In this document: positions 1 through 64,000 of the stretch, one piece after another
Position numbering within the stretch: position 1 is the first letter of the stretch
How the letters are laid out: every line of letters starts with the position of its first letter
From: a virus
IMG/VR virus record: IMGVR_UViG_3300045919_000635
Coordinates: 3,186-67,185 of that record
Reading direction: 5' to 3' (one strand)
DNA length: 64,000 nucleotides
Position numbers and translations under genes: made by a program
Notes under the pieces: model-generated
What the model was told of the DNA's origin: nothing
Databases searched by the model: none
Seen by the model: only the letters and a program-made list of their open reading frames with translations

Positions 1-1
1 T

Positions 2-226
2 GCGATCGCTGCTGGTCAATGCCGACCTACCAGCACAGACCCGCAGTGCAAAGTGGTTCCGGTTAAGAAGCCTGCCAGACCGAAACCCGTCCAGGTGACT
101 AAGTGTGATTTCTTGCGAGCGGGAACCATCCGGGAAGGATGCCCAAAACCTTCGGCGGCACCAACGCCAAAACCGAATGATGGCAAGTGCCCTGTAGATC
201 GCGGTGGCAGCCGTCGCGATTGCTAG
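2..226 (+). CDS. 3' part of small Cys/Pro-rich protein (partial at window edge)
   Basis: Open frame 2 reads AIAAGQCRPTSTDPQCKVVP...KCPVDRGGSRRDC*. Not in the ORF track because the start lies outside the window. Confidence 0.45.
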   Translation, partial: AIAAGQCRPTSTDPQCKVVPVKKPARPKPVQVTKCDFLRAGTIREGCPKPSAAPTPKPNDGKCPVDRGGSRRDC

Positions 227-240
227 ATTTAAATTGAAGC

Positions 241-650
241 GCGATCGCATTGATAGTGCGATCGCACCTAAAACACCGATTGCGCGATCGCACCTCAACA
301 AAGCGATCGCACCACACCGTTATTCACAATTGCTGGAGTTCAAAATGCTTAACTTTCTTTCTTTCTCGGAATTTGAATCACAAGTTTCAAAGGTTTTTAA
401 AGGCGATTTCAACACTGTAAATTTTACCGACAAAAGCCACTTCGGTTGCAGTGATACGGTCTACACAGCAGAAAAGGGATTCTATGCGATTGAATACACA
501 CTTTTAAGGGTGTGGAAGTATCACTTTAACGGAACAATCGGAGAGGGTGAAACGTTGGATAGTGCGATCGCTAATCACGCAGAACAGTACGGAGGCATCT
601 GTAATCCCAACAATTAATTAAGTGCGATCGCATTGATAGGGCGATCGCAC
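241..650. repeat. 27-nt double-HIP1 direct repeat flanking one gene
   Basis: gcgatcgcattgatag(t/g)gcgatcgcac at 241-267 and 624-650, 26/27 identical. Confidence 0.9.
346..617 (+). CDS. Hypothetical protein (90 aa) in a HIP1-bounded cassette
   Basis: ATG at 346 follows a GGAG RBS. The upstream part of ORF 204..617 is HIP1 repeat translation. Confidence 0.6.
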
Positions 651-672
651 TCCAATAAAGCACATAAAAAAC

Positions 673-1767
673 ATGGCAATCATCGGACTAACAGACCAAC
701 GGAAAGGCTTTGATTCTCTCGGTAGAATTGAAATCTCGGTTTTTAAAGGCGGTAGGAAATCTGAAAGATCGGCGGGTGCCGATTTAAAAAACTTGTTGAG
801 AATTACCACTACTAACAAAGTAGTTCCCCACATTCTCAAACAATACTCACCCCCTGACAGCAATGGAGATTACTTTGCAGAAGCGCTTAATATTTATCTT
901 CCCTACGACGAAGTTGATCGCACTTTCAATTGCTCCATGAAGTTGCATTCAGCTTCTGGATTAGAGATTGTGTGCGATCGCCACACCATCTCTAAACGCT
1001 GCACCCCTGAAACCGACGCTAAGGGTAATGTGTGGCGACCGCTAGTTGACGTTGAAGAACCTTGCCCGATGCGTGACAAGGGCTTTGCTGGGGAATGCCC
1101 CAATAAATGCGTCAAGGAAGGTCAATTTGTTTTTTACATCCGGGAATTGCTTGACCGCGACTTGATGCTGCCTGCGCGTCTCACTGTGCATGGATTTGAA
1201 GACTTAACTTACCTCACTACCAAACTAGCTGAGTACGCTGCAATGTTTGGAAGTTTGACGCGATCGCCCTTCCCCGCGCACCAGTATAGGCACAAAATAC
1301 CCTTTATTTTGTCCCGTACTGAAGTCGCAATTAAAAGACCAATTGTGCAGAAATCGGGCAGTGATTATTTACGCACTGGCAAAAAAACCAGTGGAACGAC
1401 TCACGCACTAACCCTGCAAATCGATCCAATTTGGATGGATTTGTATCGGCGATGGCAGCTGATAGAGGAAATGAAATTTAGACAATTACCTATTTCTCAG
1501 AGTGCTGTATTAGGCTTGTTGCGGGGTGACACCTCGGTAATTGATGCTGAGGTAGTTAGAGAAATCTCCACAACATTGGCTTTACCCTCACGCCTGGATA
1601 GGATGCGATCGCGCATCCAACAGTTAGCTACTGAGTATGAAAGGCTAACTAACATCCCCTACGAAGTACCTGATTTGGGCGGGATGAATGAGGAGGCGAT
1701 CGCGGCATTCGGGAAGGAACTCAAAAGTACTTTAGACGCAATCAAATTAAAGTCTGAGGAGATTTAA
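673..1767 (+). CDS. Gp3-like (recombination directionality factor-like) recombination protein
   Basis: N-terminal MAIIGL...LGRI..KGG.K pattern, Cys pattern (C...CP...C..C) and size resemble the Gp3-like family. First gene of the replication operon. Confidence 0.55.
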   Translation: MAIIGLTDQRKGFDSLGRIEISVFKGGRKSERSAGADLKNLLRITTTNKVVPHILKQYSPPDSNGDYFAEALNIYLPYDEVDRTFNCSMKLHSASGLEIVCDRHTISKRCTPETDAKGNVWRPLVDVEEPCPMRDKGFAGECPNKCVKEGQFVFYIRELLDRDLMLPARLTVHGFEDLTYLTTKLAEYAAMFGSLTRSPFPAHQYRHKIPFILSRTEVAIKRPIVQKSGSDYLRTGKKTSGTTHALTLQIDPIWMDLYRRWQLIEEMKFRQLPISQSAVLGLLRGDTSVIDAEVVREISTTLALPSRLDRMRSRIQQLATEYERLTNIPYEVPDLGGMNEEAIAAFGKELKSTLDAIKLKSEEI

Positions 1768-1771
1768 AAAC

Positions 1772-2185
1772 ATGAAATTAGAATGCGTTGAAAAATATAC
1801 GAAAAATGGATGCAATATCCAAGCCTCCCCTGATAGATATCTCTTAGTCATTAACTATTGGGAAGACGTAAAGAGGCATCCATCATATAGTTCATTTAAT
1901 CGTCCTTCTTCAGTTTATGATCCTTTGGATAATGCCAGGAAAACCGCAGCAGAAATATTGGCAGGAAAAGAATATATGACTATGTTAGATATGCCCGATT
2001 TAGTTATCAGCTATAAACTTCCGGCGATACCTTCAAAATTTCGCACGCGGCGCGACCTATTTAAAATGGGCAAAGCCGCAATGATTATTGAATATGTAAG
2101 GACTTCTTGCCCAGTCACATTTGATGCATCTTTTGATGAACTTGTCGATATGATAATTGCATGGCAGGAGGAAAAATCCGAATGA
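1772..2185 (+). CDS. Hypothetical protein
   Basis: 137-aa ORF 4 nt after the previous stop, with GAGGAG RBS. Confidence 0.6.
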   Translation: MKLECVEKYTKNGCNIQASPDRYLLVINYWEDVKRHPSYSSFNRPSSVYDPLDNARKTAAEILAGKEYMTMLDMPDLVISYKLPAIPSKFRTRRDLFKMGKAAMIIEYVRTSCPVTFDASFDELVDMIIAWQEEKSE

Positions 2186-2311
2186 AAATCCCATTCTGCG
2201 ACATTGACGGCACCTTAACTGAATAGGAAAAAGTGGGTTGCCGCGATCGCACCCCATCCGCATACTCGCAAGAAAACTTTACACCCAAAGTCAAACAACG
2301 TTCGACTTTGG

Positions 2312-2815
2312 GTGTATTTCGTGGTATTCTACAAAACTAATAGGGGGGAAATCATGCGGATAAGAAAAAAGCAGATAAAAAATTTATTGTACGACAAGAC
2401 GCTTTATTGCCCAACCCCAGAGCATTATCACGCGGTGCAAATATTCGCGGCATTTGGCAATCTGCCAATTCGCGTTCTTGTGCTTAATGCCGGGAATAAA
2501 CATATTGTCAACTTAGTGCCATCAGACTTGAGCGGGGCTAGAAAAGATGCGCTAGGAAAAACTACTAATCCTGTTGGTGGCTGCGTTGATGTGGATTTAC
2601 ACGAGCAATTGAAGCGGTTTGAGGGAATTCCCCCCTCGCGTGTTCTAGAGAAGTGCTTGCTTCTAGAGATTGATGAGCGAATTAAAATGTGGGGGTGCAG
2701 CCATCCTGCCGAATTTATTACGCTTGTAAATTCCTCTAACCCACTGGGGCTATATAGTCCCAAATTTTCACTTGATTTAAATACGAAAAAGAATTATGAG
2801 GCGATCGCGGCATGA
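2312..2815 (+). CDS. Hypothetical protein (likely start ATG 2354)
   Basis: Co-directional ORF with a GGGGGG RBS before the internal ATG. Confidence 0.55.
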   Translation: MYFVVFYKTNRGEIMRIRKKQIKNLLYDKTLYCPTPEHYHAVQIFAAFGNLPIRVLVLNAGNKHIVNLVPSDLSGARKDALGKTTNPVGGCVDVDLHEQLKRFEGIPPSRVLEKCLLLEIDERIKMWGCSHPAEFITLVNSSNPLGLYSPKFSLDLNTKKNYEAIAA

Positions 2816-3104
2816 CCAAACCAAGTAGACGATATTCAAACTGTCCATTCCGAACAGATAACAAACATCTGATAGGAATTAACAGCGAATAGTTCCCAAA
2901 ATAAAACTAGGTTGCGAACGTCCAATCCGCAACCTAGAAATTTTATTATTTCCATACGTAAAAACCTAAAATCCAGACACTGCATAGCGAGCGCTATGTG
3001 ATAGGCGGTTGCTTCCCAGTCTTTCTTTTAGGTTTTTATTATCTCACAAAATTTCGACTTTTAACAATCAGTACGTATCTACTTAAAAACAGGAGTTGTA
3101 AATA

Positions 3105-4007
3105 GTGACCGTATCTACCAACACAAGATTAAGTTACAACGAAGAGGGTAAAAAGCAGCAATTAGAGGTTTCGATAAAGGAAGGGATAGAAGCTGGTAAA
3201 AAAGGATTTCAGCAAGCCGCGATCGCGCTGATGGAGATTGATAACCTTACCCTGTGGCGGAATGAGGCGAAGTCCTTTGATGCCTACCGCCAGAAGTTTA
3301 AAGCGCTACTAGAAGATATGGAAATTTCACCCTCGTATCTGAATAGGTTGATAGCCGCACAGAAATGTGTACAAATGTTAACGCCAATTGGCGTTAACAT
3401 TTCGCAACAAAAGGAAAGTCACGTCCGACCGCTGACTCAACTTAAAGAGCCAAAACAAGTGCAGCAGGCTTACAAGCGAGCTGTCGAGATGGCAGAAATT
3501 CAAGGAGAGGAACCGAAAGCAAAGCACTTTGAGGCAGCTGTAGCCGAAATCAAGCCGCCAAAAGTGAAACTCCCCAAATCACCCCGTATTCCAATTGGCT
3601 CATTAGTGGAAGTGCGATCGCAGTTCCCAGATGAAGAGGTGGTGGGTTGTCAGGGAACCGTAACACAACACCCTAGTAGCGATCGCTGCATAGTGCGGAT
3701 CAAGGAAAACAGCATACTCATCCCCGACAATATGCTTGAAGTTGTTCACGAGACAAAAGAATTTACATCGACTGCTACAGAAGACAAAGAAATAGGGCGA
3801 TCGCTGGGCTTGCGATGTCGAGGCGACAAGGCTTCGCCAACGCACCTACAAATATTGCCAGACGTGGCTAGAAACCAGGGGGAAATGTCTGAAAGCGATC
3901 GGCTTGAGGTAGAGATTGCGATCGCGTCTTTCTTGCGGATACTGCCCAGATTAACACATTCGCAGAAGGGAATGATTTGTGAACAACTCATGAAGGTGGC
4001 AGTATGA
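3105..4007 (+). CDS. Putative DNA-binding protein with KOW/SH3-like C-terminal part
   Basis: AGGAG RBS. SFDAY...YLNRLI..ESHVRPL helical motif, then IGSLVEV..GCQGTV KOW-like motif. Confidence 0.6.
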   Translation: MTVSTNTRLSYNEEGKKQQLEVSIKEGIEAGKKGFQQAAIALMEIDNLTLWRNEAKSFDAYRQKFKALLEDMEISPSYLNRLIAAQKCVQMLTPIGVNISQQKESHVRPLTQLKEPKQVQQAYKRAVEMAEIQGEEPKAKHFEAAVAEIKPPKVKLPKSPRIPIGSLVEVRSQFPDEEVVGCQGTVTQHPSSDRCIVRIKENSILIPDNMLEVVHETKEFTSTATEDKEIGRSLGLRCRGDKASPTHLQILPDVARNQGEMSESDRLEVEIAIASFLRILPRLTHSQKGMICEQLMKVAV

Positions 4008-4795
4008 GTCAGATAATAAGAGATAATATAAATACCCCCGCATCGTTGAAAGCGATCGGAGGCACGGCAACCTATTTAGCAGGTTACAGAATGATTATAT
4101 CAAGGACTCTACATGGATACATCTATTTAATCCATGCGATCGGAACATCACGCTACAAGATTGGTAAAACAAGGCGAGAGCCATCTAAAAGATTTCTAGA
4201 ACTGAATAGTTCGCAAAGCCCCTATCCATTAAGGCTACTAAGTTTTTTTGAAACAGATAATATAGACTACCAGGAAGGCAGGCTTCATCATCTCGCAAAG
4301 CAGTATAGGGTACATGGTGAGTGGTTTGAGTTGCCCGGTTGGTGGTTAGAAAAACTTGATCAGTGGTTTTATAACATAAAAAGATTGGCACCTCCTGTCA
4401 AAGATTTATTGCTAGAACTTGTTCCAGGAAAAAATCAGCATAGCCAAGTAAAAGATTTTGCATATATCGACGTATATCAAAAAGCTATTGATTTATGCCT
4501 GTCTCTGAGCGAGAAAGACCGTTGTAAGTTACTTAGCCATATTGGTAATTATATTGACGCACCAACAGCGAAAGCGCAGAAGAGAGTTGAGGCAATATTA
4601 AAGTTCAAAATTCTCTCGGTAACGTATGCGATCGCTTTAAAAAAGAGCATCAAGATTGCCAAGAATAATCTAAACAATCCTGTCTTGGTTTCATCTGAGA
4701 GAGCAACTAAATTTCTTCAATCGCAATGCGAAAAAGAAATTAACAAAAAGTTACTCCAAGATCCAGTAGTAGAAGAAGCAGTTGGTGAGGTTTAA
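4004..4795 (+). CDS. GIY-YIG nuclease, T5orf172/MUG113-like
   Basis: GYIYLI...YKIGKT..P.KR..ELN...E.RLH.......GEWF signature. Confidence 0.85.
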   Translation: MSQIIRDNINTPASLKAIGGTATYLAGYRMIISRTLHGYIYLIHAIGTSRYKIGKTRREPSKRFLELNSSQSPYPLRLLSFFETDNIDYQEGRLHHLAKQYRVHGEWFELPGWWLEKLDQWFYNIKRLAPPVKDLLLELVPGKNQHSQVKDFAYIDVYQKAIDLCLSLSEKDRCKLLSHIGNYIDAPTAKAQKRVEAILKFKILSVTYAIALKKSIKIAKNNLNNPVLVSSERATKFLQSQCEKEINKKLLQDPVVEEAVGEV

Positions 4796-5938
4796 ATGTC
4801 ACAAACTAGCTGCATCAACCATCCTAGCGGTTCTCGCTTCGTTGTAATCTACGACTGGCAAGTAGAGCTATGTGAAGGCAACACAACAACAGCCGCGTTG
4901 CTTTCATTTTTTGAGCGCTGGCATAATCTCAAGCTAGCTATGCGCCCTAAAAATATTCACTCGAATAATATTGCATCCGCTCATGGTGACGAGCGATCGC
5001 AAGATGAAAGCACTTTACAGTTTCACTCTGAGCAAGAACTGATTGATGGGATTCAGAGTATAGGCAAGCGTGACTCTGTAAGAAAGTCTATTAACTGGTT
5101 AGAGTCCAGAGGTTTTATCTCCATCCATAGCAACCCTAACAAGCGTTACGCCTTTGATAAAACTAGATACTTCCAGTTTTATCCAGACGTTGTTAACGAA
5201 TGGCTTAAAACGGGAATGTCGATTAATCGTCCGCCCATGTCGGAAAAGCAATCACGGTCATCGGAAAAACAATCACGGTCATCGGAAAAACAACAACCGT
5301 CGTCGGAAATCACCTCAGCAATAACTGATCATGCATCTAAAGAAACTTCTGATCATACTTCCAATGAGGAAGACTCCCCCTCCCCTCATGCGATCGCAGT
5401 CGTGATTGAAAGTGTTTTAGAGCAAAATCCAGTAGCACCAGATTCAACGCCCATAATTACCCAAGATTTAAGCACGGTAATAGTTGAAAGTGTTTTAGAT
5501 CAAAACGTTCCGGCGAATGAGAATAATAATCAAAATTACCCATTATCCGAGCAAGAGCGTGAGGCTTTAAAACAAGCCCAAATCTATGCGTTTAATCCTG
5601 CGATCGCACCCTGGCGGGATGCTGCAACCATTGTCAACGCAAAGGTACAGAAAGCCATTTTTGATGCAAATCCTAAATGGTACTCAACCGGCAGCGGGTC
5701 TGTGAACGTGAAGAAAATCAATGATCGCATCAAATCGTTAGAGCGACAGATGAGAGGCATCGGAGTGGAAGCCATAGAAGCCTATAGCGAATTGATGAAT
5801 TACGTCACTATGGCGCAAATACCAAATAGTGCCGAGATTGTAAAAAAAGCGGATGAGGGTATCAAGCGGGTATCCGTGATTAACAATCTCCGATCGCACC
5901 TCGAACAATCAAAAGGTAAGGAATGGTGGCAAGGATGA
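4796..5938 (+). CDS. Phage replication initiator (lambda O-like wHTH)
   Basis: N-terminal wHTH (SVRKSINWLESRGFI..P....FDKTRYF) followed by a low-complexity linker carrying iteron-like repeats. Confidence 0.7.
   Translation: MSQTSCINHPSGSRFVVIYDWQVELCEGNTTTAALLSFFERWHNLKLAMRPKNIHSNNIASAHGDERSQDESTLQFHSEQELIDGIQSIGKRDSVRKSINWLESRGFISIHSNPNKRYAFDKTRYFQFYPDVVNEWLKTGMSINRPPMSEKQSRSSEKQSRSSEKQQPSSEITSAITDHASKETSDHTSNEEDSPSPHAIAVVIESVLEQNPVAPDSTPIITQDLSTVIVESVLDQNVPANENNNQNYPLSEQEREALKQAQIYAFNPAIAPWRDAATIVNAKVQKAIFDANPKWYSTGSGSVNVKKINDRIKSLERQMRGIGVEAIEAYSELMNYVTMAQIPNSAEIVKKADEGIKRVSVINNLRSHLEQSKGKEWWQG
5240..5310. repeat. Three and a part 21-bp tandem repeats, putative iterons/origin
   Basis: tcggaaaagcaatcacggtca / tcggaaaaacaatcacggtca / tcggaaaaacaacaaccgtcg / tcggaaat inside the initiator gene. 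Confidence 0.7.
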
Positions 5939-6642
5939 GACTTACTCAAGAGGATTTTTTGAAAGGGCTTGATTTACTTTCCAGCGTGTACGGCGATGAT
6001 TACCCGGTTTTCAAGCATCCTGATATCGCTCAAATCTGGCTAGAGTTTTTTGTAACTAGATGCACCCCTGGTAAGTTTTTCAAGCTAATCAAGCATTATG
6101 TTCAGATGTGTCCCTTTTTCCCTAGAGTGCCAAACGACATTTGCAAAGTTTGGTCAGAGTCGGGGGATGAAAGACCGCCTGGGGAAAATTGGTTGATGAA
6201 CCAACAGCGATCGCTCCTAGCATTACCATCACAAGAAGCGGCTGACAAGGTTAGGGAGATGGAAGAGCTTGCTAATTTGTCGCCTGAAAAGTTGGCAGAA
6301 AACAGAAAACGTGCGACTCTCCTGTATCTGATCATCAATAACCTGAAGTCAATGGCAGTTGATGAAGAAAAAATTAAATACTTGCACACTGCCCCATTGC
6401 ATGAGGTAGAGGCGATCGCTTCTACTTGCGAGAAAGCCAAGCAGTTGGCAGTAGTAGGAGACAAGCATGGCAACTTAAAAGCCAATCCTGATGCCCTTTT
6501 TGAAGATATGCGTAAATACTTTCATTCTGGCAGCGAGAAGTATCGCCAAGTCGCTATTGACTGGGCTAGCAATCCCAACAATGGCTGTCAACTGATTAGA
6601 GACGGCGGACGAGTAGTCGATCTAGAACTTGTAGATTTTTAA
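5935..6642 (+). CDS. Putative helicase loader / replisome organizer
   Basis: ATGA-coupled to the initiator. F.KGL.LL..VY...W...HY....PFFP..P.DI pattern resembles G39P/loader N-termini. Confidence 0.45.
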   Translation: MRLTQEDFLKGLDLLSSVYGDDYPVFKHPDIAQIWLEFFVTRCTPGKFFKLIKHYVQMCPFFPRVPNDICKVWSESGDERPPGENWLMNQQRSLLALPSQEAADKVREMEELANLSPEKLAENRKRATLLYLIINNLKSMAVDEEKIKYLHTAPLHEVEAIASTCEKAKQLAVVGDKHGNLKANPDALFEDMRKYFHSGSEKYRQVAIDWASNPNNGCQLIRDGGRVVDLELVDF

Positions 6643-6654
6643 TGGAAGAGTCAA

Positions 6655-7056
6655 ATGGTTAGCAACAAAGCATACAACCACAAATGCACCCGTTACACGG
6701 TTGATCCCGACTTGCTTAAGGCAGGCATCCCAGTTGAGCAATTAGAAAAAAGTGATACTGAAGAATTTCAGTCTCAAGAAACAGAAGCGCACTTGAGCAA
6801 ATACGCCCAAGGCACAGATAGCTTGCGTTTCTCCTCGCCAGCCGAATACTACCCAGAACCGGAAGTGCGATCGCATCCCCCAGAAATCGAATTAACAGCC
6901 GAAGACTACAAAAAAGTTTTATCCGGTGCCCTAATCAAACTACCCACCAATGCCGCCCAGTATCAGGGCAAGAGAATCAAAATAGTAAACAAGGATACAG
7001 GTAGTTACGTACATCGAGTTTTGGTTTTGTTCGGCGATCGCGGGTATTGGAGATGA
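6655..7056 (+). CDS. Hypothetical protein
   Basis: 133-aa ORF within the operon. Confidence 0.55.
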   Translation: MVSNKAYNHKCTRYTVDPDLLKAGIPVEQLEKSDTEEFQSQETEAHLSKYAQGTDSLRFSSPAEYYPEPEVRSHPPEIELTAEDYKKVLSGALIKLPTNAAQYQGKRIKIVNKDTGSYVHRVLVLFGDRGYWR

Positions 7057-7256
7057 GACAACTTACTGAAAGCCAACAAGAAATGGCGTGGAGGATCGCC
7101 CAATACGATGTCAAGTCGGCATCCAGGTATTGCAAGTACGCGATCGCCTTCAACGACATGAAATGCCCGATATGTGGCAGCGAATTAATCAAACGCAGCG
7201 CATTCGATCAGAATTTCCTTTGTCCAAATTCCCGGAAGAGGAAACATGCTAAATAA
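7053..7256 (+). CDS. Small zinc-ribbon protein
   Basis: CPICGSELIKR...FLCPNS motif, ATGA overlap with the previous gene. Confidence 0.55.
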   Translation: MRQLTESQQEMAWRIAQYDVKSASRYCKYAIAFNDMKCPICGSELIKRSAFDQNFLCPNSRKRKHAK

Positions 7257-10200
7257 AAAACCAACACTACCCCCCAATGCACCCATTGCCGTAATCCTAT
7301 TTTCTGGCGGTGGTGGAATTGAAACCGGAATGGTAGAAGCGGGAATTCGCCCATTCATTGCCGTAGAGTGTGATCCAGAAAAACCCAAACTAAGCAGTGC
7401 GATCGCGGACAATCACGATCGCAACTTCAGTGAATACGGCTGTAGGCTGATTCGGCAAACAGTCCAGGAAGTAGCGGCGGCGGGTTTTCCAGGCTTCCCC
7501 CACGCACCCGACTACTTACATGCTTCCCCAGTTTGCAGTAACTTTAGTAACGCGAAAAGCGATCGCATAGAATCGACGTGCGACATCGATTGTGCGATCG
7601 CAGTGGGAGATGCGATCAAACACCTCCAACCTAAAAACTTCACACTTGAGAATGTCCCGGCTTACAAAAAATCTGAGAGCTTCCAAATAATACTGGGCGC
7701 ACTGGAAGCAGAATATTACGAAGTCGATTGGGACATTGTAAACCTTGCAGACTACGGGCTGCCCCAGGCACGGGAACGCCTGATTTTAAGAGCTTCCAAG
7801 GTAAGAGCATCAAAAGGTGTTCCCATTCCCCTTCCCCCAAAAACTGCTCATGTCGGTTGGTTCGAGGCGATCGCACACCTCATCCCTACGATGACTGCCT
7901 CGCAGTTATTACCCGATCAACAAAAGGCTTTATCCAAATTCTTAGAAACCAACGAACCAACCCCTTTACTTATCAACCGAGTAGGAGCAAGGAGAAAACA
8001 ATCAAGGTGTAAGCCAGGGCATTTACCTTGTGACACCATCATGCGATCGCACTTCACGGACGGCAAGGGAAGCAACCGTAATAAGTTTGCAGATATTTGG
8101 TTGCCAGATGGAACTAACGTGCGATCGCTTTCAATTGAGGCAGCGGCGATTCTTCAGGGCTTCCCTGATTGGTACGAATTTCCCGCCGATACTGCCACTG
8201 CCGGATCAATTATTGGTTACTCTGTTCCCCCTAGTTTTGGGAGGCAGTTGTTTCAATCCGCTGAGAATCAACTGCCAATTGACAACCCTCAATTAACAAC
8301 TACCAAGTCTAAAGAGTCTAAAGAAACGGACAAGTGGTACACGCCGCCTAATATTCAAGATTTGATTATCCAAACCCTGGGAGAAATCGACCTTGACCCG
8401 TGCGCTGATGACGGGCATCACATAAAAGCGCGATCGCACTACACAGTAACAGACGATGGGTTAAACCGCGAATGGGAAGGACGGGTATTTATGAACCCGC
8501 CATACTCTTGCCCCGGTGTGTGGATGACCAAACTACAAGCAGAAATTGAAGCAGGACGGGTGAGTGAAGCGATCGCACTCGTTCCCGCATCCACCGATAC
8601 CACTTGGCTATCTCCCGTCCTTGCCACACAGCCCGTGTGTTTTTGGAAGGGGCGCATCAAGTTTCTCGATACCGATTACCAACCCAAATTATCCGCACGA
8701 CAATCTCACGTACTGGTTTATTGGGGTACGCGATCGCAACAATTTAAAGAAGTTTTTCAAGAGCACGGAATTGTAATGTATGCAAACACAGACCGTTGGG
8801 ATGCTGCTGATTTTGGCGAGGTGGCGCGAAAAGCTGATGGCGACCAGATGACGATTTTTTATGACAATAGCGCCGAGCCACCTGCGCCCGATGATTTTGC
8901 AACAATTGCGGATTACGAACGAGCCTGGTCTGAGTGGGAATCAGCCAATGAAGAATCAATTAATAATTATCAACTACCAGAAAAGGCAGAGGAAAAAATT
9001 ATGGCAACCTTCCAATTTTCTACAACTCAACAAATTACCGAGCAGATCGCCCAACTACAAGCCCAGCTTAATCAACTAACTGATACATTGAAGCCTTACC
9101 AAGAGTACGAAGAGAGCGCAGAGGAATTGCGGCTACAAGTGGCTGAATACGGATCTAAAATGTCTAAAGCTGGAATCCCCCAATCTGAGGTTCTTAAATG
9201 GGCTAAAGCCCTTTATGCCTCCGTCAGCGGCATGGAATTTATAGAGAGCAATAATAGTGTAGTTGCTGCCCAAAACGAAGTTATTGCCCAGTTGAAGAAT
9301 GATTTAGCGATCGCGAAGTGTGCCGTAGGTATCGCCAATTCGGAGCGAGACAAAGCAACACTGCTCCTAGAAACCGCAATTCCTATTGCCCAAGAACGCG
9401 CAGAAGAGATAAGGGATGAACGACTAAAATTAATGGCAGATCTGACAAGTGCGATCGCTGAACGAGATGAAGCTATTGCCGTGAAAATGAATGAGTCAAT
9501 ACGCGCAGTAGAAAAAATAATGAAGCTGGAAGATGAAAACGCAGAGTTAAAAAGTTTATCTCAGCAAACAGATGCATCAACGATTGAAGTCTTACAAAAA
9601 GAAAATGCTTCTTTAATTACTAAAATCGAGAAGCTAGAATTAGCAGAATTGAAGACTCAATCAGTTATTGGCACTGAGGAATTGGATGCTAACGACCTAG
9701 AGTTGACTGACGATGCACCTATTCCCCAGCAAGACCATAACTTTCAATTAAGCGATACTTTTGGCTTACCGAGCGATGATCACGTTGAAGTTACAAATGT
9801 GGAACAAGGATTGGTAGTTGGAATACATGGCAATGCGATCGCGCCAGATAAGGATAAACATCCCGATATCAAATCGCAAGGTAGAGCAGATAAATTTCTT
9901 GCTAGTGTTCGGTCTAAAGGCAGAGTGAATAGTGTTGTTTGGCAAGATATAAGCGAAGCTTGTCAAGGCGATCGCGACACCTTAAAAGAAATCCACCTTC
10001 AGGCAACTACAAAATATCAAAAAGATTTGATTGAAAAACTGCCTACTCTCATGGCAGATCACATTACCGAAACTGGCGATATCACAGATATGCAGTGGGT
10101 TGGTAATCATTTTAAATCCAAAGTTGAGGCGTTGTTAGAAGTAAAAAAGTCGCTACCGTACCATTCTAAAGATTCGGTGCGGTGCGTTGAGACAGGCGAA

Positions 10201-10314
10201 ATTTGGGAAGTAAAAAGCTTTGACGGGGCATGGCTGTCATTAACACAAGGAAATAGAGTTACATCACTGCATGAATCAGAGGTTGAGCCAACAGCAGTAG
10301 AAGTAGCTGCTTGA
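7246..10314 (+). CDS. Fused C5-cytosine MTase + phage Dam-like N6-adenine MTase + coiled-coil region
   Basis: C5 motifs LFSGGGG (I), SPVCSNFS (IV), ENV (VI), QARER (VIII), R.LS..EAA.LQGFP (IX). Then Dam-like WYTP, DLDPCA, NPPYS, GRIKF. Then a long heptad region. Confidence 0.88.
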   Translation: MLNKKPTLPPNAPIAVILFSGGGGIETGMVEAGIRPFIAVECDPEKPKLSSAIADNHDRNFSEYGCRLIRQTVQEVAAAGFPGFPHAPDYLHASPVCSNFSNAKSDRIESTCDIDCAIAVGDAIKHLQPKNFTLENVPAYKKSESFQIILGALEAEYYEVDWDIVNLADYGLPQARERLILRASKVRASKGVPIPLPPKTAHVGWFEAIAHLIPTMTASQLLPDQQKALSKFLETNEPTPLLINRVGARRKQSRCKPGHLPCDTIMRSHFTDGKGSNRNKFADIWLPDGTNVRSLSIEAAAILQGFPDWYEFPADTATAGSIIGYSVPPSFGRQLFQSAENQLPIDNPQLTTTKSKESKETDKWYTPPNIQDLIIQTLGEIDLDPCADDGHHIKARSHYTVTDDGLNREWEGRVFMNPPYSCPGVWMTKLQAEIEAGRVSEAIALVPASTDTTWLSPVLATQPVCFWKGRIKFLDTDYQPKLSARQSHVLVYWGTRSQQFKEVFQEHGIVMYANTDRWDAADFGEVARKADGDQMTIFYDNSAEPPAPDDFATIADYERAWSEWESANEESINNYQLPEKAEEKIMATFQFSTTQQITEQIAQLQAQLNQLTDTLKPYQEYEESAEELRLQVAEYGSKMSKAGIPQSEVLKWAKALYASVSGMEFIESNNSVVAAQNEVIAQLKNDLAIAKCAVGIANSERDKATLLLETAIPIAQERAEEIRDERLKLMADLTSAIAERDEAIAVKMNESIRAVEKIMKLEDENAELKSLSQQTDASTIEVLQKENASLITKIEKLELAELKTQSVIGTEELDANDLELTDDAPIPQQDHNFQLSDTFGLPSDDHVEVTNVEQGLVVGIHGNAIAPDKDKHPDIKSQGRADKFLASVRSKGRVNSVVWQDISEACQGDRDTLKEIHLQATTKYQKDLIEKLPTLMADHITETGDITDMQWVGNHFKSKVEALLEVKKSLPYHSKDSVRCVETGEIWEVKSFDGAWLSLTQGNRVTSLHESEVEPTAVEVAA

Positions 10315-10352
10315 TTGACATCCTCCCTTAGTTAGAAGCGCAGTCCGTATGC

Positions 10353-10619
10353 TTGAAGGTATTCTTTCAAAAAAAGGAATTAGTTATGCGATTACGCGGA
10401 AGGGATGCTTATATTGTGCCGAGCGCATCAACCGACGGGTTCCGGTGTGCAAGCGATCGCAACATGCAAAGCGTTATCGATAACTTGCGATCGCCAAAAA
10501 CAATCGAGCAGTTATGTGAAAAAACTGTGCTGACTACAGGCGAGGTTCGCTTGTGTTTGCGCGAGTTGGAGGAGGAGGGTAGTTTAGTTGTTGACGGCGA
10601 TCACTACTTGGTTTTATGA
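10353..10619 (+). CDS. Small winged-helix protein
   Basis: PKTIEQLCEKTVLTTGEVRLCLRELEEEG..V.DGDHY wHTH pattern. Confidence 0.55.
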   Translation: MKVFFQKKELVMRLRGRDAYIVPSASTDGFRCASDRNMQSVIDNLRSPKTIEQLCEKTVLTTGEVRLCLRELEEEGSLVVDGDHYLVL

Positions 10620-10727
10620 GTAGGGGTGTGATCGCGCTACGCCACATGCCTGCCTATCACGAATGAGCTTTTCCCAACCTGTAAAACCCATGCATGGTAA
10701 AGTGTTCGTTTCAAGGTTGAGTAATCC

Positions 10728-10850
10728 TTTGACATACTCCTCGTGCGTTCACGAGAGGAATTTAGTAAGTGTGGAAGCCCCTGAGGTACAGTTCGTAGCA
10801 ACGTTTACCGTGCTTTAGCCAGGGGAGGAAACGCCGAGGAGTATGTCAAA
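10728..10850. mobile_element. Non-autonomous IS200/IS605-derived element with 16-bp inverted ends
   Basis: tttgacatactcctcg ... cgaggagtatgtcaaa perfect inverted repeat. Internal gaagcccc...ttag..ggggag resembles an IS605 subterminal hairpin. Confidence 0.6.
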
Positions 10851-11244
10851 ACCGCACAAAAATATTTGAAGTTTTTATGGTTAATCATAAAAACCTTGCG
10901 ATCGCCCTTCAGATAAGAAAAGTAGATGCGTCAAATTGCCTCATTTTTTGGATGCAAAAAACCTACAGCCTTTTATTGCCAAGGGAAGTTTTGGGTGCGT
11001 CAAACTCTGTTGAATATATAAACAAATCTTATGTTGCCATTGATCGTGATCGCCATATTTAATTTAAGTTTAAATGCGATCGCTATGCCCAATTAAAAAT
11101 TCTTGATTGCATAGACACCATTGCATCCATGCAATGACTACCCGGCAATTACCTTTTTTTCTTTGCAGAGATAAAACGGAAGTCCAAATCGAAGTCCCGT
11201 TTATAATCGCGGAAAATTTTTCAGTCTAAAAAGTTCGCCTAAAA

Positions 11245-11574
11245 TCAACTAAAGAAATTAGGCACATAAACGATCGCATTCACAACCCATTCTTCCTCTA
11301 TAGGCATTGAAGACGCGATCGCATTCAATAATTGCTCTCTCAGTTCGGATGGTAGAATTTGAATGCGATCGCCTAAAATTCGCAACAAATCCACAGCAGA
11401 ATATTGCATTGGTGGATTTTCGATATAATTGCCAGCGACTATTGGGGTAGAGGTTACGGATGCTGTTATTACTTCGCTGTAGTCATAGTCGGGGAATGAT
11501 GAAGCAACATCCGGAGTCCCAAATAGCGATACTCTTCCCGCTGTAATGTTGTCGTCGTCGCGGTAGTTTGGCAT
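11245..11574 (-). CDS. Hypothetical protein
   Basis: 109-aa ATG-started ORF. Confidence 0.5.
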   Translation of the reverse strand: MPNYRDDDNITAGRVSLFGTPDVASSFPDYDYSEVITASVTSTPIVAGNYIENPPMQYSAVDLLRILGDRIQILPSELREQLLNAIASSMPIEEEWVVNAIVYVPNFFS

Positions 11575-11718
11575 TATAAGATAAAATTATGTTGGTGTAT
11601 GCCTAAATTATCGCAGATAGAGTATTGGTAACTCGATAGAATCGAACTCTACGAAAACAATGCCAAGCTGCACCCTGATACCTATGTTGATGCGATCGCA
11701 TCAATATGGAAAATTCAC

Positions 11719-12152
11719 TCAATAGATATTCGTGGAAAATGCATACATGTACCCATCGTTACGATGAATAAATTTACAGTACTTATGCCGAACTGGACTA
11801 ACTTTTCCAATTAATGTCCTCATCTCAAATACGCCGCTTTCGCGGACGGCTAATCTCCCAACATGAACACCTGCGAACTTTCCGGTAGGAAGAATTGCCC
11901 GTACCATGTCACCGGTCTGGAAACCGAAGAAAGTCTTGCAGCGCGTTCGATGACGAACCGGGAAACCATATTTATTGGTCGTACACATTTGACGATTCCC
12001 CCACCCCTTAGCGACAATCAGCAAGGGTATAGAGGTAACAATTTGCAAGCTTTCCACATCCCCCACGCAGGCAGCATCCAACCAATGCGCTTTAGGTAAG
12101 TTAAACCGGACGCGGTTGTATTTAGTCCTACCACCCGTCGCGGTTTCTACAC
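11719..12152 (-). pseudogene. iscB: Truncated IscB (RuvC-III and C-terminal part only)
   Basis: VETATGGRTKYNR..LPKAHWLDAACVG...HRNDGYMY is nearly identical to the C-terminus of 57729..59027. N-terminus, HNH and omega RNA are absent. Confidence 0.9.
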
Positions 12153-12455
12153 CTCGTTTTCTGGCGCTTGGTTTGGCTTGAGCATATTTGACGGGCGGTA
12201 ACACAGAACTACCATTGTTGGTAAAGCAAGGTTTTGTGGTTCATAAATTTCATGATGACTGAATTCCCATTCGTGTTCAGCTTCTCCATAATGCCCTGCG
12301 GTATAAGTTTCTTTGTAATCGTCAAGATGTAATAGATAGAAGTTAGCGATCGCCTCATCTACAGACAAAAAAGATGTCAAGACGTGGGACAAATGCAAAG
12401 ATTTTCCTTCATCAAACTCAAGTTCTGGGAGCATGTAAAATAATACTTCTTTCAT
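12147..12455 (-). CDS. Hypothetical protein abutting the IscB breakpoint
   Basis: MKEVLFYMLPEL... part of ORF 12147..12512. Confidence 0.4.
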   Translation of the reverse strand: MKEVLFYMLPELEFDEGKSLHLSHVLTSFLSVDEAIANFYLLHLDDYKETYTAGHYGEAEHEWEFSHHEIYEPQNLALPTMVVLCYRPSNMLKPNQAPENEV

Positions 12456-12703
12456 CGTCAGCCGGAGGTGAAAAAGTTGGAACAAGCGTAGCAATTGATA
12501 GTGCAATAGCAATACTTGATTGTATCTTCAGCTTGATTTTTGGCATAATACCATTACTAGTTTTCTTGCATAGAGATGCGGTTCGTTTTCCAGGCAAGCC
12601 GCTTTCTCTACTGCTATTAACTATAAATGCTTGCCTTATGCTTGTCAAGTAACTACTTTGCACTTATAGTAAGTTATGAAAAGTAAATTAAACATAGCAA
12701 AGC

Positions 12704-12940
12704 ATGAAAGTTAGGAAAATTGAACGCAAAGAGGTTGAAGTACCAGACCTCTCTAAACGAATTGCTCAGGCTCACAAAAAAACTGGCAAACCTGTTTCAG
12801 AGGTATGTAAAGCTGTTGGTTTTAGTCGAGCCTACTGGTATCAAGTTGTGAATGGACGCGAAGACGCGATCGCCGAAGATACGCTTCGCAAAATAGAAAA
12901 GATACTAGACGTTAGTTTTGGAGTGAATTTTAATGATTAA
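12704..12940 (+). CDS. Cro/XRE-family HTH regulator
   Basis: VSEVCKAVGFSRAYWYQVVNG HTH, TLRKIEKIL. Confidence 0.85.
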   Translation: MKVRKIERKEVEVPDLSKRIAQAHKKTGKPVSEVCKAVGFSRAYWYQVVNGREDAIAEDTLRKIEKILDVSFGVNFND

Positions 12941-13059
12941 TTTACCATTGTTTTAGCATGGTCACGCCCAAGCGATCGCACTACCACCTTCTCACTCATT
13001 AGTTGCGATCGCTCTTAAAATTAGCTAACAATTAAAAAGTCTAATTACGCTGAATTACC

Positions 13060-13614
13060 TTGACTAACTTTTGGAGAAGATGGAAGCAACCTTGGTCGCG
13101 ATCGCAAGCAGCTAGGCGGTACATTGAAGCGGACGATAATATTACCATAAAAGCGCTCTCAGTGGACAGCGGGTTAGCAGAGCGTACCCTTGAACGATGG
13201 GCAGAGAAAGAGGGTTGGCTTGAGCAACGGCGGACGTTTGGCGGAAGTTTGGCGGAGACAACCCAAGCCAAAATTATTGAAAAAACCTCTGAAGTACTAA
13301 GCAACGAATTTTCTAATATTGCGATCGCTAACTACAATGCACATCGGTTAGTCCGCGATTATGCGATCGCTGTATTTCAAGTTAAAGCAGCGGATATGCA
13401 GAATATTTTACAATCAAATGCAGGCGATCGCATGGCTATGTTAAAGGCTAACCATAGCCCACATGAGATGAATTATTGGTCACAAATCCTCATGAGAGCG
13501 ACGCAAGGCATCGAAAACGCTACGGGACTGCCATATTACATAAACATCAATACAGCCGCCCAGAAACTAAATTCTGCCGGGTATGTTGTAATGGAAGCAA
13601 CAGAGGAGGTCTAA
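13060..13614 (+). CDS. Putative terminase small subunit
   Basis: N-terminal HTH (YIEADDNITIKALS...RTLERWAEKEGW..QR) just upstream of terL. Confidence 0.65.
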   Translation: MTNFWRRWKQPWSRSQAARRYIEADDNITIKALSVDSGLAERTLERWAEKEGWLEQRRTFGGSLAETTQAKIIEKTSEVLSNEFSNIAIANYNAHRLVRDYAIAVFQVKAADMQNILQSNAGDRMAMLKANHSPHEMNYWSQILMRATQGIENATGLPYYININTAAQKLNSAGYVVMEATEEV

Positions 13615-13615
13615 G

Positions 13616-14134
13616 GTGACAAATCAAGAACTGGAAGAATGGTTTGTATTTGACATGGTTTCCGAGCATGTCGATCCACGTTTTTTGCATTGGCTGGCAC
13701 AACATGGAATTACTGCAAAGGTAAACGCAGCCGGACTCAGGGGATTAATTGCTAATGCACACTCAGCGCTACCCGCATATCTAGTCGATAAGCCAGATGA
13801 TCAAGCGATTACAGTCATGATCCCTTTTTCGTTAAAAATAGGGTCAAGCGAGCTTTTTCCTAATTTTGGAGAATGTCTAGATTCTCACGATTCAATTAAC
13901 GGAAAGCCAAAAAGGTTTAAGTCCAATCCCCTTGACTTTAATTATGGTAGACCAACACGGAAAATATTAATAGAATATTTGGTAAATACACTTGCGATCG
14001 CGGTTGAGTCTATGGAGCGAATTGAGGAGTGCGATCGCATTGGATTAAGAGAAGAATTCTCAGAACAAATCAAATTAATTTCATCACACATAAAAGAATT
14101 GGAATTAGTTCTGAGAAACGAAAATGTAGAGTGA
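13616..14134 (+). CDS. Hypothetical protein
   Basis: 172-aa ORF tightly packed between terS and terL. Confidence 0.6.
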   Translation: MTNQELEEWFVFDMVSEHVDPRFLHWLAQHGITAKVNAAGLRGLIANAHSALPAYLVDKPDDQAITVMIPFSLKIGSSELFPNFGECLDSHDSINGKPKRFKSNPLDFNYGRPTRKILIEYLVNTLAIAVESMERIEECDRIGLREEFSEQIKLISSHIKELELVLRNENVE

Positions 14135-17100
14135 ATGTTGAATTTTGCACTTCCTCATAAAAACATTGCCCCACTACCCGGCATTGCTAGTCCTAAACTC
14201 GCTGCTAAAATTCGTAACGCAGTGCGATCGCAGCAAATCAACCAAGATTGGCGGAATTGGGAAACTTGGAATAGCGCGATCGCATCTTCATCTAGCACTC
14301 AAAACCTTGCTTGGAACTCTTTTGAGCAGTATCGCTTATTAATAAATAATCATAAAACATTTGACCACATGCGAGTGTGGGAAGCTGCCCTAAATACTGG
14401 GGAAGAATCCCGTTATTTGTGGGATATAGCGGGTAAAGATACACTGATACTGGCTCCCCGTGAAAGTGCCAAAGCACAGCCTTTAACTGAGCTAGTTCTA
14501 ACGCCTGATGGTTGGCGATGCATGGGCGAATTAAAGGTGGGTGATGAGGTTATCGCAGGTGATGGAACATTTACCCGAATTACGAAGATAACGCCCCAAG
14601 GAATAAAACCTAGCTACCGAGTAAGCTTTACAGATGGTGCCAGTACTGAATGTTCTGACGATCACTTGTGGGCAGTTAGAAACCTGGCAGGTTCCAACCC
14701 TGGTGAGTTTAAAACAATATCTCTTAATCAAATCAGAACTAAAGTTTTTGTTAGTGCCAAGACTTTAACAACTAAGTCAGTTCGCATTACCGAGATTACT
14801 TATAGGGACGCGACTCCCGAAGAAAAACCGTGGCTTGATTATCGCGGTTATTCTAAATTTTTCATTCCTATTGTTCAGCCAATTCAGTTTTATAGTAAAA
14901 GTTTAGGTATACACCCTTATTTAATGGGTGTATTAATTGGTGATGGGAGTTTGAAAGGGCAATGTATCCCAGCTTTTTCGACGGGCGATCAAGAGATAAT
15001 CCAACTTGTTGAGCAGTGCTTACCAATTGGGTACAGTGTTAAACAAAAAGGCAGCGGGAACAATTATTCTATTACCAAAACAGTTGTAAAGGGGCATCCT
15101 CTTGAAAATATTTTAACCTCGCAGTTGAGGAAAGTAGGATTATTTGAGCGTGGTTCCGTAGATAAATTCATTCCCAAAGATTATTTATTTAGCTCAGTTA
15201 GCGATCGCATAGCATTACTGCAAGGACTAATGGACACAGATGGCACTGTAGCTACAAATAGTAAAGGCGGTGGTAATATAAGTTATTGCACAATCTCTAC
15301 ACAATTAGTTGAGGACGTTGTTGATTTAGTGCGATCGCTTGGTGGTATAGCAACAGTTCAAAAACCCCAACGTAATTGGTATACACATAATGGAGAAAAA
15401 AGACAAGGGCAAGTTAGCTATAAAATTGGCATTAAGTTACCAGAAAATATTCAACCATTTCGCTTAAAAAGAAAGGCTTTATTATATACACCATGCACTC
15501 AGTATAAACCTACAAGAGGAATAACTAATATTGAATATGTGGGCGACACTGAAATGCAATGCATTACTGTTGCTCACCCATCTGGTTTATATATCACCAA
15601 AAATTATATTGTTACTCACAATTCAACTTATTTGGCGCAGTGGGTAAGTTACCAATTTGGGATGCACACCTCACCCTGGCGGCGACTTGCTCTTAAGTGT
15701 TTGGGAGTAAGTTACAACATTGACACGGCGATGCCCCGTAGTCGCCAAATCCAATCAATTATGGAGAGTTCTAAATATCAAGAAATCTTTCCTTGGGTGC
15801 GCCCTTCAAAAAAGAAGTGGGGGGAAAAGGAATGGATGATTGATTTGGAGTGGGCAGGATTGGCAACTACTGAGGAGCAATACTCTTACGTATGTGCTGG
15901 ATTAACTGGTGCTATCAACTCTCGCCGATGCCTTCTTGGTAACACCAAAATTGAAACAAGATGGAACGGCAAGATTCCCATAGCAAGTATTCGAGTGGGG
16001 ATGGAAGTGCTAACTTTCAATGATGCTCGATTTGAAATGGAGTGGAAATTAGTTAAAGCGATCGCATCCCAGCCTGCCACAGAAATTTTACATATTGAAA
16101 CAATCTACGGCTGCACTCTTTCTTGCACTTTCGACCATTTAATCAAAAGCACCCAAGGATATATTGAGGCAGAAAATTTAAAACTTGGCGATCGCTTAGT
16201 CGGATATTACCGCGAAAATGACTATAGCGATTTTCCGTTTACTAGCGTTATTGACACTGTTAAATTAATCACTTCATCTAGAAGAAATTGCCTAGTCTAC
16301 GATATCGAAGTTGAGGACAATCACAACTTTTTCGCTAATAATATTCTTTGCCACAATTGTCACCTAGTGCTACTCGATGATCTAATAAAGTCTCCCGAAG
16401 CTATTCGCGCTCAATCAGTACGCGGGGCAATGGTTTCAAACTGGGAAAACGTCATCCAGTTTACCCGTTACGACGGCTCACGCGCTGTGTGTTTAGGCAC
16501 TCGTATGACCGCTGACGATATATACTGCACCACCTTTCTCAAAGAAAAGGGGTGGAATGTAATTGAGCAGTCAGCACTACTAGAACACCCAGACGGTACT
16601 GAATACAGTTTTTGGGAACCAGAAGACGATAAAGCCCCCGGTATCCCTTTGCGACGGCTGCAAGAGGAGCGGGAAACAACGCCTATCGCATTCGCATTCC
16701 AACGTCAAAATAAAATTGTTCGGGTAAAAGAGCAGTCGTTATCTCCCGATTTAATTGTGCGGGGTATTCTGCCAACACAGTTTTCGCATTTGGTACTTGG
16801 CGTCGATTTATCAGCTGGCTTGAAAGAATCCAACGACTACACAGCTTTTGTATTGGGAGGGGTTCTCATTGAAGGCGAGGTTTTCTCCTATTGGATTATT
16901 GACGCTTGGGAAGATCGGATTATGGGGAACACGCCAAAATTAGACGCGATGATTGAAGTTTGGGATTCCTGGAAACATTTACTACCTCAAACTAGACGCT
17001 ACAACCCAGCATCTGGGGATTGGGACTTATCTCCAGTTCTGGGCTTGGAATTGTGGTTTGATTCGAGCGCTTATGGTTTATCGCTTCAAGGCGACTACGA

Positions 17101-17395
17101 GGATCACATTATCAAGCGAAACCACATCCTTGACTGGCATGTAAAGCCAGTACCAGCATCAGGCAGGGGTGGAAAATTGGAAAGGTTGCGGAGACACACC
17201 GGATTGTTCCACAACCGTCTGATAAAATTTAACATGTATGGGCGGACAATGGCTGATGGTCGCAAACCACTGGGGAGGCTAATTCAGCAGATTACTGAAT
17301 TTGGGTCAACCAGCCACGACGACCTCTGCGATGCCTTCGAGTTGTGCGTTAGTGGGATGCGATCGCACTTACCATTAACCAAGGGGAATTACTAG
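14135..17395 (+). CDS. terL: Terminase large subunit with two inteins (560 aa after splicing)
   Basis: Walker A APRESAK|ST, Walker B LVLLDD, coupling motif LGTR, nuclease GVDLSA..S.DYTA and HDDLCDA. Confidence 0.93.
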   Translation: MLNFALPHKNIAPLPGIASPKLAAKIRNAVRSQQINQDWRNWETWNSAIASSSSTQNLAWNSFEQYRLLINNHKTFDHMRVWEAALNTGEESRYLWDIAGKDTLILAPRESAKAQPLTELVLTPDGWRCMGELKVGDEVIAGDGTFTRITKITPQGIKPSYRVSFTDGASTECSDDHLWAVRNLAGSNPGEFKTISLNQIRTKVFVSAKTLTTKSVRITEITYRDATPEEKPWLDYRGYSKFFIPIVQPIQFYSKSLGIHPYLMGVLIGDGSLKGQCIPAFSTGDQEIIQLVEQCLPIGYSVKQKGSGNNYSITKTVVKGHPLENILTSQLRKVGLFERGSVDKFIPKDYLFSSVSDRIALLQGLMDTDGTVATNSKGGGNISYCTISTQLVEDVVDLVRSLGGIATVQKPQRNWYTHNGEKRQGQVSYKIGIKLPENIQPFRLKRKALLYTPCTQYKPTRGITNIEYVGDTEMQCITVAHPSGLYITKNYIVTHNSTYLAQWVSYQFGMHTSPWRRLALKCLGVSYNIDTAMPRSRQIQSIMESSKYQEIFPWVRPSKKKWGEKEWMIDLEWAGLATTEEQYSYVCAGLTGAINSRRCLLGNTKIETRWNGKIPIASIRVGMEVLTFNDARFEMEWKLVKAIASQPATEILHIETIYGCTLSCTFDHLIKSTQGYIEAENLKLGDRLVGYYRENDYSDFPFTSVIDTVKLITSSRRNCLVYDIEVEDNHNFFANNILCHNCHLVLLDDLIKSPEAIRAQSVRGAMVSNWENVIQFTRYDGSRAVCLGTRMTADDIYCTTFLKEKGWNVIEQSALLEHPDGTEYSFWEPEDDKAPGIPLRRLQEERETTPIAFAFQRQNKIVRVKEQSLSPDLIVRGILPTQFSHLVLGVDLSAGLKESNDYTAFVLGGVLIEGEVFSYWIIDAWEDRIMGNTPKLDAMIEVWDSWKHLLPQTRRYNPASGDWDLSPVLGLELWFDSSAYGLSLQGDYEDHIIKRNHILDWHVKPVPASGRGGKLERLRRHTGLFHNRLIKFNMYGRTMADGRKPLGRLIQQITEFGSTSHDDLCDAFELCVSGMRSHLPLTKGNY
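14474..15622 (+). mobile_element. Class 3 intein (Ala1, WCT motif) with LAGLIDADG homing endonuclease, 383 aa
   Basis: Starts AQPL. Block B DHLW, block F MQCITV, block G VTHN|S. LAGLIDADG motifs LMGVLIGDG and LLQGLMDTDG. Confidence 0.9.
15929..16357 (+). mobile_element. Class 1 mini-intein, 143 aa
   Basis: CLLGNTKI... start, TFDH block B, VYDIEVEDNHNFFANNILCHN|C end. No endonuclease domain. Confidence 0.92.
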
Positions 17396-17398
17396 TTT

Positions 17399-17611
17399 AT
17401 GAAGAATGAAATTGTTGAAAATTATTTAGCAGAATCTGGCTGGGCTGTTTTTAACGATAATCAACCCGTGCGATGCAAATACGGGAAACGAGCGATTAAT
17501 AGTGAAACTGGAGAAGAAGTCCCAATTATTCGGAGATTTAATCCCAAACTTGATCAATCGAAAATCACTATTCACGCAGAATCCGAAGTAATTGTAGATA
17601 GGGAAGCTTGA
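17399..17611 (+). CDS. Hypothetical protein (cassette 1 after terL)
   Basis: 70-aa ORF 3 nt after the terL stop. Confidence 0.55.
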   Translation: MKNEIVENYLAESGWAVFNDNQPVRCKYGKRAINSETGEEVPIIRRFNPKLDQSKITIHAESEVIVDREA

Positions 17612-17700
17612 TACGCACTTTCTCCGACGCTATTCACCAAACAGTGGACAGAGCTAGACAGATCGCACCTACCGTTAACAAAAGGAAATTATTAAATTTT

Positions 17701-18156
17701 ATGACAAATCAAGAGTCGAAAAGTGAAGAAGTTATTGAAGTAATTCACGATGCCGTTGAATTTCTTTACGAACAACTGGTTAAGTTATTAATGGATTGCA
17801 AAGTTAAACCCGGCACACTTACAAAATATACGTTGGGGATGAAAATTATAAATGAGTGCTGGTGGACTGAAGAATCTATATTACGCGAGGATATTAATCA
17901 ACCAATCAAGCGTGACTTCACTAATGCCACCTCGATTCCTGCATCTGACGTAGATGGAAGTTCTAGCCGAACTGATTCAGCATTATTAGCTAAATTAATA
18001 GAAGAAAGAAATCAACGTAAAAAGGCAGATATTGATAATGTAATTTCTTACATGGTTGATACAGCACTATTAACCAAATCATTAGAAGAAAAAACTCATC
18101 GTATCGCATACCTTGAAAAGCTTATTGTCGAATCCGGGATAATTGTAGATCAATAA
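17701..18156 (+). CDS. Hypothetical coiled-coil protein, paralog A
   Basis: MTNQESKSEEVIEVIH...LEEKTHRIAYLEKL, paralogous to the next gene. Confidence 0.75.
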   Translation: MTNQESKSEEVIEVIHDAVEFLYEQLVKLLMDCKVKPGTLTKYTLGMKIINECWWTEESILREDINQPIKRDFTNATSIPASDVDGSSSRTDSALLAKLIEERNQRKKADIDNVISYMVDTALLTKSLEEKTHRIAYLEKLIVESGIIVDQ

Positions 18157-18221
18157 GATCAAGTGGAGTGCGATCGCACTTACAATCGACCAAAGGAAAC
18201 TATTAGTTTTTGCCTAAATTT

Positions 18222-18623
18222 ATGACAAACCAAGAATCAAAAAGCGAAGAAATTATTCAAGTAATTCATGGTGTCGTTGAATCTCTTTATCAACAGATTA
18301 AACTATTGGTAGATGCTAAAGCTAAACCCAGTACACTCAGAAATTACATTTCAGGGATAGAGATTATAAACCAGTGCTGGTTTGATGAGTCTATACGAAG
18401 TGAAAGTCCTAGTCGATTTATTGATTCTCCTACTATTGGTGCTGCTGCTGGCGCTTATCGTTCAATGGGTTTAAGTGGAAGTTTCAGTCAAAACGCAAAT
18501 ATTGATAACGAGATTTTTGCTGCTTTAGAATCAACAACTAAGATGCTAGAAGAAAGAAATCATCGTATAGCGTACCTCGAAAAGCTTGTTGCCGATGCCG
18601 GAATAGCAGATCAACAAACTTGA
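18222..18623 (+). CDS. Hypothetical coiled-coil protein, paralog B
   Basis: MTNQESKSEEIIQVIH...LEERNHRIAYLEKL. Confidence 0.75.
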   Translation: MTNQESKSEEIIQVIHGVVESLYQQIKLLVDAKAKPSTLRNYISGIEIINQCWFDESIRSESPSRFIDSPTIGAAAGAYRSMGLSGSFSQNANIDNEIFAALESTTKMLEERNHRIAYLEKLVADAGIADQQT

Positions 18624-18672
18624 TAGCGCGATACTCATAATTGAGTCACTTCGTGAACGCACTAAATAAAAC

Positions 18673-19407
18673 ATGGGAACTAGAGAAACCGCTTATTTAA
18701 AGTATCTGTCCGGTGACAATACCAGCCTCACCGAAAATCAAATCAACCCCGCCGACATTCCACAATTCCAAAGGATGGCAGCGATCGCCACACAACAGGA
18801 CGGTAATTTAAATTACGCTGATTACCCCGAAGGTGAGGATAATACCCAGTTCCGGCAAACCGTAGGGCGAACTGGGGCAGGGGGAGTAAGTCGGGATGGC
18901 AATACATACATAATCAAAGACCACTACGACTTTAACTCAAAAACCGCTTCACCGGTAGATAGATTGAAGGCGATCGCATCCTCTATCGGCAGCGGCAATC
19001 CTCTGGCTGCATTGTCGCATAGCTCAACTTTTGTTGGTAACGAATTTGACACAAATGCTAGAGTTCCCGTCCCTCTCAATCAACGCGAAAAAGCCCCGGC
19101 ATACAACCCAGAAAATACGGTAATTGGAGGACAGCAGTATCGGTGGGAGGCTTCCCTTGCTCAACCTGGGGAAGGGTATGAAGATGTAGCAAAGACGGCT
19201 TTTGCTGGCAATAAATACGCACCAGACGGCAGCAACCTTGCTCGATATACCCAGATGATTATCAAGCAAAATCAGGGCAATAGCTCTAATATTATTTATA
19301 AGCCGGTAGCCGTAAATCAAGAGCAGCCCAACCAATTGGCAAGTTTATTTGGGAACGTAGCCAGTGGAGTATCAAGCGGAATATCAAGTTTATTTGGACA
19401 GAGTTGA
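18673..19407 (+). CDS. Putative virion protein with possible LysM-like segment
   Basis: 244 aa. AQPGEGYEDVAK resembles a LysM start. G/S-rich amphipathic tail. Confidence 0.45.
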   Translation: MGTRETAYLKYLSGDNTSLTENQINPADIPQFQRMAAIATQQDGNLNYADYPEGEDNTQFRQTVGRTGAGGVSRDGNTYIIKDHYDFNSKTASPVDRLKAIASSIGSGNPLAALSHSSTFVGNEFDTNARVPVPLNQREKAPAYNPENTVIGGQQYRWEASLAQPGEGYEDVAKTAFAGNKYAPDGSNLARYTQMIIKQNQGNSSNIIYKPVAVNQEQPNQLASLFGNVASGVSSGISSLFGQS

Positions 19408-19585
19408 TAGTGCGATCGCATAAACATTATGAATTACCAGCAAGGATACAGAGATGCTATCAACAACCGCCCCCCCGTTTAGATGCATCCTCAGATTATA
19501 ATAAAGGTTACGAACGAGGTAGGAAAAGTCTTTATGGCTACTAAACGCCACCGCGCTAATCAATATCTATATTTGTTAAATCAAT

Positions 19586-19912
19586 ATGGCTCATGATGCT
19601 GAGTATCACGAAAAACTATCTAATGCCACAGCTAAAGGCGTAGATGCTTTAACCGCAATAAGAGAATATATCAGTTGTTTGATGTTATTAGGAAACGATA
19701 TTTCTGTAACATCAATTGCTCCAATACTCAACGGGATTACATTAATTCAAGATTTAAACGGGTCGCTAGAAACTCTATTACGGTTTAAGCGCGAACAACT
19801 TAATATTAAGGAATCATGGCAACTAAACGCACCCACTCATTCACAAAACGCACCACAGGCGGGGATACCGATATATATAGAAAAGAGCGAATTAAAGCCC
19901 TTGAATCCTTAA
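19586..19912 (+). CDS. Hypothetical protein
   Basis: 108-aa ORF. Confidence 0.5.
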   Translation: MAHDAEYHEKLSNATAKGVDALTAIREYISCLMLLGNDISVTSIAPILNGITLIQDLNGSLETLLRFKREQLNIKESWQLNAPTHSQNAPQAGIPIYIEKSELKPLNP

Positions 19913-19966
19913 AGCGATCGCTCTCCACCGAAGAAATCGAAGAACTTCGCAAACTCTTACAAAACG

Positions 19967-20179
19967 ATGGAAACTCAGCCGATTAATTCCACAACAATCA
20001 AATCAGTCACGTATAACGAATTAGACCAAATCTGCCAAATCAACTTTCTCGATGGGGGAGTTTATTGGTATTTTGGCGTACCCCAAGATATTTATGATGA
20101 CTTCCTTAAAGCTAAATCAAAGGGTCAATATTTAACTCAAATTATCAAGCCAAGATATCAGGTGCAAAAAATTGGGTAA
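19967..20179 (+). CDS. KTSC domain protein
   Basis: NSTTIKSVTY....I.F.DGGVY.YFGVP..Y..F.KA.SKGQY...IK..Y. Confidence 0.9.
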   Translation: METQPINSTTIKSVTYNELDQICQINFLDGGVYWYFGVPQDIYDDFLKAKSKGQYLTQIIKPRYQVQKIG

Positions 20180-20374
20180 AGTTCTTAGCCTGGAAAACGG
20201 TAGTAAAAGCACCAAAGTGTTTTTGGTGTATTATGCTACTGACACTTATATTGCTGTTAACGTAACTGGCTTATCCAAGTCGGATGCGATCGCGCGTCTC
20301 CCGTCTCCCACACCAAATTTTGTCTATCAATCAGCTCGTAGTAGTGTGAATGCGATCGCACTGGTAAAAGAAAC

Positions 20375-20746
20375 TCAAGCTGAATCACTGCTTTCCAGCC
20401 CTTTGTAGTGTGGTGGTAATTGAGCTTCAACCGCACGTTCTGATATCTTCTTGACTTTCTTGCTGAATACCGCTTTCAATTCACTGCCATCTAAAAAGCC
20501 AATTCTGATTTCTGTCGGCATAGTGAATTTCTTTTCTCGCAGCATCTTTGTGATTTCATCAACCCTAGCCGGGGAGATGCCTAAAACAATAATTACCGCT
20601 GTTAGAAATCTTTTGTCTTGATGTGATCGCAAAACCTTATCTATATAGATACTGAGATTATTATCTTTAAGATGCCCCCATTGGCGATCGCACTCCTGGT
20701 TGATCTCCATAATAAATTTAGCTTCGACTAGCCCATCTTCCTTCAC
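20375..20746 (-). CDS. Hypothetical protein
   Basis: 123-aa ORF at the end of the minus-strand structural operon. Confidence 0.5.
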   Translation of the reverse strand: MKEDGLVEAKFIMEINQECDRQWGHLKDNNLSIYIDKVLRSHQDKRFLTAVIIVLGISPARVDEITKMLREKKFTMPTEIRIGFLDGSELKAVFSKKVKKISERAVEAQLPPHYKGLESSDSA

Positions 20747-21354
20747 CTTAACCCCCTTGACGCTAGCGCGGCTGATTGCGATCTATATAAGTTTTGTTGG
20801 TCAAACCCGTGCTGCTGCATCAGCTGCTGAGAAGTTAATTGAGCGTTTAACCTTCCCGTCGTCGCATTTTGGCGACGGTCTTCTAAGCCAAATTGCCCTT
20901 GGATTTGTTGATCAGCTAATTTGGTGTTTCGCCCAAAATCAGCCTGCGATTCATCTTCTCTTAGTCCGCGTGAAAATGTCGCTTGCTGCTGATCTAAACC
21001 TAGTCTGAATTTAGCCAAATCCTTTGATTGGTCAACAAGGCTTGAAAGGCTCCCGTCAGTGCCAAATAAGCTATTTGAACCAGAACCAAACAAACTGCTA
21101 GAACTATTGCTAGAACTATTGCTTGTACCCCCGCTACCGGATGCACCCGCATCCCCGCTGCCGGATGCCAAATAATCAATCCTATTACTACCTGAATCTC
21201 TAACATTGGCAGTTCCGCCAGTCCCGTCAACTCCACTCCAGCTATACCAACCTTTTCCTTGTTTAATGGCTTGGTCTTTAGCTTGTTGCTCACGCTGATT
21301 ATTTAATTCATTATTTCTTAGTTGCTGTTGCCATTGCTCATCAGTGACTGCCAT
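20743..21354 (-). CDS. Putative internal virion/ejection protein (Q/S/G-rich)
   Basis: Low-complexity G/S linker and Q-rich helical C-terminus within the head operon. Confidence 0.55.
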   Translation of the reverse strand: MAVTDEQWQQQLRNNELNNQREQQAKDQAIKQGKGWYSWSGVDGTGGTANVRDSGSNRIDYLASGSGDAGASGSGGTSNSSSNSSSSLFGSGSNSLFGTDGSLSSLVDQSKDLAKFRLGLDQQQATFSRGLREDESQADFGRNTKLADQQIQGQFGLEDRRQNATTGRLNAQLTSQQLMQQHGFDQQNLYRSQSAALASRGLR

Positions 21355-21357
21355 AAA

Positions 21358-22002
21358 TTAATTCCAATATCTATAATTTGCACTACCACTACCAACCGAA
21401 CCAAATAAAGAGCCTAAAATAGACCCCTGTGCCCCAATTCCCGCCGCTGTAATACGAGCATTTGCATCAATTGATGCTAGCTTCTCAGCATTAGATTGCT
21501 GTGCCCTAGCGAGCGCAGATTGATTTTGATAATCAGTTCCTGCTAGTAGTTGCTGATTGTATCTAGCATGATCGGCAGCTGATAGCTGATGCTGAAATTG
21601 CTGATTTCGTACAGTATCATCATGTTCTTCTTTTTCTATATCAACAAAATCCCTACCAGCGATATCACGTTTTGTCGTATCGACACTATACGCATAGCTA
21701 GGTATTTGTGAGTTTTGTAAAGCAGCGGTTGTATTAACTTTGCTTTGATAATCGGTCTGTGCTTTTTGCGAGTAAGCATCACTTGCTAATTTTGCTCCTT
21801 CACGAGCTGCACTTAATTGAGTTGAATAACTGTTATTGCTCGCATTTTGCGCCGCTTGATTTTGTGCGCTTAAATTTTCAGCAACCGTTGGGGATGATGG
21901 CACACTAGGAGCATCAAAAGAATATTTATTTGAGCCACCAAAAGCCGAAGTAACGAAATCCTGTAAATCCTTTGCCGTACTGCCAAATAAACTATCTGCC
22001 AT
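21358..22002 (-). CDS. Putative internal virion/ejection (pilot-like) protein
   Basis: A/Q/S-rich helices and a GSILGSLFG glycine-rich tail. Likely start is MADSLFG. Confidence 0.55.
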   Translation of the reverse strand: MADSLFGSTAKDLQDFVTSAFGGSNKYSFDAPSVPSSPTVAENLSAQNQAAQNASNNSYSTQLSAAREGAKLASDAYSQKAQTDYQSKVNTTAALQNSQIPSYAYSVDTTKRDIAGRDFVDIEKEEHDDTVRNQQFQHQLSAADHARYNQQLLAGTDYQNQSALARAQQSNAEKLASIDANARITAAGIGAQGSILGSLFGSVGSGSANYRYWN

Positions 22003-22003
22003 A

Positions 22004-22483
22004 CTATATTTGCTCAACTTTAATTTTGAAAGTAAGCTCAAACACCAATGGAATTACAATTGGTTGGACTTGTGTATTTTGGGATGCGGGTAAAGCTACT
22101 GAGTACGATTGAGGAAGCGATACTCCTGCGGAGTCACTTCGTGAACGCGCTTCTGTGTTTGGGTTTTGTGCATACCCACCATTACCTTGCATCTGGCTTT
22201 TGAATGCGATCGCATTCTGTAAAGCTTGCAATAATTCCATCTGTGGCATCGAAGGTAGATTATGAAATTCCCGTGGTTGCGGAGTTGGGTTATTTTGCTG
22301 CATCACGGGTGGTGGCTGCATAGGTCGATTTGTATCCCCCGGTGACATGGGTACTTGGGTAGGATCAATAAAACCCGGATAAGCTTGATTTAACCAAGCA
22401 TCGCCTAAGTCACCGCTTTGGACATTTGGGTTATACCTTGGTTGCCCCGGTATTATATGAGAATTAGGATTGTCTTGATTCAC
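22004..22483 (-). CDS. P/Q-rich hypothetical protein
   Basis: 159-aa ORF in the operon. Confidence 0.5.
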   Translation of the reverse strand: MNQDNPNSHIIPGQPRYNPNVQSGDLGDAWLNQAYPGFIDPTQVPMSPGDTNRPMQPPPVMQQNNPTPQPREFHNLPSMPQMELLQALQNAIAFKSQMQGNGGYAQNPNTEARSRSDSAGVSLPQSYSVALPASQNTQVQPIVIPLVFELTFKIKVEQI

Positions 22484-22785
22484 GAAAAATCATCCCCTAG
22501 AGACGACGGATTTTGTAGCTTTGTTATAACTCTATCTTGTTGGGGATTCAGTAGGGGTGGCACCGGTAAATCTGTCGGCAACCCATCCGGGAACGCCAAA
22601 TCTATTTCTTTCCTAGTTCTTAACACTGCCATTTCATGTATACAGTATCCGCCTACTGATTTTATCCCCGTAAATCCACTGCTCCAATCGCTTCTATATT
22701 GTTCAGATAATGCAGATGCTCCTGCGATCGCACCACGAGATGCGATCGCATCGGGGCAGTTGCATTTGGGGGGTCGAAAAGCCAT
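22480..22785 (-). CDS. SWIM-type zinc-finger protein
   Basis: CNCPD...YCIHEMAV (CxC-xn-CxH). Confidence 0.7.
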   Translation of the reverse strand: MAFRPPKCNCPDAIASRGAIAGASALSEQYRSDWSSGFTGIKSVGGYCIHEMAVLRTRKEIDLAFPDGLPTDLPVPPLLNPQQDRVITKLQNPSSLGDDFS

Positions 22786-23018
22786 AAAAGTTATTCTTCA
22801 AAGTGTTCAATCTTCAGTAATTTGCCGTTTACAAATTCCCATCGGCTTACTAAGTGTGCGTAGTCTGACCCTGGCGAAGTGTAAATTTTGATTTTGTCTT
22901 CTTCAATTTCAAAGTTTTGATTACTGGCTTGAAGCATGGAAATAATTTGTTCTTTATCAGAAAAAGATTTGCTCATGGTTTATTATTCTTAAAAATATAC
23001 CTTTATTAATATTTTGAC

Positions 23019-23399
23019 ATGGATGCTAACATTATTAATTCTCAATCCCAAATTATCGTTACGCTGCAAGAAAAATTAGTGGAAGCGATCGCCAAAGGGG
23101 ATTGGAGCGCAACAGACAATTGGGGGAAATACCTATATAATGCGGTATTAGTTTACGGTAATCTCGCCCAGGAAAACTTTATGACATTAAAAGAAAATAT
23201 CGAATATCTCGCTAAAGCGATCGCCGACAAAGATGCTCTGATTGCCAACCTTCGGACAGAAAACACCAACCTCAAAACAGAGAATGAACTGCTGAAATCG
23301 GATGATGCTACCGATAAAACTCAAATTTTAGATTTTGCAGAAGGGCAAAAAGCAGCAGAAGCGCTAGTTGTTAGCCTGCAATCTATCCAACCAGGTTAG
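23019..23399 (+). CDS. Coiled-coil hypothetical protein (counter-oriented moron)
   Basis: 126 aa, followed by a hairpin at 23405-23436. Confidence 0.55.
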   Translation: MDANIINSQSQIIVTLQEKLVEAIAKGDWSATDNWGKYLYNAVLVYGNLAQENFMTLKENIEYLAKAIADKDALIANLRTENTNLKTENELLKSDDATDKTQILDFAEGQKAAEALVVSLQSIQPG

Positions 23400-23503
23400 T
23401 TAGTTCCCGCCGACTAGCATTTAACTAGTTAGCGGGTTTATTCGGATTTTAAACGTAGAGCTTTAGTAACGTGTAATAATTCTACCATGTATGAATAATA
23501 GTT

Positions 23504-23926
23504 ATGCCAAAGTATTACGATTCTCCAGACCAGATAAGGGAAACACTTGGTTTAAAACCTTGGGATGAGTTTAAGAAAAAGATTAAGGATGATACAAGTA
23601 ACCTTGGAATCAGTTCCATTCCCCGTGAGTTTATAGATAAAAATAGGCGCACTGGGCGAACAACTAAAATGCTTGTAGATGCAGTATACGAGGCTCAATC
23701 AAAGATAGTTGCCATCTCAGCGTATAATGAAAAATATGAAAAAAGCTTAGTCTCACAAGCCAGATTAATGTGCGATAGAGTGGGAATTACGAGAGACAAT
23801 ATCCACTCTTATCAAGAAGCAAAACGAAATAATGTAAGAGAGTTTAGTTTATTTTCTGACCATTATTCAGGGATGCCACAGGGTGACATTCCCATACAGT
23901 CTAGTATTCTCCACCGTATAGCGTGA
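23504..23926 (+). CDS. Small protein with degenerate P-loop
   Basis: RRTGRTTKML resembles a Walker A motif. Confidence 0.5.
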   Translation: MPKYYDSPDQIRETLGLKPWDEFKKKIKDDTSNLGISSIPREFIDKNRRTGRTTKMLVDAVYEAQSKIVAISAYNEKYEKSLVSQARLMCDRVGITRDNIHSYQEAKRNNVREFSLFSDHYSGMPQGDIPIQSSILHRIA

Positions 23927-24389
23927 CATGAATGGGGGATGCGATCGCCGTCGTCAACGCAAACCCCCACTGAATCGGACGCAAAGTAGAATTTATCCGC
24001 AGTCCTTGAAAGCTTGACAAGTCACCATTTTGAGGCACGGGAAACAAGATATCTTTCAACGGCATTTTATAACTTGGTAGTTCAACCGCTGCATCATAAC
24101 TAGCCGCCGCGATCGCTCTAGATGCAGCCTTCCTCCACTTGGGCGATGTCTCATCTAATAACTGATAAAACATCATTACAGTGGTAGCCACAATCGTCCC
24201 TGTCAGTTGTAAATCAATCATTTCGACTAATGCCCCATTCCCTTGGCTATAAGTATCACTGGTGCTGTATGCAATTACAGGAGTAGTGCCAGGGGTTGAA
24301 GGGGTGCAAACTTGGGTTGTTAAATCAACAACTCCCAATATCCCCATTGTTTGCATGAATGCGGGGGAGGTGTTTGGTGCATCAGACAT
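23901..24389 (-). CDS. Putative structural protein
   Basis: Beta-rich 162 aa ending YGGEY, in the head operon, with GGAG RBS. Confidence 0.55.
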   Translation of the reverse strand: MSDAPNTSPAFMQTMGILGVVDLTTQVCTPSTPGTTPVIAYSTSDTYSQGNGALVEMIDLQLTGTIVATTVMMFYQLLDETSPKWRKAASRAIAAASYDAAVELPSYKMPLKDILFPVPQNGDLSSFQGLRINSTLRPIQWGFALTTAIASPIHVTLYGGEY

Positions 24390-24543
24390 TTATTTCTCCC
24401 AACAAATAAATAGCCCAAACCAAGAAAATTCTATTACCTTGGGCGTTGCTATCATTCGAGGTCGGTATTCTTTATACCAAGAATATCCCTTCATTCCCCA
24501 AGAATTAGCAATATATAGCTTGTTTAAAAACATAATAATTTTT

Positions 24544-25029
24544 CTATGCACAATTTATCGCCATCCAGATGCGATCGCTCACACATGTATCGGCTGCCCC
24601 CGGTGGAGCGAGAACATAGCTATTGCCTAGATTAGCAAACAAGTACGCTGCATCCCCAGGACGGCGCAAATTAGGGACATTTAATTGAAATGCGAGGTCG
24701 TCGCAAGCTTTATAATAAATCTCCCGATTCTTCTTTAAAACATCATCAATTGTTGCTGTGCGAGTTTGCCGATTGACATCCCCTAATATTTGTTGAAACT
24801 GACTAAAAACTAAGGAGTCGGTCGGGTCAGACATCCGAAATAACTTATCACATCTATTTAACAAGTTGATAATAGTGGGACCCGTTTTTCCCCACAGCGA
24901 ATGATTATTCATTATTGAATTAAGATGCGTTTCAAACATTTGGAGTGTCGCAGGGTTGATTCCTCGCGGTCTGTCGTAGCCTAAATGTGATGCAATCCTA
25001 TCTCTAATATCGGTGGGGACTACTGGCAT
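24544..25029 (-). CDS. Putative head-tail adaptor/completion protein
   Basis: Helical 161 aa (DRIASHLGY...) downstream of the capsid genes. Confidence 0.45.
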   Translation of the reverse strand: MPVVPTDIRDRIASHLGYDRPRGINPATLQMFETHLNSIMNNHSLWGKTGPTIINLLNRCDKLFRMSDPTDSLVFSQFQQILGDVNRQTRTATIDDVLKKNREIYYKACDDLAFQLNVPNLRRPGDAAYLFANLGNSYVLAPPGAADTCVSDRIWMAINCA

Positions 25030-25033
25030 AATT

Positions 25034-25744
25034 TCAATGACTAAAATCTAGGGTTTGAGCAAATTCCCGCCAAGGGAAACTCTCGTATGTAATATTCATC
25101 CGCAATACAAAGTTTTCAATTCCCTCATAATTCCCGTGGGAAGATAACCTCTCATCCTCAATAATTTTTGCTAATCCTTTATGACGACTTTTCGCCAAAG
25201 TATCCATTTCTGCCCGGACTTGGGAAGCTGTCTTATCTTGTTGTTTTTCCCAAGGGTAGGAAGAAATAAATTTATCACAAATATGTGCTTTAATTTCTGC
25301 CCAAGTTGCCGTATTAACCCTCAATAAATCGGTAGAAGGTGCATTTATAGGAGCCTGTTCTTTCAATACTAATTCACTTCCCTTTACTTGATAATAGCGG
25401 AAGCTGGCATCCCCCAATCTTGATACTCGATAAAATCCATTAATATCTAAATCCCCCGTTAACCGCACAAAAAACCCTAAGCGATCGCACCAAAACTCGC
25501 GTTTATCATGGGGTTCCCAAGGGGTCAAATTCTCTTCATTGACTACAAGTTCCATCTTTTGTTTATACTCCCCATCAATTAAATAATAAATTGTGTCGCC
25601 AATGTTAACTTTATCATCTAATAAATACCCCTTTTGTTGTAGTAATTTGGTTGCGATCGCATACTCTTCTTGGGCGGGTAAAGGTTCTAGATTTTGACCT
25701 TCACGCCAATTTCTAATATATTTTATCGCCCAAGAAATCATCAT
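25034..25744 (-). CDS. Hypothetical protein with ComEA/HhH-like C-terminal motif
   Basis: LRVNTATWAEI...GLAKIIEDER...GNYEGIENF. Confidence 0.45.
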   Translation of the reverse strand: MMISWAIKYIRNWREGQNLEPLPAQEEYAIATKLLQQKGYLLDDKVNIGDTIYYLIDGEYKQKMELVVNEENLTPWEPHDKREFWCDRLGFFVRLTGDLDINGFYRVSRLGDASFRYYQVKGSELVLKEQAPINAPSTDLLRVNTATWAEIKAHICDKFISSYPWEKQQDKTASQVRAEMDTLAKSRHKGLAKIIEDERLSSHGNYEGIENFVLRMNITYESFPWREFAQTLDFSH

Positions 25745-25867
25745 GAAGTTCGGGGGAAGAGGGAAGGAGGAAGAAGGATGAAATATTTCTCAACCAATAC
25801 GACTCCGCATCGAATTTTCTTTTTTCTTGTCAACCTTCTTCCCTCTTCCATCTTCCTTCTTCCTTCA

Positions 25868-26536
25868 TTAATACCCTGGAAATGGCAAATCAAAATTCCA
25901 AGGCTTAATTCCAGTACCATCTAACCGATAAACCACATGAGCATAGATATAAGCTGTTGCCTTGGCTGAACTCAGCTTAATTCCGGTTCCTACTGCGGTA
26001 TTTCCGGCGTTTGACACAGATATTTGCAAAGTCAACACCGAACCAGAAACCGTTTGCAATAACGAGGGGGATGCAGCATCCACAACTCCCGCACCCCTTT
26101 GCAAAACTGCCCACGAATTAGGAGTATAAAGGCTACTAGCAGCAGTAACCAAAGGAGATGTAACGGTGTGGGTAGTTCCACTACTTGGTGAAACTTTTAA
26201 ATTTTCCCCAGTCGTCCCCACAATTGTACAATTCCTGGGTAAATCAATACCTGGGGTAACATCACTTCCTAACGGCTGCAAGTTTGGTAAGCGAAAATCA
26301 ACTCGTTGAATTTGCGCTCCAATTGGAACAGTTAACGGCACATCTGGATACGTATCTTGAAAGTAAATAGGTTTTGAAACAGATACGTATAAGGGAATAA
26401 CTGTTTGCAAAGTGTCGGTTATCTTGGCTCTAGCCCACTTCCAAACATACCGATTCCCATCGGGGGCAATGATTACTTGCGTATCTGGTTTGTACGGATC
26501 TGGATGAAAAATTACGTTACCAACTGCTAAACTCAT
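25868..26536 (-). CDS. Putative capsid decoration/minor capsid protein
   Basis: T/S/V-rich beta protein directly after the major capsid gene. Confidence 0.5.
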   Translation of the reverse strand: MSLAVGNVIFHPDPYKPDTQVIIAPDGNRYVWKWARAKITDTLQTVIPLYVSVSKPIYFQDTYPDVPLTVPIGAQIQRVDFRLPNLQPLGSDVTPGIDLPRNCTIVGTTGENLKVSPSSGTTHTVTSPLVTAASSLYTPNSWAVLQRGAGVVDAASPSLLQTVSGSVLTLQISVSNAGNTAVGTGIKLSSAKATAYIYAHVVYRLDGTGIKPWNFDLPFPGY

Positions 26537-26588
26537 TTGTTGCGGTTCCTAGAATATTTAATGCGATCGCTCTTATACGAGAATTAAA

Positions 26589-27794
26589 TTAATCTCCATA
26601 AGTCCGCCCAACAATGATGAAATCATCATTCAGCTTGCTTAATCCCATGAAGGCTTGCCAAATCACTATTAAATAGCGCCCGTAGTCATCGTTTAAATTG
26701 CGCTTAATCTTGACTGGAATTCCATCTTGAGAATCCCCGCCAAAAATCTCACCTACCGCATGTTGACCAAAGAAGTAGCCAGGATAAGCAGTTCGCAACT
26801 GACTACCCGTAGGATGGCGTGTGGTGTCAGTAGAGGCAGTATATGTTAGCTGCACTTGCTTCAGGGGGATATTATTTGTTACCCAAATGCGGAATTGATT
26901 GTACACATACCCACCAGGCAACCCATTTTGAGAGGGACCGGGCATTGCCTGATTGTAGTAAGGCAAGAAACCGCCGATATTTGGTTGGGCGATGTAATTC
27001 AAGTCGGCAGGAGGCATGAAGCCGGGTCCGTATAACCACTCCTGGGAGGACATGACCATCGGCACTGAATAATAAGCACTGCTGCTTACCAATTCCCGAA
27101 ACCGGGCATCTTGCCGTAAGTGCGTCCACATTTTCGGGCTAATCAGCGCGTGATACAAATTATCTGGGAATGTGGGCGCTCGATTAATAATTAGCTGTTC
27201 TAATATTATGTCGAGGTCGTTAACGCCAAATTTTGGGGGTCCAGAGGCGTAAGTTCCCCCGTCAAGTACGCCACCAGGATTGTATTTGTTAGTAGAAGAA
27301 TCTAGGGCATTGAGATAAAATCTATCCGTGGTTAACCGGAAATCTTGTAATAGTGTTGTTGCCCCTACACTCGCATGAAATTGCGGTTGCACTAATGGTT
27401 CAGCGTAGCCCATATCCCAGATGAGTCTCTGTTGATACTGCATTGCCGGAATTGAGAAACGGAAGTTTCCGGGTAGCGCTGGATTGTTTGGATCTCCCCC
27501 ACCTGGTCCCGTTATTTCTCGTAAAATAATCGGTATTTTTGACTTAGGAATTTGGCGAGTGTTGGCGGTTCCCAGTATCTCAACTTCGCTACGAGTGCGA
27601 CTTTCTAGATCCATGTCTCCCGTATCTGGCAAATAGCCGAAACGGTCTGCCATGTAGACTTGTCCAGGGCGCATCCTGGGGTCTGCTAAGAAATCTGGCT
27701 GCACTGCCCACCGCGAAATTGTCGCAGCAGTAGGACGGTACAGCATCTCTGAAAGGACGTAAGGATAGTCCGTAAGTGCTAAAGTATTAGACAA
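26589..27794 (-). CDS. Major capsid protein (N4-gp56-like, HK97 fold)
   Basis: About 401 aa from TTG 27794. DYPYVLSEMLYRP start, YHALISP..W.HLRQD, FRIWVTNN, FFGQHAVG, NDDYGRYLI..WQ..G..L. Confidence 0.8.
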   Translation of the reverse strand: MSNTLALTDYPYVLSEMLYRPTAATISRWAVQPDFLADPRMRPGQVYMADRFGYLPDTGDMDLESRTRSEVEILGTANTRQIPKSKIPIILREITGPGGGDPNNPALPGNFRFSIPAMQYQQRLIWDMGYAEPLVQPQFHASVGATTLLQDFRLTTDRFYLNALDSSTNKYNPGGVLDGGTYASGPPKFGVNDLDIILEQLIINRAPTFPDNLYHALISPKMWTHLRQDARFRELVSSSAYYSVPMVMSSQEWLYGPGFMPPADLNYIAQPNIGGFLPYYNQAMPGPSQNGLPGGYVYNQFRIWVTNNIPLKQVQLTYTASTDTTRHPTGSQLRTAYPGYFFGQHAVGEIFGGDSQDGIPVKIKRNLNDDYGRYLIVIWQAFMGLSKLNDDFIIVGRTYGD

Positions 27795-28402
27795 AGTATT
27801 CCCAGATTGATGGACTTCTGGGTAATAGCTTTCAAGACGTGGGAGCGCAATGCATACTTTGCTTCTACGTCTTTTTTTTAATAAAGGAAGGAGTTCGTGG
27901 GAAGAAGGAAGAAGGTTGAAAAGGAAAGAAATAAATAGAGATTTTTCATCCTTCTTCCCTCTTCCTTCGTTCAAAAGATGAGGTATTCGTTGTCATTATA
28001 AAATACGTTTTTAGGGCGTTTACTCGTATTTGTGTTTTTTACATTTATGCAAAGTTAAATACATTAAAAAAATAAAAAACTACCCAAAATTATTTTCAAT
28101 TTGGGCAGCTAATAATTATTAATTGAGGTAGCGCGTTCGCGAAGCGTTGCCGTACTCGGCATCGCATTAATTGAGATGCGATCGCATTGATCCATCCTTA
28201 CGGTAAAGATTTGTTAAGACCAATTGGTCTTAACAATACGCAACAACTCAAGAAAAGCGATGTCGTTCGCGCTTGCGTCCGATCTGCGGAGGCGACAAAG
28301 CTTCTCTTCTCCTGTCGGAGACGCCAAGGGCGAACGAGAGGCACGCGGCTACGCTAACGCACTTCGATTCATGCGATCGCACTCAATCAACAAGAGAAAA
28401 AA

Positions 28403-28810
28403 TTATCTAAACATTCCGGCAGTCGTTTGCATTGCTTGCCCGATTTGGTTGGCGTTTGTACTACGTGCATTACTTAATGCTTGAAGTTGGTTTGCAGCAT
28501 TTTGGGCTGCATTCGCTTGGGCATTTAAAACCATAGCCCGTTGGGTGTTGACATTAGCAGCGGCATTGCCTAATCCAGCCGTCATCCCCTGTACCATACC
28601 GCTTTGATTTATCTGGGATTGGGCAGCCTCATTCGCCATCTGCTGTTGTAATGCCGTTTCTTGCTGAGGTGATAACGTAACACCTTGCTGTTTGAGCATA
28701 TTGTAAGTTTGGGTAGCGCTTAATTGCCCTCCGGCATTATTGCCAGCCATCATTCCCGCTGTCATAGCGTTTGAAGTTTGACCATTCATGGGATTTTGTA
28801 GTGGAAACAT
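28403..28810 (-). CDS. Q/A/N-rich putative ejection protein, paralog 1
   Basis: Shares TLS.Q.ET.L.Q..AN.AAQ and ANxNTQRxMV..AQ...NQL..L..AR.TNA with the next gene. Confidence 0.6.
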   Translation of the reverse strand: MFPLQNPMNGQTSNAMTAGMMAGNNAGGQLSATQTYNMLKQQGVTLSPQQETALQQQMANEAAQSQINQSGMVQGMTAGLGNAAANVNTQRAMVLNAQANAAQNAANQLQALSNARSTNANQIGQAMQTTAGMFR

Positions 28811-28843
28811 GTTTTTCTTCCTTAATTATTTAGCGTTCAACGA

Positions 28844-29305
28844 TTACTTAAATAGTGACGTACTAGCATTTATGGCGTTGCTGATTGCAGCCGCATTGGT
28901 TGCCCTAGCAGCTTGTAAATTATTCAGTTGGTTAGCAACATTGTCGGCGTTGTATTTTTGGGCACTTACAACCATGTTTCTTTGGGTATTTGCGTTAGCG
29001 ATTTCATTATTGAGTGGTGCTACTCGCTGCAATGTATCTAGTTGCAAATCCGCTTGACGTTGAGCCGCGTCATTCGCGTTATTTTGCATTAGCTCGGTTT
29101 CATCCTGGGCGCTGAGAGTTATATTTTTCTTAGCCGCCCACTGCCTAAGAGAGCCTATAGTTAGCTTTGGATTACCGTCTTTGTCGCGGGTTGGATCTTG
29201 TCCATTCCGGGAATTTAGATCAGCGGAATTATTGCCACCCATGAAACTGCCGGCAGCAGCTTGAACACTGCGACCAACAGCCCCGATAGCATCAGGAATA
29301 CTCAT
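28844..29305 (-). CDS. Q/A/N-rich putative ejection protein, paralog 2
   Basis: Same repeated motifs as 28403..28810. Confidence 0.6.
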   Translation of the reverse strand: MSIPDAIGAVGRSVQAAAGSFMGGNNSADLNSRNGQDPTRDKDGNPKLTIGSLRQWAAKKNITLSAQDETELMQNNANDAAQRQADLQLDTLQRVAPLNNEIANANTQRNMVVSAQKYNADNVANQLNNLQAARATNAAAISNAINASTSLFK

Positions 29306-29314
29306 TTTTTACCT

Positions 29315-29578
29315 CTAATAAACGGGACCATTCTGAGTCATCAAAACTACCCGCTGCTGCCCACTCCCATTACTCATGGGTTGCCCACCTTGGGTTTGTC
29401 CCGGTTGAGACTGCCCTCCCCACCGTTGAACATTTTGAACAACCCCAGTTATGCCACCAACCGTCGCGTCTCCTGCACCTTTTCCAATAACATTCCCGAA
29501 CGCCTTAGCAGCTCCTACGGCAAGCCCGGTTACAGCGGCGGGTGCAGCTGCCAACAATAGCGGTAACATTATATCCAT
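29315..29578 (-). CDS. Small G/A-rich hydrophobic protein
   Basis: LLLAAAPAAVTGLAVGAAKAFG segment. Confidence 0.5.
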   Translation of the reverse strand: MDIMLPLLLAAAPAAVTGLAVGAAKAFGNVIGKGAGDATVGGITGVVQNVQRWGGQSQPGQTQGGQPMSNGSGQQRVVLMTQNGPVY

Positions 29579-30664
29579 CTACCAAACCTCCTGAGTAGGC
29601 ATCATCTGCTGTCTTTGCATGACGTGCGCTCTTTGCAAATCCTGCCCTAAGTTGGGATTTCCCGACTTCTGCGCTTCAATCCGCTGCCTCAATTGATCCA
29701 TCGGAGTTCCGCCCATACTAGCGCCAGGGATGGCGGGCATTGGCGGAACTTGGGAGCTAGGATTTATTAAGGTGGTCGCTGGCGTGTAAAAGCTTTGGCT
29801 GTCGGGAGTCCCACTAATAGGGGTTTTATTTTGCAACTGAGAGAACCAAATCTGGGAATGACCCCCGTTTACTCGCATGTACTCTTGCTCGTAAGCGTTT
29901 ATCAACTCGTTAAATTCATCCTTAATCCATTCTAAAGCGGGTTGCCCATCAGCCTTAATTGCCTTTTTCCATGCTAGGAATGACCAATAAATCAAGAATT
30001 CTGGGTCACAGAATTGAGTACAGATATAGTCAAGCGTCCTTTCGTGCGCGATCGCATCCCCTGCCCAAATTTGCGATATTTCCACAAATGGTAACAAGGT
30101 ATTGATTGTTTTATCCATCCACTCAATCTCTTGATTCAGCATCGCGTTAATCTGAACAAAAGGCACCAAAGCAGCAACCGCATCTTCCGCCGCATCAACA
30201 TGCTGATTCAATAAAACTGATGTTTCTACAAAAGGCATCAAAGTATTAATTAGTTGATACGACTTAGTATTTTCATCTATTGCCGCCGCAAACCCTGCCG
30301 CTAGTGTCGCCACTTGTTGCTGCAAACTAGCGATCGCGGAGGAGGGATCGAAGTTGGTCTGCGTATAAGGCAAGGAGGCTGGGGTCGATGTCGCCAACGC
30401 TGCCAACCGCCGTTCCTGTTCGGCTATCGTTTGCGCCGTTTGAGGTGCGAAGTTCTCCACCGAATACTGAGAGGGGGTAGCCGCCGCCTCCTGTTGCGGT
30501 TGCCCCTTTGCTGCCTCCTTCCCCCGCAATGCCTCCGCGAAGTTCAGGATTCTCGTAGCCTGATCTATAAAATCTCCCTGCGGCTGCATCGAAGATGCTT
30601 GAGGGTAGCCCCATGCTGGTGAGAACGGGGCTTGTGGGGATGTTCCTTGAAATAAGTTGTTCAT
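29579..30664 (-). CDS. Putative scaffolding protein
   Basis: Q/A/P-rich helical protein between portal and capsid, with an internal INTL.PFV repeat. Confidence 0.55.
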   Translation of the reverse strand: MNNLFQGTSPQAPFSPAWGYPQASSMQPQGDFIDQATRILNFAEALRGKEAAKGQPQQEAAATPSQYSVENFAPQTAQTIAEQERRLAALATSTPASLPYTQTNFDPSSAIASLQQQVATLAAGFAAAIDENTKSYQLINTLMPFVETSVLLNQHVDAAEDAVAALVPFVQINAMLNQEIEWMDKTINTLLPFVEISQIWAGDAIAHERTLDYICTQFCDPEFLIYWSFLAWKKAIKADGQPALEWIKDEFNELINAYEQEYMRVNGGHSQIWFSQLQNKTPISGTPDSQSFYTPATTLINPSSQVPPMPAIPGASMGGTPMDQLRQRIEAQKSGNPNLGQDLQRAHVMQRQQMMPTQEVW

Positions 30665-32522
30665 TTTCGGTTGTTATTGCTCCTGGATTTAATTGAGAAA
30701 TAATATCGGCTAATGCTAGTGGTTCTGAGTTGGCGGGTTCGTAAACTGGTCTTCCGTAAGATATCTCCTTATTTAAAGTCAACATTGCTTGCTCAACTAA
30801 TGCAGGCAATCCCAGAGAAACCCCCCACGGTGCCTTGGGATTCTTGGGGTCGGGTATCTGCATAAACTGGGAGAAAAGTTGCATTAATATTTGTAAACCT
30901 GCTGCCGCATTTTGAACAACGCGAGGAGAGAAACCAGACATGGCATTCTTGATTTCTTGGTCGGTCATGTTTGGATACTGTTTCCTCAGTACCCACTCTT
31001 GACTTAACCCGTCCTCTCTCTCGTTTCTGGCGCTTATACTTAGGTCAAGCTGTTCCCGCGTCGTATTATTAAACACTTCACGAGTAAAACGCCAAATTAC
31101 AGTGCGATCGCCACCCGGTACAATTCCGATATTCGTATCAGGCAGCGGTAATTTACGTTCTTTCTTCATCTGCCACAATGCCTGAGAGATATCGTCAGTC
31201 AACTGGTCGAGAGAAGTTAAAGCCGCAAATTCACGGGCATAATTAGTTTTTAAAGTAGCGAACAACCAGGATTTAAATATCCTTTCTTCCCTTTCTAATA
31301 TCCGCTCAAAAACTTTAGCGAGTCCCGTATGCCCATACAAAGCCTCAGCTTTTTTATCTGCGGTATTTTGCACCCTCCCAAAAAGCGTTTTCACCTCCCC
31401 AAAAGTGGCACCGGCGGAAATGCCCGAAAGTGGATCTACTCCTCCTAATATCCAGTGAATTAATTCCCGAAGTTGTCGTATCCACAAGTTTTGGTCGCCA
31501 GAAACTGGATCAGCTTGAATAAAAGCAAACCGTTCCCCATCCCCCACATTGCCAAAAATTGTATCTAAACTCCCTTCGGAAGTGTTCGCTTGCCACATTC
31601 CCTGTGGCGATCGCTGCATTCCCCAGCTAGGCACATCAACTGGATTAGTCGAACCAGAGTAATTTCCCCCTCCTAAATCAACATAACGATTAGCACTTGC
31701 CCAAGTATTACTCCACCCCGATGCTTGCTGCATTACTTCGTTAGCACTGCGGGTAGTAATGAGGATGGGGTTACTGAACATCCGCAAATTCTTGTGTGCC
31801 TTTTCTACCAAGACCTCGTGTGTCTCAATCAATCCTTGGTGCAAGTAAAAATCATCGCTGCCTTGTTGCCCCAGTTGCCGGGAATTATTCTTGCTTAAAA
31901 CAATTGGCAGATGTGGCTTGAAAGGATTCTCATATTTCTGCGATCGCTCCATCCAAGCAAATTCGCTGTCTCCTTGGGGGCTATATGTAGCAAAACTCCC
32001 CCCATTAAATGATGCATCGAATTGTGGCTTAATTAACGATTCTGACTGATTTATCCAATCAGCCGTAATAATAATCTTTACCCACCGTTGCTGTTTAATC
32101 AGCGTTCCCGGTGTTTCGTTTTCGTAAGAATATCTAACAAATACTTTTTCAATTTCTCGCCCACCCAACTTGTAATAAATCTTAAATTGGGGGTCTGGGT
32201 GATTCAGTCCACCCGTGAAAAATTCAATTTGGTACATTCCCAAGTTTTCATTGTCTGGCGTGAAATACCATAGAACTTCACCCCGACTAACGAAGGAATC
32301 CATAATAAAGTCAAGTCTATGTTGTAAAGAATTGTGTTGCCAAAGCCTAGTAAAAAGCTTCATCCTTGCCCCGCTCTCATCCTGAAGGGGGCGCATTTCT
32401 ACATTTCCGCCTCTTACCCCCCATTCCCGCATTTGAGCGCAATGCAAAGCTACTACAGTACTCTGGCTGCCTGAAGTGCCATCGCGATCTAAAATTGCTT
32501 TGATTTGGGTTTCTAAAGCCAA
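30327..32522 (-). CDS. Portal protein
   Basis: Size and first position in the head operon. Motifs GEVLWYF, P+VLSKN...GSDDF, LGGVD..GISAGATFGEVKTLFGRV..TA.KK...LY..GL. Confidence 0.75.
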   Translation of the reverse strand: MALETQIKAILDRDGTSGSQSTVVALHCAQMREWGVRGGNVEMRPLQDESGARMKLFTRLWQHNSLQHRLDFIMDSFVSRGEVLWYFTPDNENLGMYQIEFFTGGLNHPDPQFKIYYKLGGREIEKVFVRYSYENETPGTLIKQQRWVKIIITADWINQSESLIKPQFDASFNGGSFATYSPQGDSEFAWMERSQKYENPFKPHLPIVLSKNNSRQLGQQGSDDFYLHQGLIETHEVLVEKAHKNLRMFSNPILITTRSANEVMQQASGWSNTWASANRYVDLGGGNYSGSTNPVDVPSWGMQRSPQGMWQANTSEGSLDTIFGNVGDGERFAFIQADPVSGDQNLWIRQLRELIHWILGGVDPLSGISAGATFGEVKTLFGRVQNTADKKAEALYGHTGLAKVFERILEREERIFKSWLFATLKTNYAREFAALTSLDQLTDDISQALWQMKKERKLPLPDTNIGIVPGGDRTVIWRFTREVFNNTTREQLDLSISARNEREDGLSQEWVLRKQYPNMTDQEIKNAMSGFSPRVVQNAAAGLQILMQLFSQFMQIPDPKNPKAPWGVSLGLPALVEQAMLTLNKEISYGRPVYEPANSEPLALADIISQLNPGAITTENEQLISRNIPTSPVLTSMGLPSSIFDAAAGRFYRSGYENPELRGGIAGEGGSKGATATGGGGYPLSVFGGELRTSNGANDSRTGTAVGSVGDIDPSLLALYADQLRSLLRDR

Positions 32523-32626
32523 TTAACTAAGTGGAATTAAGTGTACGCTAACTATAAAGTATAGAGTATTCAGTAAATTTATTTTCTTGCTCATTTACAC
32601 TGAAATGATGTATTTCACGCTAATGC

Positions 32627-32935
32627 ATGGTTAACAATATTATGGCTTCAGTAAATATTCGCAAACCAGTAGAATTCCCATTACCAGAAGAGGAAGAAAT
32701 TTTTGGGGAAGACTCCCCTAGCGGTCGAGTTGCTTACAATATTTATATTCATAGATGCCGTCTAGGATGGAGTCAGAAAGAGTTAGCTGATTATGCGAAT
32801 GCCTTTAAACTTGCTAGATTCTCTCAGCAAAAAATAAGTCAAATTGAAAACCGACAAGCATCGCCAAAGTTTTTAGAAGTTGCTGCGATCGCCCGTGCAA
32901 TGAGTTGTCAATTAGCAGAGTTTGATGTCCAATAA
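32627..32935 (+). CDS. XRE-family HTH regulator
   Basis: R.RLGWSQKELA......SQQKISQIEN....P....V.AIARAM. Confidence 0.85.
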   Translation: MVNNIMASVNIRKPVEFPLPEEEEIFGEDSPSGRVAYNIYIHRCRLGWSQKELADYANAFKLARFSQQKISQIENRQASPKFLEVAAIARAMSCQLAEFDVQ

Positions 32936-33107
32936 TTCAAGCCCCCAAGTTGTAATAGTTCCCGTGTATCAAACCGATACGCGGCTATTAGGAGTAACCC
33001 GCTATGCTCTTTTTGGGATTGGCAAGAGCGGAAATTTATTTGGTTTAACTAGAAAAAGCCTGTTTGGTTAAAATGCTATAAACCGCCTAACTTATGATGC
33101 GATCGCA

Positions 33108-33431
33108 CTATTCCAGTAGTTTCTGTTCAACTACTTGTTCGGCTGCAACTTCTAAAACATCAACAGCAAACCAATGAGCATCACAATTGCCTTCAGCATT
33201 TAATGGATGATGATAAACTATCAAATACATTGGCGATTCACCAACCCATTTTCCGCCACCAGGACGAGGGTCATCCGGCTTGATTAATCCATTGAATACA
33301 ATCCTACCTTTGGGGTGTAAATACGTGGCTGGTGCGCCATCTTCGTCAGTTGTCCACACTGTAACTTCGGTACAATCTTCAATTGCTTTTAATAATTTTT
33401 GAGCGGCAATAGGAATTGAGTTAGTTAACAT
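33108..33431 (-). CDS. Hypothetical protein
   Basis: 107-aa ORF. Confidence 0.5.
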   Translation of the reverse strand: MLTNSIPIAAQKLLKAIEDCTEVTVWTTDEDGAPATYLHPKGRIVFNGLIKPDDPRPGGGKWVGESPMYLIVYHHPLNAEGNCDAHWFAVDVLEVAAEQVVEQKLLE

Positions 33432-33432
33432 A

Positions 33433-34041
33433 TCAAAGTTCTATAAAGCTAACTATAGTGTTTTGACTAACATCAACTTTTAACCCGTAATATTCTTCTA
33501 TTGTTGATGTTCCAGAAATAAAATAGGGGGTAGAGAAAAGTTTTTGCTTTAATTTAATGTAATCTCTTTGCGTTACAACTAATCGACGAGGGGGTAAATT
33601 ATTGCTTTTAAATATTTCAATAACATTATAAATACTCTCTGCTAGCTTGTCTGGAGTATTACCGTAAACGGCTATTCTGCACCATTCCCCATAACTTGGT
33701 TCCATCCAAGAAACTCTATTAACATCTAAAGGCAATGGATAAACATGATAATGATTGATAGTACTATGCTCGTGTTTGATTGCGATCGCTTGCGCCCCAT
33801 ACTCAGGTTTCAACCAACCAAATTGTAAATTTGAAGGTAGCAAAGATTTAAAATAATCCCATCCAGACTTAGGAATATGATAGTAGCGCTCGTCCTTGGT
33901 GCTTTCAGTTTTCGTTGTTATTTTAATATCCTTACTAAGAAAGTTAACCAAAATCTGATATCGATCAATTCTGCTATAACGGTCAACTTCTCTCATTGAT
34001 TCAGCGTAATCATATCCCAGTGTTAATCTTATTGGTTCCAT
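33433..34041 (-). CDS. Hypothetical protein
   Basis: 202-aa ORF transcribed head-to-head with the tail module. Confidence 0.55.
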   Translation of the reverse strand: MEPIRLTLGYDYAESMREVDRYSRIDRYQILVNFLSKDIKITTKTESTKDERYYHIPKSGWDYFKSLLPSNLQFGWLKPEYGAQAIAIKHEHSTINHYHVYPLPLDVNRVSWMEPSYGEWCRIAVYGNTPDKLAESIYNVIEIFKSNNLPPRRLVVTQRDYIKLKQKLFSTPYFISGTSTIEEYYGLKVDVSQNTIVSFIEL

Positions 34042-34043
34042 AC

Positions 34044-35357
34044 ATGCCTAGACGATCTGGTATCGGTTCAAGTAATAACGATGATTTTAACTTTAAGAAG
34101 TCGCAAATTCCCAAGGTTCAAAAACTGGAACAATTGCGACCAGGCGATCGCACTTCTTTCTACTTACGTCCCAATAAAACTTTATACCCAAAAGACCCAT
34201 GTGACAACCTCCATATAAACGATGTACCTAGTTTATTAAATAAAAAGGGGAGACAGCCAGGGGAGATTATTCAATATGATCCAGTTCAAGAAAAGAACTA
34301 TTTATCAATTTCGGCAAGGTACGAGCGATCGCTTTACTTAATCCCCGCAAATGTTGAAAAACGCGGCAACACAATTATTTACTCGTTTTGTTCATCTGGT
34401 TCCCCTACTGGATACTGGGAAGTTGCGGTAACAGGAGGCGCAACAACTCTAACTTTCGTCAACCCAATTTTAACAATTATCTGCCCGCGTCCCTTCCAAC
34501 TCAAGGATTTTACCGAAATAGATACAGACGCAGAATTTATCCTTTGGGAACAACTGCAAGGACGCACAGCTATAATTTTCCCGAAGAGTGGGGATGGCAG
34601 CTTAAACCCCTATATCAGCATCACTGGCGCTCCTTCTGACTTAGATCCCCCAATCTTAATTAAGGGGGACGCGGAGGCAGATGCAACCGTCACAGATACG
34701 CTATTAATTTACACTTCCCCCACTAGCAATTATTCGGGAACTACGTTTTCAGAAGTTGGGGAAGTGCAGCCAAGATGTTATTCTCCTCTCCCGTACCTTG
34801 CCCCCACGTCGTATCAATCAGTGTATGTATATGACTCTCGTTCGCTTTCCCTAACTTGGTTAAATCCTGAGTGCGATCGCGGCTATGTTGTCAGTTATAA
34901 ATTGCTGCAAAATACTACGGGTGAGTATGTGGCGTTGGCGACTCTAAGCAAGGAAGAAAATCGACTAGTTGAAATTCAACCAAATATACATTACAGAATT
35001 GAAACAACTTTTGAATATCGAGAAAAGCAAATATTAAAACGTAGTGATTTAATCTATTTCCCCTATAGTGAAACCAGCTTTATTAAAAACATCTTCGGGG
35101 ATGATTCTATTCGCGGGTTTGCTTTTTCTGCCGTGGAATCAGTTTCCTCTAAAATAGATTTGAAGGTGACGACGCTACTCTATGAAGATTCTTGTAGCTC
35201 CACACCATCATTCAGTTATGTAGAGAATACTTATTCTCAAGTCGAATTATCAGCAAATAGACAAATATTAGAAGATAGCTACAACGCCCAATTATCTTAT
35301 ACTTTTATCGAAAATAAAATTACCAAAGTTGATTTAGGAGGCGTAATAATTGGCTAA
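34044..35357 (+). CDS. Putative tail/structural protein (Ig/FN3-like segments)
   Basis: Likely start MPRRSGIG. SLSLTWLNP...VVSYKL FN3-like motif. Confidence 0.5.
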   Translation: MPRRSGIGSSNNDDFNFKKSQIPKVQKLEQLRPGDRTSFYLRPNKTLYPKDPCDNLHINDVPSLLNKKGRQPGEIIQYDPVQEKNYLSISARYERSLYLIPANVEKRGNTIIYSFCSSGSPTGYWEVAVTGGATTLTFVNPILTIICPRPFQLKDFTEIDTDAEFILWEQLQGRTAIIFPKSGDGSLNPYISITGAPSDLDPPILIKGDAEADATVTDTLLIYTSPTSNYSGTTFSEVGEVQPRCYSPLPYLAPTSYQSVYVYDSRSLSLTWLNPECDRGYVVSYKLLQNTTGEYVALATLSKEENRLVEIQPNIHYRIETTFEYREKQILKRSDLIYFPYSETSFIKNIFGDDSIRGFAFSAVESVSSKIDLKVTTLLYEDSCSSTPSFSYVENTYSQVELSANRQILEDSYNAQLSYTFIENKITKVDLGGVIIG

Positions 35358-37983
35358 CACGGAAGGAAGAGGGAAGAGGGAAGAGGGAAGAAGGTTGAGT
35401 GAAGGAGAAAGAAATCATCCTTCTTCCTCCTTCCTCCTTCCTACGAACTTCATTATCAAAGGAGAAATAGAAATAGTAAAAACTAACTTTATCACGGGTG
35501 AAGTTACAACAATTACCCAAGAGAATTTAATCCCAGATAATACCTTATTAGAATTGTTAAGCTGGGATGTTCCTAATAATTATTTTGGCAGTAAGAAGAT
35601 TTCTATCTCCTCACAAACTGATTCCCCAAGTTACGGGAATGCGACAGTAGCTGACATTATTGCCACCGGGTATGTACCAAGTAGTATCACATCTCCTATT
35701 TGGATTGAATCCGTAGAACCCCCTTACGGCATTATCAAAAATAGAATTGATTTTATCGGGTTAGCGCGAACATTTTACACGGTTGCGTTAACTACCCTAA
35801 GTTCAAACAATGACGCCCCAAACGAAACAACAACGGCATCCGCTTACTTATTGCTGACACTCCCCTGTACCCAAGGAGAGTTTGAATATTTGGATATTCA
35901 ATACCGCATCCAATTTTTAAGTAGTGGTGGGCAGAAGTTTATTAATGAAAAATTAGCCCGTTACGACTTCGGCAGAGAGTGCTTTAACCCATCCCCAAGC
36001 GACAATCTCGGATTCAGAATATCGTGGCTGTATGCATCCTTGTTTACCCCTCCACAGTCAATTTATGCGATCCTTTCCCCAAGTGGAAAAAGGGTAGCGC
36101 GATCGCCTTCTGCGAATATCGAAGAACAACCATTTTGGACGTCAGGGATAAGAATTGACAGCCATTATAAATGGAAATATTTGCTTGCATTGACTAGGGA
36201 TGAATCCATAGGGCAGATTTTCAACTTAATGTCCCAAGGAGTCAGTAACGACGGCTTTTCGGCTTACGCTTACTCCAAATTTAGCTATGTGGGGGAACCA
36301 TTTCAAACGGGTTTTTGGCATTCAGAAGCGGCAAACAAGCCATTTTTTGACCCCACTTTCGCAGCTGCTAGCGGGGGCAAGATTTATTTAGGAGGGACTT
36401 GGAACGGGAGTTTCCCAGAACTTTACAAAGTCATAATTGCTGGCAGCGGTGCCACTGGGGTTGCCACTTACAAGTTTTCGATGTTGAAGCATTTAGGGTT
36501 TATTGGCAACTCTTTCAATTCCCAAGATACTAGCTGCCCCTTCATCCAAACGGCATTGCAACCCGCAGAAAATGTACATGGATGGAGGGAAGAAAACTTT
36601 GATAAGCACCGTTACAGCAACACCCAAATTGTGCAGTACGACGATAACGGCGTTACTTTGCTTAATACTTTTAATGGCGATCGCACCAACTGGGAAACCT
36701 CCACAACCCCACCCCTAAATGCAACCCAAATTAGGCAGATAGCAGTTGATTCAACTAATAATAAAATTTACGTTGGTTGTCGTCAAACGGGATTATGGAC
36801 AATTAATGTTACTGCAAATACTGTTACTTTAACTGTGCCTACTCCTTGCTACGGTGTCGATGTGGGGAGAAATGACGTCGCGATCGCACTACTTCAAGGA
36901 GGACTATTTACTAGTAGCAATTGGGCAGTTCCCGTAACTTTTACTTATTCTGGGATAACAGATGGCAACTGGAATAAAGTTCAATTCCTCAAGGCAGATT
37001 CAGAAAATGTCAATGATAATATTGCTATTGTAATTGAGGACGGTAGCGCAAACAAAGTTGTTTGGTACGATTTTACATCTACTACTGCCACCACGGGTTA
37101 CGCCGGAGATATCCCCAAATACTGCGCGGCTTTAGACTGTTCCGATAGTGGTGGTGTTTGGTTTTTTGCAAATACAAACGATGCTAATTTATCACGCATC
37201 CATTTTGGCGACAACTCGGTAGAAATTAACAGATATAACGGACTAGGCAAAACTTTCATTCACTCACTTTACAGTTATTCATATTATCAAAAAGTCTGTT
37301 TTTACCAAAAACTAATTTACACTTTCAACGCATTGCAAGACGCGGACGATTCCGGCAATGATATTGATTATCCCAACATTGCCAATACTATTTATGCCAT
37401 ATATTTAGATACCGGGATAACCCTATTTGGAAAAGTATTAAGACAAGCATTTAATGATTCTGCATTTAAATGGCTTGATTACGGATGGAATGGCACTAAC
37501 TGGGTAAAAGATAACCCCGGAAGCAAAACAACCCACATCACAGCAGACACAATTCTTAATGGTTTAACTATTCGATTCCAAGATGGGGATACGGCACAAC
37601 AATTCGTAATAACAGACGAATTTACCCAAGGGGTTAACTACGGGCTATTGAAAGACAACGCGACATCAATTGATAGCTACATTTCCCAGTGGTACACCCG
37701 CGAAGTTATTTTTGATGCTGTTTCTAGTGCCACCATCCCCAGCGCTGCCCCTTACACCCTTACACTGAGTGCAGCAAGCCTACCGCTATTTCTCCGAATA
37801 GAAACCGACACACCCCAACTGCATGAATTCAAGATTATGTCAATATTGGTTGCAGCAGTATATGTAAATGGGGAACCGCCTGCACCGAATGAAGTTGCGA
37901 TCAATTCCAACGGGATTGTGACATTCAATGCTGCCGACGCTGGTAAAACTTTTAACGCAAAATACACTTATATAAAAATATGA
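35350..37983 (+). CDS. Large putative tail protein with beta-propeller region
   Basis: 877 aa. ITQENLIPD start motif and QIAVDS.NNKIYVG..TGLW propeller blades. Confidence 0.6.
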   Translation: MANTEGRGKREEGRRLSEGERNHPSSSFLLPTNFIIKGEIEIVKTNFITGEVTTITQENLIPDNTLLELLSWDVPNNYFGSKKISISSQTDSPSYGNATVADIIATGYVPSSITSPIWIESVEPPYGIIKNRIDFIGLARTFYTVALTTLSSNNDAPNETTTASAYLLLTLPCTQGEFEYLDIQYRIQFLSSGGQKFINEKLARYDFGRECFNPSPSDNLGFRISWLYASLFTPPQSIYAILSPSGKRVARSPSANIEEQPFWTSGIRIDSHYKWKYLLALTRDESIGQIFNLMSQGVSNDGFSAYAYSKFSYVGEPFQTGFWHSEAANKPFFDPTFAAASGGKIYLGGTWNGSFPELYKVIIAGSGATGVATYKFSMLKHLGFIGNSFNSQDTSCPFIQTALQPAENVHGWREENFDKHRYSNTQIVQYDDNGVTLLNTFNGDRTNWETSTTPPLNATQIRQIAVDSTNNKIYVGCRQTGLWTINVTANTVTLTVPTPCYGVDVGRNDVAIALLQGGLFTSSNWAVPVTFTYSGITDGNWNKVQFLKADSENVNDNIAIVIEDGSANKVVWYDFTSTTATTGYAGDIPKYCAALDCSDSGGVWFFANTNDANLSRIHFGDNSVEINRYNGLGKTFIHSLYSYSYYQKVCFYQKLIYTFNALQDADDSGNDIDYPNIANTIYAIYLDTGITLFGKVLRQAFNDSAFKWLDYGWNGTNWVKDNPGSKTTHITADTILNGLTIRFQDGDTAQQFVITDEFTQGVNYGLLKDNATSIDSYISQWYTREVIFDAVSSATIPSAAPYTLTLSAASLPLFLRIETDTPQLHEFKIMSILVAAVYVNGEPPAPNEVAINSNGIVTFNAADAGKTFNAKYTYIKI

Positions 37984-39992
37984 CAATTCCTCCAGAGTAT
38001 CAAAAAGCTGGTTACAGAACAATTTACGGAGACGATGAGGCGAAGCTGGCGATCGCGCAAAAGGAGATAGTTGGTAGTGGCGGCGGTGGCAGCGGTGGTG
38101 GTGATGCCAGCGCTGATAATCAAACTATTGAGATAACGAAGCTTACTTCAATTGATACTAAATTTCCTATTCAAGGGCAAGCGTTACCCGCTGCATCTAT
38201 ACCCGTAGTTTTACCGGCTGCACAAATTACAAGTCTTACGCCTTTAAGCAGTATAAGTGTCAGCAACTTTCCTTCTACTCAAAATGTAACTTTTAGTAAT
38301 AGCTCTATACAAGTATCAAGCTTGCCAGCTTTAGCAACAGGAGCAAACGCAATTGGAAGTATAACTAATACTTCATTTGCTAGTACTCAATCTGGTACTT
38401 GGAATGTTAATAACATTTCGGGAACTATTAGTTTGCCAACATTAGCTGCAACATCGACTTTGCAAGCTACGGGCAATACTTCATTAGGCAGTATTGATAC
38501 TAAAATTCCGACATCTATTAATAGTAGGTTGCCAATTACATCTATTGCTGATAGTTTAATCGTTACAGGTTCTGCAAATAGCTTGAACGGAGACGTGATC
38601 GCTAGTACAGATATTAGTAATTACAGCAGTTTAATTCTACAGCTTACCGGAATTTGGGTTGCAACAGTATATATTCAATTTTCTAATGATAATAGTAACT
38701 GGCAAACAGGGACAGCTTCACAAATTGGATTAGGTGCTACCACGCCATTTCTTATAACTGGAAATGGCATATACTGCTTTCCCAGACAAGGAAAATATTT
38801 CAGAGCAAGGCTTATTAGCTATATCTCTGGCACTACATCAGGAACTTTATTCCTGAGTAATGATACAGCAGAGCATATCAAAACTGTAGCGCCTATCAGT
38901 GTGGCATCTCAACAACAAACTTTTTATGATTCTGTTACAGCAAAACTTCCAAGTGCTGTGAGTGGCGATCGCATTAAAGCAAATACTGTTGGCGCAACTT
39001 TAGATTTATCTGGTTCGGCTTCAGCAATCAATACTGATGTAATTGCCTCTACAGATATTTCTGATTACAGTTGGGTTTGCTTTCAGCTAACTGGAACTTG
39101 GGTTGCAAATATCCAAGTTCAGTTCTCTTACGATAACGTTAATTTCCAAGCTTGTTACTTTTACAACACTAGTGGCGTAACTATTCTCAACCTTTCTACT
39201 GCTGCGATTTACGCTGTTCCCAAGCAAGGCAAATATTTTAAACTTCGCATAGTTTCGTATACTTCTGGTACTGTTGTTGCTACTGGGCAAGCTACTAACA
39301 ACGCACCAGCTATACTGCCGATTCAAACAGTAGCTTTTAATACGGCTCAAAACGTTACACTTACTTCAGCCGTTGTTGATACGGAATTGCCAGCAGCTAT
39401 ATCTTTAGGGGATACTATAGCCCCAAGCTCATCTCCTACTATTGGAAATATTACTTACGCTTACAATACTACAACTAGTTTGTATACACGAATTAAAAGT
39501 AGTAATAATGGATTATTTATAGATGGAAGTAATTTCACACAATCTATTTCTGCAAGTAGCTTACCTCTCCCTACATTAGCTGCAACTAGCACTTTACAAA
39601 CCACTGGAAATACTTCCTTAAGTACAATTCAGCAGCGCTTAATGCCTGCGGGGAGTAGTAGTACTTTATATATTTCAATGGGTACTGCTGTTAGTGGAAA
39701 TCTTAAAGCTTCTGCGGGAAATGTTTATGCCTTAGATTGCATAAACGTAAGCACCGGATTAAGATTTCTTCAACTATTTGATAGTACCGCTGCACCAACG
39801 GCAGGAGCAGTACCGAAGATTCCACCTTTTCCAATTCCAGCCAATAATGGATTGCTGTTAGTTGGGCAAGATGTTTTAGGTGGAGAAGGAATTAATTTTA
39901 CAACTGGAATTAGCTTTGGAATTTCTACAACTGCTCTAACTTATACTGCTGCAACAGCAACAGATGTAGCGGTAAGCATTAGATATGCCTAA
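37980..39992 (+). CDS. Tail fibre/spike-like S/T-rich protein with duplicated domain
   Basis: Two copies of DVIASTDIS.YS...QLTG.WVA..QFS.DN..Q...QGKYF..R..SY.SGT and two of LPTLAATSTLQ.TGNTSL. Confidence 0.65.
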   Translation: MTIPPEYQKAGYRTIYGDDEAKLAIAQKEIVGSGGGGSGGGDASADNQTIEITKLTSIDTKFPIQGQALPAASIPVVLPAAQITSLTPLSSISVSNFPSTQNVTFSNSSIQVSSLPALATGANAIGSITNTSFASTQSGTWNVNNISGTISLPTLAATSTLQATGNTSLGSIDTKIPTSINSRLPITSIADSLIVTGSANSLNGDVIASTDISNYSSLILQLTGIWVATVYIQFSNDNSNWQTGTASQIGLGATTPFLITGNGIYCFPRQGKYFRARLISYISGTTSGTLFLSNDTAEHIKTVAPISVASQQQTFYDSVTAKLPSAVSGDRIKANTVGATLDLSGSASAINTDVIASTDISDYSWVCFQLTGTWVANIQVQFSYDNVNFQACYFYNTSGVTILNLSTAAIYAVPKQGKYFKLRIVSYTSGTVVATGQATNNAPAILPIQTVAFNTAQNVTLTSAVVDTELPAAISLGDTIAPSSSPTIGNITYAYNTTTSLYTRIKSSNNGLFIDGSNFTQSISASSLPLPTLAATSTLQTTGNTSLSTIQQRLMPAGSSSTLYISMGTAVSGNLKASAGNVYALDCINVSTGLRFLQLFDSTAAPTAGAVPKIPPFPIPANNGLLLVGQDVLGGEGINFTTGISFGISTTALTYTAATATDVAVSIRYA

Positions 39993-40021
39993 TTATTTTA
40001 TAACTTTATTGATAAATTATT

Positions 40022-40918
40022 ATGAGCGGCGCTTATTCAACAACTACCACTGGTAGTGCTTCCATTACTATTTATTCAACGCCTGGAACTTACGTTTTAA
40101 CACTACCTACAAACTATACCTTTGTTCGGATTTTTCTTTGTGGCGCTGGAGGCAGTGGGGCGAGCGGAAGAAGGGGTGCTGCTGCTTCTACTAGATATGG
40201 TGGCGGTGGCGGTGGCGGTGCTGGAAGTTCTGAAGCTACTTTTTTGATTGCAGATATTTTAGCTGTTAGCACACAAATAACAATTACTGTGGGTGCGGGT
40301 GGCGCGATCGCACCTTCACCTACAACAGATGATACCAACGGAGTTACTGGAACCAATGGAGGCATCACACAAGTAATAAGAACTGCGGATTCAGCTCAGA
40401 TGCTATCAGCAGCAGGCGGTAATGCTGGGGCAGGTGGTACTGCTAGTACTAGTTCTGGTGGTACTGCTGGAAGTTCCCCAGCTTTATTTCCAGGAGGAGG
40501 CGGCACTAGCAGCAGCCCTAGTGCGGCATCTGCTGCGGGAACTGGTGCTACTTTAGGCGCAGGTGGTGGTAGTGGCGGCGGTGGCGTTGATAGCTCTAAT
40601 GTTGCCCGTAGTGGAGGTAACGGCGGTATAGGTGCAAGAGTCAAATTTGGCACAAGCATCACAATTACTGTTGCCGCAGGCGCAGCTTCTAGTAGCACTA
40701 CTGGCGGAACGGGTGCATCCGATACAGCAGATACTTACTTTTCTTATCCCGGCAATGGTGGAGGTGGTGGAGGTGGTAGCAGCGTTGCTGGCGGCGGTAA
40801 CGGAGGCAACGGAAATAAAGGTGGTGGCGGTGGCGGTGGTGGTGCTTGTCCAAATGGCTTCTCCCCTGGCATTGGTGGAAAAGGTGGGGATGGATATGCA
40901 ATTTTATACTTTTATTAA
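40022..40918 (+). CDS. Glycine-rich tail fibre-associated protein
   Basis: GAGGSG..G..GGGGGG..., ITVGAGG and GGKGGDG..I glycine-rich domain pattern. Confidence 0.75.
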   Translation: MSGAYSTTTTGSASITIYSTPGTYVLTLPTNYTFVRIFLCGAGGSGASGRRGAAASTRYGGGGGGGAGSSEATFLIADILAVSTQITITVGAGGAIAPSPTTDDTNGVTGTNGGITQVIRTADSAQMLSAAGGNAGAGGTASTSSGGTAGSSPALFPGGGGTSSSPSAASAAGTGATLGAGGGSGGGGVDSSNVARSGGNGGIGARVKFGTSITITVAAGAASSSTTGGTGASDTADTYFSYPGNGGGGGGGSSVAGGGNGGNGNKGGGGGGGGACPNGFSPGIGGKGGDGYAILYFY

Positions 40919-40933
40919 TAAGGATAAATTATT

Positions 40934-41509
40934 ATGAGTGGTAGTTCAATAACGCAACAACCAACTACTTTAAATGCGATCGCAACAGGAACTGTAAACA
41001 TAAGACAAGATCCAACTGATTTATTAACAGTTGGACTTAGGGCAGGAACAGCAGTTATAGGGACAGCAAATATTAAGCCAGCAGATTGGAGTGCTGCTAT
41101 ATATTCTGCCTTAAGTCTAACTATCCCTAGTAGCATTGCTGTTAACACTTGGGTAAATGGTGATTATGAAATAGAATTACATAATATTCAATTTATTAAA
41201 TTAATTCCAGCGATTACAACCGCAGCAAGTATTACTGGTACTAACTTAGATTTGCGCTTTGCCTGGAGTGCGGATGCAACTCCTTCTACAAGGACTTACG
41301 TAACAAAAGAAATAGAAGGAACTCCAAGCGGGGGATTGATTGGAATTACTCAAGCAATTAAATATTGGACAATTAGTGCAGATGCAATTGCTACAATAAC
41401 TACTCCGATTATTATCCCAGTACAAGGAACTTGGCTGCAATTTAGTGGAAGAAGAAATATGATTTCTACTACTAATTTAGTTGCAAATTTCAATGCTCAA
41501 ACAGTATGA
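40934..41509 (+). CDS. Putative tail protein
   Basis: T/I-rich beta ORF within the tail operon. Confidence 0.5.
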   Translation: MSGSSITQQPTTLNAIATGTVNIRQDPTDLLTVGLRAGTAVIGTANIKPADWSAAIYSALSLTIPSSIAVNTWVNGDYEIELHNIQFIKLIPAITTAASITGTNLDLRFAWSADATPSTRTYVTKEIEGTPSGGLIGITQAIKYWTISADAIATITTPIIIPVQGTWLQFSGRRNMISTTNLVANFNAQTV

Positions 41510-43701
41510 CTTATTTATACTGGAATCAATTACGAATGGATGGTGGAGGGTTCTTTCAAGGAACTTATCCTCACCCCACTGTAGCTAATAAAATTATTGC
41601 CCGATGTGACGTTGCTGGATTTTATTCTCTTTTAAATGGCAAGTGGCAATTAATAGGGAACTTTTCTCAAGGGCAAGATAATAATTGGGGAGGTGCTAGT
41701 TTTGCATGGCATCCAACCGATAACAATACTTTCTTTATTATGTGTGGAAAGTATCTTACTGGAAGTAATGCTACAGCAGGAAGTATTTATAAAAGTACAG
41801 ATAATGGAGTTACGCTAACCAAAATAACTTCGTTCCCTTCTCTTCTATTTGGTGCTAACGAGAATCAAAGAAGATTAGCGGGTGAAAGAATTGCAATATG
41901 TCCGACGCTACCTAACATTATTTTGGTTGGCACTTACAGCGATTCTAGTAGCGCTGGAAAAGGAATTTATCGCAGCACTGACGGGGGAACTAGTTGGAAT
42001 CAAATTACTTTAACTAATCTTGCACCAAGTCAAACTATAAGTTCCCTTAACTTAAATAACGGACAAACAAGTATAGTATTTGATATCGCAAATTCAGGGA
42101 CTTGTTACTGTGCAGTATTTGGAAATGGAGTTAGTAAGTCTACGGATTATGGTGCAACTTGGACTTTTATTGGAGGTGCTAAATATGTTTACAGACTTGT
42201 TTGTTATAACTCTAATTTATACAGTGCTGCAATTGTTTCTGGAAGTGGAGAGTTACCAGCAGACACTTCTGGGTATGCAGGAGTCAGTGTTTACATCGGC
42301 AGTTCTTGGACTAATAAACTAAGTTTAGATATTGCTTGGCTAGATATTTCAAGCTTTACTGGAGAAATTACAGCCGGATATCATTATGACAGCTATTGGC
42401 GCAAAAGTTCTAATGGCGGGACTACCTGGAATACCTATAATATTGGAAATAGCTATGCCAATGCAGTAAGCTATCAAGATAATATTCCATATCCAGTAGG
42501 CTATGGGATTGGTTGTTTTGCTTACGATAAAGTTACCACAAACAGTGTTTGGGCGGGAGATTTTTATTATGTCTGGAAGAACACTGCATACTCTACAGTT
42601 AATTCTACTTGGATAAATTATGCAAAAGGAATTGAAAATACAGTAGCATACGCATCTTGTTTTGTTGGCAGTGATTTCTATAGTGGGTGGTATGATATAT
42701 ATGCGTTTAAACATGACTTAGGATTAGCTAAACCACCTACTACAAAGTTAGGCGGAGGTGGAAATGCATCACCTAAATATCCAAGTGGATTAAGTATTGC
42801 TTATTGTGCAGCAACTCCAACAACTATTGCAGTAGTGGGAAGTGATTATGCAAATACTAGTGATGTGGTTGCAACTAAAGATGGTAGTACTTGGAATAAA
42901 TATACGGGTTTAAATCTGCCTTCTCGTATTGCAATTTCTTCCACTAATCCCAACTTATGGGTTGCAACATGTCGGGGATACGCTCCATATTTCTCTGATA
43001 ATGGTGGCGCTAGTTGGAGTGCGATCGCTTTAGAATCTTGCGTACCAACTGGAATTTATTATGTTGGTGCGCCGCTAGTTGCTGATGCTAGTAACGGAAA
43101 TAGATTTTGGTTAACTAACGACGACTTAAGTAGTGGAAACTATGGTAATTTATATAGATTAGATTACAACGCTGGTGCGATCGCAGTCACAACAGTTAAT
43201 GCTGGCACACCTAAGAGTTACGACGGAACAAAGTTTTATAATTTAAAATCTATTTCTGGATATTTATTTTTAAGTTGTTTCGATACCGGACTTTATTACT
43301 CAACAAATAATGGGGTAAGTTTTACACAAATTACAGCAGTGCAGAATGCTAAGGCTATTTGTTTTGGCATGGCTAAAACCGGAAGTAGTAACCCTACTTT
43401 ATATATGTACGGAAAGATTTCTGGAACTGAATCTTTATACGAATCAAATGACTTAGGTATTACTTGGGATGCAAAATTAGACTCAGATCCAAGTAGCAGT
43501 TTTAACGTAAATTCAGTGGGCATATTTCAACCCATTACACACATTTCAGCTTCTCAAATTGAATATAATAAAGTTTTTATTGGCACAGATGGACATGGGG
43601 GCTTTTATAGCTCCGCGACATTGCTATCATCTGGCGGGGGCGCGATCGCACCTGGGTTAGAAATACCGGGGCAAACTACGTTGTACTTAAATTTTGTTTG
43701 A
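41506..43701 (+). CDS. GH74 (xyloglucanase-like) double beta-propeller, putative depolymerase
   Basis: W..LRMDGGGF...HP...ARCDVAG, GANE..R.AGERIAI.P...ILVGT, GIENTV...SGWYDI.AFKH, plus multiple Asp-box S.D.G.TW repeats. Confidence 0.8.
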   Translation: MTYLYWNQLRMDGGGFFQGTYPHPTVANKIIARCDVAGFYSLLNGKWQLIGNFSQGQDNNWGGASFAWHPTDNNTFFIMCGKYLTGSNATAGSIYKSTDNGVTLTKITSFPSLLFGANENQRRLAGERIAICPTLPNIILVGTYSDSSSAGKGIYRSTDGGTSWNQITLTNLAPSQTISSLNLNNGQTSIVFDIANSGTCYCAVFGNGVSKSTDYGATWTFIGGAKYVYRLVCYNSNLYSAAIVSGSGELPADTSGYAGVSVYIGSSWTNKLSLDIAWLDISSFTGEITAGYHYDSYWRKSSNGGTTWNTYNIGNSYANAVSYQDNIPYPVGYGIGCFAYDKVTTNSVWAGDFYYVWKNTAYSTVNSTWINYAKGIENTVAYASCFVGSDFYSGWYDIYAFKHDLGLAKPPTTKLGGGGNASPKYPSGLSIAYCAATPTTIAVVGSDYANTSDVVATKDGSTWNKYTGLNLPSRIAISSTNPNLWVATCRGYAPYFSDNGGASWSAIALESCVPTGIYYVGAPLVADASNGNRFWLTNDDLSSGNYGNLYRLDYNAGAIAVTTVNAGTPKSYDGTKFYNLKSISGYLFLSCFDTGLYYSTNNGVSFTQITAVQNAKAICFGMAKTGSSNPTLYMYGKISGTESLYESNDLGITWDAKLDSDPSSSFNVNSVGIFQPITHISASQIEYNKVFIGTDGHGGFYSSATLLSSGGGAIAPGLEIPGQTTLYLNFV

Positions 43702-43777
43702 CACTCCCCCGACTGACCAAGTTTCGCTTCGCTTCGGGTTATTTTGTATAATCAGAATAATTTAAATTAAAAAAATC

Positions 43778-44065
43778 ATGAATCTTACATGGCAGCTTAT
43801 TATTGGCGACACATCTATAGTTGACCCTCCTAATATCAATCCTGATTATTGGCAATTAGAGATGGGGAATTGGAGAATCAGATGTTTCTATATTGCGGAA
43901 ACCGAATTGCAGCCTGCTATGTGGGAAGCTTACGTTTATCAATACGATACTAATGCTACTTCCTGGAGCCAGTATACTAGCTTTAATAATGTTGGCTATG
44001 AAACAATAAAAGCACTTTCAGAAAAAGCATTGTACTTTTATTTAGTTGGGTATGAAATCAGTTAA
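43778..44065 (+). CDS. Hypothetical protein
   Basis: 95-aa ORF. Confidence 0.45.
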   Translation: MNLTWQLIIGDTSIVDPPNINPDYWQLEMGNWRIRCFYIAETELQPAMWEAYVYQYDTNATSWSQYTSFNNVGYETIKALSEKALYFYLVGYEIS

Positions 44066-44318
44066 TTGTTTTCTGTTTTTTAATTTCTGAAACAAAGGCA
44101 GTAATATCCTTGCAAGTATCTTCTGGAATTTCAACATTAATCCTTCCAGTATAACTACCACCAGAAGGAAGGTATAAGGTACTTGCAGAAGCAATCACTT
44201 TAAGAACAGGTTCTTTTTGGCTTGTCATATTAACTCCTGGGATGTTATATGAGTCGAGTGGGTAGGTCAACAACCATTTATATATTACCATAAATATGTC
44301 CACAATATAGACATATTC

Positions 44319-44498
44319 ATGAAAACAAAGGAAGTACATATCCGTATATCAGGAAAGCGTTTCAACAAACTAAAAACCTATGCCACTTTGAAAGAAAAAA
44401 CAGTGACTCAAATGATTGAAGATTACATTGACAAATTGCCTAGTTACAAGATTGACGATTCCTCAATCATCCCACTCCCTAATCAACCTGACGGTTGA
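44319..44498 (+). CDS. Ribbon-helix-helix protein (59 aa)
   Basis: MKTKEVHIRISGKRFNKLKTYA....TVTQMIEDYIDKL. Below the ORF-track cutoff. Confidence 0.65.
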   Translation: MKTKEVHIRISGKRFNKLKTYATLKEKTVTQMIEDYIDKLPSYKIDDSSIIPLPNQPDG

Positions 44499-44599
44499 TG
44501 TTGGTCGGAGATGTTTTCGTCATCGTCCGCTCCCTATCCCCACCTTATGAGTACAATGAAGAGCGTGATTAGAGGTGTAGCGATCGCACTCTTCCAACC

Positions 44600-44817
44600 A
44601 TGCCATCCGCCATTTTAACTACTGAATTTTTAATCCCAACCACCATTCCCCAACAATGGTTTGACGACTTGAAACGGGTTTGGAACGAGTCGCTATTTTA
44701 CCTAAATTGGCTACAACACTACAAAAAACTACAACGTTTTAACTGCGCCGATCTTCCCCCCGTGGAAATCAAGTTATGTACGGCATCCGAGATAAACCCA
44801 AATACAAAAAGCCGCAC
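44600..44817 (+). pseudogene. Probable TnpB (IS605 OrfB) N-terminal fragment
   Basis: LTTEFLIPT...QWFDDLKRVWNESL resembles a TnpB N-terminus. Interrupted by the convergent gene, no RuvC. Confidence 0.45.
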
Positions 44818-45882
44818 TCAACAACGACGAAATTTTAATCTTTTCGGCGGACAAACAGACATACAGATAATCCCCCGTGTCTCAATTACTGGGTAGTCAA
44901 GTGATATTGAGTCGGTCATCACGTCACCTATTGTATGAAGATTGCCACAAGCATCATACAAAAATCCTCCGTTTGTTTCAAGCTTGCGCTTCCAAAATAC
45001 GTCAATTGAACAGTAGCGCAGATTTTTACGGATAATTCGAGCTTCGTACAAATCAGAAATTTCTTCTCCTTGCGATCGCCTGTAAGTCAAAATCCAAGCA
45101 GCCCGTAACAGGCGATCGCGCTTCTCATCCTCCACAGCAGTATCAATTTGGGGATAGTTAAGTTCGGTTAAGGGTAGATATTTTATAAGCAGTTCCCCGG
45201 CTTCTTGGGGGTATGGGTTAGGCGTGGGAGGATATTCTAGATATCGTTCTGGGTGTTGAGTGCGATCGCCGCAATTGATGCGGATACCGTAATATTCATG
45301 CGTTCTAATTTGAGAAAGTGATTTTTCGCATCTGCTACCACAATCGCACTGCATCTTCCAAGTTGGTTTTTTGTAGTTATCTTTTTTGCCAGTTAATGCG
45401 ATCGCAGTCAGCGTCCCAAACTTCCAACCAGTAATATCAAAAGGATGACGATTGTTATCAATTAATCCTAGTTTTCGCGCACAACCACAAGATATTTGCC
45501 CCTTATCTTCAAAGCTATTTCTAGGGATTTGAATAAGTTTCCCGCAGTCACATTGCAGTTTCCACAATTGCCGATAACTATCTCTGTCTGGAATGCGATC
45601 GCCCATTCCTAATACTGTTAATCGTCCAAACTTCTGCCCGGTACAGTCGGATTTTCGTCTGCTGGCAGTCATCGCCAAATTTATTTCTTTTCTGAAGCAC
45701 CCGCAAGATGGTGTTTTAATTTCTTTGCGATCAAAAGAATTTCTTGTACGGACAACTGTATTGCCACAATCGCATAATAATTGCCATAATTCTTTGTGCG
45801 ATCGCGGGCATCTACCACTTTTGTCAATTACAGTTAATCGCCCAAATTTCTGCCCAATACAATCAGGTTTTTTCGCTACCAT
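44818..45882 (-). CDS. Protein with three G.KFG.LT...W..CDCG...CG repeats (homing-endonuclease-associated DNA-binding type)
   Basis: Three tandem repeats of about 70 aa. No recognisable HNH or AP2 domain at the C-terminus. Confidence 0.75.
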   Translation of the reverse strand: MVAKKPDCIGQKFGRLTVIDKSGRCPRSHKELWQLLCDCGNTVVRTRNSFDRKEIKTPSCGCFRKEINLAMTASRRKSDCTGQKFGRLTVLGMGDRIPDRDSYRQLWKLQCDCGKLIQIPRNSFEDKGQISCGCARKLGLIDNNRHPFDITGWKFGTLTAIALTGKKDNYKKPTWKMQCDCGSRCEKSLSQIRTHEYYGIRINCGDRTQHPERYLEYPPTPNPYPQEAGELLIKYLPLTELNYPQIDTAVEDEKRDRLLRAAWILTYRRSQGEEISDLYEARIIRKNLRYCSIDVFWKRKLETNGGFLYDACGNLHTIGDVMTDSISLDYPVIETRGIICMSVCPPKRLKFRRC

Positions 45883-46201
45883 CTTCTACCACAAAATTAT
45901 CAATTTCTGAGCAAAATTGTAAGCCAAAAATCCTCACGCCTTCGGGGACGAAAGCCATGATTGCCAGCGCTTTAACCAAGACGAATAATCCGTGATTAAA
46001 CGTTTTTTCGTCACGCGGATAAAACAGATATTTATCCGCGTGGTTAATTACATGCAGTGGGTAATCCGCATCTTCCTCCTCGCATCGCAACCAGCGCCAC
46101 TCTTCCTCGATTAAACCACGGGACTTGATGTGGCTAATAAATCGGGGGACGTTGTGGTGTAGGAGCGATCGCACTTGATTCAACCGTTGTTCTGACCTCA
46201 T
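45863..46201 (-). CDS. Hypothetical protein
   Basis: 112 aa, coupled to both neighbours. Confidence 0.6.
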   Translation of the reverse strand: MRSEQRLNQVRSLLHHNVPRFISHIKSRGLIEEEWRWLRCEEEDADYPLHVINHADKYLFYPRDEKTFNHGLFVLVKALAIMAFVPEGVRIFGLQFCSEIDNFVVEDGSEKT

Positions 46202-46641
46202 GGCTTTCTAACACTCCACCATTTGCCCTGCCTATCAAATATAAACCCACGCATCGCAAATGGCGATCGCGGCAACCTCTTCAACTTAACCAACTCTTTT
46301 AACTCATGCGATCGCAATAACCACCCGCGATCGCAACAACGTTCCAGATCCTCAAGGTGTGTAAGCCTTGATTCAGATGACAACTTTTTTACTTCATCTA
46401 ATAAGTAAGTCATCATCTGCAATAATATTTCTTCTTTCTGAGATTGCTTCTCAGTCTCCTCGTTCACCACGATTGACCGATGTACGGGTGTCGATTGTTC
46501 GCGCTTCAACCATTCAACTTCCGATTGGTCAAATATAGCTTCGCGGTTAATATACACAATTTTCAGCTTTCCTTGCTTCACGTACCGATTAACGGTTCTA
46601 GGTGTGCAACCCAGGTAATCAGCAACCTCATTCTTATCCAC
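46198..46641 (-). CDS. Excisionase-like (HTH_17) DNA-binding protein
   Basis: MDKNEVADYLGCTPRTVNRYVKQGKL...FDQSEVEWLK. Confidence 0.8.
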   Translation of the reverse strand: MDKNEVADYLGCTPRTVNRYVKQGKLKIVYINREAIFDQSEVEWLKREQSTPVHRSIVVNEETEKQSQKEEILLQMMTYLLDEVKKLSSESRLTHLEDLERCCDRGWLLRSHELKELVKLKRLPRSPFAMRGFIFDRQGKWWSVRKP

Positions 46642-46756
46642 TACGGTTCACCATTGACAATCATTGACAAGGGCTGACATTAACCCGTCAATGATTAAAT
46701 TCTCTCAGCCATTGGGAATAATTAAACTACTGAATTGAAGGTTAGTTTTATCACCC

Positions 46757-47662
46757 ATGTCCGTAATATTATACGAAATCGCGACGCAAAAAAGGACTTA
46801 CTTGGATGACAATGCGATCGCACTAGATAAAGATTTCGCACTTCAGCTACAGCAGCGACTCTGCGACTTCCACCTCCTCTCTAACCCCGATGGGAGGTGG
46901 GGTGAAAAGTCAGCCGCAGCCCTAGCCAAATTTAAATCTTTCCGAGGATTGAAGGAGGCTGGATGCGGTAACTTGACGGCATCACAACTGATAAATATCA
47001 CACCATCAGGCTTAATTAACGGATACAAACTTGATGGCAGTCTAGCTAGTCGTGCCTTGATGTTTTTTATCGACCGAGGCTTTAAAATCGCCACAAACAA
47101 GAGCGAATGTAACATTTTCTATTTAGAGGGCGTAAACCGCGACGGTTCCCTAAACGACAATAACCGGTTTGTTTATAATGACCGCCGCTGCATTCTCCAA
47201 TTCGATAATAATAACGGACTCCTTACGCCCAAATTAACAGGGAACTGGTTAGCGACATGTGACCCCGGACAATACTACTGGGACAACCCACTCAATGAGA
47301 ACGGGTGCGCGAACATCAAGAAAAACACCCAATATAAGGCTTGGACAACCGGGAAACATCATGACCAATATGCTTTAGTTCAGGCAGCGGATATTACAGT
47401 TTTGCGCGGAGAGAAACAAACTGCTTTTGATGGTGATGACTTTGGAGTAAACCAACACTCTGTAGGGAAGGGGCAGGATTTCTCCTTTGGGGAGGCGATC
47501 GGTAAGTGGAGTGCTGGCTGTTGTGTGGGTGCGAACCGCGCAGAACATGAGAGCTTCATGCGACAAGTTGACGCAGACCCACGAGAGAAAGCGAATAAAG
47601 GCAATTATTTGCACTACACAGCATTTATTAAAGGGGTTAGTTTGGAGGCGACGTTCCCATAA
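46757..47662 (+). CDS. Putative endolysin: peptidoglycan-binding domain plus YkuD-like Cys catalytic domain
   Basis: LQQRL......DGRWGEKSAAALAKFK PG-binding motif. C-terminal GVNQH...WSAGC.V. Confidence 0.75.
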   Translation: MSVILYEIATQKRTYLDDNAIALDKDFALQLQQRLCDFHLLSNPDGRWGEKSAAALAKFKSFRGLKEAGCGNLTASQLINITPSGLINGYKLDGSLASRALMFFIDRGFKIATNKSECNIFYLEGVNRDGSLNDNNRFVYNDRRCILQFDNNNGLLTPKLTGNWLATCDPGQYYWDNPLNENGCANIKKNTQYKAWTTGKHHDQYALVQAADITVLRGEKQTAFDGDDFGVNQHSVGKGQDFSFGEAIGKWSAGCCVGANRAEHESFMRQVDADPREKANKGNYLHYTAFIKGVSLEATFP

Positions 47663-47928
47663 TGTGTAAAGCCCGTAGCTTGTTCCAAACCAAAACCTTT
47701 CAGAGTAGCGCGATCGCACTTCTAGGCGGACTTGCCCCGATTGCGATCGCATGTAGCTACCAACACAGATTGCCTACACAAAACGAAGCGATCGCAACAG
47801 CTGCCCTAATGAGTGTTTTTTCATCTGCTCTTGTAGGGCGTGTCGAAACCTCGCCCGTATTTACACCCGATGGGTTCCCCGGTCCCAATGAAAGTGACAT
47901 CAAAGAATCATCAATTAACTCTAATTAA
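47662..47928 (+). CDS. Putative holin
   Basis: KSLFQTKTF-like start, two hydrophobic segments, VFTPDGFPGPN end. Directly after the lysin. Confidence 0.55.
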   Translation: MCKARSLFQTKTFQSSAIALLGGLAPIAIACSYQHRLPTQNEAIATAALMSVFSSALVGRVETSPVFTPDGFPGPNESDIKESSINSN

Positions 47929-48298
47929 AGGGGGAGAAAAGATAGCCGCGATCGCACTACAAGGCAACTATATAATCGGCAGATCGAAATTTAGATGCTC
48001 TGAACTTGCGATCGCATTTGATGAATCCCCTACCCTGATTATTTTCAATGGGGCTAAGTGCCTTTCGGCGATGCATTGTGTGCTTTATCAAGATTCAATC
48101 GGGTATCAACTAATTGATGGTTGGGGGCTGAAGTACAGCACAAATGGCGTATTCTGCAACGGGCATAAAGTTGATAATACCGCCATAAAACATGGCGATG
48201 AGATTACCCTTGGTTCTGATGAAATAAGCTTACTATATGAATCCGAGCAAGATGCACAAACTGAGGAAGAGACTTTTTCTAATTTTAAAAAAGTATGA
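47840..48298 (+). CDS. FHA domain protein
   Basis: IIGRS...LSAMHC.L......LID....STNGVFCNG......IKHGDEI.LG. Confidence 0.85.
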   Translation: MSKPRPYLHPMGSPVPMKVTSKNHQLTLIKGGEKIAAIALQGNYIIGRSKFRCSELAIAFDESPTLIIFNGAKCLSAMHCVLYQDSIGYQLIDGWGLKYSTNGVFCNGHKVDNTAIKHGDEITLGSDEISLLYESEQDAQTEEETFSNFKKV

Positions 48299-48740
48299 AA
48301 AAAACTTAATTCGGCTGATTCTAACCTTGGTGTTTTCTGCTGTAATCATGTGGCTAGCAAAGCACATTTTTGATATTTACTTACCTTTTGCAACTTGGAA
48401 AGCATCATTAGAATCAGTAGGTATTATATCTGTCTTATTCTCAATCTTTACCTTTTGGATTACCCAACAAACCGAAAAACGTCAATCATCAGCTGTCGCG
48501 ATCGCTCGTAAAGAAGAGAAGGATAAAGCAATTATTGAGAGTCACGCGATCGCCATTGTGCGACTAGAATCAGTGGAAGAAACCTTGAGGAGTGCGATCA
48601 ATTCCAATACTAAAGCCATTGAGGAGGTGCGATCGCACTTGGGGAGACTATCAGCGCAAGTACAGCAAACAGAAGCTGAAGCTATTATGCAGAGGAAAAT
48701 AGCGAGGCTTGAAGATAAAGTAGAAAGTTTAATGGCTTGA
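48237..48740 (+). CDS. Membrane-anchored coiled-coil protein (holin/spanin-like)
   Basis: Two TM-like helices followed by a coiled coil, in the lysis cassette. Confidence 0.55.
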   Translation: MNPSKMHKLRKRLFLILKKYEKNLIRLILTLVFSAVIMWLAKHIFDIYLPFATWKASLESVGIISVLFSIFTFWITQQTEKRQSSAVAIARKEEKDKAIIESHAIAIVRLESVEETLRSAINSNTKAIEEVRSHLGRLSAQVQQTEAEAIMQRKIARLEDKVESLMA

Positions 48741-48892
48741 CGGAAGGAGGAAGAGCTTCTAAGAGGGAAGAAGGATGAAAATATTTCTTTTCAACCTTCT
48801 TCCTACTTCCTCCTTCCCCCCGAACTTCAGCTTGACGAATTGATTTTTTAAAGCTAGGGTAAAAACAATTGATTAAGTTTTTGTTCACAAAG

Positions 48893-48928
48893 AAAGCGCT
48901 TTTTGTTTAACGTCAAAAGGCGCTTTTT
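48893..48928. terminator. Probable bidirectional intrinsic terminator
   Basis: aaagcgcttttTG..CAaaaggcgcttttt hairpin between convergent operons. Confidence 0.6.
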
Positions 48929-48970
48929 ATTGACAATTTTAGATGTCGTGGTTAAGCTTAAAGCAACATT

Positions 48971-49243
48971 TTATTTATTCTCCACGCCTTCAATCCCAGG
49001 ACTTGAAGGCGTTTTGTTTAGCTGCTCATCAGAATGTGATTGCTCGTAGAATGCGATGTCTGACGACAAGGCGTGTGCGGACAACGCGATCTCGATGCCT
49101 TCCGTTATGCTGCCATTTCCTAACTTTTTAGCTATCTCCCTGGCAGACAAAGAAAGCTGCACAAGTGTTTTTTTTGAATTGGGCTTTTTATTTTTCCCAG
49201 CAATTAAATTGCGCTGAGAGTTGGGATTTTCACCTTTAGGCAT
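48971..49243 (-). CDS. Small putative DNA-binding protein
   Basis: MPKGENPNSQRNL...VQLS.SAREIAKKLGNGSITEGIE, RHH-like. Confidence 0.55.
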   Translation of the reverse strand: MPKGENPNSQRNLIAGKNKKPNSKKTLVQLSLSAREIAKKLGNGSITEGIEIALSAHALSSDIAFYEQSHSDEQLNKTPSSPGIEGVENK

Positions 49244-49447
49244 TTAATTGTACTGTGCTTGCATTGGCTGATTAAAAGAGAGCTTTTCGAGCTTACCATC
49301 AAAATCATTAATGGCTTTTTTGAGTGAGGGAGAATCTAGTGCGAACATCCCGGCGCACTCAATACGAGGGGTGAATTCAGCATTTCCACCCCACCCGCCA
49401 ACCCAATAGCCGCGATTGGGAACATAGCAAAATCCGTAAGTTCTCAT
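49244..49447 (-). CDS. Small hypothetical protein
   Basis: AAAGGA RBS, 67 aa. Confidence 0.55.
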   Translation of the reverse strand: MRTYGFCYVPNRGYWVGGWGGNAEFTPRIECAGMFALDSPSLKKAINDFDGKLEKLSFNQPMQAQYN

Positions 49448-49473
49448 TTTTCCTTTCTTTTTCCTTTAAAAAT

Positions 49474-49902
49474 TTAGTGGACGTAACCCTGCCTCGTGCC
49501 ATCCCAAGAAGAAAGCGAATCGTAAGATCCTGGAATTGTTTTTTCTAACTCGAAGTGTTGATTTACTTCGTCCTCCGAATAAGATCCACCTTGCCATACG
49601 TGATAAATATTTACTTCAGGCATAAAAGGCGCTGCTTGATTTTCAATTTTTACCCAAACTTCTATTGGGGAAATACCAGATAATGCGGATAAAGCATTTT
49701 TCAGTTGAGAGTAAGGCTTGTTGTAGCCACTTTTTTTTGGAGGATTTTCCATTTTAATTACCTTCTTGCTAACAAATCGAGGGCGAAAACCAGTGACACG
49801 TACCCACAACACGCTTGCCCATTCCCGAACTTCTGTGACTAGCTCTTGCGCTACATTTAAAAATTCGCTTACTGGTCTTTGTGCTGCTGTTGTGATGTCC
49901 AT
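49474..49902 (-). CDS. Hypothetical protein
   Basis: Strong AAAGGAG RBS and its own promoter. Confidence 0.65.
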   Translation of the reverse strand: MDITTAAQRPVSEFLNVAQELVTEVREWASVLWVRVTGFRPRFVSKKVIKMENPPKKSGYNKPYSQLKNALSALSGISPIEVWVKIENQAAPFMPEVNIYHVWQGGSYSEDEVNQHFELEKTIPGSYDSLSSWDGTRQGYVH

Positions 49903-49928
49903 TGGTTTCTCCTTTCTGGTATATATCT

Positions 49929-49957
49929 ACTATATATTTAGCAGAAAGAAGTGTCAA
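49929..49957 (-). promoter_or_regulatory. Sigma70-type promoter
   Basis: TTGACA-17 nt-TATAGT on the minus strand. Confidence 0.75.
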
Positions 49958-50091
49958 GGGATTTTAGGAAAGTTTTTCGTTTTAGCGATCGCGTGACTAC
50001 AGCTATATGCGATCGCATACCCGCCCTCATGCGTGCGATCGCATTAAAAAACGCCCCTATATTTATAGGAGCGCATGAACTTTTTTGTAAA

Positions 50092-50640
50092 TTACCGCCA
50101 AACAAAATAAGTCTTTTTCACGTCATCATCGGACTCCTCAACGAACTCCTCCTGCCAGAATTCGATGGGGTAGTAGGCGATAAAATCGTGAAATTGATAT
50201 TGAGTAACCAACCCTGGATAACTGGGGCTTTCTTTCTCCTCAGTATCAATCCCGCCAGGGCGAATGGGAGTGAGTGCGATCGCTTCACTACTCATCCCTA
50301 ATTCTTCCTTCAGAGCACGTTCCGCTGCATCTTCCGGATTTTCGTTGGGGAGGAATTTTTCGGCTAATCCTTCAATTCTACGTTTACGGATGCGCCCATC
50401 CGCGAAAACTTGGCGATCTTCGTAAAGGCTTAATTCATTATCCAGGGAGATAACTTTCACTCGACACACCTTGATTAGGCGGATAGGCTTATCGCCCTCC
50501 CAAACAATCTCAGATTCGCCTTTCTCTATTTCTTTAACTAAGGATGCAAAATCTTTCGCTCGCCTTTTTCCGTATAATTCCAAGGGAAGATATTCTTGAA
50601 GCCTAGAAGTTTGAGCTATTTGCATAATTTTATCAACCAA
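50092..50640 (-). CDS. NUDIX hydrolase
   Basis: EKFLPNENPEDAAERALKEELG Nudix box and ESPSYPGL motif. Confidence 0.8.
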   Translation of the reverse strand: MVDKIMQIAQTSRLQEYLPLELYGKRRAKDFASLVKEIEKGESEIVWEGDKPIRLIKVCRVKVISLDNELSLYEDRQVFADGRIRKRRIEGLAEKFLPNENPEDAAERALKEELGMSSEAIALTPIRPGGIDTEEKESPSYPGLVTQYQFHDFIAYYPIEFWQEEFVEESDDDVKKTYFVWR

Positions 50641-50741
50641 CTCTTCATCTGAATTTGAATTCAGGATTTGTAGTAGCTTAAAAGGCAGATAAACGGTTCT
50701 GCCTTGCCCCGTGGAAGGACGACCACGCCCACGGGACTTGA

Positions 50742-51065
50742 TTAAGCTACTACTTCCGTTTTTGGGATTTCAATGATATCCCCTACTCTCACGCCAGGGA
50801 AATGGGATTGAACAACGACCGCGCCTAAGCGGGGATCTAAATGTGCTACCCACACCGCGATATGGCAGTGATGCGCGATCGCACTATGCAACCAAATTGC
50901 TCCACGGTGGGAGATAATGACACCCTTTTTGAAATCTATAGCTAAGGCATCGACAGCGGCGATCGCGCTTATAATCGCGCTGGTATCGTAGCTAGCTTCA
51001 GTGGATAAAATTTCAATTACTTGAAATTGCTCATTTGACTGAGCGATATTTGCTGTAATGGTCAT
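50742..51065 (-). CDS. csx3: Csx3/Crn3 family ring nuclease
   Basis: KGVIISHRGAIWLH...AHHCH..WVAHLDPRLGAVVVQSH..G..VGDII matches the Csx3 signature (GV++SGRGPIWL..H..H...+DPRLGAVVV.SH). Confidence 0.9.
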   Translation of the reverse strand: MTITANIAQSNEQFQVIEILSTEASYDTSAIISAIAAVDALAIDFKKGVIISHRGAIWLHSAIAHHCHIAVWVAHLDPRLGAVVVQSHFPGVRVGDIIEIPKTEVVA

Positions 51066-51150
51066 TTGTTTTAAAGGGATATGTGACTATTTTCCCAGGC
51101 GATCGCTACCCATTCGATGAGTGGCATCACGCTTTATGCGATCGCGCTAA

Positions 51151-51933
51151 TTATTTATTCCAAAACCCGTCGGATTCCATTGATGTTTGGGTACTGCCAC
51201 CTCCCGCTGAGGGAACACGAACTCTGTAGGATTGCCCATTTTTAAGCTTTGCCATTTCCGCTTCACATATCCGGATTTGGCTCATTTCTTCCCCCTCGAA
51301 AACTTTTATCCCATCATCATTTACGACGATTCGATAAGCCTTTCTATAGTGATTGGAGAAGAAACAATCTGGATCTCCCAGAAACATCCCTCGACAAAAT
51401 CCAGACTCGACCTTAAAGACTTTTGAACTTCGCCAAAAAGCTTCAAAACGATAATCGGACTTCCGAATACCCTCCTGAATCTTCACAACTTCCTCAATTT
51501 CTATGTTGAGATATGAGCCTATTTTTTGAGCCTCAGCCAAGGCTTGAACTTCAGATACGCGCTTGAATTCTAGCTTGTCCGGGAATGATAGCAATTCAGA
51601 CTTTTGCTTTATCCTCAAAACAGCTTTAGCCACTGAAAACGAACAACCATACTTACCTTTTAATGTTTTGGTTCCCGATGCTGGCATATCTTCTAATCTC
51701 AAGCCTAATGCGCTCGCATCGCTTGCATTAGCAATCTTGGTGGGTAAATCGGAGATTGCTTCCTCTGGCGTTCCAAGCCAGAAAATTTCATACGCCTCCC
51801 AGCCTTCTACTTCCAGTACTGGGGCATTATTTTTTAATTCTTTATTCAGCTTTTCAATTTTTCTAACTGCCTCTTCCCACTCAGCAATAAGCTGCTTTTC
51901 GTTTTGGAACTCAACGGTTTTGATTAATTTCAC
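51151..51933 (-). CDS. Hypothetical protein (first gene of the csx3 operon)
   Basis: 260-aa ORF downstream of a strong promoter. Confidence 0.6.
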   Translation of the reverse strand: MKLIKTVEFQNEKQLIAEWEEAVRKIEKLNKELKNNAPVLEVEGWEAYEIFWLGTPEEAISDLPTKIANASDASALGLRLEDMPASGTKTLKGKYGCSFSVAKAVLRIKQKSELLSFPDKLEFKRVSEVQALAEAQKIGSYLNIEIEEVVKIQEGIRKSDYRFEAFWRSSKVFKVESGFCRGMFLGDPDCFFSNHYRKAYRIVVNDDGIKVFEGEEMSQIRICEAEMAKLKNGQSYRVRVPSAGGGSTQTSMESDGFWNK

Positions 51934-52008
51934 TTACGACGCGATGCCCTCTTTTCATCGCTCCTAGCAAGGCTTTCTAGTTTGCCTCGGGTGATTGTTT
52001 TGCCTTGT

Positions 52009-52060
52009 GAATTTATCTTAGATTAATTCATTTGGATTGTCAAGGAATTTATCTTAGATT
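52009..52060 (-). promoter_or_regulatory. Sigma70 promoter bracketed by 16-bp direct-repeat operator
   Basis: TTGACA(52043)-17-TAAGAT. gaatttatcttagatt occurs at 52009 and 52045. Confidence 0.7.
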
Positions 52061-52068
52061 GAGCAACA

Positions 52069-52258
52069 GAAGGCATGACGGTAGGATAAATCCTACCGTC
52101 AGCCTTCATCCCCGGTCTGAAGCACAGAATGCGGAACTACGTTCCTGTTCTTCCGGGGTTTTCGCCATCCATCTTATAAACCTGGGATTTCTTATCTGCA
52201 TGAGCAAGTTATGTCTTAGATTCAAGAATCCCCGTCTCTTTAGAGCGGGGAGTGTCAA
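52069..52258 (+). mobile_element. IS200/IS605-family right-end remnant / possible orphan reRNA
   Basis: caagaatccccgtctctttagagcggggagtgtcaa is a typical TnpB-element right end ending in TCAA. Upstream hairpin gaagg..gacggtagga..tcctaccgtc..ccttc. Confidence 0.7.
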
Positions 52259-52397
52259 CCGCTTCGATTTCGGATTCCGTGTACTGAACGGGAGGGTTGA
52301 ATTGGATACTTGGGTCGTGCTTGTCAATGCGATCGTCGCAAGACGTGCCGGAGGTATCGCTGTTATGTGAGAAGAGTGCGATCGCTGTTTGGTTGCG

Positions 52398-53801
52398 TCA
52401 TGTTTTAAATCTAATAGCTGCGTGAGTGCGATTAATTTCAATTAGTTCCATTGCAGCCAGTTGCTCTACAAAGCTTGTAATTTCTGCTGCTGTATTCTTG
52501 CCTTTAAGCACTGCGTAATCTTTGCGACTAATATCACGGACGGCTAACCATTCCCCTTTAGCTTCTTTAGTTGCCTTCCAAATAGTTCGCAATGGTTCGG
52601 GTAATGCATCTGCCGCAGTCAGTTCACATATAGTCGGAATGGGTGTTAGTGTTGCAGTCGTTAAAACTTTATTTGGTGCAATTTGAGGAACTTTATTTTC
52701 AGATTCTCTAATTTTTTTCCCTTTATACTCCAGCAAGTTGGGCAATAATCCCGCCTTCGGTTTCCCACTGGTGCTAATTATTATTGGTACTTTATTCTGT
52801 GTTGAAAGCTTGATATACTTAGCTACATCGATGACAAACTTTTCACGCATCGCACCATCGGGAAAGATGTAGGGGTTTCTGACAATTGACTGGATAACTT
52901 CAAAACCTCCTTGCTCATTGCCATCTTCATCAAGACTAATCAATCCTTGGCTGATAATATTCAAGTTGTTTCTGATGTTAGAATCTTCTGCCAGTCCCAA
53001 AGAAGCAATATTGTAAGTTTGGCTATCAACAAATAACGATACATTAAACTCACGGGCAACCGTTACAATATCCGCAAGTTTAGTTTGCACTTGGGACTCC
53101 CAAAGTTTCTTATGGGATTTCGTCAAACTGTTGTGGGTGCTGTACCAATCAGCAATTATCAACCGAACTGGTAAACTTTTTAGTTTGTCACGCTCTATAC
53201 CCTCTGGTAATTGCGATCGATCAAGAAATATTTCATAAACTTTTTGAAGTGCTTCAAGTGCGGTAGCTGGGTCGGATGAATCATACACCCACACTTTACC
53301 TTTTTCACTTAACCCATTGAAGCTATCGTTTTTACGGGCAATCACATACACATCAGCACTTGGGTAGTTTTCAAACAACTTAGTCAGCCAGTATGACTGA
53401 GTGACTGACTTACCCGCACCACTGGGAGCTGCGAGCAAAGTGCTAAGTTTGGTGTGAACCAATTCGTCAATAATCCGTTGACCAGTTTCAGTGTGTGGTG
53501 AAACGTTGGTAGTTATAGATTGAGCATTGGGCGCTAGTCTTATGTCACTGTCATGTGATTGAGCAGTCGCGTACTCTACGTGCGCTGGTTCTAGAACGGT
53601 TGGTATATATGAATCAGGTTGATTCACCAAATTGGATTTTATATTTTTTTCTTGTAACCCTTGCGGTTTTTCAACTCCAAACTTAGCGATCGCCAATCCA
53701 ACAATAGCCCCCAAAATAATAGAAACTTCCCACCCCGTTGGTATGGGTTGAGAAGTTTTAGGCTTTTGAGTTGCGAGTAATAAGCACAAAAGTAGATTCA
53801 T
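52398..53801 (-). CDS. FtsK/HerA-superfamily membrane-anchored ATPase (TraB/TcpA-like)
   Basis: N-terminal TM, Walker A LLAAPSGAGKS, Walker B RLIIADW, AREFNVSLFVDSQ arginine-finger/Q motif, C-terminal wHTH. Confidence 0.75.
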   Translation of the reverse strand: MNLLLCLLLATQKPKTSQPIPTGWEVSIILGAIVGLAIAKFGVEKPQGLQEKNIKSNLVNQPDSYIPTVLEPAHVEYATAQSHDSDIRLAPNAQSITTNVSPHTETGQRIIDELVHTKLSTLLAAPSGAGKSVTQSYWLTKLFENYPSADVYVIARKNDSFNGLSEKGKVWVYDSSDPATALEALQKVYEIFLDRSQLPEGIERDKLKSLPVRLIIADWYSTHNSLTKSHKKLWESQVQTKLADIVTVAREFNVSLFVDSQTYNIASLGLAEDSNIRNNLNIISQGLISLDEDGNEQGGFEVIQSIVRNPYIFPDGAMREKFVIDVAKYIKLSTQNKVPIIISTSGKPKAGLLPNLLEYKGKKIRESENKVPQIAPNKVLTTATLTPIPTICELTAADALPEPLRTIWKATKEAKGEWLAVRDISRKDYAVLKGKNTAAEITSFVEQLAAMELIEINRTHAAIRFKT

Positions 53802-54064
53802 TTTGAGCGAAACTTACATTGCATTCCAAACACTGCATCATTAGCAAAATTAGTCATACCAACCATTGTGTTGCGAATTGGGGTAGGAACTAAAGAATTT
53901 ACAACTACTCCCCAAAGTAACGGGCTAACAATTAACCACAGTAAAAAAATAACTCCTATTTCTCTGAGTCCAACTTTAAATTTAGAGCGTTCTTCTTTTA
54001 ACTTCAACTCTAAACTTTCAACTTTATCCAGTAAATCAACTTGCTGCCAGTGGTGTGTCTGCAT
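53798..54064 (-). CDS. Small membrane protein
   Basis: IGVIFLLWLIVSPLLWGVVV TM segment, coupled to the ATPase gene. Confidence 0.65.
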   Translation of the reverse strand: MQTHHWQQVDLLDKVESLELKLKEERSKFKVGLREIGVIFLLWLIVSPLLWGVVVNSLVPTPIRNTMVGMTNFANDAVFGMQCKFRSK

Positions 54065-54269
54065 TGGGTTTCCACTTTATTAATGCATTGTCAACTTTGA
54101 AATAAGTCCCAACCAGTAAGGCTGAGACTAATGACAGAAATACAAAAAAAGAAAATATCTTACTTACGACGCTCATCTTTTGCTTGGTCTATTCTAATTA
54201 GCATAATCAAACCGTAGATAATAGCTATTCCAACTATTACCAGTACTCCACTTAATGAGGGAATCATCA

Positions 54270-54791
54270 TCAAACTTTCCTCGCGTCTTGAACTTCTGCG
54301 TGATTAAAAATGTTGGCACATCCAAAAGCTATTTCACTGCCCAACACAAATACAGTGGCAAGTATTTGTATAAACTGTGGCAATCCCGCTGTATTACCTT
54401 TTGCTCCCATCTGAGCAAGGTTTACATTGTAATCAAACCAAAATACATATCCAGCCACCAAACAAAACGCAATGACCCCGGCAATGCTTGCTGCTGCACT
54501 AAAGTTTTTTAGTAGCGGGTCATGACTACCAAGTAAAGCTCTTGGTCTTTCCATTGTTTGCAGTAAAGCATTTGGGTCAAACATTACTGTCATCGCCGCC
54601 GCCTCAATGCCTAGTATCAAAACTACAGCGCTAGAGCTACCAAATATTTGCTGAATCCAATTGCCTCCTGATAATACTTTGTAAAAGTAAGGCGTTAAAG
54701 TTACAGCATTGTAACCAAGAATTAACCAGCCAGATGCTTTCATGATGTTACCAAGCTGGCTATTAGTCTTTTTGTCCCTTGTAAATAACAT
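54270..54791 (-). CDS. Multi-pass membrane protein
   Basis: About four hydrophobic helices. Confidence 0.7.
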   Translation of the reverse strand: MLFTRDKKTNSQLGNIMKASGWLILGYNAVTLTPYFYKVLSGGNWIQQIFGSSSAVVLILGIEAAAMTVMFDPNALLQTMERPRALLGSHDPLLKNFSAAASIAGVIAFCLVAGYVFWFDYNVNLAQMGAKGNTAGLPQFIQILATVFVLGSEIAFGCANIFNHAEVQDARKV

Positions 54792-55287
54792 TATTTAATT
54801 GCTAGTAATCGTACTGCGACTGTTGAGGAATGGCTACACGTCTAAAATTTCATTGAGATTGTACACTGAGTTTTCTGGTTGTTCTTCTACAACTTCAATC
54901 TCTAGCTCTACACTTGCTAATTCTGGCGGTAATCCTTCCACTTCACAGTTCATTATTTTCTAACCAAACCATTCTTTGTGAAACTTGAACATCAGTGACA
55001 GGGAAGGGTTCGTTACCGCCACTAATAACAACCTTCATCTTTTTGTTTTTGACTTCTGCCAACTTATCGATTAATTCTTGGACTGTCATAGTTTTTATTT
55101 TTGATTGGGTAAACATTCAAACTTCTTGCCGTGCCAGTATATCCGAGGTTGATTAATTCCTTCAAAGTATATTTTGTATTGAGGTGGGTCTGTCTTTAAC
55201 TCAATAATGTCACGCACACACAAAATACCTTTTCCTTCTCCTTCGGAGACGCTAGCGCGAACAGGGTCTATAATATTCAACCCTAGA

Positions 55288-55500
55288 TTAATGTCTTGAA
55301 CTAATATTTCCATCACAACTCCTTGTATTTGAAATGTTGTAAGTAATTGTGAGTGCTGATAAAGCAATTGCGATCGCACTCAATCCAATTACTAGTTGAA
55401 AAATCTGCGGGAACTTCTGCTCTACCTTTTTGTAGTAGCGTTTCTGAGTTCCATCGGGGTAATATTCAGCCTCAACTATGTGAGGCTGCTCTTGGTTCAT
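55288..55500 (-). CDS. Small membrane protein
   Basis: IFQLVIGLSAIAIALSAL TM segment. Confidence 0.55.
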   Translation of the reverse strand: MNQEQPHIVEAEYYPDGTQKRYYKKVEQKFPQIFQLVIGLSAIAIALSALTITYNISNTRSCDGNISSRH

Positions 55501-55505
55501 ACAAC

Positions 55506-55724
55506 TTAATACCCAGGCGAATACCTTACGTAATCATTTTCATCAACAGTTATCACTATTTTTTGCTGCTCTATTAATCCTAGAACTAATAAATCAAATT
55601 CTGAAGAAGAAATATCCCCTTCAAAGCAAGCTAAACACCTAATCAATGGGGCTATTTTCCCAGGACATTCATTAACTATTTTGATAATTAGGCTTTCCTT
55701 GTCGTTCACTTTCTCGTAACCCAT
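55506..55724 (-). CDS. Small wHTH-like protein
   Basis: 72 aa within the operon. Confidence 0.5.
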   Translation of the reverse strand: MGYEKVNDKESLIIKIVNECPGKIAPLIRCLACFEGDISSSEFDLLVLGLIEQQKIVITVDENDYVRYSPGY

Positions 55725-55867
55725 GAATGCAAACCAATTGTTGCAACCAACGCCGCGATCGCACCACCAGCAGCGGGAATAAATGCAGCCAATAAAAACG
55801 CTGCGCCTCCAAATCCACCAACTACACTAGTAAGCCCTAATACTCCCGTAGCTCCTTTAATAACCAT
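55706..55867 (-). CDS. Small glycine-zipper membrane peptide
   Basis: AAAGGAG RBS then MVIKGATGVLGLTSVVGGFGGAAFLLAAF... Confidence 0.6.
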   Translation of the reverse strand: MVIKGATGVLGLTSVVGGFGGAAFLLAAFIPAAGGAIAALVATIGLHSWVTRK

Positions 55868-55914
55868 TTCTCCTTTCCCTCTAGTTTTTTGTTTCTCCAA
55901 AATTGAAACGATCA

Positions 55915-56304
55915 TCAGCCACCTGATTCGACAGTAGATGGCATTTCGGATGGCAGTAGTGCGTACTTTGGGCTGTCCTGCCATGTCTCCAGGACATGAC
56001 ACTCTAGAGCTAAAGGGGCGTTTAATCCAGCAAACAACCCATCAAGCATCTCTGCTGATAAATCGCCAAAGTCCCCGTTTTCAAAATCTTGCACAACATC
56101 AGCGATCGCACCAGCCACAAGCTGAGTTTTGATGTTCTCTTTCAGCTGCCGACGACCTTCTGTCAGTTTCCCTTGTAGGGTGTTGCCTGCCGTCTGTGCT
56201 GACTCTGTAGCCCGTCCATTACCCTGCTTGCGTTGTCGGGTGTCGGGTTGTCGGTTATTTGGTTGCCCGACATTATCATCTTCTACTGCTTTCTTGAATG
56301 ACAT
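55915..56304 (-). CDS. Hypothetical protein
   Basis: GGAGG RBS, 129 aa. Confidence 0.65.
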   Translation of the reverse strand: MSFKKAVEDDNVGQPNNRQPDTRQRKQGNGRATESAQTAGNTLQGKLTEGRRQLKENIKTQLVAGAIADVVQDFENGDFGDLSAEMLDGLFAGLNAPLALECHVLETWQDSPKYALLPSEMPSTVESGG

Positions 56305-56620
56305 AAAAATCCTCCATGTGTTGTTTTATTCGAGCCGTCGCACCTACATACTGATACTTCTCTAGAAGTTGCTTGAATTGATACAAAGCTTCAAGGGTTC
56401 CCCTACTTAAGTATTGGTTGTATGGCTTGTAATCAAATCCTTTTGGTTGAGCTTTTTGTAAACAAGTCAAGTATCTCCAACAAGTAGTTGGACTAATTTC
56501 AAGCTCCTTTTCTGCTTTTTTTCTGGATAATTCAGTTTCAGCACTAAAGTGCAATGGTTCTGTTTTGGTATGAGTGAATTCTGAAGTAAACATGAATGAG
56601 ATGTGAATGCGTTCAGACAT
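56276..56620 (-). CDS. HTH DNA-binding protein
   Basis: LSRKKAEKELEISPTTCWRY HTH. Confidence 0.6.
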   Translation of the reverse strand: MSERIHISFMFTSEFTHTKTEPLHFSAETELSRKKAEKELEISPTTCWRYLTCLQKAQPKGFDYKPYNQYLSRGTLEALYQFKQLLEKYQYVGATARIKQHMEDFYVIQESSRR

Positions 56621-56697
56621 CGTTCATACTTTGATAATAAAAAACTTGCACAGTGGCGGGTAGTCATATTTGTCGCAAAAGTGTCGCAAAAGTGAAA

Positions 56698-56904
56698 TCA
56701 AAAGTCAAAAAAAATTCCGTAACTTTTGCCCGATTTTTCCCACTTAGTATTAACTTCGCTTAAAATCCACCGAGCATATCGGGGGGTTTTTTGCTGCCAT
56801 CGCTGAATCGTTCTTATGTCGCGCTCAAAAAATGCTGCCAGCAAATTAAATATTTCGCAGTCCTGTGATAGACCCCATCTGGCTAAGAATTCAAGTAAGC
56901 TCAT
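56698..56904 (-). CDS. Cro-like HTH protein
   Basis: MSLLEFLARWGLS...LAAFFERDIRTIQRW. AGGAG RBS before ATG 56904. Confidence 0.65.
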   Translation of the reverse strand: MSLLEFLARWGLSQDCEIFNLLAAFFERDIRTIQRWQQKTPRYARWILSEVNTKWEKSGKSYGIFFDF

Positions 56905-57063
56905 AGTTGCTCCTGCTACAGGTTGTGCTGTGGTTGGGGAAGTCCGACGGTGAAGGTTCAGAGCTTCACCGTCGGGCATCTTTATTTAATTTAATATAAA
57001 ACCAGCCGACATAAACCAACGGGTGATAATATATAACTAAGAATATACTACATTTTAAGTCGA

Positions 57064-57420
57064 ATGCCAAAGTTGAACATCAGTTCGGTTGACCTAACTG
57101 AAGATGAGATTGACTTCCTTAAGGCTATTTGCAACCTTTCGGGCGAATCTGTGAGAGCGCAAGTTCGCCAAATAATCAAAGGGCATTTAGTTAGGTTCAA
57201 GCCGCAATACCTTAAGCAGATAAACTATCTTGCACGAAAATACGGGCTGACATTTCAAGAAACTTTTCTTCGGCTAACCACCGGGCAGCCCCCATTTGGC
57301 GAAGTGGTGATGGAAGCGCCAGTTTTGGAAGAGGAAGAAATCACCAACTTTGGTTGTGAGGTTAAGGGTGCGATTCCAGGCAGCGGCAATGTGAAATACA
57401 AGCCAGGAGAGGAAGGGTAG
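57064..57420 (+). CDS. Putative RHH-like repressor, divergent from the Cro-like gene
   Basis: MPKLNISSVDLTEDEIDFLKAICNLSGESVRAQVRQII. Confidence 0.55.
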   Translation: MPKLNISSVDLTEDEIDFLKAICNLSGESVRAQVRQIIKGHLVRFKPQYLKQINYLARKYGLTFQETFLRLTTGQPPFGEVVMEAPVLEEEEITNFGCEVKGAIPGSGNVKYKPGEEG

Positions 57421-57497
57421 AGCGATCGCGTCTTCTCTTAATTAACCAATTTTTCTGATTATTGACAGACTAATAGTGCTTTGTGGCGGGTTTCGGT

Positions 57498-57720
57498 GCT
57501 ATTCACCAAGCAGTGTCAGCACTAGATATTTAGTACTGATACTGGACAGATAGCCAGCTTAAGCGAAAGCTACGTTTTGAGAATCATGACACCTACAGGT
57601 GCTTTCTAGCTTGTAGCTCTGTCGTCAACCATTAAACACCCGTATTTGGTTAAGGGAGTGTGTTTGGCTTAACAAGTTCTCAAAACTTTGGCGAGGAAAA
57701 CATAACCTGAGAAATCAGAG
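57498..57720 (+). ncRNA. IscB-associated omega RNA (HEARO-like) scaffold
   Basis: Directly upstream of iscB. GCTAT...ATAGC stem, then ccag..taag..gctacgtt..gacacct..gtgc..ctagc..gctctgtcg..ttaaaca..gtg..ttggcgagg..aacataac motifs typical of HEARO. Confidence 0.8.
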
Positions 57721-57728
57721 GACAATCA

Positions 57729-59027
57729 ATGTCTAATTTTGTATTCGTGCTTGACACCAACTTTCAACCATTAAACCCAGTTCCACCGGGACAAGCTAGG
57801 CGATTACTGAAAGCAAAGCAAGCTGCTGTCTATCGTCGTTACCCATTCACAATCATCCTAAAATACGCGGTTCCAAGTCCTGATACAGAACCACACCAAT
57901 TAAAAATAGATCCAGGCTCTAAGACTACTGGATTAGCAATTGTGCAGGGCGAGAAAGTTATCTGGGGTGCAGAATTGACCCACCGTGGGCAACAAATCAA
58001 AAACGATTTAGAGTCACGCCGCGTTATTCGTCGCAGTCGTCGTAACCGCAAAACCCGTTACCGGAAACCAAGATTTCTAAACCGCACTCGCCAAAAAGAT
58101 TGGTTAGCACCAAGCCTTAATTCCAGAGTTGAAAACATCCTAACTTGGGTCAATCGGATAACTCGATATGTGCCGATTACTGGCATATCTCAAGAGTTGG
58201 TTAAATTCGATCTGGCTGCAATGCAGAATCCTGAAATCTCAGGCAAGGAATACCAGCAAGGAGAATTAGCCGGCTACGAAGTCAGGGAGTATTTACTTGA
58301 AAAATGGGGCAGAAAGTGCGCTTATTGCGGTGTTGAAAACGTCCCATTTGAAGTTGAACATATTCGCCCGAAATCAAAGGGAGGAAGTGACAGAATTTCA
58401 AATCTCACGCTTGCTTGTCATGATTGCAATCAAGCAAAAGGGAGTAGAGATGTTAAAGATTTCTTAGCCAAAAAGCCCGATATTTTATCCCGTATCTTGA
58501 GGCAAGCTAAACTTCCACTCAAAGATGCAGCAGCGGTTAATTCAACCCGGTGGGCATTGTTTGAAAGACTAAAACAGACAGGGTATCCAGTAGAAACCGG
58601 GACGGGTGGCAAGACAAAATACAACCGTGTCCGGCTTAACTTACCTAAAGCGCATTGGTTAGATGCTGCCTGCGTAGGGAATGTAGAAAGCCTACAAATT
58701 GTTACCTCTACACCCTTGCTGATTGCTGCTAAGGGGTGGGGGAATCGCCAAATGTGTACAACCAATAAATACGGCTTCCCGATTCGTCATAGAACACGCT
58801 GCAAGACTTTCTTTGGTTTCCAAACTGGTGATATGGCACGGGCAATTCTCCCCACTGGGAAGTTCGCAGGTGTTCATGTTGGCAGATTAACCGTCCGCGA
58901 AAGTGGTGTATTTGAAATGCGTACATTGATTGGTAAAGTTAGTCCGGTACGCCATAAGTACTGCGAATCTATCCATCGTAACGATGGGTACATGTATGCA
59001 TTCCCTACTGACTCAGTGACTATTTGA
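57729..59027 (+). CDS. iscB: IscB RNA-guided endonuclease (RRXRR/HNH), apparently intact
   Basis: PLNP N-terminus, RuvC-I IDPGSKTTG, RRSRRNRKTRYR bridge helix, RuvC-II QELVKFD, HNH EHIRPKSKGGS..NLTLAC..CN, RuvC-III HWLDAAC. Confidence 0.95.
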   Translation: MSNFVFVLDTNFQPLNPVPPGQARRLLKAKQAAVYRRYPFTIILKYAVPSPDTEPHQLKIDPGSKTTGLAIVQGEKVIWGAELTHRGQQIKNDLESRRVIRRSRRNRKTRYRKPRFLNRTRQKDWLAPSLNSRVENILTWVNRITRYVPITGISQELVKFDLAAMQNPEISGKEYQQGELAGYEVREYLLEKWGRKCAYCGVENVPFEVEHIRPKSKGGSDRISNLTLACHDCNQAKGSRDVKDFLAKKPDILSRILRQAKLPLKDAAAVNSTRWALFERLKQTGYPVETGTGGKTKYNRVRLNLPKAHWLDAACVGNVESLQIVTSTPLLIAAKGWGNRQMCTTNKYGFPIRHRTRCKTFFGFQTGDMARAILPTGKFAGVHVGRLTVRESGVFEMRTLIGKVSPVRHKYCESIHRNDGYMYAFPTDSVTI

Positions 59028-59061
59028 ATCGCGATCGCAAACAACTTTATACTCAACACAA

Positions 59062-59355
59062 ATGATACAAGGAAAACTGGAATTAACTATCAAAATTAAC
59101 GAATTGCCCGAAGCTACAACGAACCGCGACGGGTGGTTTGAATTTAAGATCGATTGTGGCGATCGCGTTGCATCCGTATCACTCAAACCAAAAGTATGGC
59201 GGAAGCTAACTGACGCAAACATGGCGTACCCGCCTTGGGTAGCGTCAATCACCGGGAGCTATGCCGATGATACTGACGATGGTTTCATCATCGGTAATCC
59301 TAATGTGCAAGTTTTCGAGAGGAAGCCGAAAGCTGATGCGGGTAAGGAGGGGTAG
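59062..59355 (+). CDS. Conserved cyanobacterial plasmid protein (often labelled 'FinO-like')
   Basis: GKLELTIKINELP...GW..F.+DC..R...+KPKVW.KL......P.WVA.I.G...GF....P..QVFERKPK. Confidence 0.65.
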   Translation: MIQGKLELTIKINELPEATTNRDGWFEFKIDCGDRVASVSLKPKVWRKLTDANMAYPPWVASITGSYADDTDDGFIIGNPNVQVFERKPKADAGKEG

Positions 59356-59394
59356 TGCGATCGCGTTGAAGTGTGGATGCGATCGCATTTCAAA

Positions 59395-59658
59395 TCAAGG
59401 AGAATCGTGATTAAATTCCTTCCCTGTTACCTTGACGTATGGGTCCATCTCCTTGCGAAGCTTCAAGAATCTTGCACGTCTTTCTTCTTTTGTTAGCTTT
59501 TCCGCATTCAAATTAAAGAGCAAGCGATAAAAGAGGAAAGCCCCGCAATAAAAGGCTAGACGCATCTCTTGTATCTGTATTTTTGATGCATTAGGAGGCA
59601 TCAATTGTCTCTCGAATTCTTCCCACTGTTGCTTCAGTGTTGGATGTTTCTTTTTCAC
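59395..59658 (-). CDS. Hypothetical protein, paralog of 61012..61272
   Basis: QWEEFERQLMPPNASKIQIQEMRLAFYCGA. Likely GTG start. Confidence 0.6.
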   Translation of the reverse strand: MKKKHPTLKQQWEEFERQLMPPNASKIQIQEMRLAFYCGAFLFYRLLFNLNAEKLTKEERRARFLKLRKEMDPYVKVTGKEFNHDSP

Positions 59659-59781
59659 AATCCGCGATCGCTTTTGTTCCCGCTTCTGGTAAAATAATTT
59701 TGAACAGCAAAAAACCTCCATATGGTCGTCAAACTTTTGGAGGTTCTGCCTTTCTTTTATGCCTACTTTCGGGGTAAACAT

Positions 59782-60993
59782 ATGACAACTTTAACATTGA
59801 CCCGACCGATTGATCAAGAAATTTCCTCCCCATTTGAAGCCATCCAGCAATTAATCCCCTTATGTACGCCTGTTGAGCGGCTAAAAGTTGCTTCGTCCGC
59901 GTCACTGAGTGCCGGCGAAGAGTTTAGCGAGATAAAGGCTGACTGTGGCAAGCCTAAGAATTTTAAAGAAAAGCTCTCGGAACTGGGGTTAACGCTGAAA
60001 GAAGTTAACAAACATGAGAAGGCTTACCAAAAACTCAATGGGTTTCGGCACTTGATTTTGGGGCTGGGTGCGAGCGCGATGTTTGCGCTAACGGCTCCTC
60101 GGATGGAGCCAGTGCTTCAGCACATAATTGAGGTAAATGAGCCTGTAGATCAAGAGATGTTTGAAGCACTAAAGAAAGAATTAATTCCCGCACCCCAGAA
60201 GAAAGCGAAATTGAATGGCGTAGAGTGGGAGGCTTCCCCAGGCGGTGGCAATAGGAGCCTTCGCATTGCTGGGGCAATTCCAGATTCAGAGAATGCCCGG
60301 TGGCTTAACGAAAAATTCGAGGCGAATAACGGACAGATATACGCCGTCGTCTCCGAGTTTATCCAAACTGAGCATGAGCTACTTTCGCTAAAATCTGAGG
60401 TGGCCGCGATCGCACCCTCTCCCGAAATTGCGATCGCACAAACCACTGCGTCCCTACCCGAAATTGCGATCGCAAACCCTCCCGCGTCCTTACCCTCCGA
60501 TGCGATCGCAACGACTGCTCAATGCCCAATGCCCGATACCCAATGCCCGATACCGACTCTTATTGCGGTTGGCGATCGCGTGGTAGTAACTGAGCAAGAT
60601 AGGGGATATTTCACGCATCAGGGCGTAGTTGTAGCTCCTATAGCCCTCATAGCCACACCAGAGATTAATGCATGGGAGGTGCAGCTTGACGGCTCGTGCG
60701 ATACACTGTTTTTCAAGAGCAATCAGCTTGCGCCATTAACGCTTTTTGACATGGAGCGCCAAGACTCGCCAGTAATTGCCAAAGACTGCGAGCCGATGTC
60801 ATTACTTCAAATCGAAGCAGCTGGCGGTGATATTGAAGAATTCATCGGGTTAGAAGTCTCGGTGCGGACGATGGAGGGCAAGCCAAAGTTTAACGGCATC
60901 CTAGCCAAGTTTGATGAGAAAAACTATTTTGTAAAGGTGACAACCGAGGAGGGCGATCGCATTTGTGACTTGCGGGAAACTTGGGTGAGTTAG
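59782..60993 (+). CDS. Hypothetical protein with HIP1- and heptamer-derived linker and KOW-like domains
   Basis: PEIAIA repeats, caatgccc repeats, and IAVGDRVVV...GVV SH3/KOW-like motif. Confidence 0.6.
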   Translation: MTTLTLTRPIDQEISSPFEAIQQLIPLCTPVERLKVASSASLSAGEEFSEIKADCGKPKNFKEKLSELGLTLKEVNKHEKAYQKLNGFRHLILGLGASAMFALTAPRMEPVLQHIIEVNEPVDQEMFEALKKELIPAPQKKAKLNGVEWEASPGGGNRSLRIAGAIPDSENARWLNEKFEANNGQIYAVVSEFIQTEHELLSLKSEVAAIAPSPEIAIAQTTASLPEIAIANPPASLPSDAIATTAQCPMPDTQCPIPTLIAVGDRVVVTEQDRGYFTHQGVVVAPIALIATPEINAWEVQLDGSCDTLFFKSNQLAPLTLFDMERQDSPVIAKDCEPMSLLQIEAAGGDIEEFIGLEVSVRTMEGKPKFNGILAKFDEKNYFVKVTTEEGDRICDLRETWVS

Positions 60994-61011
60994 CGCGCGA
61001 TCGCACTTCAA

Positions 61012-61272
61012 CTAATGCGATCGCTCTCTAGCCAAATCTTCTCGAGTCGCTGCAACAAATTGTTTCAGTTCGTCTTGCAACTCCAAAATTCCTGCATACC
61101 GTGTCTCGTCGGTAGAATCTTCACTTCCCAATTCATCAACCAAAGAAAAAAAGGAAATGGCACCGGCATAAAAAGCCCGTTGAATTTCTCGTATCTGTAC
61201 TTCAGGTGCGCTGGCTGGAATTGTCCTTTCTTTGAAGTTTTTCCACTGATATGCAACTGTTGAGTTTTTCAC
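61012..61272 (-). CDS. Hypothetical protein, paralog of 59395..59658
   Basis: QWKNFKERTIPASAPEVQIREIQRAFYAGA. Confidence 0.6.
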   Translation of the reverse strand: MKNSTVAYQWKNFKERTIPASAPEVQIREIQRAFYAGAISFFSLVDELGSEDSTDETRYAGILELQDELKQFVAATREDLARERSH

Positions 61273-61685
61273 ATTTTTTATCAGGGTGGGATTTTACCCC
61301 ATTTTAACGATGCCATCCTTAACAAACATCTACCCCACTCACAAGGAAAGCAACAACCAACAACCCAACCAAAAACCCAACCAAAAAATAAGCCCCAAGC
61401 ATGGCAAAATAACTGTAGTTAATCAAAAGATTAAACAGTCGCCGAGTATTTAATTTAGCAGGCATAGCGCACCCTGTTCAGTATTCTTACTTAAATGCTA
61501 TCGCGGTTTTTCTTTCTGCAAAGGGAGGGTTTGACCCTTTTTATGAGGGTGCGATCGCATTACATTTAACGCATTTTTGACTCCGAACATTATGGGGTGC
61601 GATCGCGTGTACCATACAAAAAGGACAATTTACAGGGGCAATATAGCTGTTTTCTGAGGGAATGCTTTTTTGTAGGGCGATCGCT

Positions 61686-61874
61686 ATGAAACGAAAAAAG
61701 GGTTCACGCTGGGAATTCTATTATTTGGGAGAGTGGCGCAGTATTCCGGAGATATCTGCCCTTACGGGAATTAGCACTAGTTGCTTGAGATATCGATTAT
61801 TGAGGGCGAACTATTCGCTTGAGACAGCGGTGTGTGAATATATTCAGGTGCATCCAGAGGACTGGAGTCCGTGA
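61686..61874 (+). CDS. Small HTH protein (NUMOD1/IENR-like)
   Basis: YLGEWRSIPEISALTGISTSCLRYRL...YSLETAV. Confidence 0.55.
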   Translation: MKRKKGSRWEFYYLGEWRSIPEISALTGISTSCLRYRLLRANYSLETAVCEYIQVHPEDWSP

Positions 61875-61930
61875 GATGCGATCGCCCGATCGCACTACAA
61901 CAAAATTGCCCAAGTGTAGGCGCGATCGCA

Positions 61931-62314
61931 CTACCATTCAAATAATTCCAACAACGCAGGTTTTACCCGCACCAAAATCCCTACAGTTTTCTCTTGATTT
62001 CTGACTTTGCGTTGCTTGACAAATACCCCCGAACAACCCACTACAAAGGACGATGAATCGTTCTCTAGATACCCAGCTTGCACCATCGCATCTAGCACAG
62101 AGCCTTGCAAGTTGTCGGCATCGCTACTAAGGAAATTAACAAAAAAGCACTCGACAAAACAGGGCTTGGGGGCACCGGGTAATCTCAGTTTTTTGATGGT
62201 GGCGATCGCATCAAATTTCCACCTCCCATATCTTGGGCAAGTGTGGACAATGCCCGATGAAAACCGAGGTCGCGCTTTACCGATACCCCTACCTTCTAAC
62301 CAAAATTGCTGCAT
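61931..62314 (-). CDS. rusA: RusA-family Holliday junction resolvase
   Basis: GKARPRF......Y..WK...SDADNL.GSVLDAMV.AG.LENDS. Confidence 0.85.
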   Translation of the reverse strand: MQQFWLEGRGIGKARPRFSSGIVHTCPRYGRWKFDAIATIKKLRLPGAPKPCFVECFFVNFLSSDADNLQGSVLDAMVQAGYLENDSSSFVVGCSGVFVKQRKVRNQEKTVGILVRVKPALLELFEW

Positions 62315-62329
62315 ACATAACTATCTACT

Positions 62330-62626
62330 ATGCCCGAAATTATACCTGAATTCGATATCGATGCTGCGATCGCGCAAGACATACCAGGAACGCCACAAAT
62401 TACCACCACCTCACAATTGCAGAAGCAAATTGATTTATGCAGCAGTGGACAAATCACGATTGAAGCTTTCTATATGAGCGTGGTGTTTGACCTGGGGCTG
62501 ATGACATCCGAGGCTTGGGATTACTTGCAACAAAATAACGGCACCCCGTCCCCGGAGATGATACAAAAACTACTTGGCACTATTGCTGGATGGAAAGTTG
62601 TTGATATTAGCAAACTTACCCCTTGA
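62330..62626 (+). CDS. Hypothetical protein
   Basis: 98-aa ORF divergent from rusA. Confidence 0.45.
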   Translation: MPEIIPEFDIDAAIAQDIPGTPQITTTSQLQKQIDLCSSGQITIEAFYMSVVFDLGLMTSEAWDYLQQNNGTPSPEMIQKLLGTIAGWKVVDISKLTP

Positions 62627-62660
62627 CACTACGTTCTCCACTTGTTACTATAGATATAAC
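62623..62660 (+). promoter_or_regulatory. Sigma70 promoter, copy 1
   Basis: TTGACA-17-TACTAT. 28-nt core identical to 63383-63410. Confidence 0.75.
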
Positions 62661-62681
62661 GAGTAAGAGAGAAAGGATTAA

Positions 62682-62903
62682 ATGATATTAAATTCTGATT
62701 GGACGGTTATTAAGTCTTTAGAAAATGGCGGCGAAATTCTTGCGATGGACGATGGCAATATTCGCGTATCTTTTCCAGACGATATCTCAGAAGACATTGT
62801 GCGTGATGCGTTGCGTCACAAAAATATTGAAGTTAGCGACAACGTTGTGTTTGAATCTGGCGAAGCAGAAGGCGAAACAGTAGCGTTCTTCTTGCGGGAA
62901 TAG
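62682..62903 (+). CDS. Small acidic protein
   Basis: AAAGGA RBS, D/E-rich 73 aa. Confidence 0.65.
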   Translation: MILNSDWTVIKSLENGGEILAMDDGNIRVSFPDDISEDIVRDALRHKNIEVSDNVVFESGEAEGETVAFFLRE

Positions 62904-62983
62904 TTTATTTTTCTTGACTGGTTCAGCAGCGCGATCGCATTAATTAAAGTGCGATCGCAACAAAAAGATTCACAAATAATTCA

Positions 62984-63376
62984 ATGTCAAAAACAAACGC
63001 CGAACGGGTCGCCAACTACCGCCAAAGAATAAAAGACGGAGTAGAAATTCCGCGATGTAAGTGCGATCGCCCCCTAAAAGGCAAACTATCCCAACGCCGG
63101 CGAATGTGCCGGACATGTTTTACAAGTAGCCCAGATGGTAAGCACCGGGCATGGTTACGAGTAAACGAGAGACGCCATCGCAGTGTCTTACAAGAATATC
63201 TCAAAGCCTGGGGTAGTTGGAAAATTGGAGATAAAACGACTTCCCCTGATGGCAGCGCGGGGGTTGTGGATGCGATCGCACTTTACGTCAATGGGAGCGT
63301 AACGGCTGAGGTGCAATTTGAGGGTGATTCTGAGTCATTTTTAATTTCTTCCATCAATCCACTAATTAGCTATTGA
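62984..63376 (+). CDS. Zinc-finger protein
   Basis: TNAERVANYRQR..., CKC...CRTC. Confidence 0.6.
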   Translation: MSKTNAERVANYRQRIKDGVEIPRCKCDRPLKGKLSQRRRMCRTCFTSSPDGKHRAWLRVNERRHRSVLQEYLKAWGSWKIGDKTTSPDGSAGVVDAIALYVNGSVTAEVQFEGDSESFLISSINPLISY

Positions 63377-63410
63377 CGCTGTGTTCTCCACTTGTTACTA
63401 TAGATATAAC
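63373..63410 (+). promoter_or_regulatory. Sigma70 promoter, copy 2
   Basis: TTGACG-17-TACTAT. Confidence 0.7.
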
Positions 63411-63428
63411 AAGCAAAGAGAAACGACA

Positions 63429-63791
63429 ATGACACAGTTACAAATTACCAAAAAGACCAAAAAGACTTTATATATTACCATTACTGGTAAAACAACAAAA
63501 AAACAAACTAACTATATTGTCAAGGACTGGGCATCAGTAAACGACGCGATTTCCTGCCTTCACGACAGAAACGACATCAAGCTTTTATTAGACGCTTCTG
63601 TAGGCATCCTGAGCGCGGCTGATATAACTAGCTTAACTTCTCACTACTTTCCTACAGTCAAACAAATAAGGGTCAGTAAAAAGAAAGCAAGCGATCGCCA
63701 AAAATGGTTTGATGATAACGCTCGTCAGCTTGATGCCATGACCGAACACATGGTTAATCATCCTGGTTTCATGACAAACAAGCCTTTTTAG
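63429..63791 (+). CDS. Basic hypothetical protein
   Basis: MTQLQITKKTKK..., downstream of promoter copy 2. Confidence 0.6.
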   Translation: MTQLQITKKTKKTLYITITGKTTKKQTNYIVKDWASVNDAISCLHDRNDIKLLLDASVGILSAADITSLTSHYFPTVKQIRVSKKKASDRQKWFDDNARQLDAMTEHMVNHPGFMTNKPF

Positions 63792-63816
63792 AGGTAAGGC
63801 GATCGCAGTCAATTTT

Positions 63817-63859
63817 GAACCACCCAGGCTTTGAGGTAGTTTGGGTGGTTCTTTTTTTT
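63817..63859 (+). terminator. Intrinsic terminator
   Basis: gaaccaccca...tgggtggttc followed by a T8 tract. Confidence 0.8.
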
Positions 63860-64000
63860 GAGCATCAATCAGACAGCAGCAACGCGATCGCCTACTCATG
63901 CCAATGCCCAAGCTCGATAGGTACGAACTATCAAATCTGGGCATCGGGCAAATCTAACGCCAAAAATAAAGCCAAATCTTAGATAATTTTATCACTGTTG

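Follow-up and report, generated by a model that had tools for sequence, protein, structure and literature searches.

What HIP1 does has puzzled cyanobacterial biologists for three decades. Integrative elements that enter a tRNA gene or a protein gene at its 3′ end bring a replacement end with them and leave tandem partial copies behind, and homology-facilitated illegitimate recombination, which combines one homologous anchor with one microhomology joint, would duplicate part of the end of the flanking gene. In the hyperplastic regions of T4-type phages, short repeats termed PeSLs, each made of a promoter and a terminator stem-loop, are described as flanking ORFans, with recombination between repeats as the proposed driver (Arbiol et al. 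2010, PMC2839356). Phage mosaicism has been discussed in terms of recombination that is relaxed homologous or illegitimate, in which exchange between diverged relatives leaves traces at fragment borders (De Paepe et al. 2014, PMC3945230). HIP1 itself has been associated with recombination (Akiyama 1998 and Robinson 1997, as cited in PMC4390886; Kamoku and Nielsen, preprint, bioRxiv 10.1101/2024.09.10.611283), and the roles raised in these sources include plasmid site-specific recombination, low-level illegitimate excision, and Chi-like or uptake functions (PMC4390886; bioRxiv 10.1101/2024.09.10.611283).

The terL locus and its relatives

The window, by which we mean the whole stretch of 64,000 nucleotides analysed, carries a gene for the terminase large subunit (terL; phrog_38, E 4.7e-23, with intein and LAGLIDADG domains also matched in Pfam), and the last 12-15 codons of this gene are repeated twice more downstream, at 17660-17695 and 18162-18206. 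The features of the locus are given below, with the basis of each in brackets.

14135..17395, plus strand: terL, terminase large subunit, 1086 aa, with two inteins (ORF; phrog_38; Pfam intein and LAGLIDADG)
17351..17395, plus strand: tail copy 1, the 15 codons at the functional end of terL, SGMRSHLPLTKGNY*, with HIP1 at 17359-17366 (repeats, pattern, alignment to the relative L005)
17399..17611, plus strand: orf70, orphan gene, ATG 3 nt past the terL stop (ORF; no Pfam or PHROG family)
17612..17659, plus strand: 48-nt spacer between orf70 and scar 2 (in frame with both, behind a TGA stop)
17660..17695, plus strand: tail copy 2, putative scar, RSHLPLTKGNY*, with only 6 of the 8 HIP1 bases (pattern and codon comparison)
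17701..18156, plus strand: MTNQ-a, orphan, 151 aa, ATG 5 nt past the stop of copy 2 (ORF, family and paralog searches)
18162..18206, plus strand: tail copy 3, putative scar, SGVRSHLQSTKGNY*, with HIP1 at 18170-18177 (repeats, pattern, codon comparison)
18210..18623, plus strand: MTNQ-b, paralog of MTNQ-a, starting at TTG 18210 or ATG 18222 (ORF, paralog search)
18620..18662, plus strand: right edge of the inserted block, a stop and HIP1-bearing spacer (aligns to the terL-stop spacer of the relative L024)
18673..19407, plus strand: MGTRET gene, 244 aa, also a cassette (L005 has it, L008 does not; HIP1-bearing motifs flank both sides)

The three tails lie where the original prediction had placed them, as is seen from the sequence, from a pattern search and from a repeat family (D2), whose 51-nt copies at 17351, 17651 and 18162 show 61% and 80% identity to the first. 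The degenerate tail pattern, for which the three copies themselves served as template, has its only hits in the 64 kb at 17361-17395, 17661-17695 and 18172-18206, and 100 shuffles returned none (three matches against zero expected). In order, the tails read RSHLPLTKGNY*, RSHLPLTKGNY* and RSHLQSTKGNY*, with HIP1 intact at 17359 and 18170 and six of its eight bases retained in copy 2, and the longest identical stretch shared between copies is 15 bases. Copy 3 additionally keeps three codons 5′ of HIP1, encoding SGV (SGM in terL), which agree with copy 1 at 7 of 9 bases and with the real terL allele of another relative, L026, at 8 of 9. A candidate fourth scar in the 3′ end of MGTRET (D6, 17/21 nt) was judged to match an internal SG[VI]SS repeat by chance.

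Each tail heads a different small gene, and two of these genes are paralogs (MTNQ-a and MTNQ-b; 42% identity, E 5.6e-22), again as had been claimed. All three genes lie on the plus strand in one orientation and are promoterless; neither a promoter nor a terminator was found in the repeats, and promoter-like sites (4 vs 6.0 expected) are not above chance. None of the three proteins belongs to a Pfam or PHROG family. Among 5.8e9 proteins, orf70 matches itself only, and MTNQ-a matches only itself and its paralog; a structure search was uninformative (best Atlas score 0.76, model pLDDT 0.59).

The closest relative, represented by loci L005 and L024, is 99% identical in amino acids and 86% in nucleotides over the C-terminal part of terL (pS 0.57), and there terL is followed by a 27-nt spacer and MGTRET, with all three cassettes absent. 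The block 17392-18667 is missing in this relative (86% nucleotide identity), and both flanks are native, with pS against L024 of 0.31-0.68 in 10 of the 11 segments compared, a comparison that leaves out the terL N-terminal segment, which had been taken out of frame. We looked for a step in synonymous divergence at the array against L024 and found none (0.57 in the C-terminal part of terL, 0.44 in MGTRET); a single unequal crossover between two lineages, of which such a step is expected, was accordingly set aside. Between terL and the NYQQGYRD gene, which is conserved downstream of it, there are no genes in L008, one in L005, and four in the window, so that cassette number does vary among relatives, and four other loci (L006, L007, L026, and L023) have different content behind terL.

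Every terL-bearing relative has a single tail, with no extra copy found by regular expression over the window and 23 loci, several of which are duplicate views. Across 389 genomes of the family, the sole match to the tail pattern is the functional tail of the genome that carries it (G001), and a scan of viral contigs gave 0 matches. No donor of the terL-tail units was found among protein homologs, viral contigs, and the 389 genomes, nor was a lineage with an MTNQ or orf70 unit behind a functional terL found in the 5.8e9 proteins, the viral contigs, and the same genomes. Against a phage collection, blastn of 16400-19500 returned no match, and tblastn of the TerL C-terminal part returned one distant cultured phage, Synechococcus phage S-EIVl (36.6%). 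Scans of viral contigs with TerL, an alignment (A1), and the tail pattern added only L002 (the same as L007), L023 (50%), and two 25% matches; a metagenome scan added duplicates of L005 and L006 and four relatives at 41%. Genome searches gave matches in 5 of 401 genomes at the order level and 12 of 389 at the family level, among which the only new close relatives are L026 (72%) and L027 (55%), with 1.5 kb and 0.09 kb of downstream sequence covered. Homologs of MGTRET are known (P0005-P0009), and in one viral locus reached via a second alignment, A2 (L025, 47%), the MGTRET homolog does not adjoin terL. The region downstream of terL is a hyperplastic cassette hotspot, and the lineage of Nostocales (pro)phages to which it belongs is sparsely sampled.

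Origin of the extra tails

Copies 1 and 2 differ at 8 of 36 bases, and all eight differences are synonymous (P 1.5-3e-5 for eight random substitutions), which confirms the synonymous re-coding that had been noticed originally. Under neutral drift at 0.2-0.29 per site, the absence of any change in about 27.7 non-synonymous sites has a P of 2e-3 to 8e-5. Thus, the all-synonymous divergence of copy 2 indicates that it diverged as coding terL DNA, and not as a drifting duplicate formed in situ; over its final 18 bases it matches a real terL end, that of L026, without a difference. Copy 3 differs from copy 1 at seven bases, of which four are synonymous and three fall in two adjacent codons (PL to QS), with a P of 0.055 for at least four of seven being synonymous. 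This allele-like, codon-aware divergence, complete in copy 2 (8/8) and partial in copy 3 (4/7, P=0.055), is what is expected of a scar at a mosaic joint. Tails 2 and 3 differ from each other at 9 of 36 bases, whereas the MTNQ paralogs beside them have a pS of 0.57 (0.567 per neutral site; P=1e-4), and the non-coding parts are therefore not decaying at the neutral rate that a simple tandem duplication requires. Taken together, the synonymous-only changes in copy 2, the conservation of tails 2 and 3 beyond the synonymous sites of the paralogs, and the 18-base identity to L026 bear out the proposal that the extra tails are former coding ends of terL.

We think it probable, with some reserve, that the extra tails are recombination scars of imported units, each composed of a terL end, a leader, and a small gene, which would have been acquired by short-homology or illegitimate recombination between related phages. 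Each scar would be the 12-15 codons remaining from the end of a terL allele whose evolution as coding DNA took place in a related phage or, ahead of the import, in this lineage itself, and would have turned non-coding once the unit was joined behind the functional terL end. The joints would be short-homology or illegitimate ones, formed in recombination between related genomes, and one side of each was probably anchored in the conserved flank, as in homology-facilitated illegitimate recombination. The scars may remain short and divergent at the DNA level because recombination between repeats that are long or nearly identical would remove the cassette. Their 3′ halves may persist for the purine-rich ribosome-binding stretch and the spacing that they provide for the next gene. 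Among the two scars, copy 3 with its two damaged codons would be the older, and the undamaged copy 2 recent. Weighing against this reading are the missing donor, the single tail of every terL-bearing relative searched, and the failure to identify a recombinase in the record. In the event order first suggested, an import restores the terL end and pushes the old end downstream. Within what 36 nt can show, two facts tend to speak against this order: copy 1 is the closest to the orthologous tail of L005 (32 of 36 bases vs 29 and 27 for the other two copies), and the native stop-plus-HIP1 spacer follows MTNQ-b and not copy 3.

Similar scars are found elsewhere in the genome. Relative to L024, the 3′ end of the gene at 23901..24389 on the minus strand exists twice, once as the true end and once as a degenerate copy at 23400-23417, with a 493-nt insertion (orf140) in between. 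In the same comparison, the first five codons of the next gene stand at both 19534 and 19816, on either side of a 267-nt insertion (orf108). The alignments to L024 overlap by 12 and 15 nt at the orf140 and orf108 sites, respectively. A partial copy of a flanking gene end at the edge of an indel, which is the mark of a mosaic joint, is thus present at terL, at 23400-23417, and at 19534/19816. The tail scars of terL are a clear footprint of ordinary phage gene shuffling rather than of a new integron-like system.

HIP1 and other explanations

One alternative, which we consider unlikely, is a softened form of the original idea, a cassette traffic that depends on HIP1, where HIP1 or a phage-specific boundary element bearing it serves as the preferred crossover and host or phage functions insert, excise, and stack single-gene cassettes, much as in integrons or PeSLs. 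In its favor, the two scar joints fall 0-8 nt away from the HIP1 of terL, and the right edge of the block lies 6 nt from a HIP1 that is conserved in L024 and is split in the window by a 25-nt hairpin mini-element (18633-18657). In our own count from the alignments, 3 of 8 cassettes (the HNH gene at 11719-12204, MGTRET, and the ORF at 345-617) have HIP1 at both edges, against a baseline of 0.11 each (P=0.05). The stop-stop-HIP1 boundary element TTGATAGNGCGATCGCA occurs exactly three times in the window, each at a gene end, and only twice in five host genomes (about 39 Mb), one of the two being the phage locus itself. The published links between HIP1 and recombination (PMC4390886; bioRxiv 10.1101/2024.09.10.611283) point the same way.

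The joints themselves, however, do not coincide. The homology of copy 3 to terL begins 8 nt 5′ of HIP1 and that of copy 2 at the Arg codon, with AGA replacing CGA, so that the two joints differ in position and one of them is without an intact octamer, which speaks against the precise crossover at the octamer that had been proposed. Real terL alleles in L007 and L026 also use AGA or AGG at this codon, and the apparent erosion of HIP1 in copy 2 may simply be the codon of the donor. As a separate observation, the joints are no more than 9 nt from each other, at or near a single HIP1, which hints at a preferred site.

The wider sample also speaks against such traffic. HIP1 is found within 10 nt of 5 of the 26 indel edges against the closest relative where 3.0 are expected (P=0.18), and it is present at 28 of 84 gene junctions by default, with an intergenic density twice that of coding DNA; the expected coincidence of homology breakpoints with HIP1 was thus not found. 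Three of the eight tallied cassettes (orf172, orf108, and orf140) lack HIP1 near either edge, and the cassette array and a 295-nt insertion at 22787-23083 have it near one edge only in the window. Neither the orf140 tail scar nor the duplicated head at orf108 contains HIP1, which gives no support to a dependence of such scars on it. Moreover, the survivorship of short scars could alone place the joints within about 50 nt of the stop, a space that is largely occupied by HIP1.

Nor is there a sign of the integron-like machine with HIP1 as its att core. In the 67-kb record, which is 46% complete, Phage_integrase (PF00589) had no match (the control was positive in 14 of 14 genomes) and there were no resolvase hits, hence no tyrosine or serine recombinase; Rad52-like, RecT, and ERF recombinases were not detected in the 67 kb either, and the record thus yielded no identifiable recombinase. 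The three tail repeats show no attC-like fold (single-stranded fold z of -0.69, -0.73, and -1.12) and no inverted repeat pairing the tails except the HIP1 palindrome itself, and, as noted above, there is no excess of promoters. What stands of the original interpretation is that the tails were once coding ends of terL and that gene content is variable; the crossover at the octamer, the breakpoints at HIP1, and the integron-like system are not supported. HIP1 is at most a favored microhomology and not a dedicated recombination site. In a broader claim, HIP1, a palindrome that is hyper-abundant in the host, would act alone or within the phage-specific element TTGATAGNGCGATCGCA as a movable crossover site at which the HIP1-saturated phages of filamentous cyanobacteria stack and exchange cassettes of one gene each. 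The process would be an analogue of integron or PeSL traffic, either independent of a recombinase or relying on that of the host, with the terL scars as a by-product; in our view this is quite improbable.

A rather improbable account is tandem amplification in situ, by which unequal crossover in one lineage would have multiplied a unit of terL tail and MTNQ gene, with the copies then diverging and orf70 replacing most of the gene of the first unit. The second unit (tail 2 and MTNQ-a) and the third (tail 3 and MTNQ-b) do show homology along their whole length, in tail and gene alike (D2-D5, D9; 42% in amino acids), and are equal in spacing, at 511 nt from start to start. What the first unit (tail 1 and orf70) has in common with them is just its tail and a 3′-terminal stretch of about 21-33 nt, where orf70 resembles the 3′ end of MTNQ-a (23/33 nt to 18130-18162, against a background of at most 21; D16); no homology of orf70 and the 48-nt spacer was found across the loci compared. 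The full homology of the two MTNQ units, their equal spacing, and the common 3′ end of orf70 and MTNQ-a therefore leave room for a component of amplification. However, non-coding duplicates are expected to lack the codon periodicity seen in the eight synonymous changes of copy 2, the tails are far more conserved than the synonymous sites of the paralogs, and gene conversion from copy 1 would have wiped out the synonymous differences observed.

Could the repeats instead be retained for a present function, either as a shared translation-initiation leader or as peptides that are still translated, for example by reading from orf70 through its TGA into scar 2, which would yield a small protein bearing the C-terminal peptide of TerL? 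We regard this as highly improbable. The tails do carry a purine-rich stretch about 14-19 nt 5′ of the next start (for MTNQ-b counted from TTG 18210, with ATG 18222 a further 12 nt away), the homology between copies 1 and 3 continues past the stop up to the start codon, and orf70 and scar 2 share one frame in which the TGA is the sole stop across the 16 codons between them. However, variation restricted to third positions is not predicted by a leader role, scar 3 is out of frame with MTNQ-a, neither scar is preceded by an in-frame start codon, TGA serves as a stop in related terL genes, and by our estimate an open in-frame spacer arises by chance about once in 7 to 8 cases. Finally, a concatenation of strain variants of one locus by the metagenome assembler is barely credible, even though this is a metagenomic viral contig whose stretch is found in one sequencing run only, because a contig from another assembler (probably from the source run, and not independent data) spans 16900-19500 whole with 0 differences, and because no run of identical bases common to the tails exceeds 15, which is too short to connect paths in an assembly. 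The run, available as assembled contigs, showed no variants and no joints such as excised mini-circles would leave, a result that does not bear on excision or polymorphism.

Comparison with known systems

As with PeSLs (PMC2839356), the short repeats at this locus flank single ORFans that are gained, lost, or replaced between close relatives. However, PeSLs consist of a strong sigma-70 promoter and a terminator stem-loop (PMC2839356), whereas the repeats here are coding remnants of a gene end, in which promoters and terminators do not exceed chance and the fold is not significant. The promoterless single ORFs, stacked in one orientation and each bounded by a repeated sequence, resemble an integron array, but the record has no IntI-type recombinase, the repeats have neither an attC-like imperfect palindrome nor a common exact core, and the joints differ in position. 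The elements that integrate at 3′ ends of genes also leave the target intact while partial 3′ ends pile up downstream as direct repeats, and this is in essence what the original prediction proposed. Those elements encode an integrase and use an identical att core, whereas the units here are 0.3-0.5 kb in size with one tiny gene each, no integrase was found, and the repeats are those of diverged alleles.

In common with the reports on HIP1 and recombination, HIP1 lies at or near several joints of this genome, and one HIP1 is split by a small hairpin element. Those reports deal with host plasmids, cloned inserts, and transformation, whereas the association with breakpoints here is not statistically established (P=0.18). 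The present data do not show a role for HIP1 in recombination, and the terL locus, where related genomes step from 0 through 1 to 4 cassettes, is a concrete site at which such a role can be tested.

The mosaicism of phage genomes differs in that no Rad52-like, RecT, or ERF protein was found here in 67 kb, and both the anchor and the donors proposed for this locus are inferred. The likeness is that the terL scars are the partial duplicates of a flanking gene end expected at the borders of exchange. With frame and stop kept and nearly every silent site changed, they are an unusually legible footprint of ORFan acquisition by a phage, and they separate import together with a piece of another phage's terL from duplication in place, a distinction that is rarely possible at mosaic joints.

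Copies of the terminase end

The window, 64 kb of a linear metagenomic virus record of 67 kb (46% complete by CheckV), carries three tails of terL, each heading a small gene, two of them paralogous; this originally noted arrangement is confirmed by pattern, repeat and ORF searches.

Features of the array
14135-17395: terL, C-terminal part matching phrog_38, terminase large subunit (E 4.7e-23); two inteins
17399..17611: orf70, behind tail copy 1
17701..18156: MTNQ-a, behind tail copy 2
18210 or 18222 to 18623: MTNQ-b, behind tail copy 3
18673..19407 (+): MGTRET gene, 244 aa

The terL end (eleven residues and the stop) starts one base past the first base of HIP1, an 8-base palindrome abundant in cyanobacteria, at 17359-17366, and is repeated at 17660-17695 and 18171-18206, with a small ORF 3-15 nt past each copy. 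A degenerate pattern made from the three copies themselves matches these three places only in the window (none in shuffles), and a repeat search groups the tails as a 51-nt family. MTNQ-a and MTNQ-b are 42% identical; Pfam and PHROG hold no family for either or for orf70, and among 5.8 billion proteins searched the three have no relatives except each other. Both intein sites of terL (14677-15527 and 15918-16357) differ from the closest relative, where the first holds no more than 120 nt and the second 9 nt, so that the second intein is missing there.

The proposal that the extra tails (copies 2 and 3, here called scars) were once functional terL ends is borne out by their divergence. Copy 2 has the same eleven residues and stop as copy 1, with 8 of 36 bases different and all eight changes synonymous, an outcome that eight random substitutions would give 1.5-3 times in 100,000; as the tail has about 8.3 synonymous sites, these eight differences amount to saturation. 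The final 18 bases of copy 2 are identical to those of the terL gene itself in the genome to which the related locus L026 belongs. Copy 3 differs from copy 1 by four synonymous changes and three that turn the neighbouring codons for PL into QS, a mix that is marginal taken alone (P=0.055), and retains three terL codons 5' of HIP1 (SGV), where 8 of 9 bases match the real L026 allele. Between copies 2 and 3, 9 of 36 bases are different, against 57% of synonymous sites between the more diverged MTNQ paralogs behind them. Both scars once coded for terL ends, and we conclude from their sequences that they were functional for most of their history, copy 3 having turned into a scar before copy 2 did. 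The HIP1 of copy 2, originally read as eroded, may be just a donor's codon choice, since Arg is written AGA or AGG in the real terL alleles of L007 and L026.

A probable insertion at a variable locus

Relatives were counted as distinct loci with at least 49% identity in the C-terminal part of TerL, in a thinly sampled lineage.

Related loci and identity in the C-terminal part of TerL
L005 (= L009, L017, L024): Tolypothrix brevis MAG contig, closest relative, 99% aa
L008 (= L010): 75%
L006 (= L011, L018): Aetokthonos hydrillicola, 72-73%
L026: 72%
L007 (= L002, L012): Chlorogloeopsis fritschii PCC 6912 chromosome, 70-71%
L027: 55%
L023: 50%
L013: 49%

The expectation that cassette number varies behind terL holds, because the content 3' of the gene differs between these relatives. 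In L008 the start of an NYEQGYRD gene overlaps the terL stop; the window homolog of this gene starts at 19429. Between terL and the NYEQGYRD-type gene, L005 has a 27-nt spacer with HIP1 and then the MGTRET gene, and the window has orf70, MTNQ-a, MTNQ-b and MGTRET. Behind terL, L006 carries an ORF of 105 aa whose match to HNH is weak (E 8e-4, short of the cut-off), and L007, L026 and L023 carry unrelated sequence. No relative shows a second terL tail, either by regular expression over the window and 23 loci or in L026 and L027, read separately over 1.5 kb and 0.09 kb 3' of terL; over 389 genomes of the family, the tail pattern matches solely G001's own functional end.

The window and the closest relative (here as L024) share about 86% DNA identity (terL pS 0.57, dN 0.015). 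Homology ends with the final sense codon of terL (17391), to restart at 18668, 5 nt before the MGTRET start; the stretch in between measures 1276 nt in the window and 27 nt in L024. The stop and spacer behind MTNQ-b align to the terL stop and spacer of L024. Synonymous divergence makes no step over the array (0.57 in the C-terminal part of terL, 0.44 in MGTRET, 0.31-0.68 in others), so both flanks are one backbone and the block has two joints. The block is absent from the closest relative, its flanks are native and the locus is variable. As the undamaged copy 2 argues that its scar formed long after the split from L005, we infer, assuming neutral scar evolution, an insertion in the window lineage rather than a deletion in the L005 lineage. 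On the other side of terL, orf172 (13616-14134; phrog_20502, function unassigned) stands between the upstream gene and terL, in 527 nt against 3 nt in L024, with edges free of HIP1.

HIP1 and the probable route of insertion

HIP1 had been proposed as the crossover site of an integron-like system. The window holds 168 HIP1 sites in 64 kb, twice as dense in intergenic as in coding DNA, with one within 10 nt of 28 of 84 gene junctions and inside the last 45 nt of 8 of 85 genes. Crossover exactly at HIP1 is not supported by the two scar joints, which lie at different positions: terL homology begins at the Arg codon in copy 2 and 9 nt further upstream in copy 3, 8 nt outside the octamer. HIP1 is also not clearly enriched at breakpoints: the alignment of the window with L024 has 13 gaps in all, and 5 of their 26 edges have a HIP1 in one or other genome no more than 10 nt away, where 3.0 would be expected (P=0.18). 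The tail repeats have no significant fold, and Phage_integrase, Resolvase, RecT and ERF have no match in the 67-kb record, itself 46% complete. Promoter and terminator matches are not above chance. The defining integron features testable here are missing from this record.

HIP1 stands on both sides of three of eight cassettes (our own tally), an excess over the frequency at gene junctions that is suggestive only (P=0.05).

Genes with HIP1 on both sides
345-617: putative cassette, 90-aa ORF, no Pfam family; 27-nt double-HIP1 direct repeat on either side, at 241-267 and 624-650
11719-12204 (-): free-standing HNH endonuclease gene, phrog_2214 (E 3.7e-33), HIP1 at both edges
18673..19407 (+): MGTRET, a cassette with HIP1 at both edges

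The HNH gene lies in a 1.27-kb segment (11705-12972, HIP1 at both edges) where L024 has 51 nt. A stop-stop-HIP1 motif, TTGATAGNGCGATCGCA, occurs exactly at 250-266, 633-649 and 19404-19420, always at gene ends, and only twice in five host genomes (~39 Mb), one of these being the phage locus itself; a degenerate form stands at 18620-18636. HIP1-linked exchange of cassettes has a small chance of being real.

The searches detected no dedicated machinery. The block probably arose when genomes of related phages or prophages recombined, with one side joined through conserved sequence and the other by a short or illegitimate joint, whereby a piece of a terL end would be carried in with, or displaced by, the incoming gene. 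Two observations favour scars that would have arrived together with their genes: copy 1 is nearest the L005 tail (32 of 36 bases, against 29 and 27 for the other copies) and the native stop and spacer stand behind MTNQ-b, not behind copy 3. We leave room for an in-situ component in the array's origin: the units formed by copy 2 with MTNQ-a and copy 3 with MTNQ-b are homologous and both have 511-nt spacing, and orf70 and MTNQ-a have a common 3' end, although the conservation between tails 2 and 3 is improbable under neutral drift since an in-situ duplication (P ~1e-4). The order originally predicted, with the old terL end pushed downstream by each insertion, also predicts the decay gradient seen in the tails, yet the two observations on copy 1 and the native stop speak against it, and 36 nt give too little power to settle the order.

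Similar footprints, small repeats and known systems

Such footprints are not peculiar to terL. A 493-nt insertion with orf140 relative to L024 has the true 3' end of gene 23901..24389 (-) (LYGGEY and stop) on one side and a degenerate second copy of that end (LVGGN and stop, 23400-23417) on the other; orf140 itself (phrog_5437, function unassigned in PHROG; within 23400-23921) is absent in L024. A 267-nt insertion with orf108, also absent there, lies between two copies of the next gene's first five codons (MATKR, at 19534 and 19816), which a single synonymous change sets apart. At the orf140 site the alignments to L024 overlap by 12 nt, at the orf108 site by 15 nt, and both footprints are free of HIP1. 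In an ungapped scan of all 85 gene ends, nothing but the terL tail (26/33) and the shared 3' ends of orf70 and MTNQ-a (23/33) exceeds the background of at most 21. The terL scars are thus the clearest case of their type, not the sole one.

Small repeats also mark the region. A 25-nt hairpin mini-element (18633-18657) splits the HIP1 of the spacer behind MTNQ-b; a second window copy (25-27 nt in this family) sits at ~22112-22145, again inside a split HIP1, and the genome behind L005 has 27-29 copies, often in tandem clusters; one stretch with the element is L043 1440-1800. In every copy read it lies between GCGAT and CGC, resembling the small dispersed repeats that are reported to insert into HIP1 (PMC4390886). 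Purine-rich small insertions beginning ggaaggagttcg (window 27886-27984; L024, reverse complement, 6388-6497) occupy two different places, each in one genome and absent from the other, and may be another miniature mobile repeat.

In host cyanobacteria HIP1 has been connected with recombination and with the uptake of DNA (PMC4390886; bioRxiv 10.1101/2024.09.10.611283; PMC13756078; PMC9239245); the HIP1 passages of PMC9239245, found by a full-text search on HIP1 and cyanophages, are not about phage cassette exchange. In T4-type phages, PeSL repeats flank ORFans in hyperplastic regions (PMC2839356), and the locus behind terL is functionally like these, as it also is like the mosaic borders from relaxed homologous recombination (PMC3945230). 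We file it as a recombination-scarred hotspot behind terL, a phenomenon of known kind.

Follow-up and report, generated by a model that had tools for sequence, protein, structure and literature searches.

Genes and signals of the cassette and its phage context

The gene studied here occupies positions 50742..51065 on the minus strand of the window, by which we mean the whole stretch of 64,000 nucleotides that was analysed. It starts with ATG and encodes a stand-alone, full-length homologue (107 aa) of the ring nuclease Csx3/Crn3. The gene, csx3, is the middle one of a three-gene cassette that further consists of an orphan open reading frame (ORF) and a divergent NUDIX-fold gene. From the upstream to the downstream end the following features can be recognized:

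52015..52043, minus strand: promoter-like site TTGACA-17 nt-TAAGAT upstream of the cassette (candidate only)
51151..51933, minus strand: orphan ORF of 260 aa, first gene of the cassette (from the ORF list)
50742..51065, minus strand: csx3/crn3 ring-nuclease homologue (PF09620, TIGR02579, PDB match, AF2 model)
50682..50737, minus strand: two adjacent stable RNA hairpins, right after the csx3 stop and before the NUDIX-like gene
50092..50640, minus strand: divergent NUDIX-fold gene (PF00293, AF2 model, Foldseek)
50051..50074, minus strand: terminator-like hairpin with U-run closing the cassette (10-pair stem with 5 GC pairs, TTTTTT)

A preliminary description of this DNA had placed csx3 under a consensus sigma70 promoter. 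The -35 hexamer TTGACA does equal the consensus, but the -10 hexamer agrees at only 4 of 6 positions (10 of 12 overall), which makes the site the second best between 48500 and 56500. Since the number of promoter-like sites in the region (16) is not above that in shuffled sequences (15.5, sd 4.1), the promoter is considered a candidate only. The spacer between csx3 and the NUDIX-like gene measures roughly 100 nt. A 120-nt stretch covering it has a folding energy of -40.1 kcal/mol, whereas shuffled versions average -25.9 (sd 3.2; z -4.4; none of 200 shuffles as stable), and UUUUAA directly follows the second hairpin. The spacer hairpins belong to no Rfam family; judged from the sequence they might act as a partial terminator or stabilise the mRNA. 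For the closing hairpin, folding yields -14.4 kcal/mol (z -3.1, again with 0/200 shuffles as stable). In the region 47000-57000 Rfam returned two matches only, both far under their gathering scores.

The 260-aa orphan matches no family in Pfam, NCBIfam, PHROGs or PADLOC at the thresholds used. A search of 5.8 billion proteins recovered only the protein itself among 973 candidates, and tblastn gave zero matches across the loci fetched for comparison.

The record is an IMG/VR virus contig of 67,185 bp, labelled 'linear', with a CheckV completeness of 46%. PHROGs assigns terminase large subunit, major head protein, virion structural, tail and endolysin-like matches among the 61 ORFs of the window, and a portal-like gene is also present on the contig. 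Pfam detected no Cas family besides Cas_csx3 in these 61 ORFs, and a family search of the whole record gave a single Csx3 match. There is also no CRISPR array: neither the nine rows of TRF output nor the three two-copy families of the direct-repeat search are array-like. The csx3 gene is virus-encoded and, within this record, not associated with a type III CRISPR-cas locus, in agreement with the earlier statement that cas genes and arrays are absent nearby.

HIP1 octamers occur 179 times in the 67,185 bp, spread over the record, where base composition predicts 0.5. This extreme density suggests that the host is a cyanobacterium, and most of the nearest Atlas clusters are from Cyanobacteriota. 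The far end of the record carries a TnpB-like fragment. Given this terminal fragment, the 'linear' label and the completeness of 46%, the contig could possibly be a prophage with some host DNA. In a search of sequencing runs the stretch was found in one DNA run only, probably the source of the assembly, and no RNA runs were listed.

Family, fold and relatives of the Csx3 protein

Family searches agree on the identity of the protein. Cas_csx3 is the sole Pfam family matched (PF09620, 69.4 bits against a cut-off of 21, E 2.3e-19), the NCBIfam equivalog TIGR02579 'ring nuclease Crn3/Csx3' scores 76.4 bits (cut-off 55.4) and five Csx3 models of PADLOC match with E-values from 1.5e-21 to 3.6e-17. 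The HMM check proposed in the preliminary description hence supports its assignment. With phmmer, five A. fulgidus Csx3 (AfCsx3) sequences were matched in the PDB (E 4.3e-16 to 7.7e-15), the alignment spanning residues 37-105. In the alignment with the PDB sequence, H65, H68, D77, R79 and H88 of the phage protein correspond to AfCsx3 H57, H60, D69, R71 and H80, and the DPRLG motif is present; the Csx3 signature described earlier, His residues included, is real. These five residues are invariant in all 12 members of the clade to which the protein belongs. Mutations showed that AfCsx3 requires each of H60, D69, R71 and H80 to cleave cA4 (PMC7371418). By sequence and model, the ORF is a bona fide Crn3 that looks catalytically intact.

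The AF2 model of the protein (pLDDT 95.1, pTM 0.87) superimposes on Csx3 with bound cA4 (6YUD) at a TM-score of 0.80 and an rmsd of 1.5-1.7 A over 99-100 columns. Eleven of the best 12 Foldseek rows for the PDB are AfCsx3 chains (TM 0.74-0.80 by query), with STAS proteins ranking far lower. The next-best family is Cat1, represented by the cA4-bound filaments of 9mud (TM 0.69, E 0.024), and the structural neighbours in the Atlas are Crn3 clusters (TM 0.83). The model thus has the Csx3 fold, a STAS-like alpha/beta arrangement distinct from the CARF Rossmann fold.

The 11 closest relatives are 60-73% identical and form with the phage protein a small, separate clade: a single cluster at 50% identity, scoring 172 bits against at most 90 bits for all others. 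Clade-specific peptide scans of metagenomes returned four loci (L004-L007), of which L007 is a spurious match, L004 and L005 are short contigs and L006 lies beside AAA/VWA genes. The same type of scan on IMG/VR and on GTDB genomes gave one chance-like match of 16 residues each (L002, and L003 on a Rhodoferax scaffold), and both were discarded. L004-L006 fall outside the clade in a tree made by a quick method only, which is poorly supported (97 of 175 inner branches unresolved) and from which no donor or transfer direction was drawn.

Csx3 is not confined to this contig. Scanning IMG/VR with one degenerate peptide pattern yielded 16 Csx3-encoding loci, 14 of them new records. Among 150 of the 156 ORFs of at least 110 aa at these loci no Cas family besides Cas_csx3 was found; their neighbours include terminase, tape measure, primase, RNR, SSB, RecT and a Tad2-like anti-Thoeris domain. 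The equivalents of H57/H60/D69/R71/H80 are kept in 13 of 16 distinct viral Csx3 proteins. Close DNA and protein searches of INPHARED (50,697 phage records, possibly omitting the window's own record) gave zero matches, and the BFVD search for Csx3 came back blank. The sole related complete phage that was found (G001, 75.7 kb with terminal repeats) shares about 11 genes with the window at 30-64% identity, including the ATPase upstream of the cassette (64% identical). Its gene order diverges right after this ATPase; the cassette is absent and no Csx3 is encoded anywhere in the genome. Since this phage is distant, its lack of the cassette is only moderate evidence for a recent gain. In the accessible literature on Csx3/Crn3 no phage-encoded Crn3 is described, though the supplements of PMC12409355 may describe phage hits more fully, and a literature search for Csx3 with cyanophage gave zero papers.

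The NUDIX-like partner

The third gene of the cassette encodes 182 aa from a TTG codon, or 177 aa from the ATG at 50625, which equals the database form. Its match to PF00293 scores 21.1 bits, exactly equal to the cut-off. The AF2 model (pLDDT 92.2) has 88 Foldseek matches in the PDB with E<=1e-3, and those ranking highest are without exception Nudix hydrolases (ADP-ribose pyrophosphatases, NudC), though at TM-scores of only 0.35-0.45. The canonical Nudix box reads GX5EX7REUXEEXGU. In the family at hand the motif is E-K-x4-E-x7-R-A-U-K-E-E-L-G: it retains the EE pair, the R and the last G, whereas none of the 20 aligned members has the first G or the Glu of 'RE'.

A complete phage of 107,653 bp (G004, locus L011) carries the NUDIX-like and Csx3 domains fused in one polypeptide, with the ring-nuclease residues of the Csx3 domain intact. 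At a further locus (L013) the NUDIX-like gene immediately follows a degenerate Csx3-like gene (PF09620 23.0 bits) whose product is without H57, D69 and H80. This recurrent link of Csx3 with the NUDIX-like family, either fused or adjacent, is newly found here; the preliminary description had overlooked the NUDIX-like gene, and the papers searched do not mention the pairing. When the viral loci with Csx3 were compared all against all, no other recurrent partner emerged. Because csx3 is fused to a NUDIX-like domain elsewhere, it may act within a two-enzyme module. Csx3 is absent within 8 kb at 13 of 17 viral loci with the NUDIX-like gene, and the latter is absent within 6 kb at all 14 other Csx3-bearing viral loci. 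As most viral loci carry one without the other, each can apparently work alone. The NUDIX-like domain is also absent from the 150 best Csx3 family representatives, 46 of which are longer fusion proteins, including caspase-Csx3. Close NUDIX-like relatives lie on the 5.3-Mb chromosome of the cyanobacterium Crinalium epipsammum PCC 9333, possibly in prophages.

Proposed function and comparison with known systems

Cells use Csx3 to destroy the alarm molecule of type III CRISPR, and an intact copy carried by a phage is probably an anti-CRISPR candidate. From this combination we infer that the gene is a phage-borne Crn3/Csx3 whose product is a putative Mn-dependent cA4 ring nuclease used against type III CRISPR, a reading to which we assign a probability of about 60% on the basis of sequence and of analogy with the cellular enzymes. 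As the preliminary description stated, Crn3 degrades cA4 (PMC7371418) and type III systems are abundant in cyanobacteria (PMC9676260). The Csx1 of Synechocystis is cA4-activated (PMC9676260). By analogy with A. fulgidus and M. mazei Csx3, dimers of the phage protein would form head-to-tail stacks that enclose cyclic tetra-adenylate (cA4) between the His face of one dimer (H65, H68, H88) and the Asp/Arg face of the next (D77, R79). With Mn2+ the ring would then be cut to linear di-adenylates. Transcribed within its small accessory cassette of orphan ORF, csx3 and NUDIX-like gene, and expressed during infection of a cyanobacterium, csx3 would clear the cA4 made by the type III Cas10 of the host and keep cA4-dependent effectors (Csx1-type RNases and others) switched off. 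The NUDIX-fold partner would probably remove a second nucleotide in the same conflict.

Experiments on cellular enzymes bear on this proposal in both directions. In E. coli, the immunity to a plasmid that Csx1 mediates was partially lifted by Csx3 of M. mazei (PMC7371418). Protection by Crn3 in E. coli is partial and slow compared with AcrIII-1 (PMC7371418; PMC8284326), so the phage Crn3 may be a weaker anti-CRISPR than the known viral ring nucleases. Deletion of the csx3 homologue of Synechocystis left plasmid interference unchanged (PMC9676260), which counts against the anti-CRISPR reading.

The pairing with the NUDIX-like family allows for a more specific proposal, a two-enzyme cyanophage module, split in the present phage and a single polypeptide in the 107-kb one, in which Csx3 would bind and cut cA4 and the Nudix protein would eliminate another nucleotide belonging to that immune pathway. 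We put this joint reading forward tentatively, as rather improbable. The partner could act on ITP generated by CARF-deaminase effectors, on what TIR-type cA4 effectors such as Cat1 produce (ADP-ribose or NAD-derived compounds), or on linear oligoadenylates with a 5'-triphosphate; within the module the partner may be controlled by the cA4-driven stacking of Csx3. The same pairing can also be read differently, as Csx3-type domains are known as cA4 sensors fused to effectors. Csx3 would then mainly sense cA4, and its cA4-driven stacking would control or recruit the NUDIX-fold enzyme, so that the cassette would be a signal-responsive device (a phage 'eavesdropping' switch or a cA4-activated effector) instead of a simple signal destroyer. 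In line with this are the fusion in a complete phage, the adjacency in the window and at L013, the loss of H57, D69 and H80 at the latter, as expected of a non-cutting binder, and the many longer fusions among the best family representatives. Csx3-like domains sense cA4 in effectors, the model matches the Cat1 filaments of 9mud, and the Cat1 sensor is of the Csx3 family according to a 2026 preprint (10.64898/2026.10.26.761840). Nonetheless, the ring-nuclease residues are all intact both in the window and in the fusion, and stand-alone Csx3 proteins of similar size are proven ring nucleases (PMC7371418). The genes in the window are separate, with two strong hairpins in between, most viral loci carry only one of the two genes, and phages lack their own Cas10. 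On balance we consider such a device unlikely.

Alternatively, the enzyme might serve a lysogen: expressed by a temperate phage from the prophage state, it would damp the type III response of the host, for instance where this targets the prophage itself or causes collateral toxicity, and would not serve to win a lytic infection. An excisionase-like HTH gene at 46198-46641, the moron-like layout of the cassette with its own promoter-like site and terminator, and the relatives on the Crinalium chromosome speak for such a role, and in cells Crn3 presumably returns the system to rest once an infection is over (PMC7371418). Against it, an integrase family was found in none of the 61 ORFs and no host flanks were recognised. 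We regard a lysogen-serving role as quite unlikely. Sequence does not separate it from the anti-CRISPR reading, since both involve the same enzyme activity and differ only in timing. It is highly improbable that the protein acts on RNA and trims the 3' ends of host or phage RNA, in keeping with the original description of AfCsx3 as a Mn-dependent deadenylating exoribonuclease: the family was later re-assigned as cA4-specific ring nucleases (PMC7371418; PMC8284326), and the context holds no RNA-processing hints, Rfam finding no structured RNA family nearby. There is similarly very little chance that csx3 is an inert passenger, either a host gene captured recently and without a phage role or host DNA mis-joined to the contig. 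The record is indeed a 'linear', incomplete metagenome assembly (CheckV 46%) and the stretch was seen in one DNA run, probably its source. Even so, phage genes flank csx3 on both sides, 20 kb from either window end, composition stays uniform along the region and HIP1 sites occur throughout the record. Moreover, the ORF is intact with invariant catalytic residues, and at least 14 further viral contigs encode Csx3.

Ring nucleases are the principal means by which viruses are known to counter type III CRISPR signalling. Those known so far are AcrIII-1, a viral SAVED protein (reportedly the subject of PMC12751052) and a few Csx16 and Csx20 genes. The recurrence of intact Crn3 in uncultured phage contigs would add a third cellular ring-nuclease family to this arsenal. 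A further suggestion is that cA4 signalling is important in the conflict between cyanobacteria and their phages, where type III systems are abundant but little has been tested. The pairing and fusion provide a concrete handle on the function of an uncharacterised, phage-rich NUDIX-fold family and hint at a possible two-step counter-defence. If true, the two-enzyme module would be the first viral anti-CRISPR to hit both the type III signal and the product of the effector.

The phage protein belongs to the same Pfam/NCBIfam family as Crn3/Csx3 of A. fulgidus (AF_1864; PDB 3WZG, 3WZH, 3WZI, 6VJG, 6YUD) and M. mazei. It resembles AfCsx3 in size (107 against about 110 aa), fold (TM 0.80), the residues H57/H60/D69/R71/H80 and DPRLG, and the Mn-dependent cleavage of cA4 by head-to-tail dimers (PMC7371418) would by analogy be expected of it as well. 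It differs in being only 33-38% identical over the structural alignment and in being encoded by a phage, with no cas genes in the 67-kb record. With AcrIII-1/Crn2 (DUF1874) it shares the proposed role of a small viral cA4 destroyer that blunts type III signalling (PMC7371418; PMC12409355), whereas the fold of AcrIII-1 is unrelated and its mechanism metal-independent; since Cas_csx3 is the sole Pfam family matched, the phage protein is not a DUF1874 member. Among the viral ring nucleases known so far AcrIII-1 predominates (PMC12409355); the preliminary description had called it the best characterised. It presumably arose in viruses and was taken up by cells afterwards (PMC12409355), while Crn3 is a family known from cells that here appears in phages. 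Other cellular-type families degrading cyclic oligoadenylates (cOA) occur in phages too, namely Csx16, Csx20 and AcrIII-2 (the viral SAVED protein, named in PMC13148439), although their folds are different (CARF, SAVED). A survey of 28,114 cultured-phage genomes by the authors who named Crn3 detected Csx20 in 4 of them and Csx16 in 2; a Crn3 HMM library was run as well, and no Crn3 was reported (PMC12409355).

For the pairing, a likeness in context is CAAD (Cad1)-Nudix of type III loci, in which a Nudix hydrolase travels with a component of the cOA pathway and reportedly relieves the metabolic toxicity that the deaminase effector causes (PMC12993439). That system is cellular and joins an effector with a Nudix, while here a phage-encoded signal destroyer is found with a divergent Nudix-fold protein. 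Type III systems also contain fusions of a Csx3-type domain with a second enzyme, such as Csx3-AAA (e.g. Synechocystis Slr7080), Csx1-Crn3 and the TIR-sensor Cat1 (PMC8284326; PMC9676260). The NUDIX-like-Csx3 fusion of the complete phage follows the same logic with a NUDIX-fold partner, and in the window the two are encoded by separate genes.

The Csx3 protein and its family

The csx3/crn3 gene at 50742..51065 (-) has an ATG start and encodes 107 residues that unambiguously belong to the Csx3/Crn3 family. The preliminary description had seen a close match to the Csx3 signature, and the profiles bear this out: in Pfam, PF09620 (Cas_csx3) reaches 69.4 bits (gathering score 21), the NCBIfam equivalog for 'CRISPR-associated ring nuclease Crn3/Csx3', TIGR02579, reaches 76.4 bits (cut-off 55.4), and five PADLOC Csx3 models match (E 1.5e-21 to 3.6e-17). 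In the PDB search five distinct A. fulgidus Csx3 (AfCsx3) sequences align over residues 36-105 (E 4.3e-16 to 7.7e-15). An AlphaFold2 model based on a 71-sequence alignment reaches a mean pLDDT of 95.1 and a pTM of 0.87. Among PDB structures it fits AfCsx3 chains best (query-normalised TM 0.74-0.80), and the rmsd to 6YUD, the complex with cyclic tetra-adenylate (cA4), is 1.5-1.7 A over 99-100 columns.

According to the available text of the eLife paper that gave the family its new name (PMC7371418), cA4 cleavage by AfCsx3 is abolished by H60A and D69A and greatly lowered by R71A and H80A, which upholds the earlier statement that Csx3/Crn3 is a cA4-degrading family. At these positions of the PDB-search alignment the phage protein has H68, D77, R79 and H88, with H65 at the conserved H57; all five are invariant across the phage protein and its 11 closest relatives. 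The DPRLG motif pointed out before is D77-P-R79-L-G, and the catalytic histidines are kept too. The protein is an ordinary Crn3 member, and the sole family trait it lacks concerns its surroundings, namely a nearby CRISPR locus. Pfam finds no Cas family besides Cas_csx3 in 61 window ORFs, and a family search of the whole record (G000) returns one Csx3 match. Two repeat searches, Tandem Repeats Finder with 9 rows and a search for direct repeats at array-like spacing with 3 two-copy families, show nothing resembling a CRISPR array. All these searches agree with the original claim that cas genes and arrays are absent nearby.

A word-indexed search gave the 11 relatives (60-73% identity, 101-108 aa), all from metagenome or run assemblies. 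The family is small: an exhaustive profile search of 1.84 billion representatives finds 355 Csx3 proteins at E<=1e-3, among which the window's clade is one representative (172 bits; next best 90 bits). A quick tree built from 180 Csx3 domains over 112 columns leaves 97 of 175 inner branches unresolved; in it this clade groups with three representatives (SH-aLRT 99), apart from every IMG/VR sequence. Other architectures occur in the representative library: P0051 (547 aa) fuses a caspase (Peptidase_C14) domain with two Csx3 domains, P0112 combines Csx3 domains with a GTPase-like region, and many Csx3 proteins of 290-320 aa have a second half without a Pfam family.

The cassette and the phage that carries it

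Every gene between ~54.8 kb and 49.0 kb lies on the minus strand. The cassette and its signals are as follows.

Features of the csx3 cassette
52043..52015 (-), promoter-like TTGACA-17-TAAGAT, 10/12 matches, best near the cassette start
51933-51151 (-), orphan ORF, 260 aa, first cassette gene
51065..50742 (-), csx3/crn3
50640-50092 (-), NUDIX-like gene, 182 aa
50074..50051 (-), clean hairpin with U-run, closing the cassette
Upstream of the gene after the cassette, TTGACA-17-TATAGT, 11/12 matches

The 'consensus sigma70 promoter' of the preliminary description corresponds to the 10/12 site, but the region holds 16 promoter-like sites against 15.5 in shuffles (sd 4.1), so it is a candidate only. 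Two adjacent, very stable hairpins at 50682-50737 (-) follow the csx3 stop, within the ~100-nt spacer that separates it from the NUDIX-like gene (z -4.4; none of 200 shuffles is as stable); they match no Rfam family and may be a partial terminator, or a 3' stabiliser of a transcript ending at csx3. The orphan ORF has no family match in four libraries (Pfam, NCBIfam, PHROGs, PADLOC) and no relative among 973 candidates from a search of 5.8 billion proteins.

The window covers bases 3186-67185 of the IMG/VR virus record, a 67,185-bp contig (class linear, CheckV completeness 46%), and was found in a single sequencing run, of DNA, possibly the source of the assembly. PHROGs and Pfam were both run on the same 61 window ORFs; PHROGs matches include HNH endonucleases and the following.

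Phage genes recognised by PHROGs
14135-17395 (+), terminase large subunit, 1086 aa
26589-27974, major head protein
30327-32522, virion structural protein, 731 aa, E 1e-98
40022-40918, tail proteins
46757-47662, endolysin-like protein

Several other genes deserve mention. Between its two halves the terminase gene carries an intein with Hint/intein splicing domains and a LAGLIDADG homing endonuclease (Pfam). An RRXRR-HNH endonuclease at 57729-59027 (+) matches phrog_2214 over its full length (E 1.7e-155); the 161-aa ORF at 11719-12204 (-) matches only the last third (profile 291-428) and is therefore read as a truncated second copy. The 1022-aa product of 7246-10314 (+) is a fusion of a C5-cytosine DNA methyltransferase (18-338) and a Dam-type N6-adenine methyltransferase (358-495); some 500 more residues have no assigned domain, and the protein is likely an anti-restriction orphan methylase. 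Directly downstream of the endolysin-like gene lies an FHA-domain protein (47840-48298 (+), PF00498, E 3e-10); such domains bind phosphothreonine and are unusual in phages. Outside the window, at the record's extreme end, an open frame that ends in a Zn-ribbon, CxxC...CxxC (G000:C1 241-537 (-)), presumably resembles the C-terminus of an IS605-type TnpB and may be a mobile element or host flank.

The palindromic HIP1 octamer GCGATCGC occurs 179 times in the 67-kb record, or 2.7 times per kb, where base composition predicts 0.5 occurrences in all, and the Atlas clusters nearest to the phage Csx3 are for the most part from Cyanobacteriota. From these two observations we infer that the host is probably a cyanobacterium.

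The 467-aa P-loop protein upstream of the cassette retrieves one related IMG/VR record, G001, a phage of 75,718 bp that carries direct terminal repeats, is rated 100% complete and has 41 HIP1 copies in its 75.7 kb. The two records have ~11 genes in common at 30-64% identity, including terminase, capsid and a portal-like protein. A short syntenic block among them ends in the ATPase (64% identical), and directly past it G001 switches strand and continues with unrelated genes; no Csx3 is found in G001 even at E<=1. This fits a variable accessory slot at the cassette position; since the two phages are distant, G001 gives no more than moderate evidence of cassette gain.

Csx3 and the NUDIX-like family in other viral contigs

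IMG/VR was scanned with one degenerate pattern derived by aligning 71 sequences. The pattern, which misses even the window's own clade, picked up 16 Csx3-encoding loci, 14 of them further records. Around these 14, Pfam reports no Cas family besides Cas_csx3 in 150 of 156 ORFs of at least 110 aa (6 end-of-locus ORFs were left out). The neighbours belong to phages: terminase, tape-measure, primase, RecA-like, ribonucleotide reductase, SSB, RecT, M15 peptidase, dUTPase and ThyX genes. Residues H57/H60/D69/R71/H80 (AfCsx3 numbering) are kept in 13 of 16 distinct viral sequences, the exceptions being L039, where E replaces D, L040, where L replaces H60, and L013, which is degenerate; the viral sequences take about nine places in the quick tree. 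Phage-borne Csx3 is recurrent and mostly solo. Four of the 14 further loci, as well as L011-L013, are HIP1-rich. On L035, a 272-kb viral contig, a protein with a Tad2-like (Thoeris anti-defence 2) domain (1345-1953 (+)) is encoded 4 kb upstream of a solo Csx3 (5836-6162), which suggests an anti-defence island.

The NUDIX-like protein matches PF00293 (NUDIX) at 21.1 bits, exactly at the cut-off. Across 20 aligned members of its family the Nudix box takes a variant form, E-K-x4-E-x7-R-A-U-K-E-E-L-G, and the motif SPSYPGL is invariant. The model (pLDDT 92.2) has 88 PDB matches at E<=1e-3, and the top ones are all Nudix hydrolases, chiefly ADP-ribose pyrophosphatases and NudC; because TM values to these lie at only 0.35-0.45, we regard the protein as a divergent branch of the fold. 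The family is phage-rich, with Atlas clusters commonest in Uroviricota and Cyanobacteriota, and has 17 IMG/VR loci, which were searched with the Csx3 profile. L011, from a complete phage (G004, 107,653 bp, terminal repeats), holds a single open frame of 305 codons that encodes a NUDIX-like domain at residues 24-196 and then, at residues 223-300, a Csx3 domain (PF09620 82.6 bits) that keeps all five key residues. L012, in another record, is a 99.9% identical copy whose frame is split by a single-base gap. In L013 the NUDIX-like gene is immediately preceded by a 125-aa Csx3-like ORF (5958-6332 (+), PF09620 23.0 bits, cut-off 21); H57, D69 and H80 are not kept in this ORF, and its product may be a non-cutting cA4 binder or sponge. 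Altogether Csx3 adjoins or is fused to the family in 4 of 18 viral contigs, in three architectures. No NUDIX-like gene lies within 6 kb of Csx3 at the 14 other Csx3-bearing viral loci, nor does the domain occur in the 150 best Csx3 representatives. On L020, a 508-kb viral contig (5893-6333 (-) and 7321-7929 (+)), a NUDIX-like gene has an AAA_33 kinase-like gene as its neighbour, and a protein with a cREC 'cyclic-phosphate processing receiver' domain is encoded close by, a further hint that the family handles nucleotide-derived signals.

Proposed function and comparison with known systems

We consider the phage Csx3 a putative ring nuclease that would destroy the cA4 of the host, the loss of which would blunt type III CRISPR ancillary effectors. 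This is the best-supported reading, with a probability of roughly 0.6; its basis is the family assignment, the fold, the catalytic residues, the viral setting and the repeated occurrence of Csx3 in viral contigs away from cas genes. M. mazei Csx3 sets a precedent: in E. coli it lifts part of the immunity conferred by Csx1 (PMC7371418). That effect was weaker and slower than with AcrIII-1 (PMC7371418, PMC8284326), which counts against the reading, as does the weakness of the promoter evidence.

Fusion of proteins that are neighbours elsewhere is a classical sign of a common pathway, the pathway itself being unspecified. Csx3 and the NUDIX-like protein accordingly appear to share one, since they are fused in L011 and adjacent elsewhere. 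The main competing explanation makes Csx3 chiefly a cA4 sensor for the Nudix enzyme, as the fusion, the degenerate partner in L013 and the sensing role ascribed to Csx3-type domains in Cat1 and caspase fusions could indicate. The intact nuclease residues, the separate csx3 and NUDIX-like genes and the mostly solitary occurrence of each family in phages argue against it, and we think it unlikely. A nuclease that protects the lysogen, which differs from the anti-CRISPR ring nuclease in timing only, seems slightly less probable still. An RNA-deadenylase role is very improbable, and so, to the same degree, is an inert passenger or assembly artefact. A partner that clears a nucleotide is plausible in the light of two published findings: in type III loci the CARF deaminase CAAD is paired with a Nudix hydrolase reported to lessen metabolic toxicity (PMC12993439), and NAD+ is degraded by TIR effectors that cA4 activates, Cat1 among them (PMC12162218).

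A survey of 28,114 phage genomes of the Millard database with profiles for Crn1-3, Csx15, Csx16 and Csx20 lists AcrIII-1 in 36, Csx20 in 4 and Csx16 in 2, and its available text reports no Crn3 (PMC12409355). As far as the literature is searchable, we found no description of a phage-encoded Crn3, nor any paper linking Csx3 with cyanophage or Nudix with Csx3; tblastn against INPHARED and a BFVD fold search with the phage Csx3 gave no match. One Csx3-named Atlas cluster is commonest in Uroviricota, hence phage csx3 genes exist undiscussed among deposited viral records. The proposed mode of action is that of AcrIII-1, to which the protein is unrelated. With it, a third cellular family would supply viruses with ring nucleases, in this case tied to a NUDIX-fold partner. 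The enzyme by itself is what specialists would predict; the probable cyanophage setting and the Csx3-NUDIX fusion are a fresh lead that is directly testable.

What the first reader, a model, noticed from the sequence alone, without database searches (positions are those of the whole stretch)
52398..57420. TraB/Spd-like DNA-transfer operon inside a virion-encoding phage
Seen: a divergent repressor/Cro-like switch (57064+, 56904-) heads a minus-strand operon. It contains HTH proteins and at least four small membrane proteins, and ends in a TM-anchored FtsK-type ATPase with a C-terminal wHTH. No relaxase or VirB4 is present. Established: Streptomyces plasmids and AICEs move dsDNA with a single FtsK-like TraB plus small Spd membrane proteins, including spread within the mycelium. 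Inference: this phage may also spread cell-to-cell along a cyanobacterial filament, or conjugate, without lysis. Walker B reads IIADW rather than hhhDE, so activity is uncertain.
Basis: partly seen in the sequence, partly recalled or inferred. Interest (0 to 1): 0.75.

Follow-up and report, generated by a model that had tools for sequence, protein, structure and literature searches.

The report
Plasmid-type membrane DNA-pump operon in cyanophage
A probably temperate phage of filamentous cyanobacteria carries a 14-gene operon of small membrane proteins ending in a membrane-anchored FtsK/TcpA-like ATPase, a module also found on plasmids of filamentous cyanobacteria; it may move DNA across membranes, but that is not shown.

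Summary
The observation largely holds. A tightly packed minus-strand operon runs from a promoter-like site at 57070-57042 to a probable terminator at 52076-52101. It encodes six small membrane proteins. It ends in a 467-aa protein with one TM helix, a disordered linker, an FtsK/HerA-superfamily ATPase core and a C-terminal winged helix.

- **Sequence:** no Pfam, NCBIfam or PHROG model matches. There is no similarity to pIJ101 Tra, Spd or KilB.
- **Walker B:** the D-W motif is a trait of the whole family, not decay.
- **Element:** four Pfam models found no VirB4 or relaxase in the 67-kb record.
- **Regulators:** the "repressor/Cro" and HTH calls rest on weak evidence only.

New here: the ATPase family occurs on 32 plasmids, all of filamentous cyanobacteria, and in Nodularia phages. 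In 32 of 36 related loci a polytopic membrane ORF lies directly upstream, against 18 of 473 control positions. Some of these plasmids do carry a relaxase and MobC, and many of their operons start with ParM.

Verdict: this is a real, uncharacterised, plasmid-type membrane translocase module. The TraB/Spd-like transfer reading is plausible but untested, and membership in that family is not met. I rate interest at 0.6.

The parts
57064..57420 (+). 118-aa divergent small protein; candidate ribbon-helix-helix regulator
   Evidence: ORF. No Pfam, PHROG or PADLOC family at E <= 0.001. Atlas structure rows to CopG and FitA-like RHH clusters at TM 0.45-0.47 by query; this is a lead only.
57042..57070 (-). 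Promoter-like site heading the minus-strand operon (TTGGCA-17-TATATT)
   Evidence: 10 of 12 matches. The region as a whole had 18 such sites against 15.1 +/- 4.1 in shuffles, so the site alone proves nothing.
56942..56977 (.). 14-bp-stem hairpin (9 G-C pairs) in the leader between the promoter and the ATG at 56904
   Evidence: (I4).
56698..56904 (-).
   Evidence: ORF, taking the internal ATG of the 93-aa frame. No family match.
56671..56692 (.). Tandem 11-mer x2 with a partial inverted partner at 56722-56743; candidate protein-binding site
   Evidence: D15, I1.
56276..56620 (-). 114-aa protein; HTH suspected by eye only
   Evidence: No family match.
55915..56304 (-). 129-aa soluble protein, conserved at the same position in related virus records
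   Evidence: phmmer: L004 at E 4e-32; L007, L008 and L009 at E 2e-6 to 4e-6. Only 4 proteins including itself in the 5.8-billion-protein search.
55706..56002 (-). 98-aa membrane protein with two hydrophobic segments
   Evidence: Homologue in L004 at the same position (44.6% over 92 aa, E 1e-20).
55506..55724 (-). 72-aa protein with a weak winged-helix hint
   Evidence: PF21100 MCM_C at E 0.016, 15.5 bits, cut-off 27.
55288..55500 (-). 70-aa single-TM protein
   Evidence: Homologue in L004 (66% over 65 aa, E 3e-29).
55095..55379 (-). Small ORF of up to 94 aa, function unknown
54943..55116 (-). 57-aa ORF, function unknown
54834..54953 (-). 39-aa acidic ORF, function unknown
54270..54791 (-). 173-aa polytopic membrane protein (3-4 segments); positional partner of the ATPase
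   Evidence: A polytopic ORF lies directly upstream of the ATPase in 32 of 36 related loci, against 18 of 473 random positions. Only 5 close homologues including itself.
54160..54273 (-). 37-aa TM peptide; its start overlaps the stop of the previous gene by 4 nt
54036..54176 (-). 46-aa TM peptide
53798..54064 (-). 88-aa TM protein; its stop overlaps the ATPase start by 4 nt
52398..53801 (-). 467-aa ATPase: TM helix about residues 20-44, disordered 42-99, FtsK/HerA-superfamily core 100-365 (Walker A APSGAGKS, Walker B VRLIIADW), linker, wHTH 396-467
52076..52101 (.). Perfect 12-nt-arm palindrome; probable terminator of the operon
   Evidence: (I10). The next promoter-like site follows at 52043-52015.

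Best explanation
The operon is a plasmid-type membrane translocase module carried by a tailed, probably temperate cyanophage. Its motor is a single-pass membrane-anchored ATPase of the FtsK/HerA superfamily. The nearest solved fold is the conjugation coupling protein TcpA, followed by FtsK.

My proposed mechanism has three steps:
1. The C-terminal winged helix picks out the element's own DNA.
2. The motor, presumably a ring, drives that DNA across the cytoplasmic membrane. This would happen at a pore built with the polytopic partner encoded upstream and with the small membrane proteins.
3. In a filament, the DNA would move into a neighbouring or contacting cell.

Expression would be set by the divergent small regulator pair at 56904-57420.

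Shown here: the fold, the TM anchor, the wHTH, operon packing, the conserved pairing with a polytopic membrane ORF, presence on plasmids and phages of filamentous cyanobacteria, and absence of VirB4 and relaxase in this record.

Inferred: that DNA is the substrate, ring assembly, the direction of transport, and intercellular delivery.
For: - Conserved residues. G128, G130 and K131 (Walker A), D218, R250, Q261, N264 and R277 are invariant across 26 homologues, so the protein is under selection.
- wHTH at the C-terminus.
- Module conservation. A polytopic ORF lies directly upstream in 32 of 36 loci, against 18 of 473 control positions. The related complete phage G001 (75.7 kb, terminal repeats) keeps the ATPase at 64% identity, with three of the upstream genes in the same order.
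- Plasmid link. There are 32 plasmid records, all from filamentous genera. On pNPUN04, pCC7120gamma and a 29-kb Tolypothrix plasmid the ATPase also ends an operon of about 10 small ORFs. NCBI names some members 'type IV secretory system conjugative DNA transfer family protein'.
- Morphology. None of the 32 plasmids is from a unicellular genus, against at least 62 of 221 CyRepA1-type plasmids (Fisher p about 1e-4, ignoring relatedness). In a phylum sample, 12 of 401 genomes had a match, all 6.0-8.4 Mb.
- Same design as pIJ101, scored with the same scan: one FtsK-like ATPase plus four small TM proteins and a divergent regulator.
Against: - No sequence-level link to any transfer family. There is no Pfam hit at E <= 0.1, and at E <= 10 only two unrelated sub-threshold rows. 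There is no NCBIfam hit at E <= 1. HMMER profiles against PDB sequences align only the P-loop. hhalign against pIJ101 Tra gives probability 7.7%.
- The catalytic Glu after Walker B is replaced by Trp throughout the family, so the chemistry is unknown.
- No clt-like array was found. The only non-HIP1 repeat near the gene is a 9-mer x3 at 52016-52222, and two of its copies flank the next promoter, so it looks like an operator. In L004 the ATPase is followed directly by a plain terminator.
- The small membrane proteins are not detectably homologous between locus groups. hhalign probability is at most 57% between groups and at most 5.4% for the window's protein.
- Some host plasmids carry a relaxase and MobC. 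Enrichment for relaxase-typed plasmids is not significant: 20 of 32 against 99 of 221, p 0.087.
- ParM heads many of the plasmid operons.
- No peptidoglycan hydrolase was recognised in the operon.
- There is no experimental or expression evidence.
Confidence: 0.4

Rival explanations
1. Segregation or septum clearance. The membrane-anchored translocase recognises the element's DNA through its wHTH. It keeps or pumps copies to the correct side of a closing septum, as FtsK and SpoIIIE do, so that every daughter cell of a filament inherits the plasmid or prophage.
For: On plasmids the operon often starts with ParM/StbA next to copy-control and Rep genes. ORFs of 358-371 aa recur at the head of many loci. 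The FtsK-like fold and layout fit. The restriction to filamentous hosts also fits.
Against: The window record has no StbA, ParB or integrase by Pfam. This reading does not explain six accessory membrane proteins or the conserved polytopic partner. Homologues sit in large Nodularia phages that were isolated as phages.
Confidence: 0.2
2. Relaxase-dependent coupling protein. The ATPase is a TcpA-like T4CP that hands relaxase-bound ssDNA to a type IV secretion system supplied in cis or by a helper plasmid. The phage copy would be a captured or repurposed gene.
For: TcpA is the top structural match in both VIA runs. A relaxase plus MobC is present on the 29-kb Tolypothrix plasmid, and a related relaxase on pNPUN04 and the Nostoc C057 plasmid. 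Of the 32 plasmids, 20 are typed mobilizable or conjugative. NCBI's naming agrees.
Against: Twelve of the 32 plasmids are typed non-mobilizable. Enrichment over CyRepA1 plasmids is not significant (p 0.087). The relaxase lies about 13 kb from the ATPase operon on the Tolypothrix plasmid. The window has no relaxase or VirB4 by four models. As I recall, a C-terminal wHTH is typical of FtsK and TraB rather than of TcpA or VirD4.
Confidence: 0.15
3. Defence or superinfection exclusion. A membrane HerA/FtsK-like ATPase with small membrane partners blocks or expels incoming foreign DNA, to the benefit of the resident plasmid or prophage.
Against: No nuclease, Sir2 or other effector partner was found. 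The mad8 hit covers only the P-loop region.
Confidence: 0.12
4. Protein export. The operon is a type VII-like system in which the FtsK-like ATPase and membrane partners secrete some of the small soluble proteins it encodes.
Against: There is a single ATPase domain, where I recall EssC/EccC having three. No FHA or WXG100 family hit was found in the operon. The C-terminal wHTH points to nucleic acid.
Confidence: 0.05

Closest known systems
TcpA, the FtsK-like conjugation coupling protein of Clostridium perfringens pCW3 (PDB 6o1x, 6o1z)
   Different: Sequence identity is only 14% and no profile match exists. The window has no VirB4-like ATPase and no relaxase. The window protein adds a C-terminal wHTH and has D-W in place of D-E in Walker B. 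In passages of PMC3548315 that I read, TcpA homologues were reported only in Firmicutes.
FtsK / SpoIIIE dsDNA translocases
   Different: PF01580 gives no hit for the window protein. The model shows no separate alpha domain ahead of the core. There is one TM helix, where I recall FtsK having four. The catalytic Glu is replaced by Trp. The wHTH did not specifically retrieve the FtsK gamma domain.
Streptomyces TraB/Tra with Spd and KilB proteins (pIJ101, pSVH1, AICEs)
   Same: One FtsK-like ATPase with a TM segment, several small membrane proteins and a divergent regulator, in a multicellular filamentous host, with no relaxase or VirB4 on this element.
   Different: No sequence similarity to pIJ101 Tra, SpdA, SpdB or KilB. 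The gene order is reversed, with the ATPase last. No clt/TRS array was identified. Some related plasmids do carry relaxases. In passages of PMC3548315 that I read, TraB was reported only in Actinobacteria.
EssC/EccC ATPases of type VII secretion
   Different: The window protein has a single ATPase domain, no FHA domain, and a C-terminal DNA-binding-type wHTH.
HerA-type ATPases of defence systems (Sir2-HerA, DUF4297-HerA, DndH)
   Different: No effector partner is present. The window protein has a TM anchor and a wHTH, and its family forms a conserved plasmid-backbone operon.

Membership tests
FtsK/SpoIIIE (Pfam PF01580) | Significant match to the family's sequence profile | tested here: not met
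   No PF01580 hit for the window protein at E <= 10. One distant homologue, P0086, reaches only E 0.063 and 13.2 bits against a cut-off of 24. HMMER against PDB FtsK aligns only the P-loop, at E 0.79-1.3.
FtsK/HerA superfamily (fold level) | RecA-like core that superposes on FtsK, HerA or VirB4 motors better than on RecA or AAA+ | tested here: met
FtsK/HerA superfamily | Walker A GxxxxGK[ST] and Walker B hhhhDE | tested here: inconclusive
   Walker A is present (APSGAGKS; G128, G130 and K131 invariant). The Walker B Asp is present (D218 invariant), but the following Glu is Trp in 90% or more of 26 sequences and in Nodularia gp140.
FtsK / TraB architecture | N-terminal membrane anchor and C-terminal winged-helix DNA-recognition domain | tested here: met
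Streptomyces TraB/Tra | Sequence homology to a TraB/Tra protein | tested here: not met
   hhalign of alignment A1 against pIJ101 Tra gives probability 7.7% over 24 columns around Walker A. blastp gives E 5.5 or more. Only one reference protein was used.
Streptomyces TraB/Tra | clt locus of clustered 8-bp repeats in or next to the gene | tested here: inconclusive
   The only non-HIP1 cluster nearby is a 9-mer x3 at 52016-52222, and two of its copies flank the next promoter. The relative L004 has none.
Streptomyces TraB/Tra | Element transfers without a relaxase or VirB4 | tested here: inconclusive
   None was found in the window's 67-kb record with PF03135, PF03432, PF03389 or PF01076. The record is incomplete (CheckV estimate 46%). 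Related plasmids do carry a relaxase and MobC. Transfer itself cannot be tested here.
Spd / KilB spread proteins | Sequence homology to SpdA, SpdB or KilB | tested here: not met
   blastp of pIJ101 SpdA, SpdB, ORF66 and KilB against the operon's ORFs gives a best E of 0.073. phmmer gives nothing at E <= 10.
TcpA-type T4CP system | Co-located VirB4-like ATPase and relaxase | tested here: not met
   There is no PF03135 match and no relaxase match in the record. MOBT/Rep_trans was not searched.
Type VII secretion EssC/EccC | Several tandem FtsK-like ATPase domains | tested here: not met
   The model has one ATPase core, residues 100-365, in a 467-aa protein.

The most novel reading that the evidence does not exclude
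Filamentous cyanobacteria have their own relaxase-independent, TraB-like dsDNA transfer machinery: a TM-anchored FtsK/TcpA-fold ATPase with a sequence-reading wHTH, a polytopic partner and small membrane proteins. Plasmids use it to spread, and a temperate phage has captured it to move its genome from cell to cell along a filament without lysis. This would be the first system of this kind outside Actinobacteria and the first in a virion-forming phage.
Probability: 0.15. Interest if true: 0.9.

Novelty: new variant of a known kind. Interest (0 to 1): 0.6.

Why it matters
How plasmids move among cyanobacteria is poorly understood. In passages of PMC8600333 that I read, only about 12% of 424 cyanobacterial plasmids carried recognisable conjugation or mobilisation genes, and the authors cite the suggestion of an unknown mechanism.

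This module is a concrete candidate for that gap:
- The ATPase family has 209 representatives at E <= 0.001 in a 1.84-billion-protein library and belongs to no Pfam family.
- It has a DNA-translocase fold and a conserved membrane partner.
- It sits on plasmids and phages of filamentous cyanobacteria only, among the named records I saw.

If it transfers DNA, it would extend FtsK-type dsDNA conjugation beyond Actinobacteria. It would also raise the possibility of non-lytic phage spread inside a multicellular bacterium. It can be tested directly in Nostoc PCC 7120 (pCC7120gamma) and N. punctiforme (pNPUN04).

Even if the role turns out to be segregation or defence, the invariant D-W Walker B in an otherwise well-conserved FtsK-like motor is an unexplained variation in enzymology.

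Tried and rejected
- Sequence-family searches for the ATPase gave nothing usable. Pfam, PHROGs and NCBIfam were tried. PADLOC gave only a weak P-loop hit to mad8. HMMER against PDB sequences, with the single protein and two profiles, aligned only the P-loop.
- ORC/Cdc6 topped Foldseek by E-value, but at rmsd 23-24 A and with no high Z in VIA. I rejected it as an artefact of an ATPase-plus-winged-helix layout.
- Small-protein homology between the window and plasmid operons: blastp and phmmer found none. hhalign between groups of the polytopic proteins was weak. Database searches for the 173-aa and 129-aa proteins returned only 5 and 4 close relatives including self, with no names or Pfam domains.
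- Plasmid operon partners have no Pfam family.
- Phage-plasmid idea: the window's portal-like and capsid proteins match only a prophage region in a 1.2-Mb Kovacikia replicon, and none of the 32 ATPase plasmids. Megablast of 20 kb of the window against phage records found nothing.
- Self-association of the ATPase core (3 copies, collected): no verdict. It is not used as evidence either way.
- Sequencing runs: one DNA run, a wetland metagenome that may be the source. No RNA holder was listed.
- Literature: no paper describing this family or DNA transfer along cyanobacterial filaments was found in the library searched. For most results only the listings and abstracts were seen. Passages were read in PMC8600333 and PMC3548315. 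Supplements were not opened; the per-plasmid tables of PMC8600333 may bear on relaxase co-occurrence.
- The tree is the quick tree, because the careful search did not finish. It places the window with L004, L012 and L013 (SH-aLRT 99) and needs at least 3 changes of the 'virus record' label. I treat it as indicative only.
- The claim that all named hosts are filamentous rests on my own knowledge of those genera.

Full report
**Context.** The window is bases 3186-67185 of a 67,185-bp IMG/VR virus record. The record is linear, and CheckV estimates 46% completeness. It is a tailed phage. It has a large terminase interrupted by intein and LAGLIDADG elements (14135-17395), a major head protein (26589-27974) and a large virion or portal-like protein (30327-32522). 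HIP1 (GCGATCGC) occurs 168 times in 64 kb, which points to a cyanobacterial host. The closest relative found is G001, a 75,718-bp record with direct terminal repeats that CheckV rates 100% complete. G001 has a capsid protein 35% identical to the window's and a tyrosine integrase. The window record shows no integrase, StbA or ParB, but it is shorter than G001. A temperate lifestyle is therefore likely but not shown.

**The operon.**
- Fourteen minus-strand ORFs are packed from 56904 to 52398. Most overlap their neighbour, two of them by only 4 nt.
- A promoter-like site (10 of 12 matches) lies at 57070-57042. It overlaps the start of the divergent 118-aa gene at 57064.
- The leader holds a 14-bp-stem hairpin (56942-56977). 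A tandem 11-mer lies after the first gene (56671-56692).
- About 300 nt past the ATPase stop there is a perfect palindrome (52076-52101). The promoter of the next unit follows.
- A Kyte-Doolittle scan marks six small membrane proteins plus one TM segment in the ATPase.
- The regulator and HTH assignments remain unverified. The only hints are a sub-threshold MCM_C winged-helix hit for the 72-aa ORF and RHH-like Atlas structure rows for the 118-aa protein (TM 0.45-0.47).

**The ATPase.** No Pfam, NCBIfam or PHROG family matches it. The AlphaFold2 model, built on 26 homologues with pLDDT 73.9, shows four parts:
- a TM helix at 24-41;
- a disordered stretch at 42-99;
- a compact core at 100-365;
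- a C-terminal H-H-H-beta-beta domain.

Walker A and the Walker B Asp are invariant. The residue after the Asp is Trp across the family, and also in the 24%-identical Nodularia phage gp140. Other invariant polar residues (K157, D159, R250, Q261, N264, R277) suggest an active site with a relocated catalytic residue. That last point is my inference.

**Relatives and distribution.**
- The word-indexed search found 86 proteins. All are unnamed or 'hypothetical', and none has a Pfam domain.
- The exhaustive search found 209 cluster representatives at E <= 0.001.
- tblastn found 32 plasmid records: Nostoc 20, Leptolyngbya 4, Tolypothrix 2, Aulosira 2, Oscillatoria 2, Microchaete 1 and Calothrix 1. 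They are typed mobilizable 14, non-mobilizable 12 and conjugative 6.
- tblastn also found 9 phage records, all Nodularia phages.
- Motif scans gave 8 IMG/VR loci and 32 genome-contig loci. Of the 32, 31 carry cyanobacterial names, all filamentous taxa to my knowledge. One is an 'Acetobacteraceae' MAG contig that clusters tightly with Nostoc and Chlorogloeopsis plasmid sequences, so it is probably mis-binned.
- In an even sample of the phylum, 12 of 401 genomes matched, all 6.0-8.4 Mb.
- As a baseline, CyRepA1-type Rep proteins occur on 221 plasmids. At least 62 of those are from unicellular genera. The comparison of 0 of 32 against at least 62 of 221 gives Fisher p about 1e-4, ignoring relatedness.

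**Conserved module.**
- On pNPUN04, pCC7120gamma and a 29-kb Tolypothrix plasmid, the ATPase ends an operon of about ten small unnamed genes. The operon is often headed by ParM/StbA and lies next to Rep or copy-control genes.
- In 32 of 36 loci with enough upstream sequence, a polytopic ORF of 126-272 aa ends within 1.5 kb upstream of the ATPase core. The control rate is 18 of 473 random positions.
- These partners have diverged beyond detection between groups. The window's 173-aa protein has only four close relatives.
- G001 keeps three of the window's upstream genes in the same order.
- The ATPase plasmids do not share the window's virion genes. The quick tree intermixes virus records and plasmids. 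Together these suggest the module has moved between plasmids and phages.

**Testing the TraB/Spd reading.** In favour of 'works like':
- the domain architecture;
- the accompanying membrane proteins;
- the divergent regulator;
- the multicellular hosts;
- no relaxase or VirB4 in this record;
- the same design in pIJ101, scored with the same scan.

Against membership:
- no sequence similarity to pIJ101 Tra, Spd or KilB;
- reversed gene order;
- no clt-like array.

Complicating facts:
- The Tolypothrix plasmid, pNPUN04 and others carry a relaxase, and several of them MobC. A TcpA-like coupling role in ssDNA mobilisation is therefore possible there, although enrichment for relaxase-typed plasmids is not significant (p 0.087).
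- ParM-headed operons fit segregation.
- HerA and DndH similarity, together with the neighbouring Csx3/NUDIX island, leave room for a defence or exclusion role.
- EssC and EccC similarity leaves a small chance of protein export.

**Comparison with the literature.** In passages of PMC3548315 that I read, TcpA homologues were found only in Firmicutes and TraB only in Actinobacteria. In passages of PMC8600333, most cyanobacterial plasmids lack recognisable conjugation genes. Seven full-text searches found nothing on this family.

**Verdict.** The feature is real, and its core call is correct: a TM-anchored FtsK-type ATPase with a wHTH behind a string of small membrane proteins. It is best described as a new, cyanobacteria-specific family within the FtsK/HerA superfamily. 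That family forms a conserved membrane module shared by plasmids and phages of filamentous cyanobacteria. I put DNA translocation for transfer or spread at about 0.4 for the general mechanism, and about 0.15 for non-lytic cell-to-cell spread of the phage. Segregation, relaxase-coupled mobilisation and defence remain live rivals.

Noticed in passing
window 50742-51065 (-): A phage-encoded Csx3/Crn3 ring nuclease (TIGR02579 at E 1.6e-21, 76.4 bits, cut-off 55.4; PADLOC Csx3 at 1.5e-21) in the unit just downstream of the ATPase operon. It is a candidate anti-type-III-CRISPR protein.
   Followed up: partly
window 50092-50640 (-): A NUDIX-domain protein lies next to Csx3. PF00293 scores E 3.4e-4 and 21.1 bits, exactly at the cut-off.
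   Followed up: no
window 52009-52222: The 9-mer AATCTAAGA (minus strand) occurs three times. Two copies sit inside a 16-nt direct repeat that flanks the -35 of the promoter-like site at 52043-52015. This looks like an operator for the downstream unit.
   Followed up: partly
window 14135-17395 (+): The large terminase is 1086 aa and carries Hint/intein-splicing and LAGLIDADG homing-endonuclease matches, which indicates intein insertion(s).
   Followed up: no
window 57729-59027 (+): An RRXRR + HNH endonuclease (PF14239 at 1.2e-73; phrog_2214 at 1.7e-155) lies just right of the divergent regulator gene.
   Followed up: no
window 7246-10314 (+): A single 1022-aa protein joins a C5 cytosine methylase domain (PF00145 at 1.3e-30) to a Dam-type N6 adenine methylase domain (PF05869 at 1.6e-18).
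   Followed up: no
whole window: HIP1 (GCGATCGC) occurs 168 times in 64 kb, with local clusters at 241-313 and 60406-60579.
   Followed up: no
L045 (Nodularia phage vB_NspS-kac65v151, gp140, locus 6089-8227): This distant homologue is 712 aa, with an N-terminal hydrophobic segment, Walker A APSRTGKT and the same D-W Walker B (LLIITDW). It follows a run of about 15 small same-strand ORFs.
   Followed up: partly
NZ_CP083583.1 (Kovacikia minuta CCNUW1, 1.2-Mb replicon) 711954-716222: This is the only plasmid-collection record with relatives of the window's capsid protein (36% identity) and portal-like protein (32% identity), which lie adjacent to each other. It is probably a related prophage.
   Followed up: no
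L049 (Tolypothrix PCC 7601 29-kb plasmid) 3254-5345: A relaxase plus MobC sits on the same small plasmid as the ATPase operon, about 13 kb away. Relatives of this relaxase are on 117 plasmid records, mostly Nostocales.
   Followed up: partly
window 47840-48298 (+): An FHA-domain protein (PF00498 at 3e-10) lies next to a protein with a peptidoglycan-binding domain hint (46757-47662).
   Followed up: no
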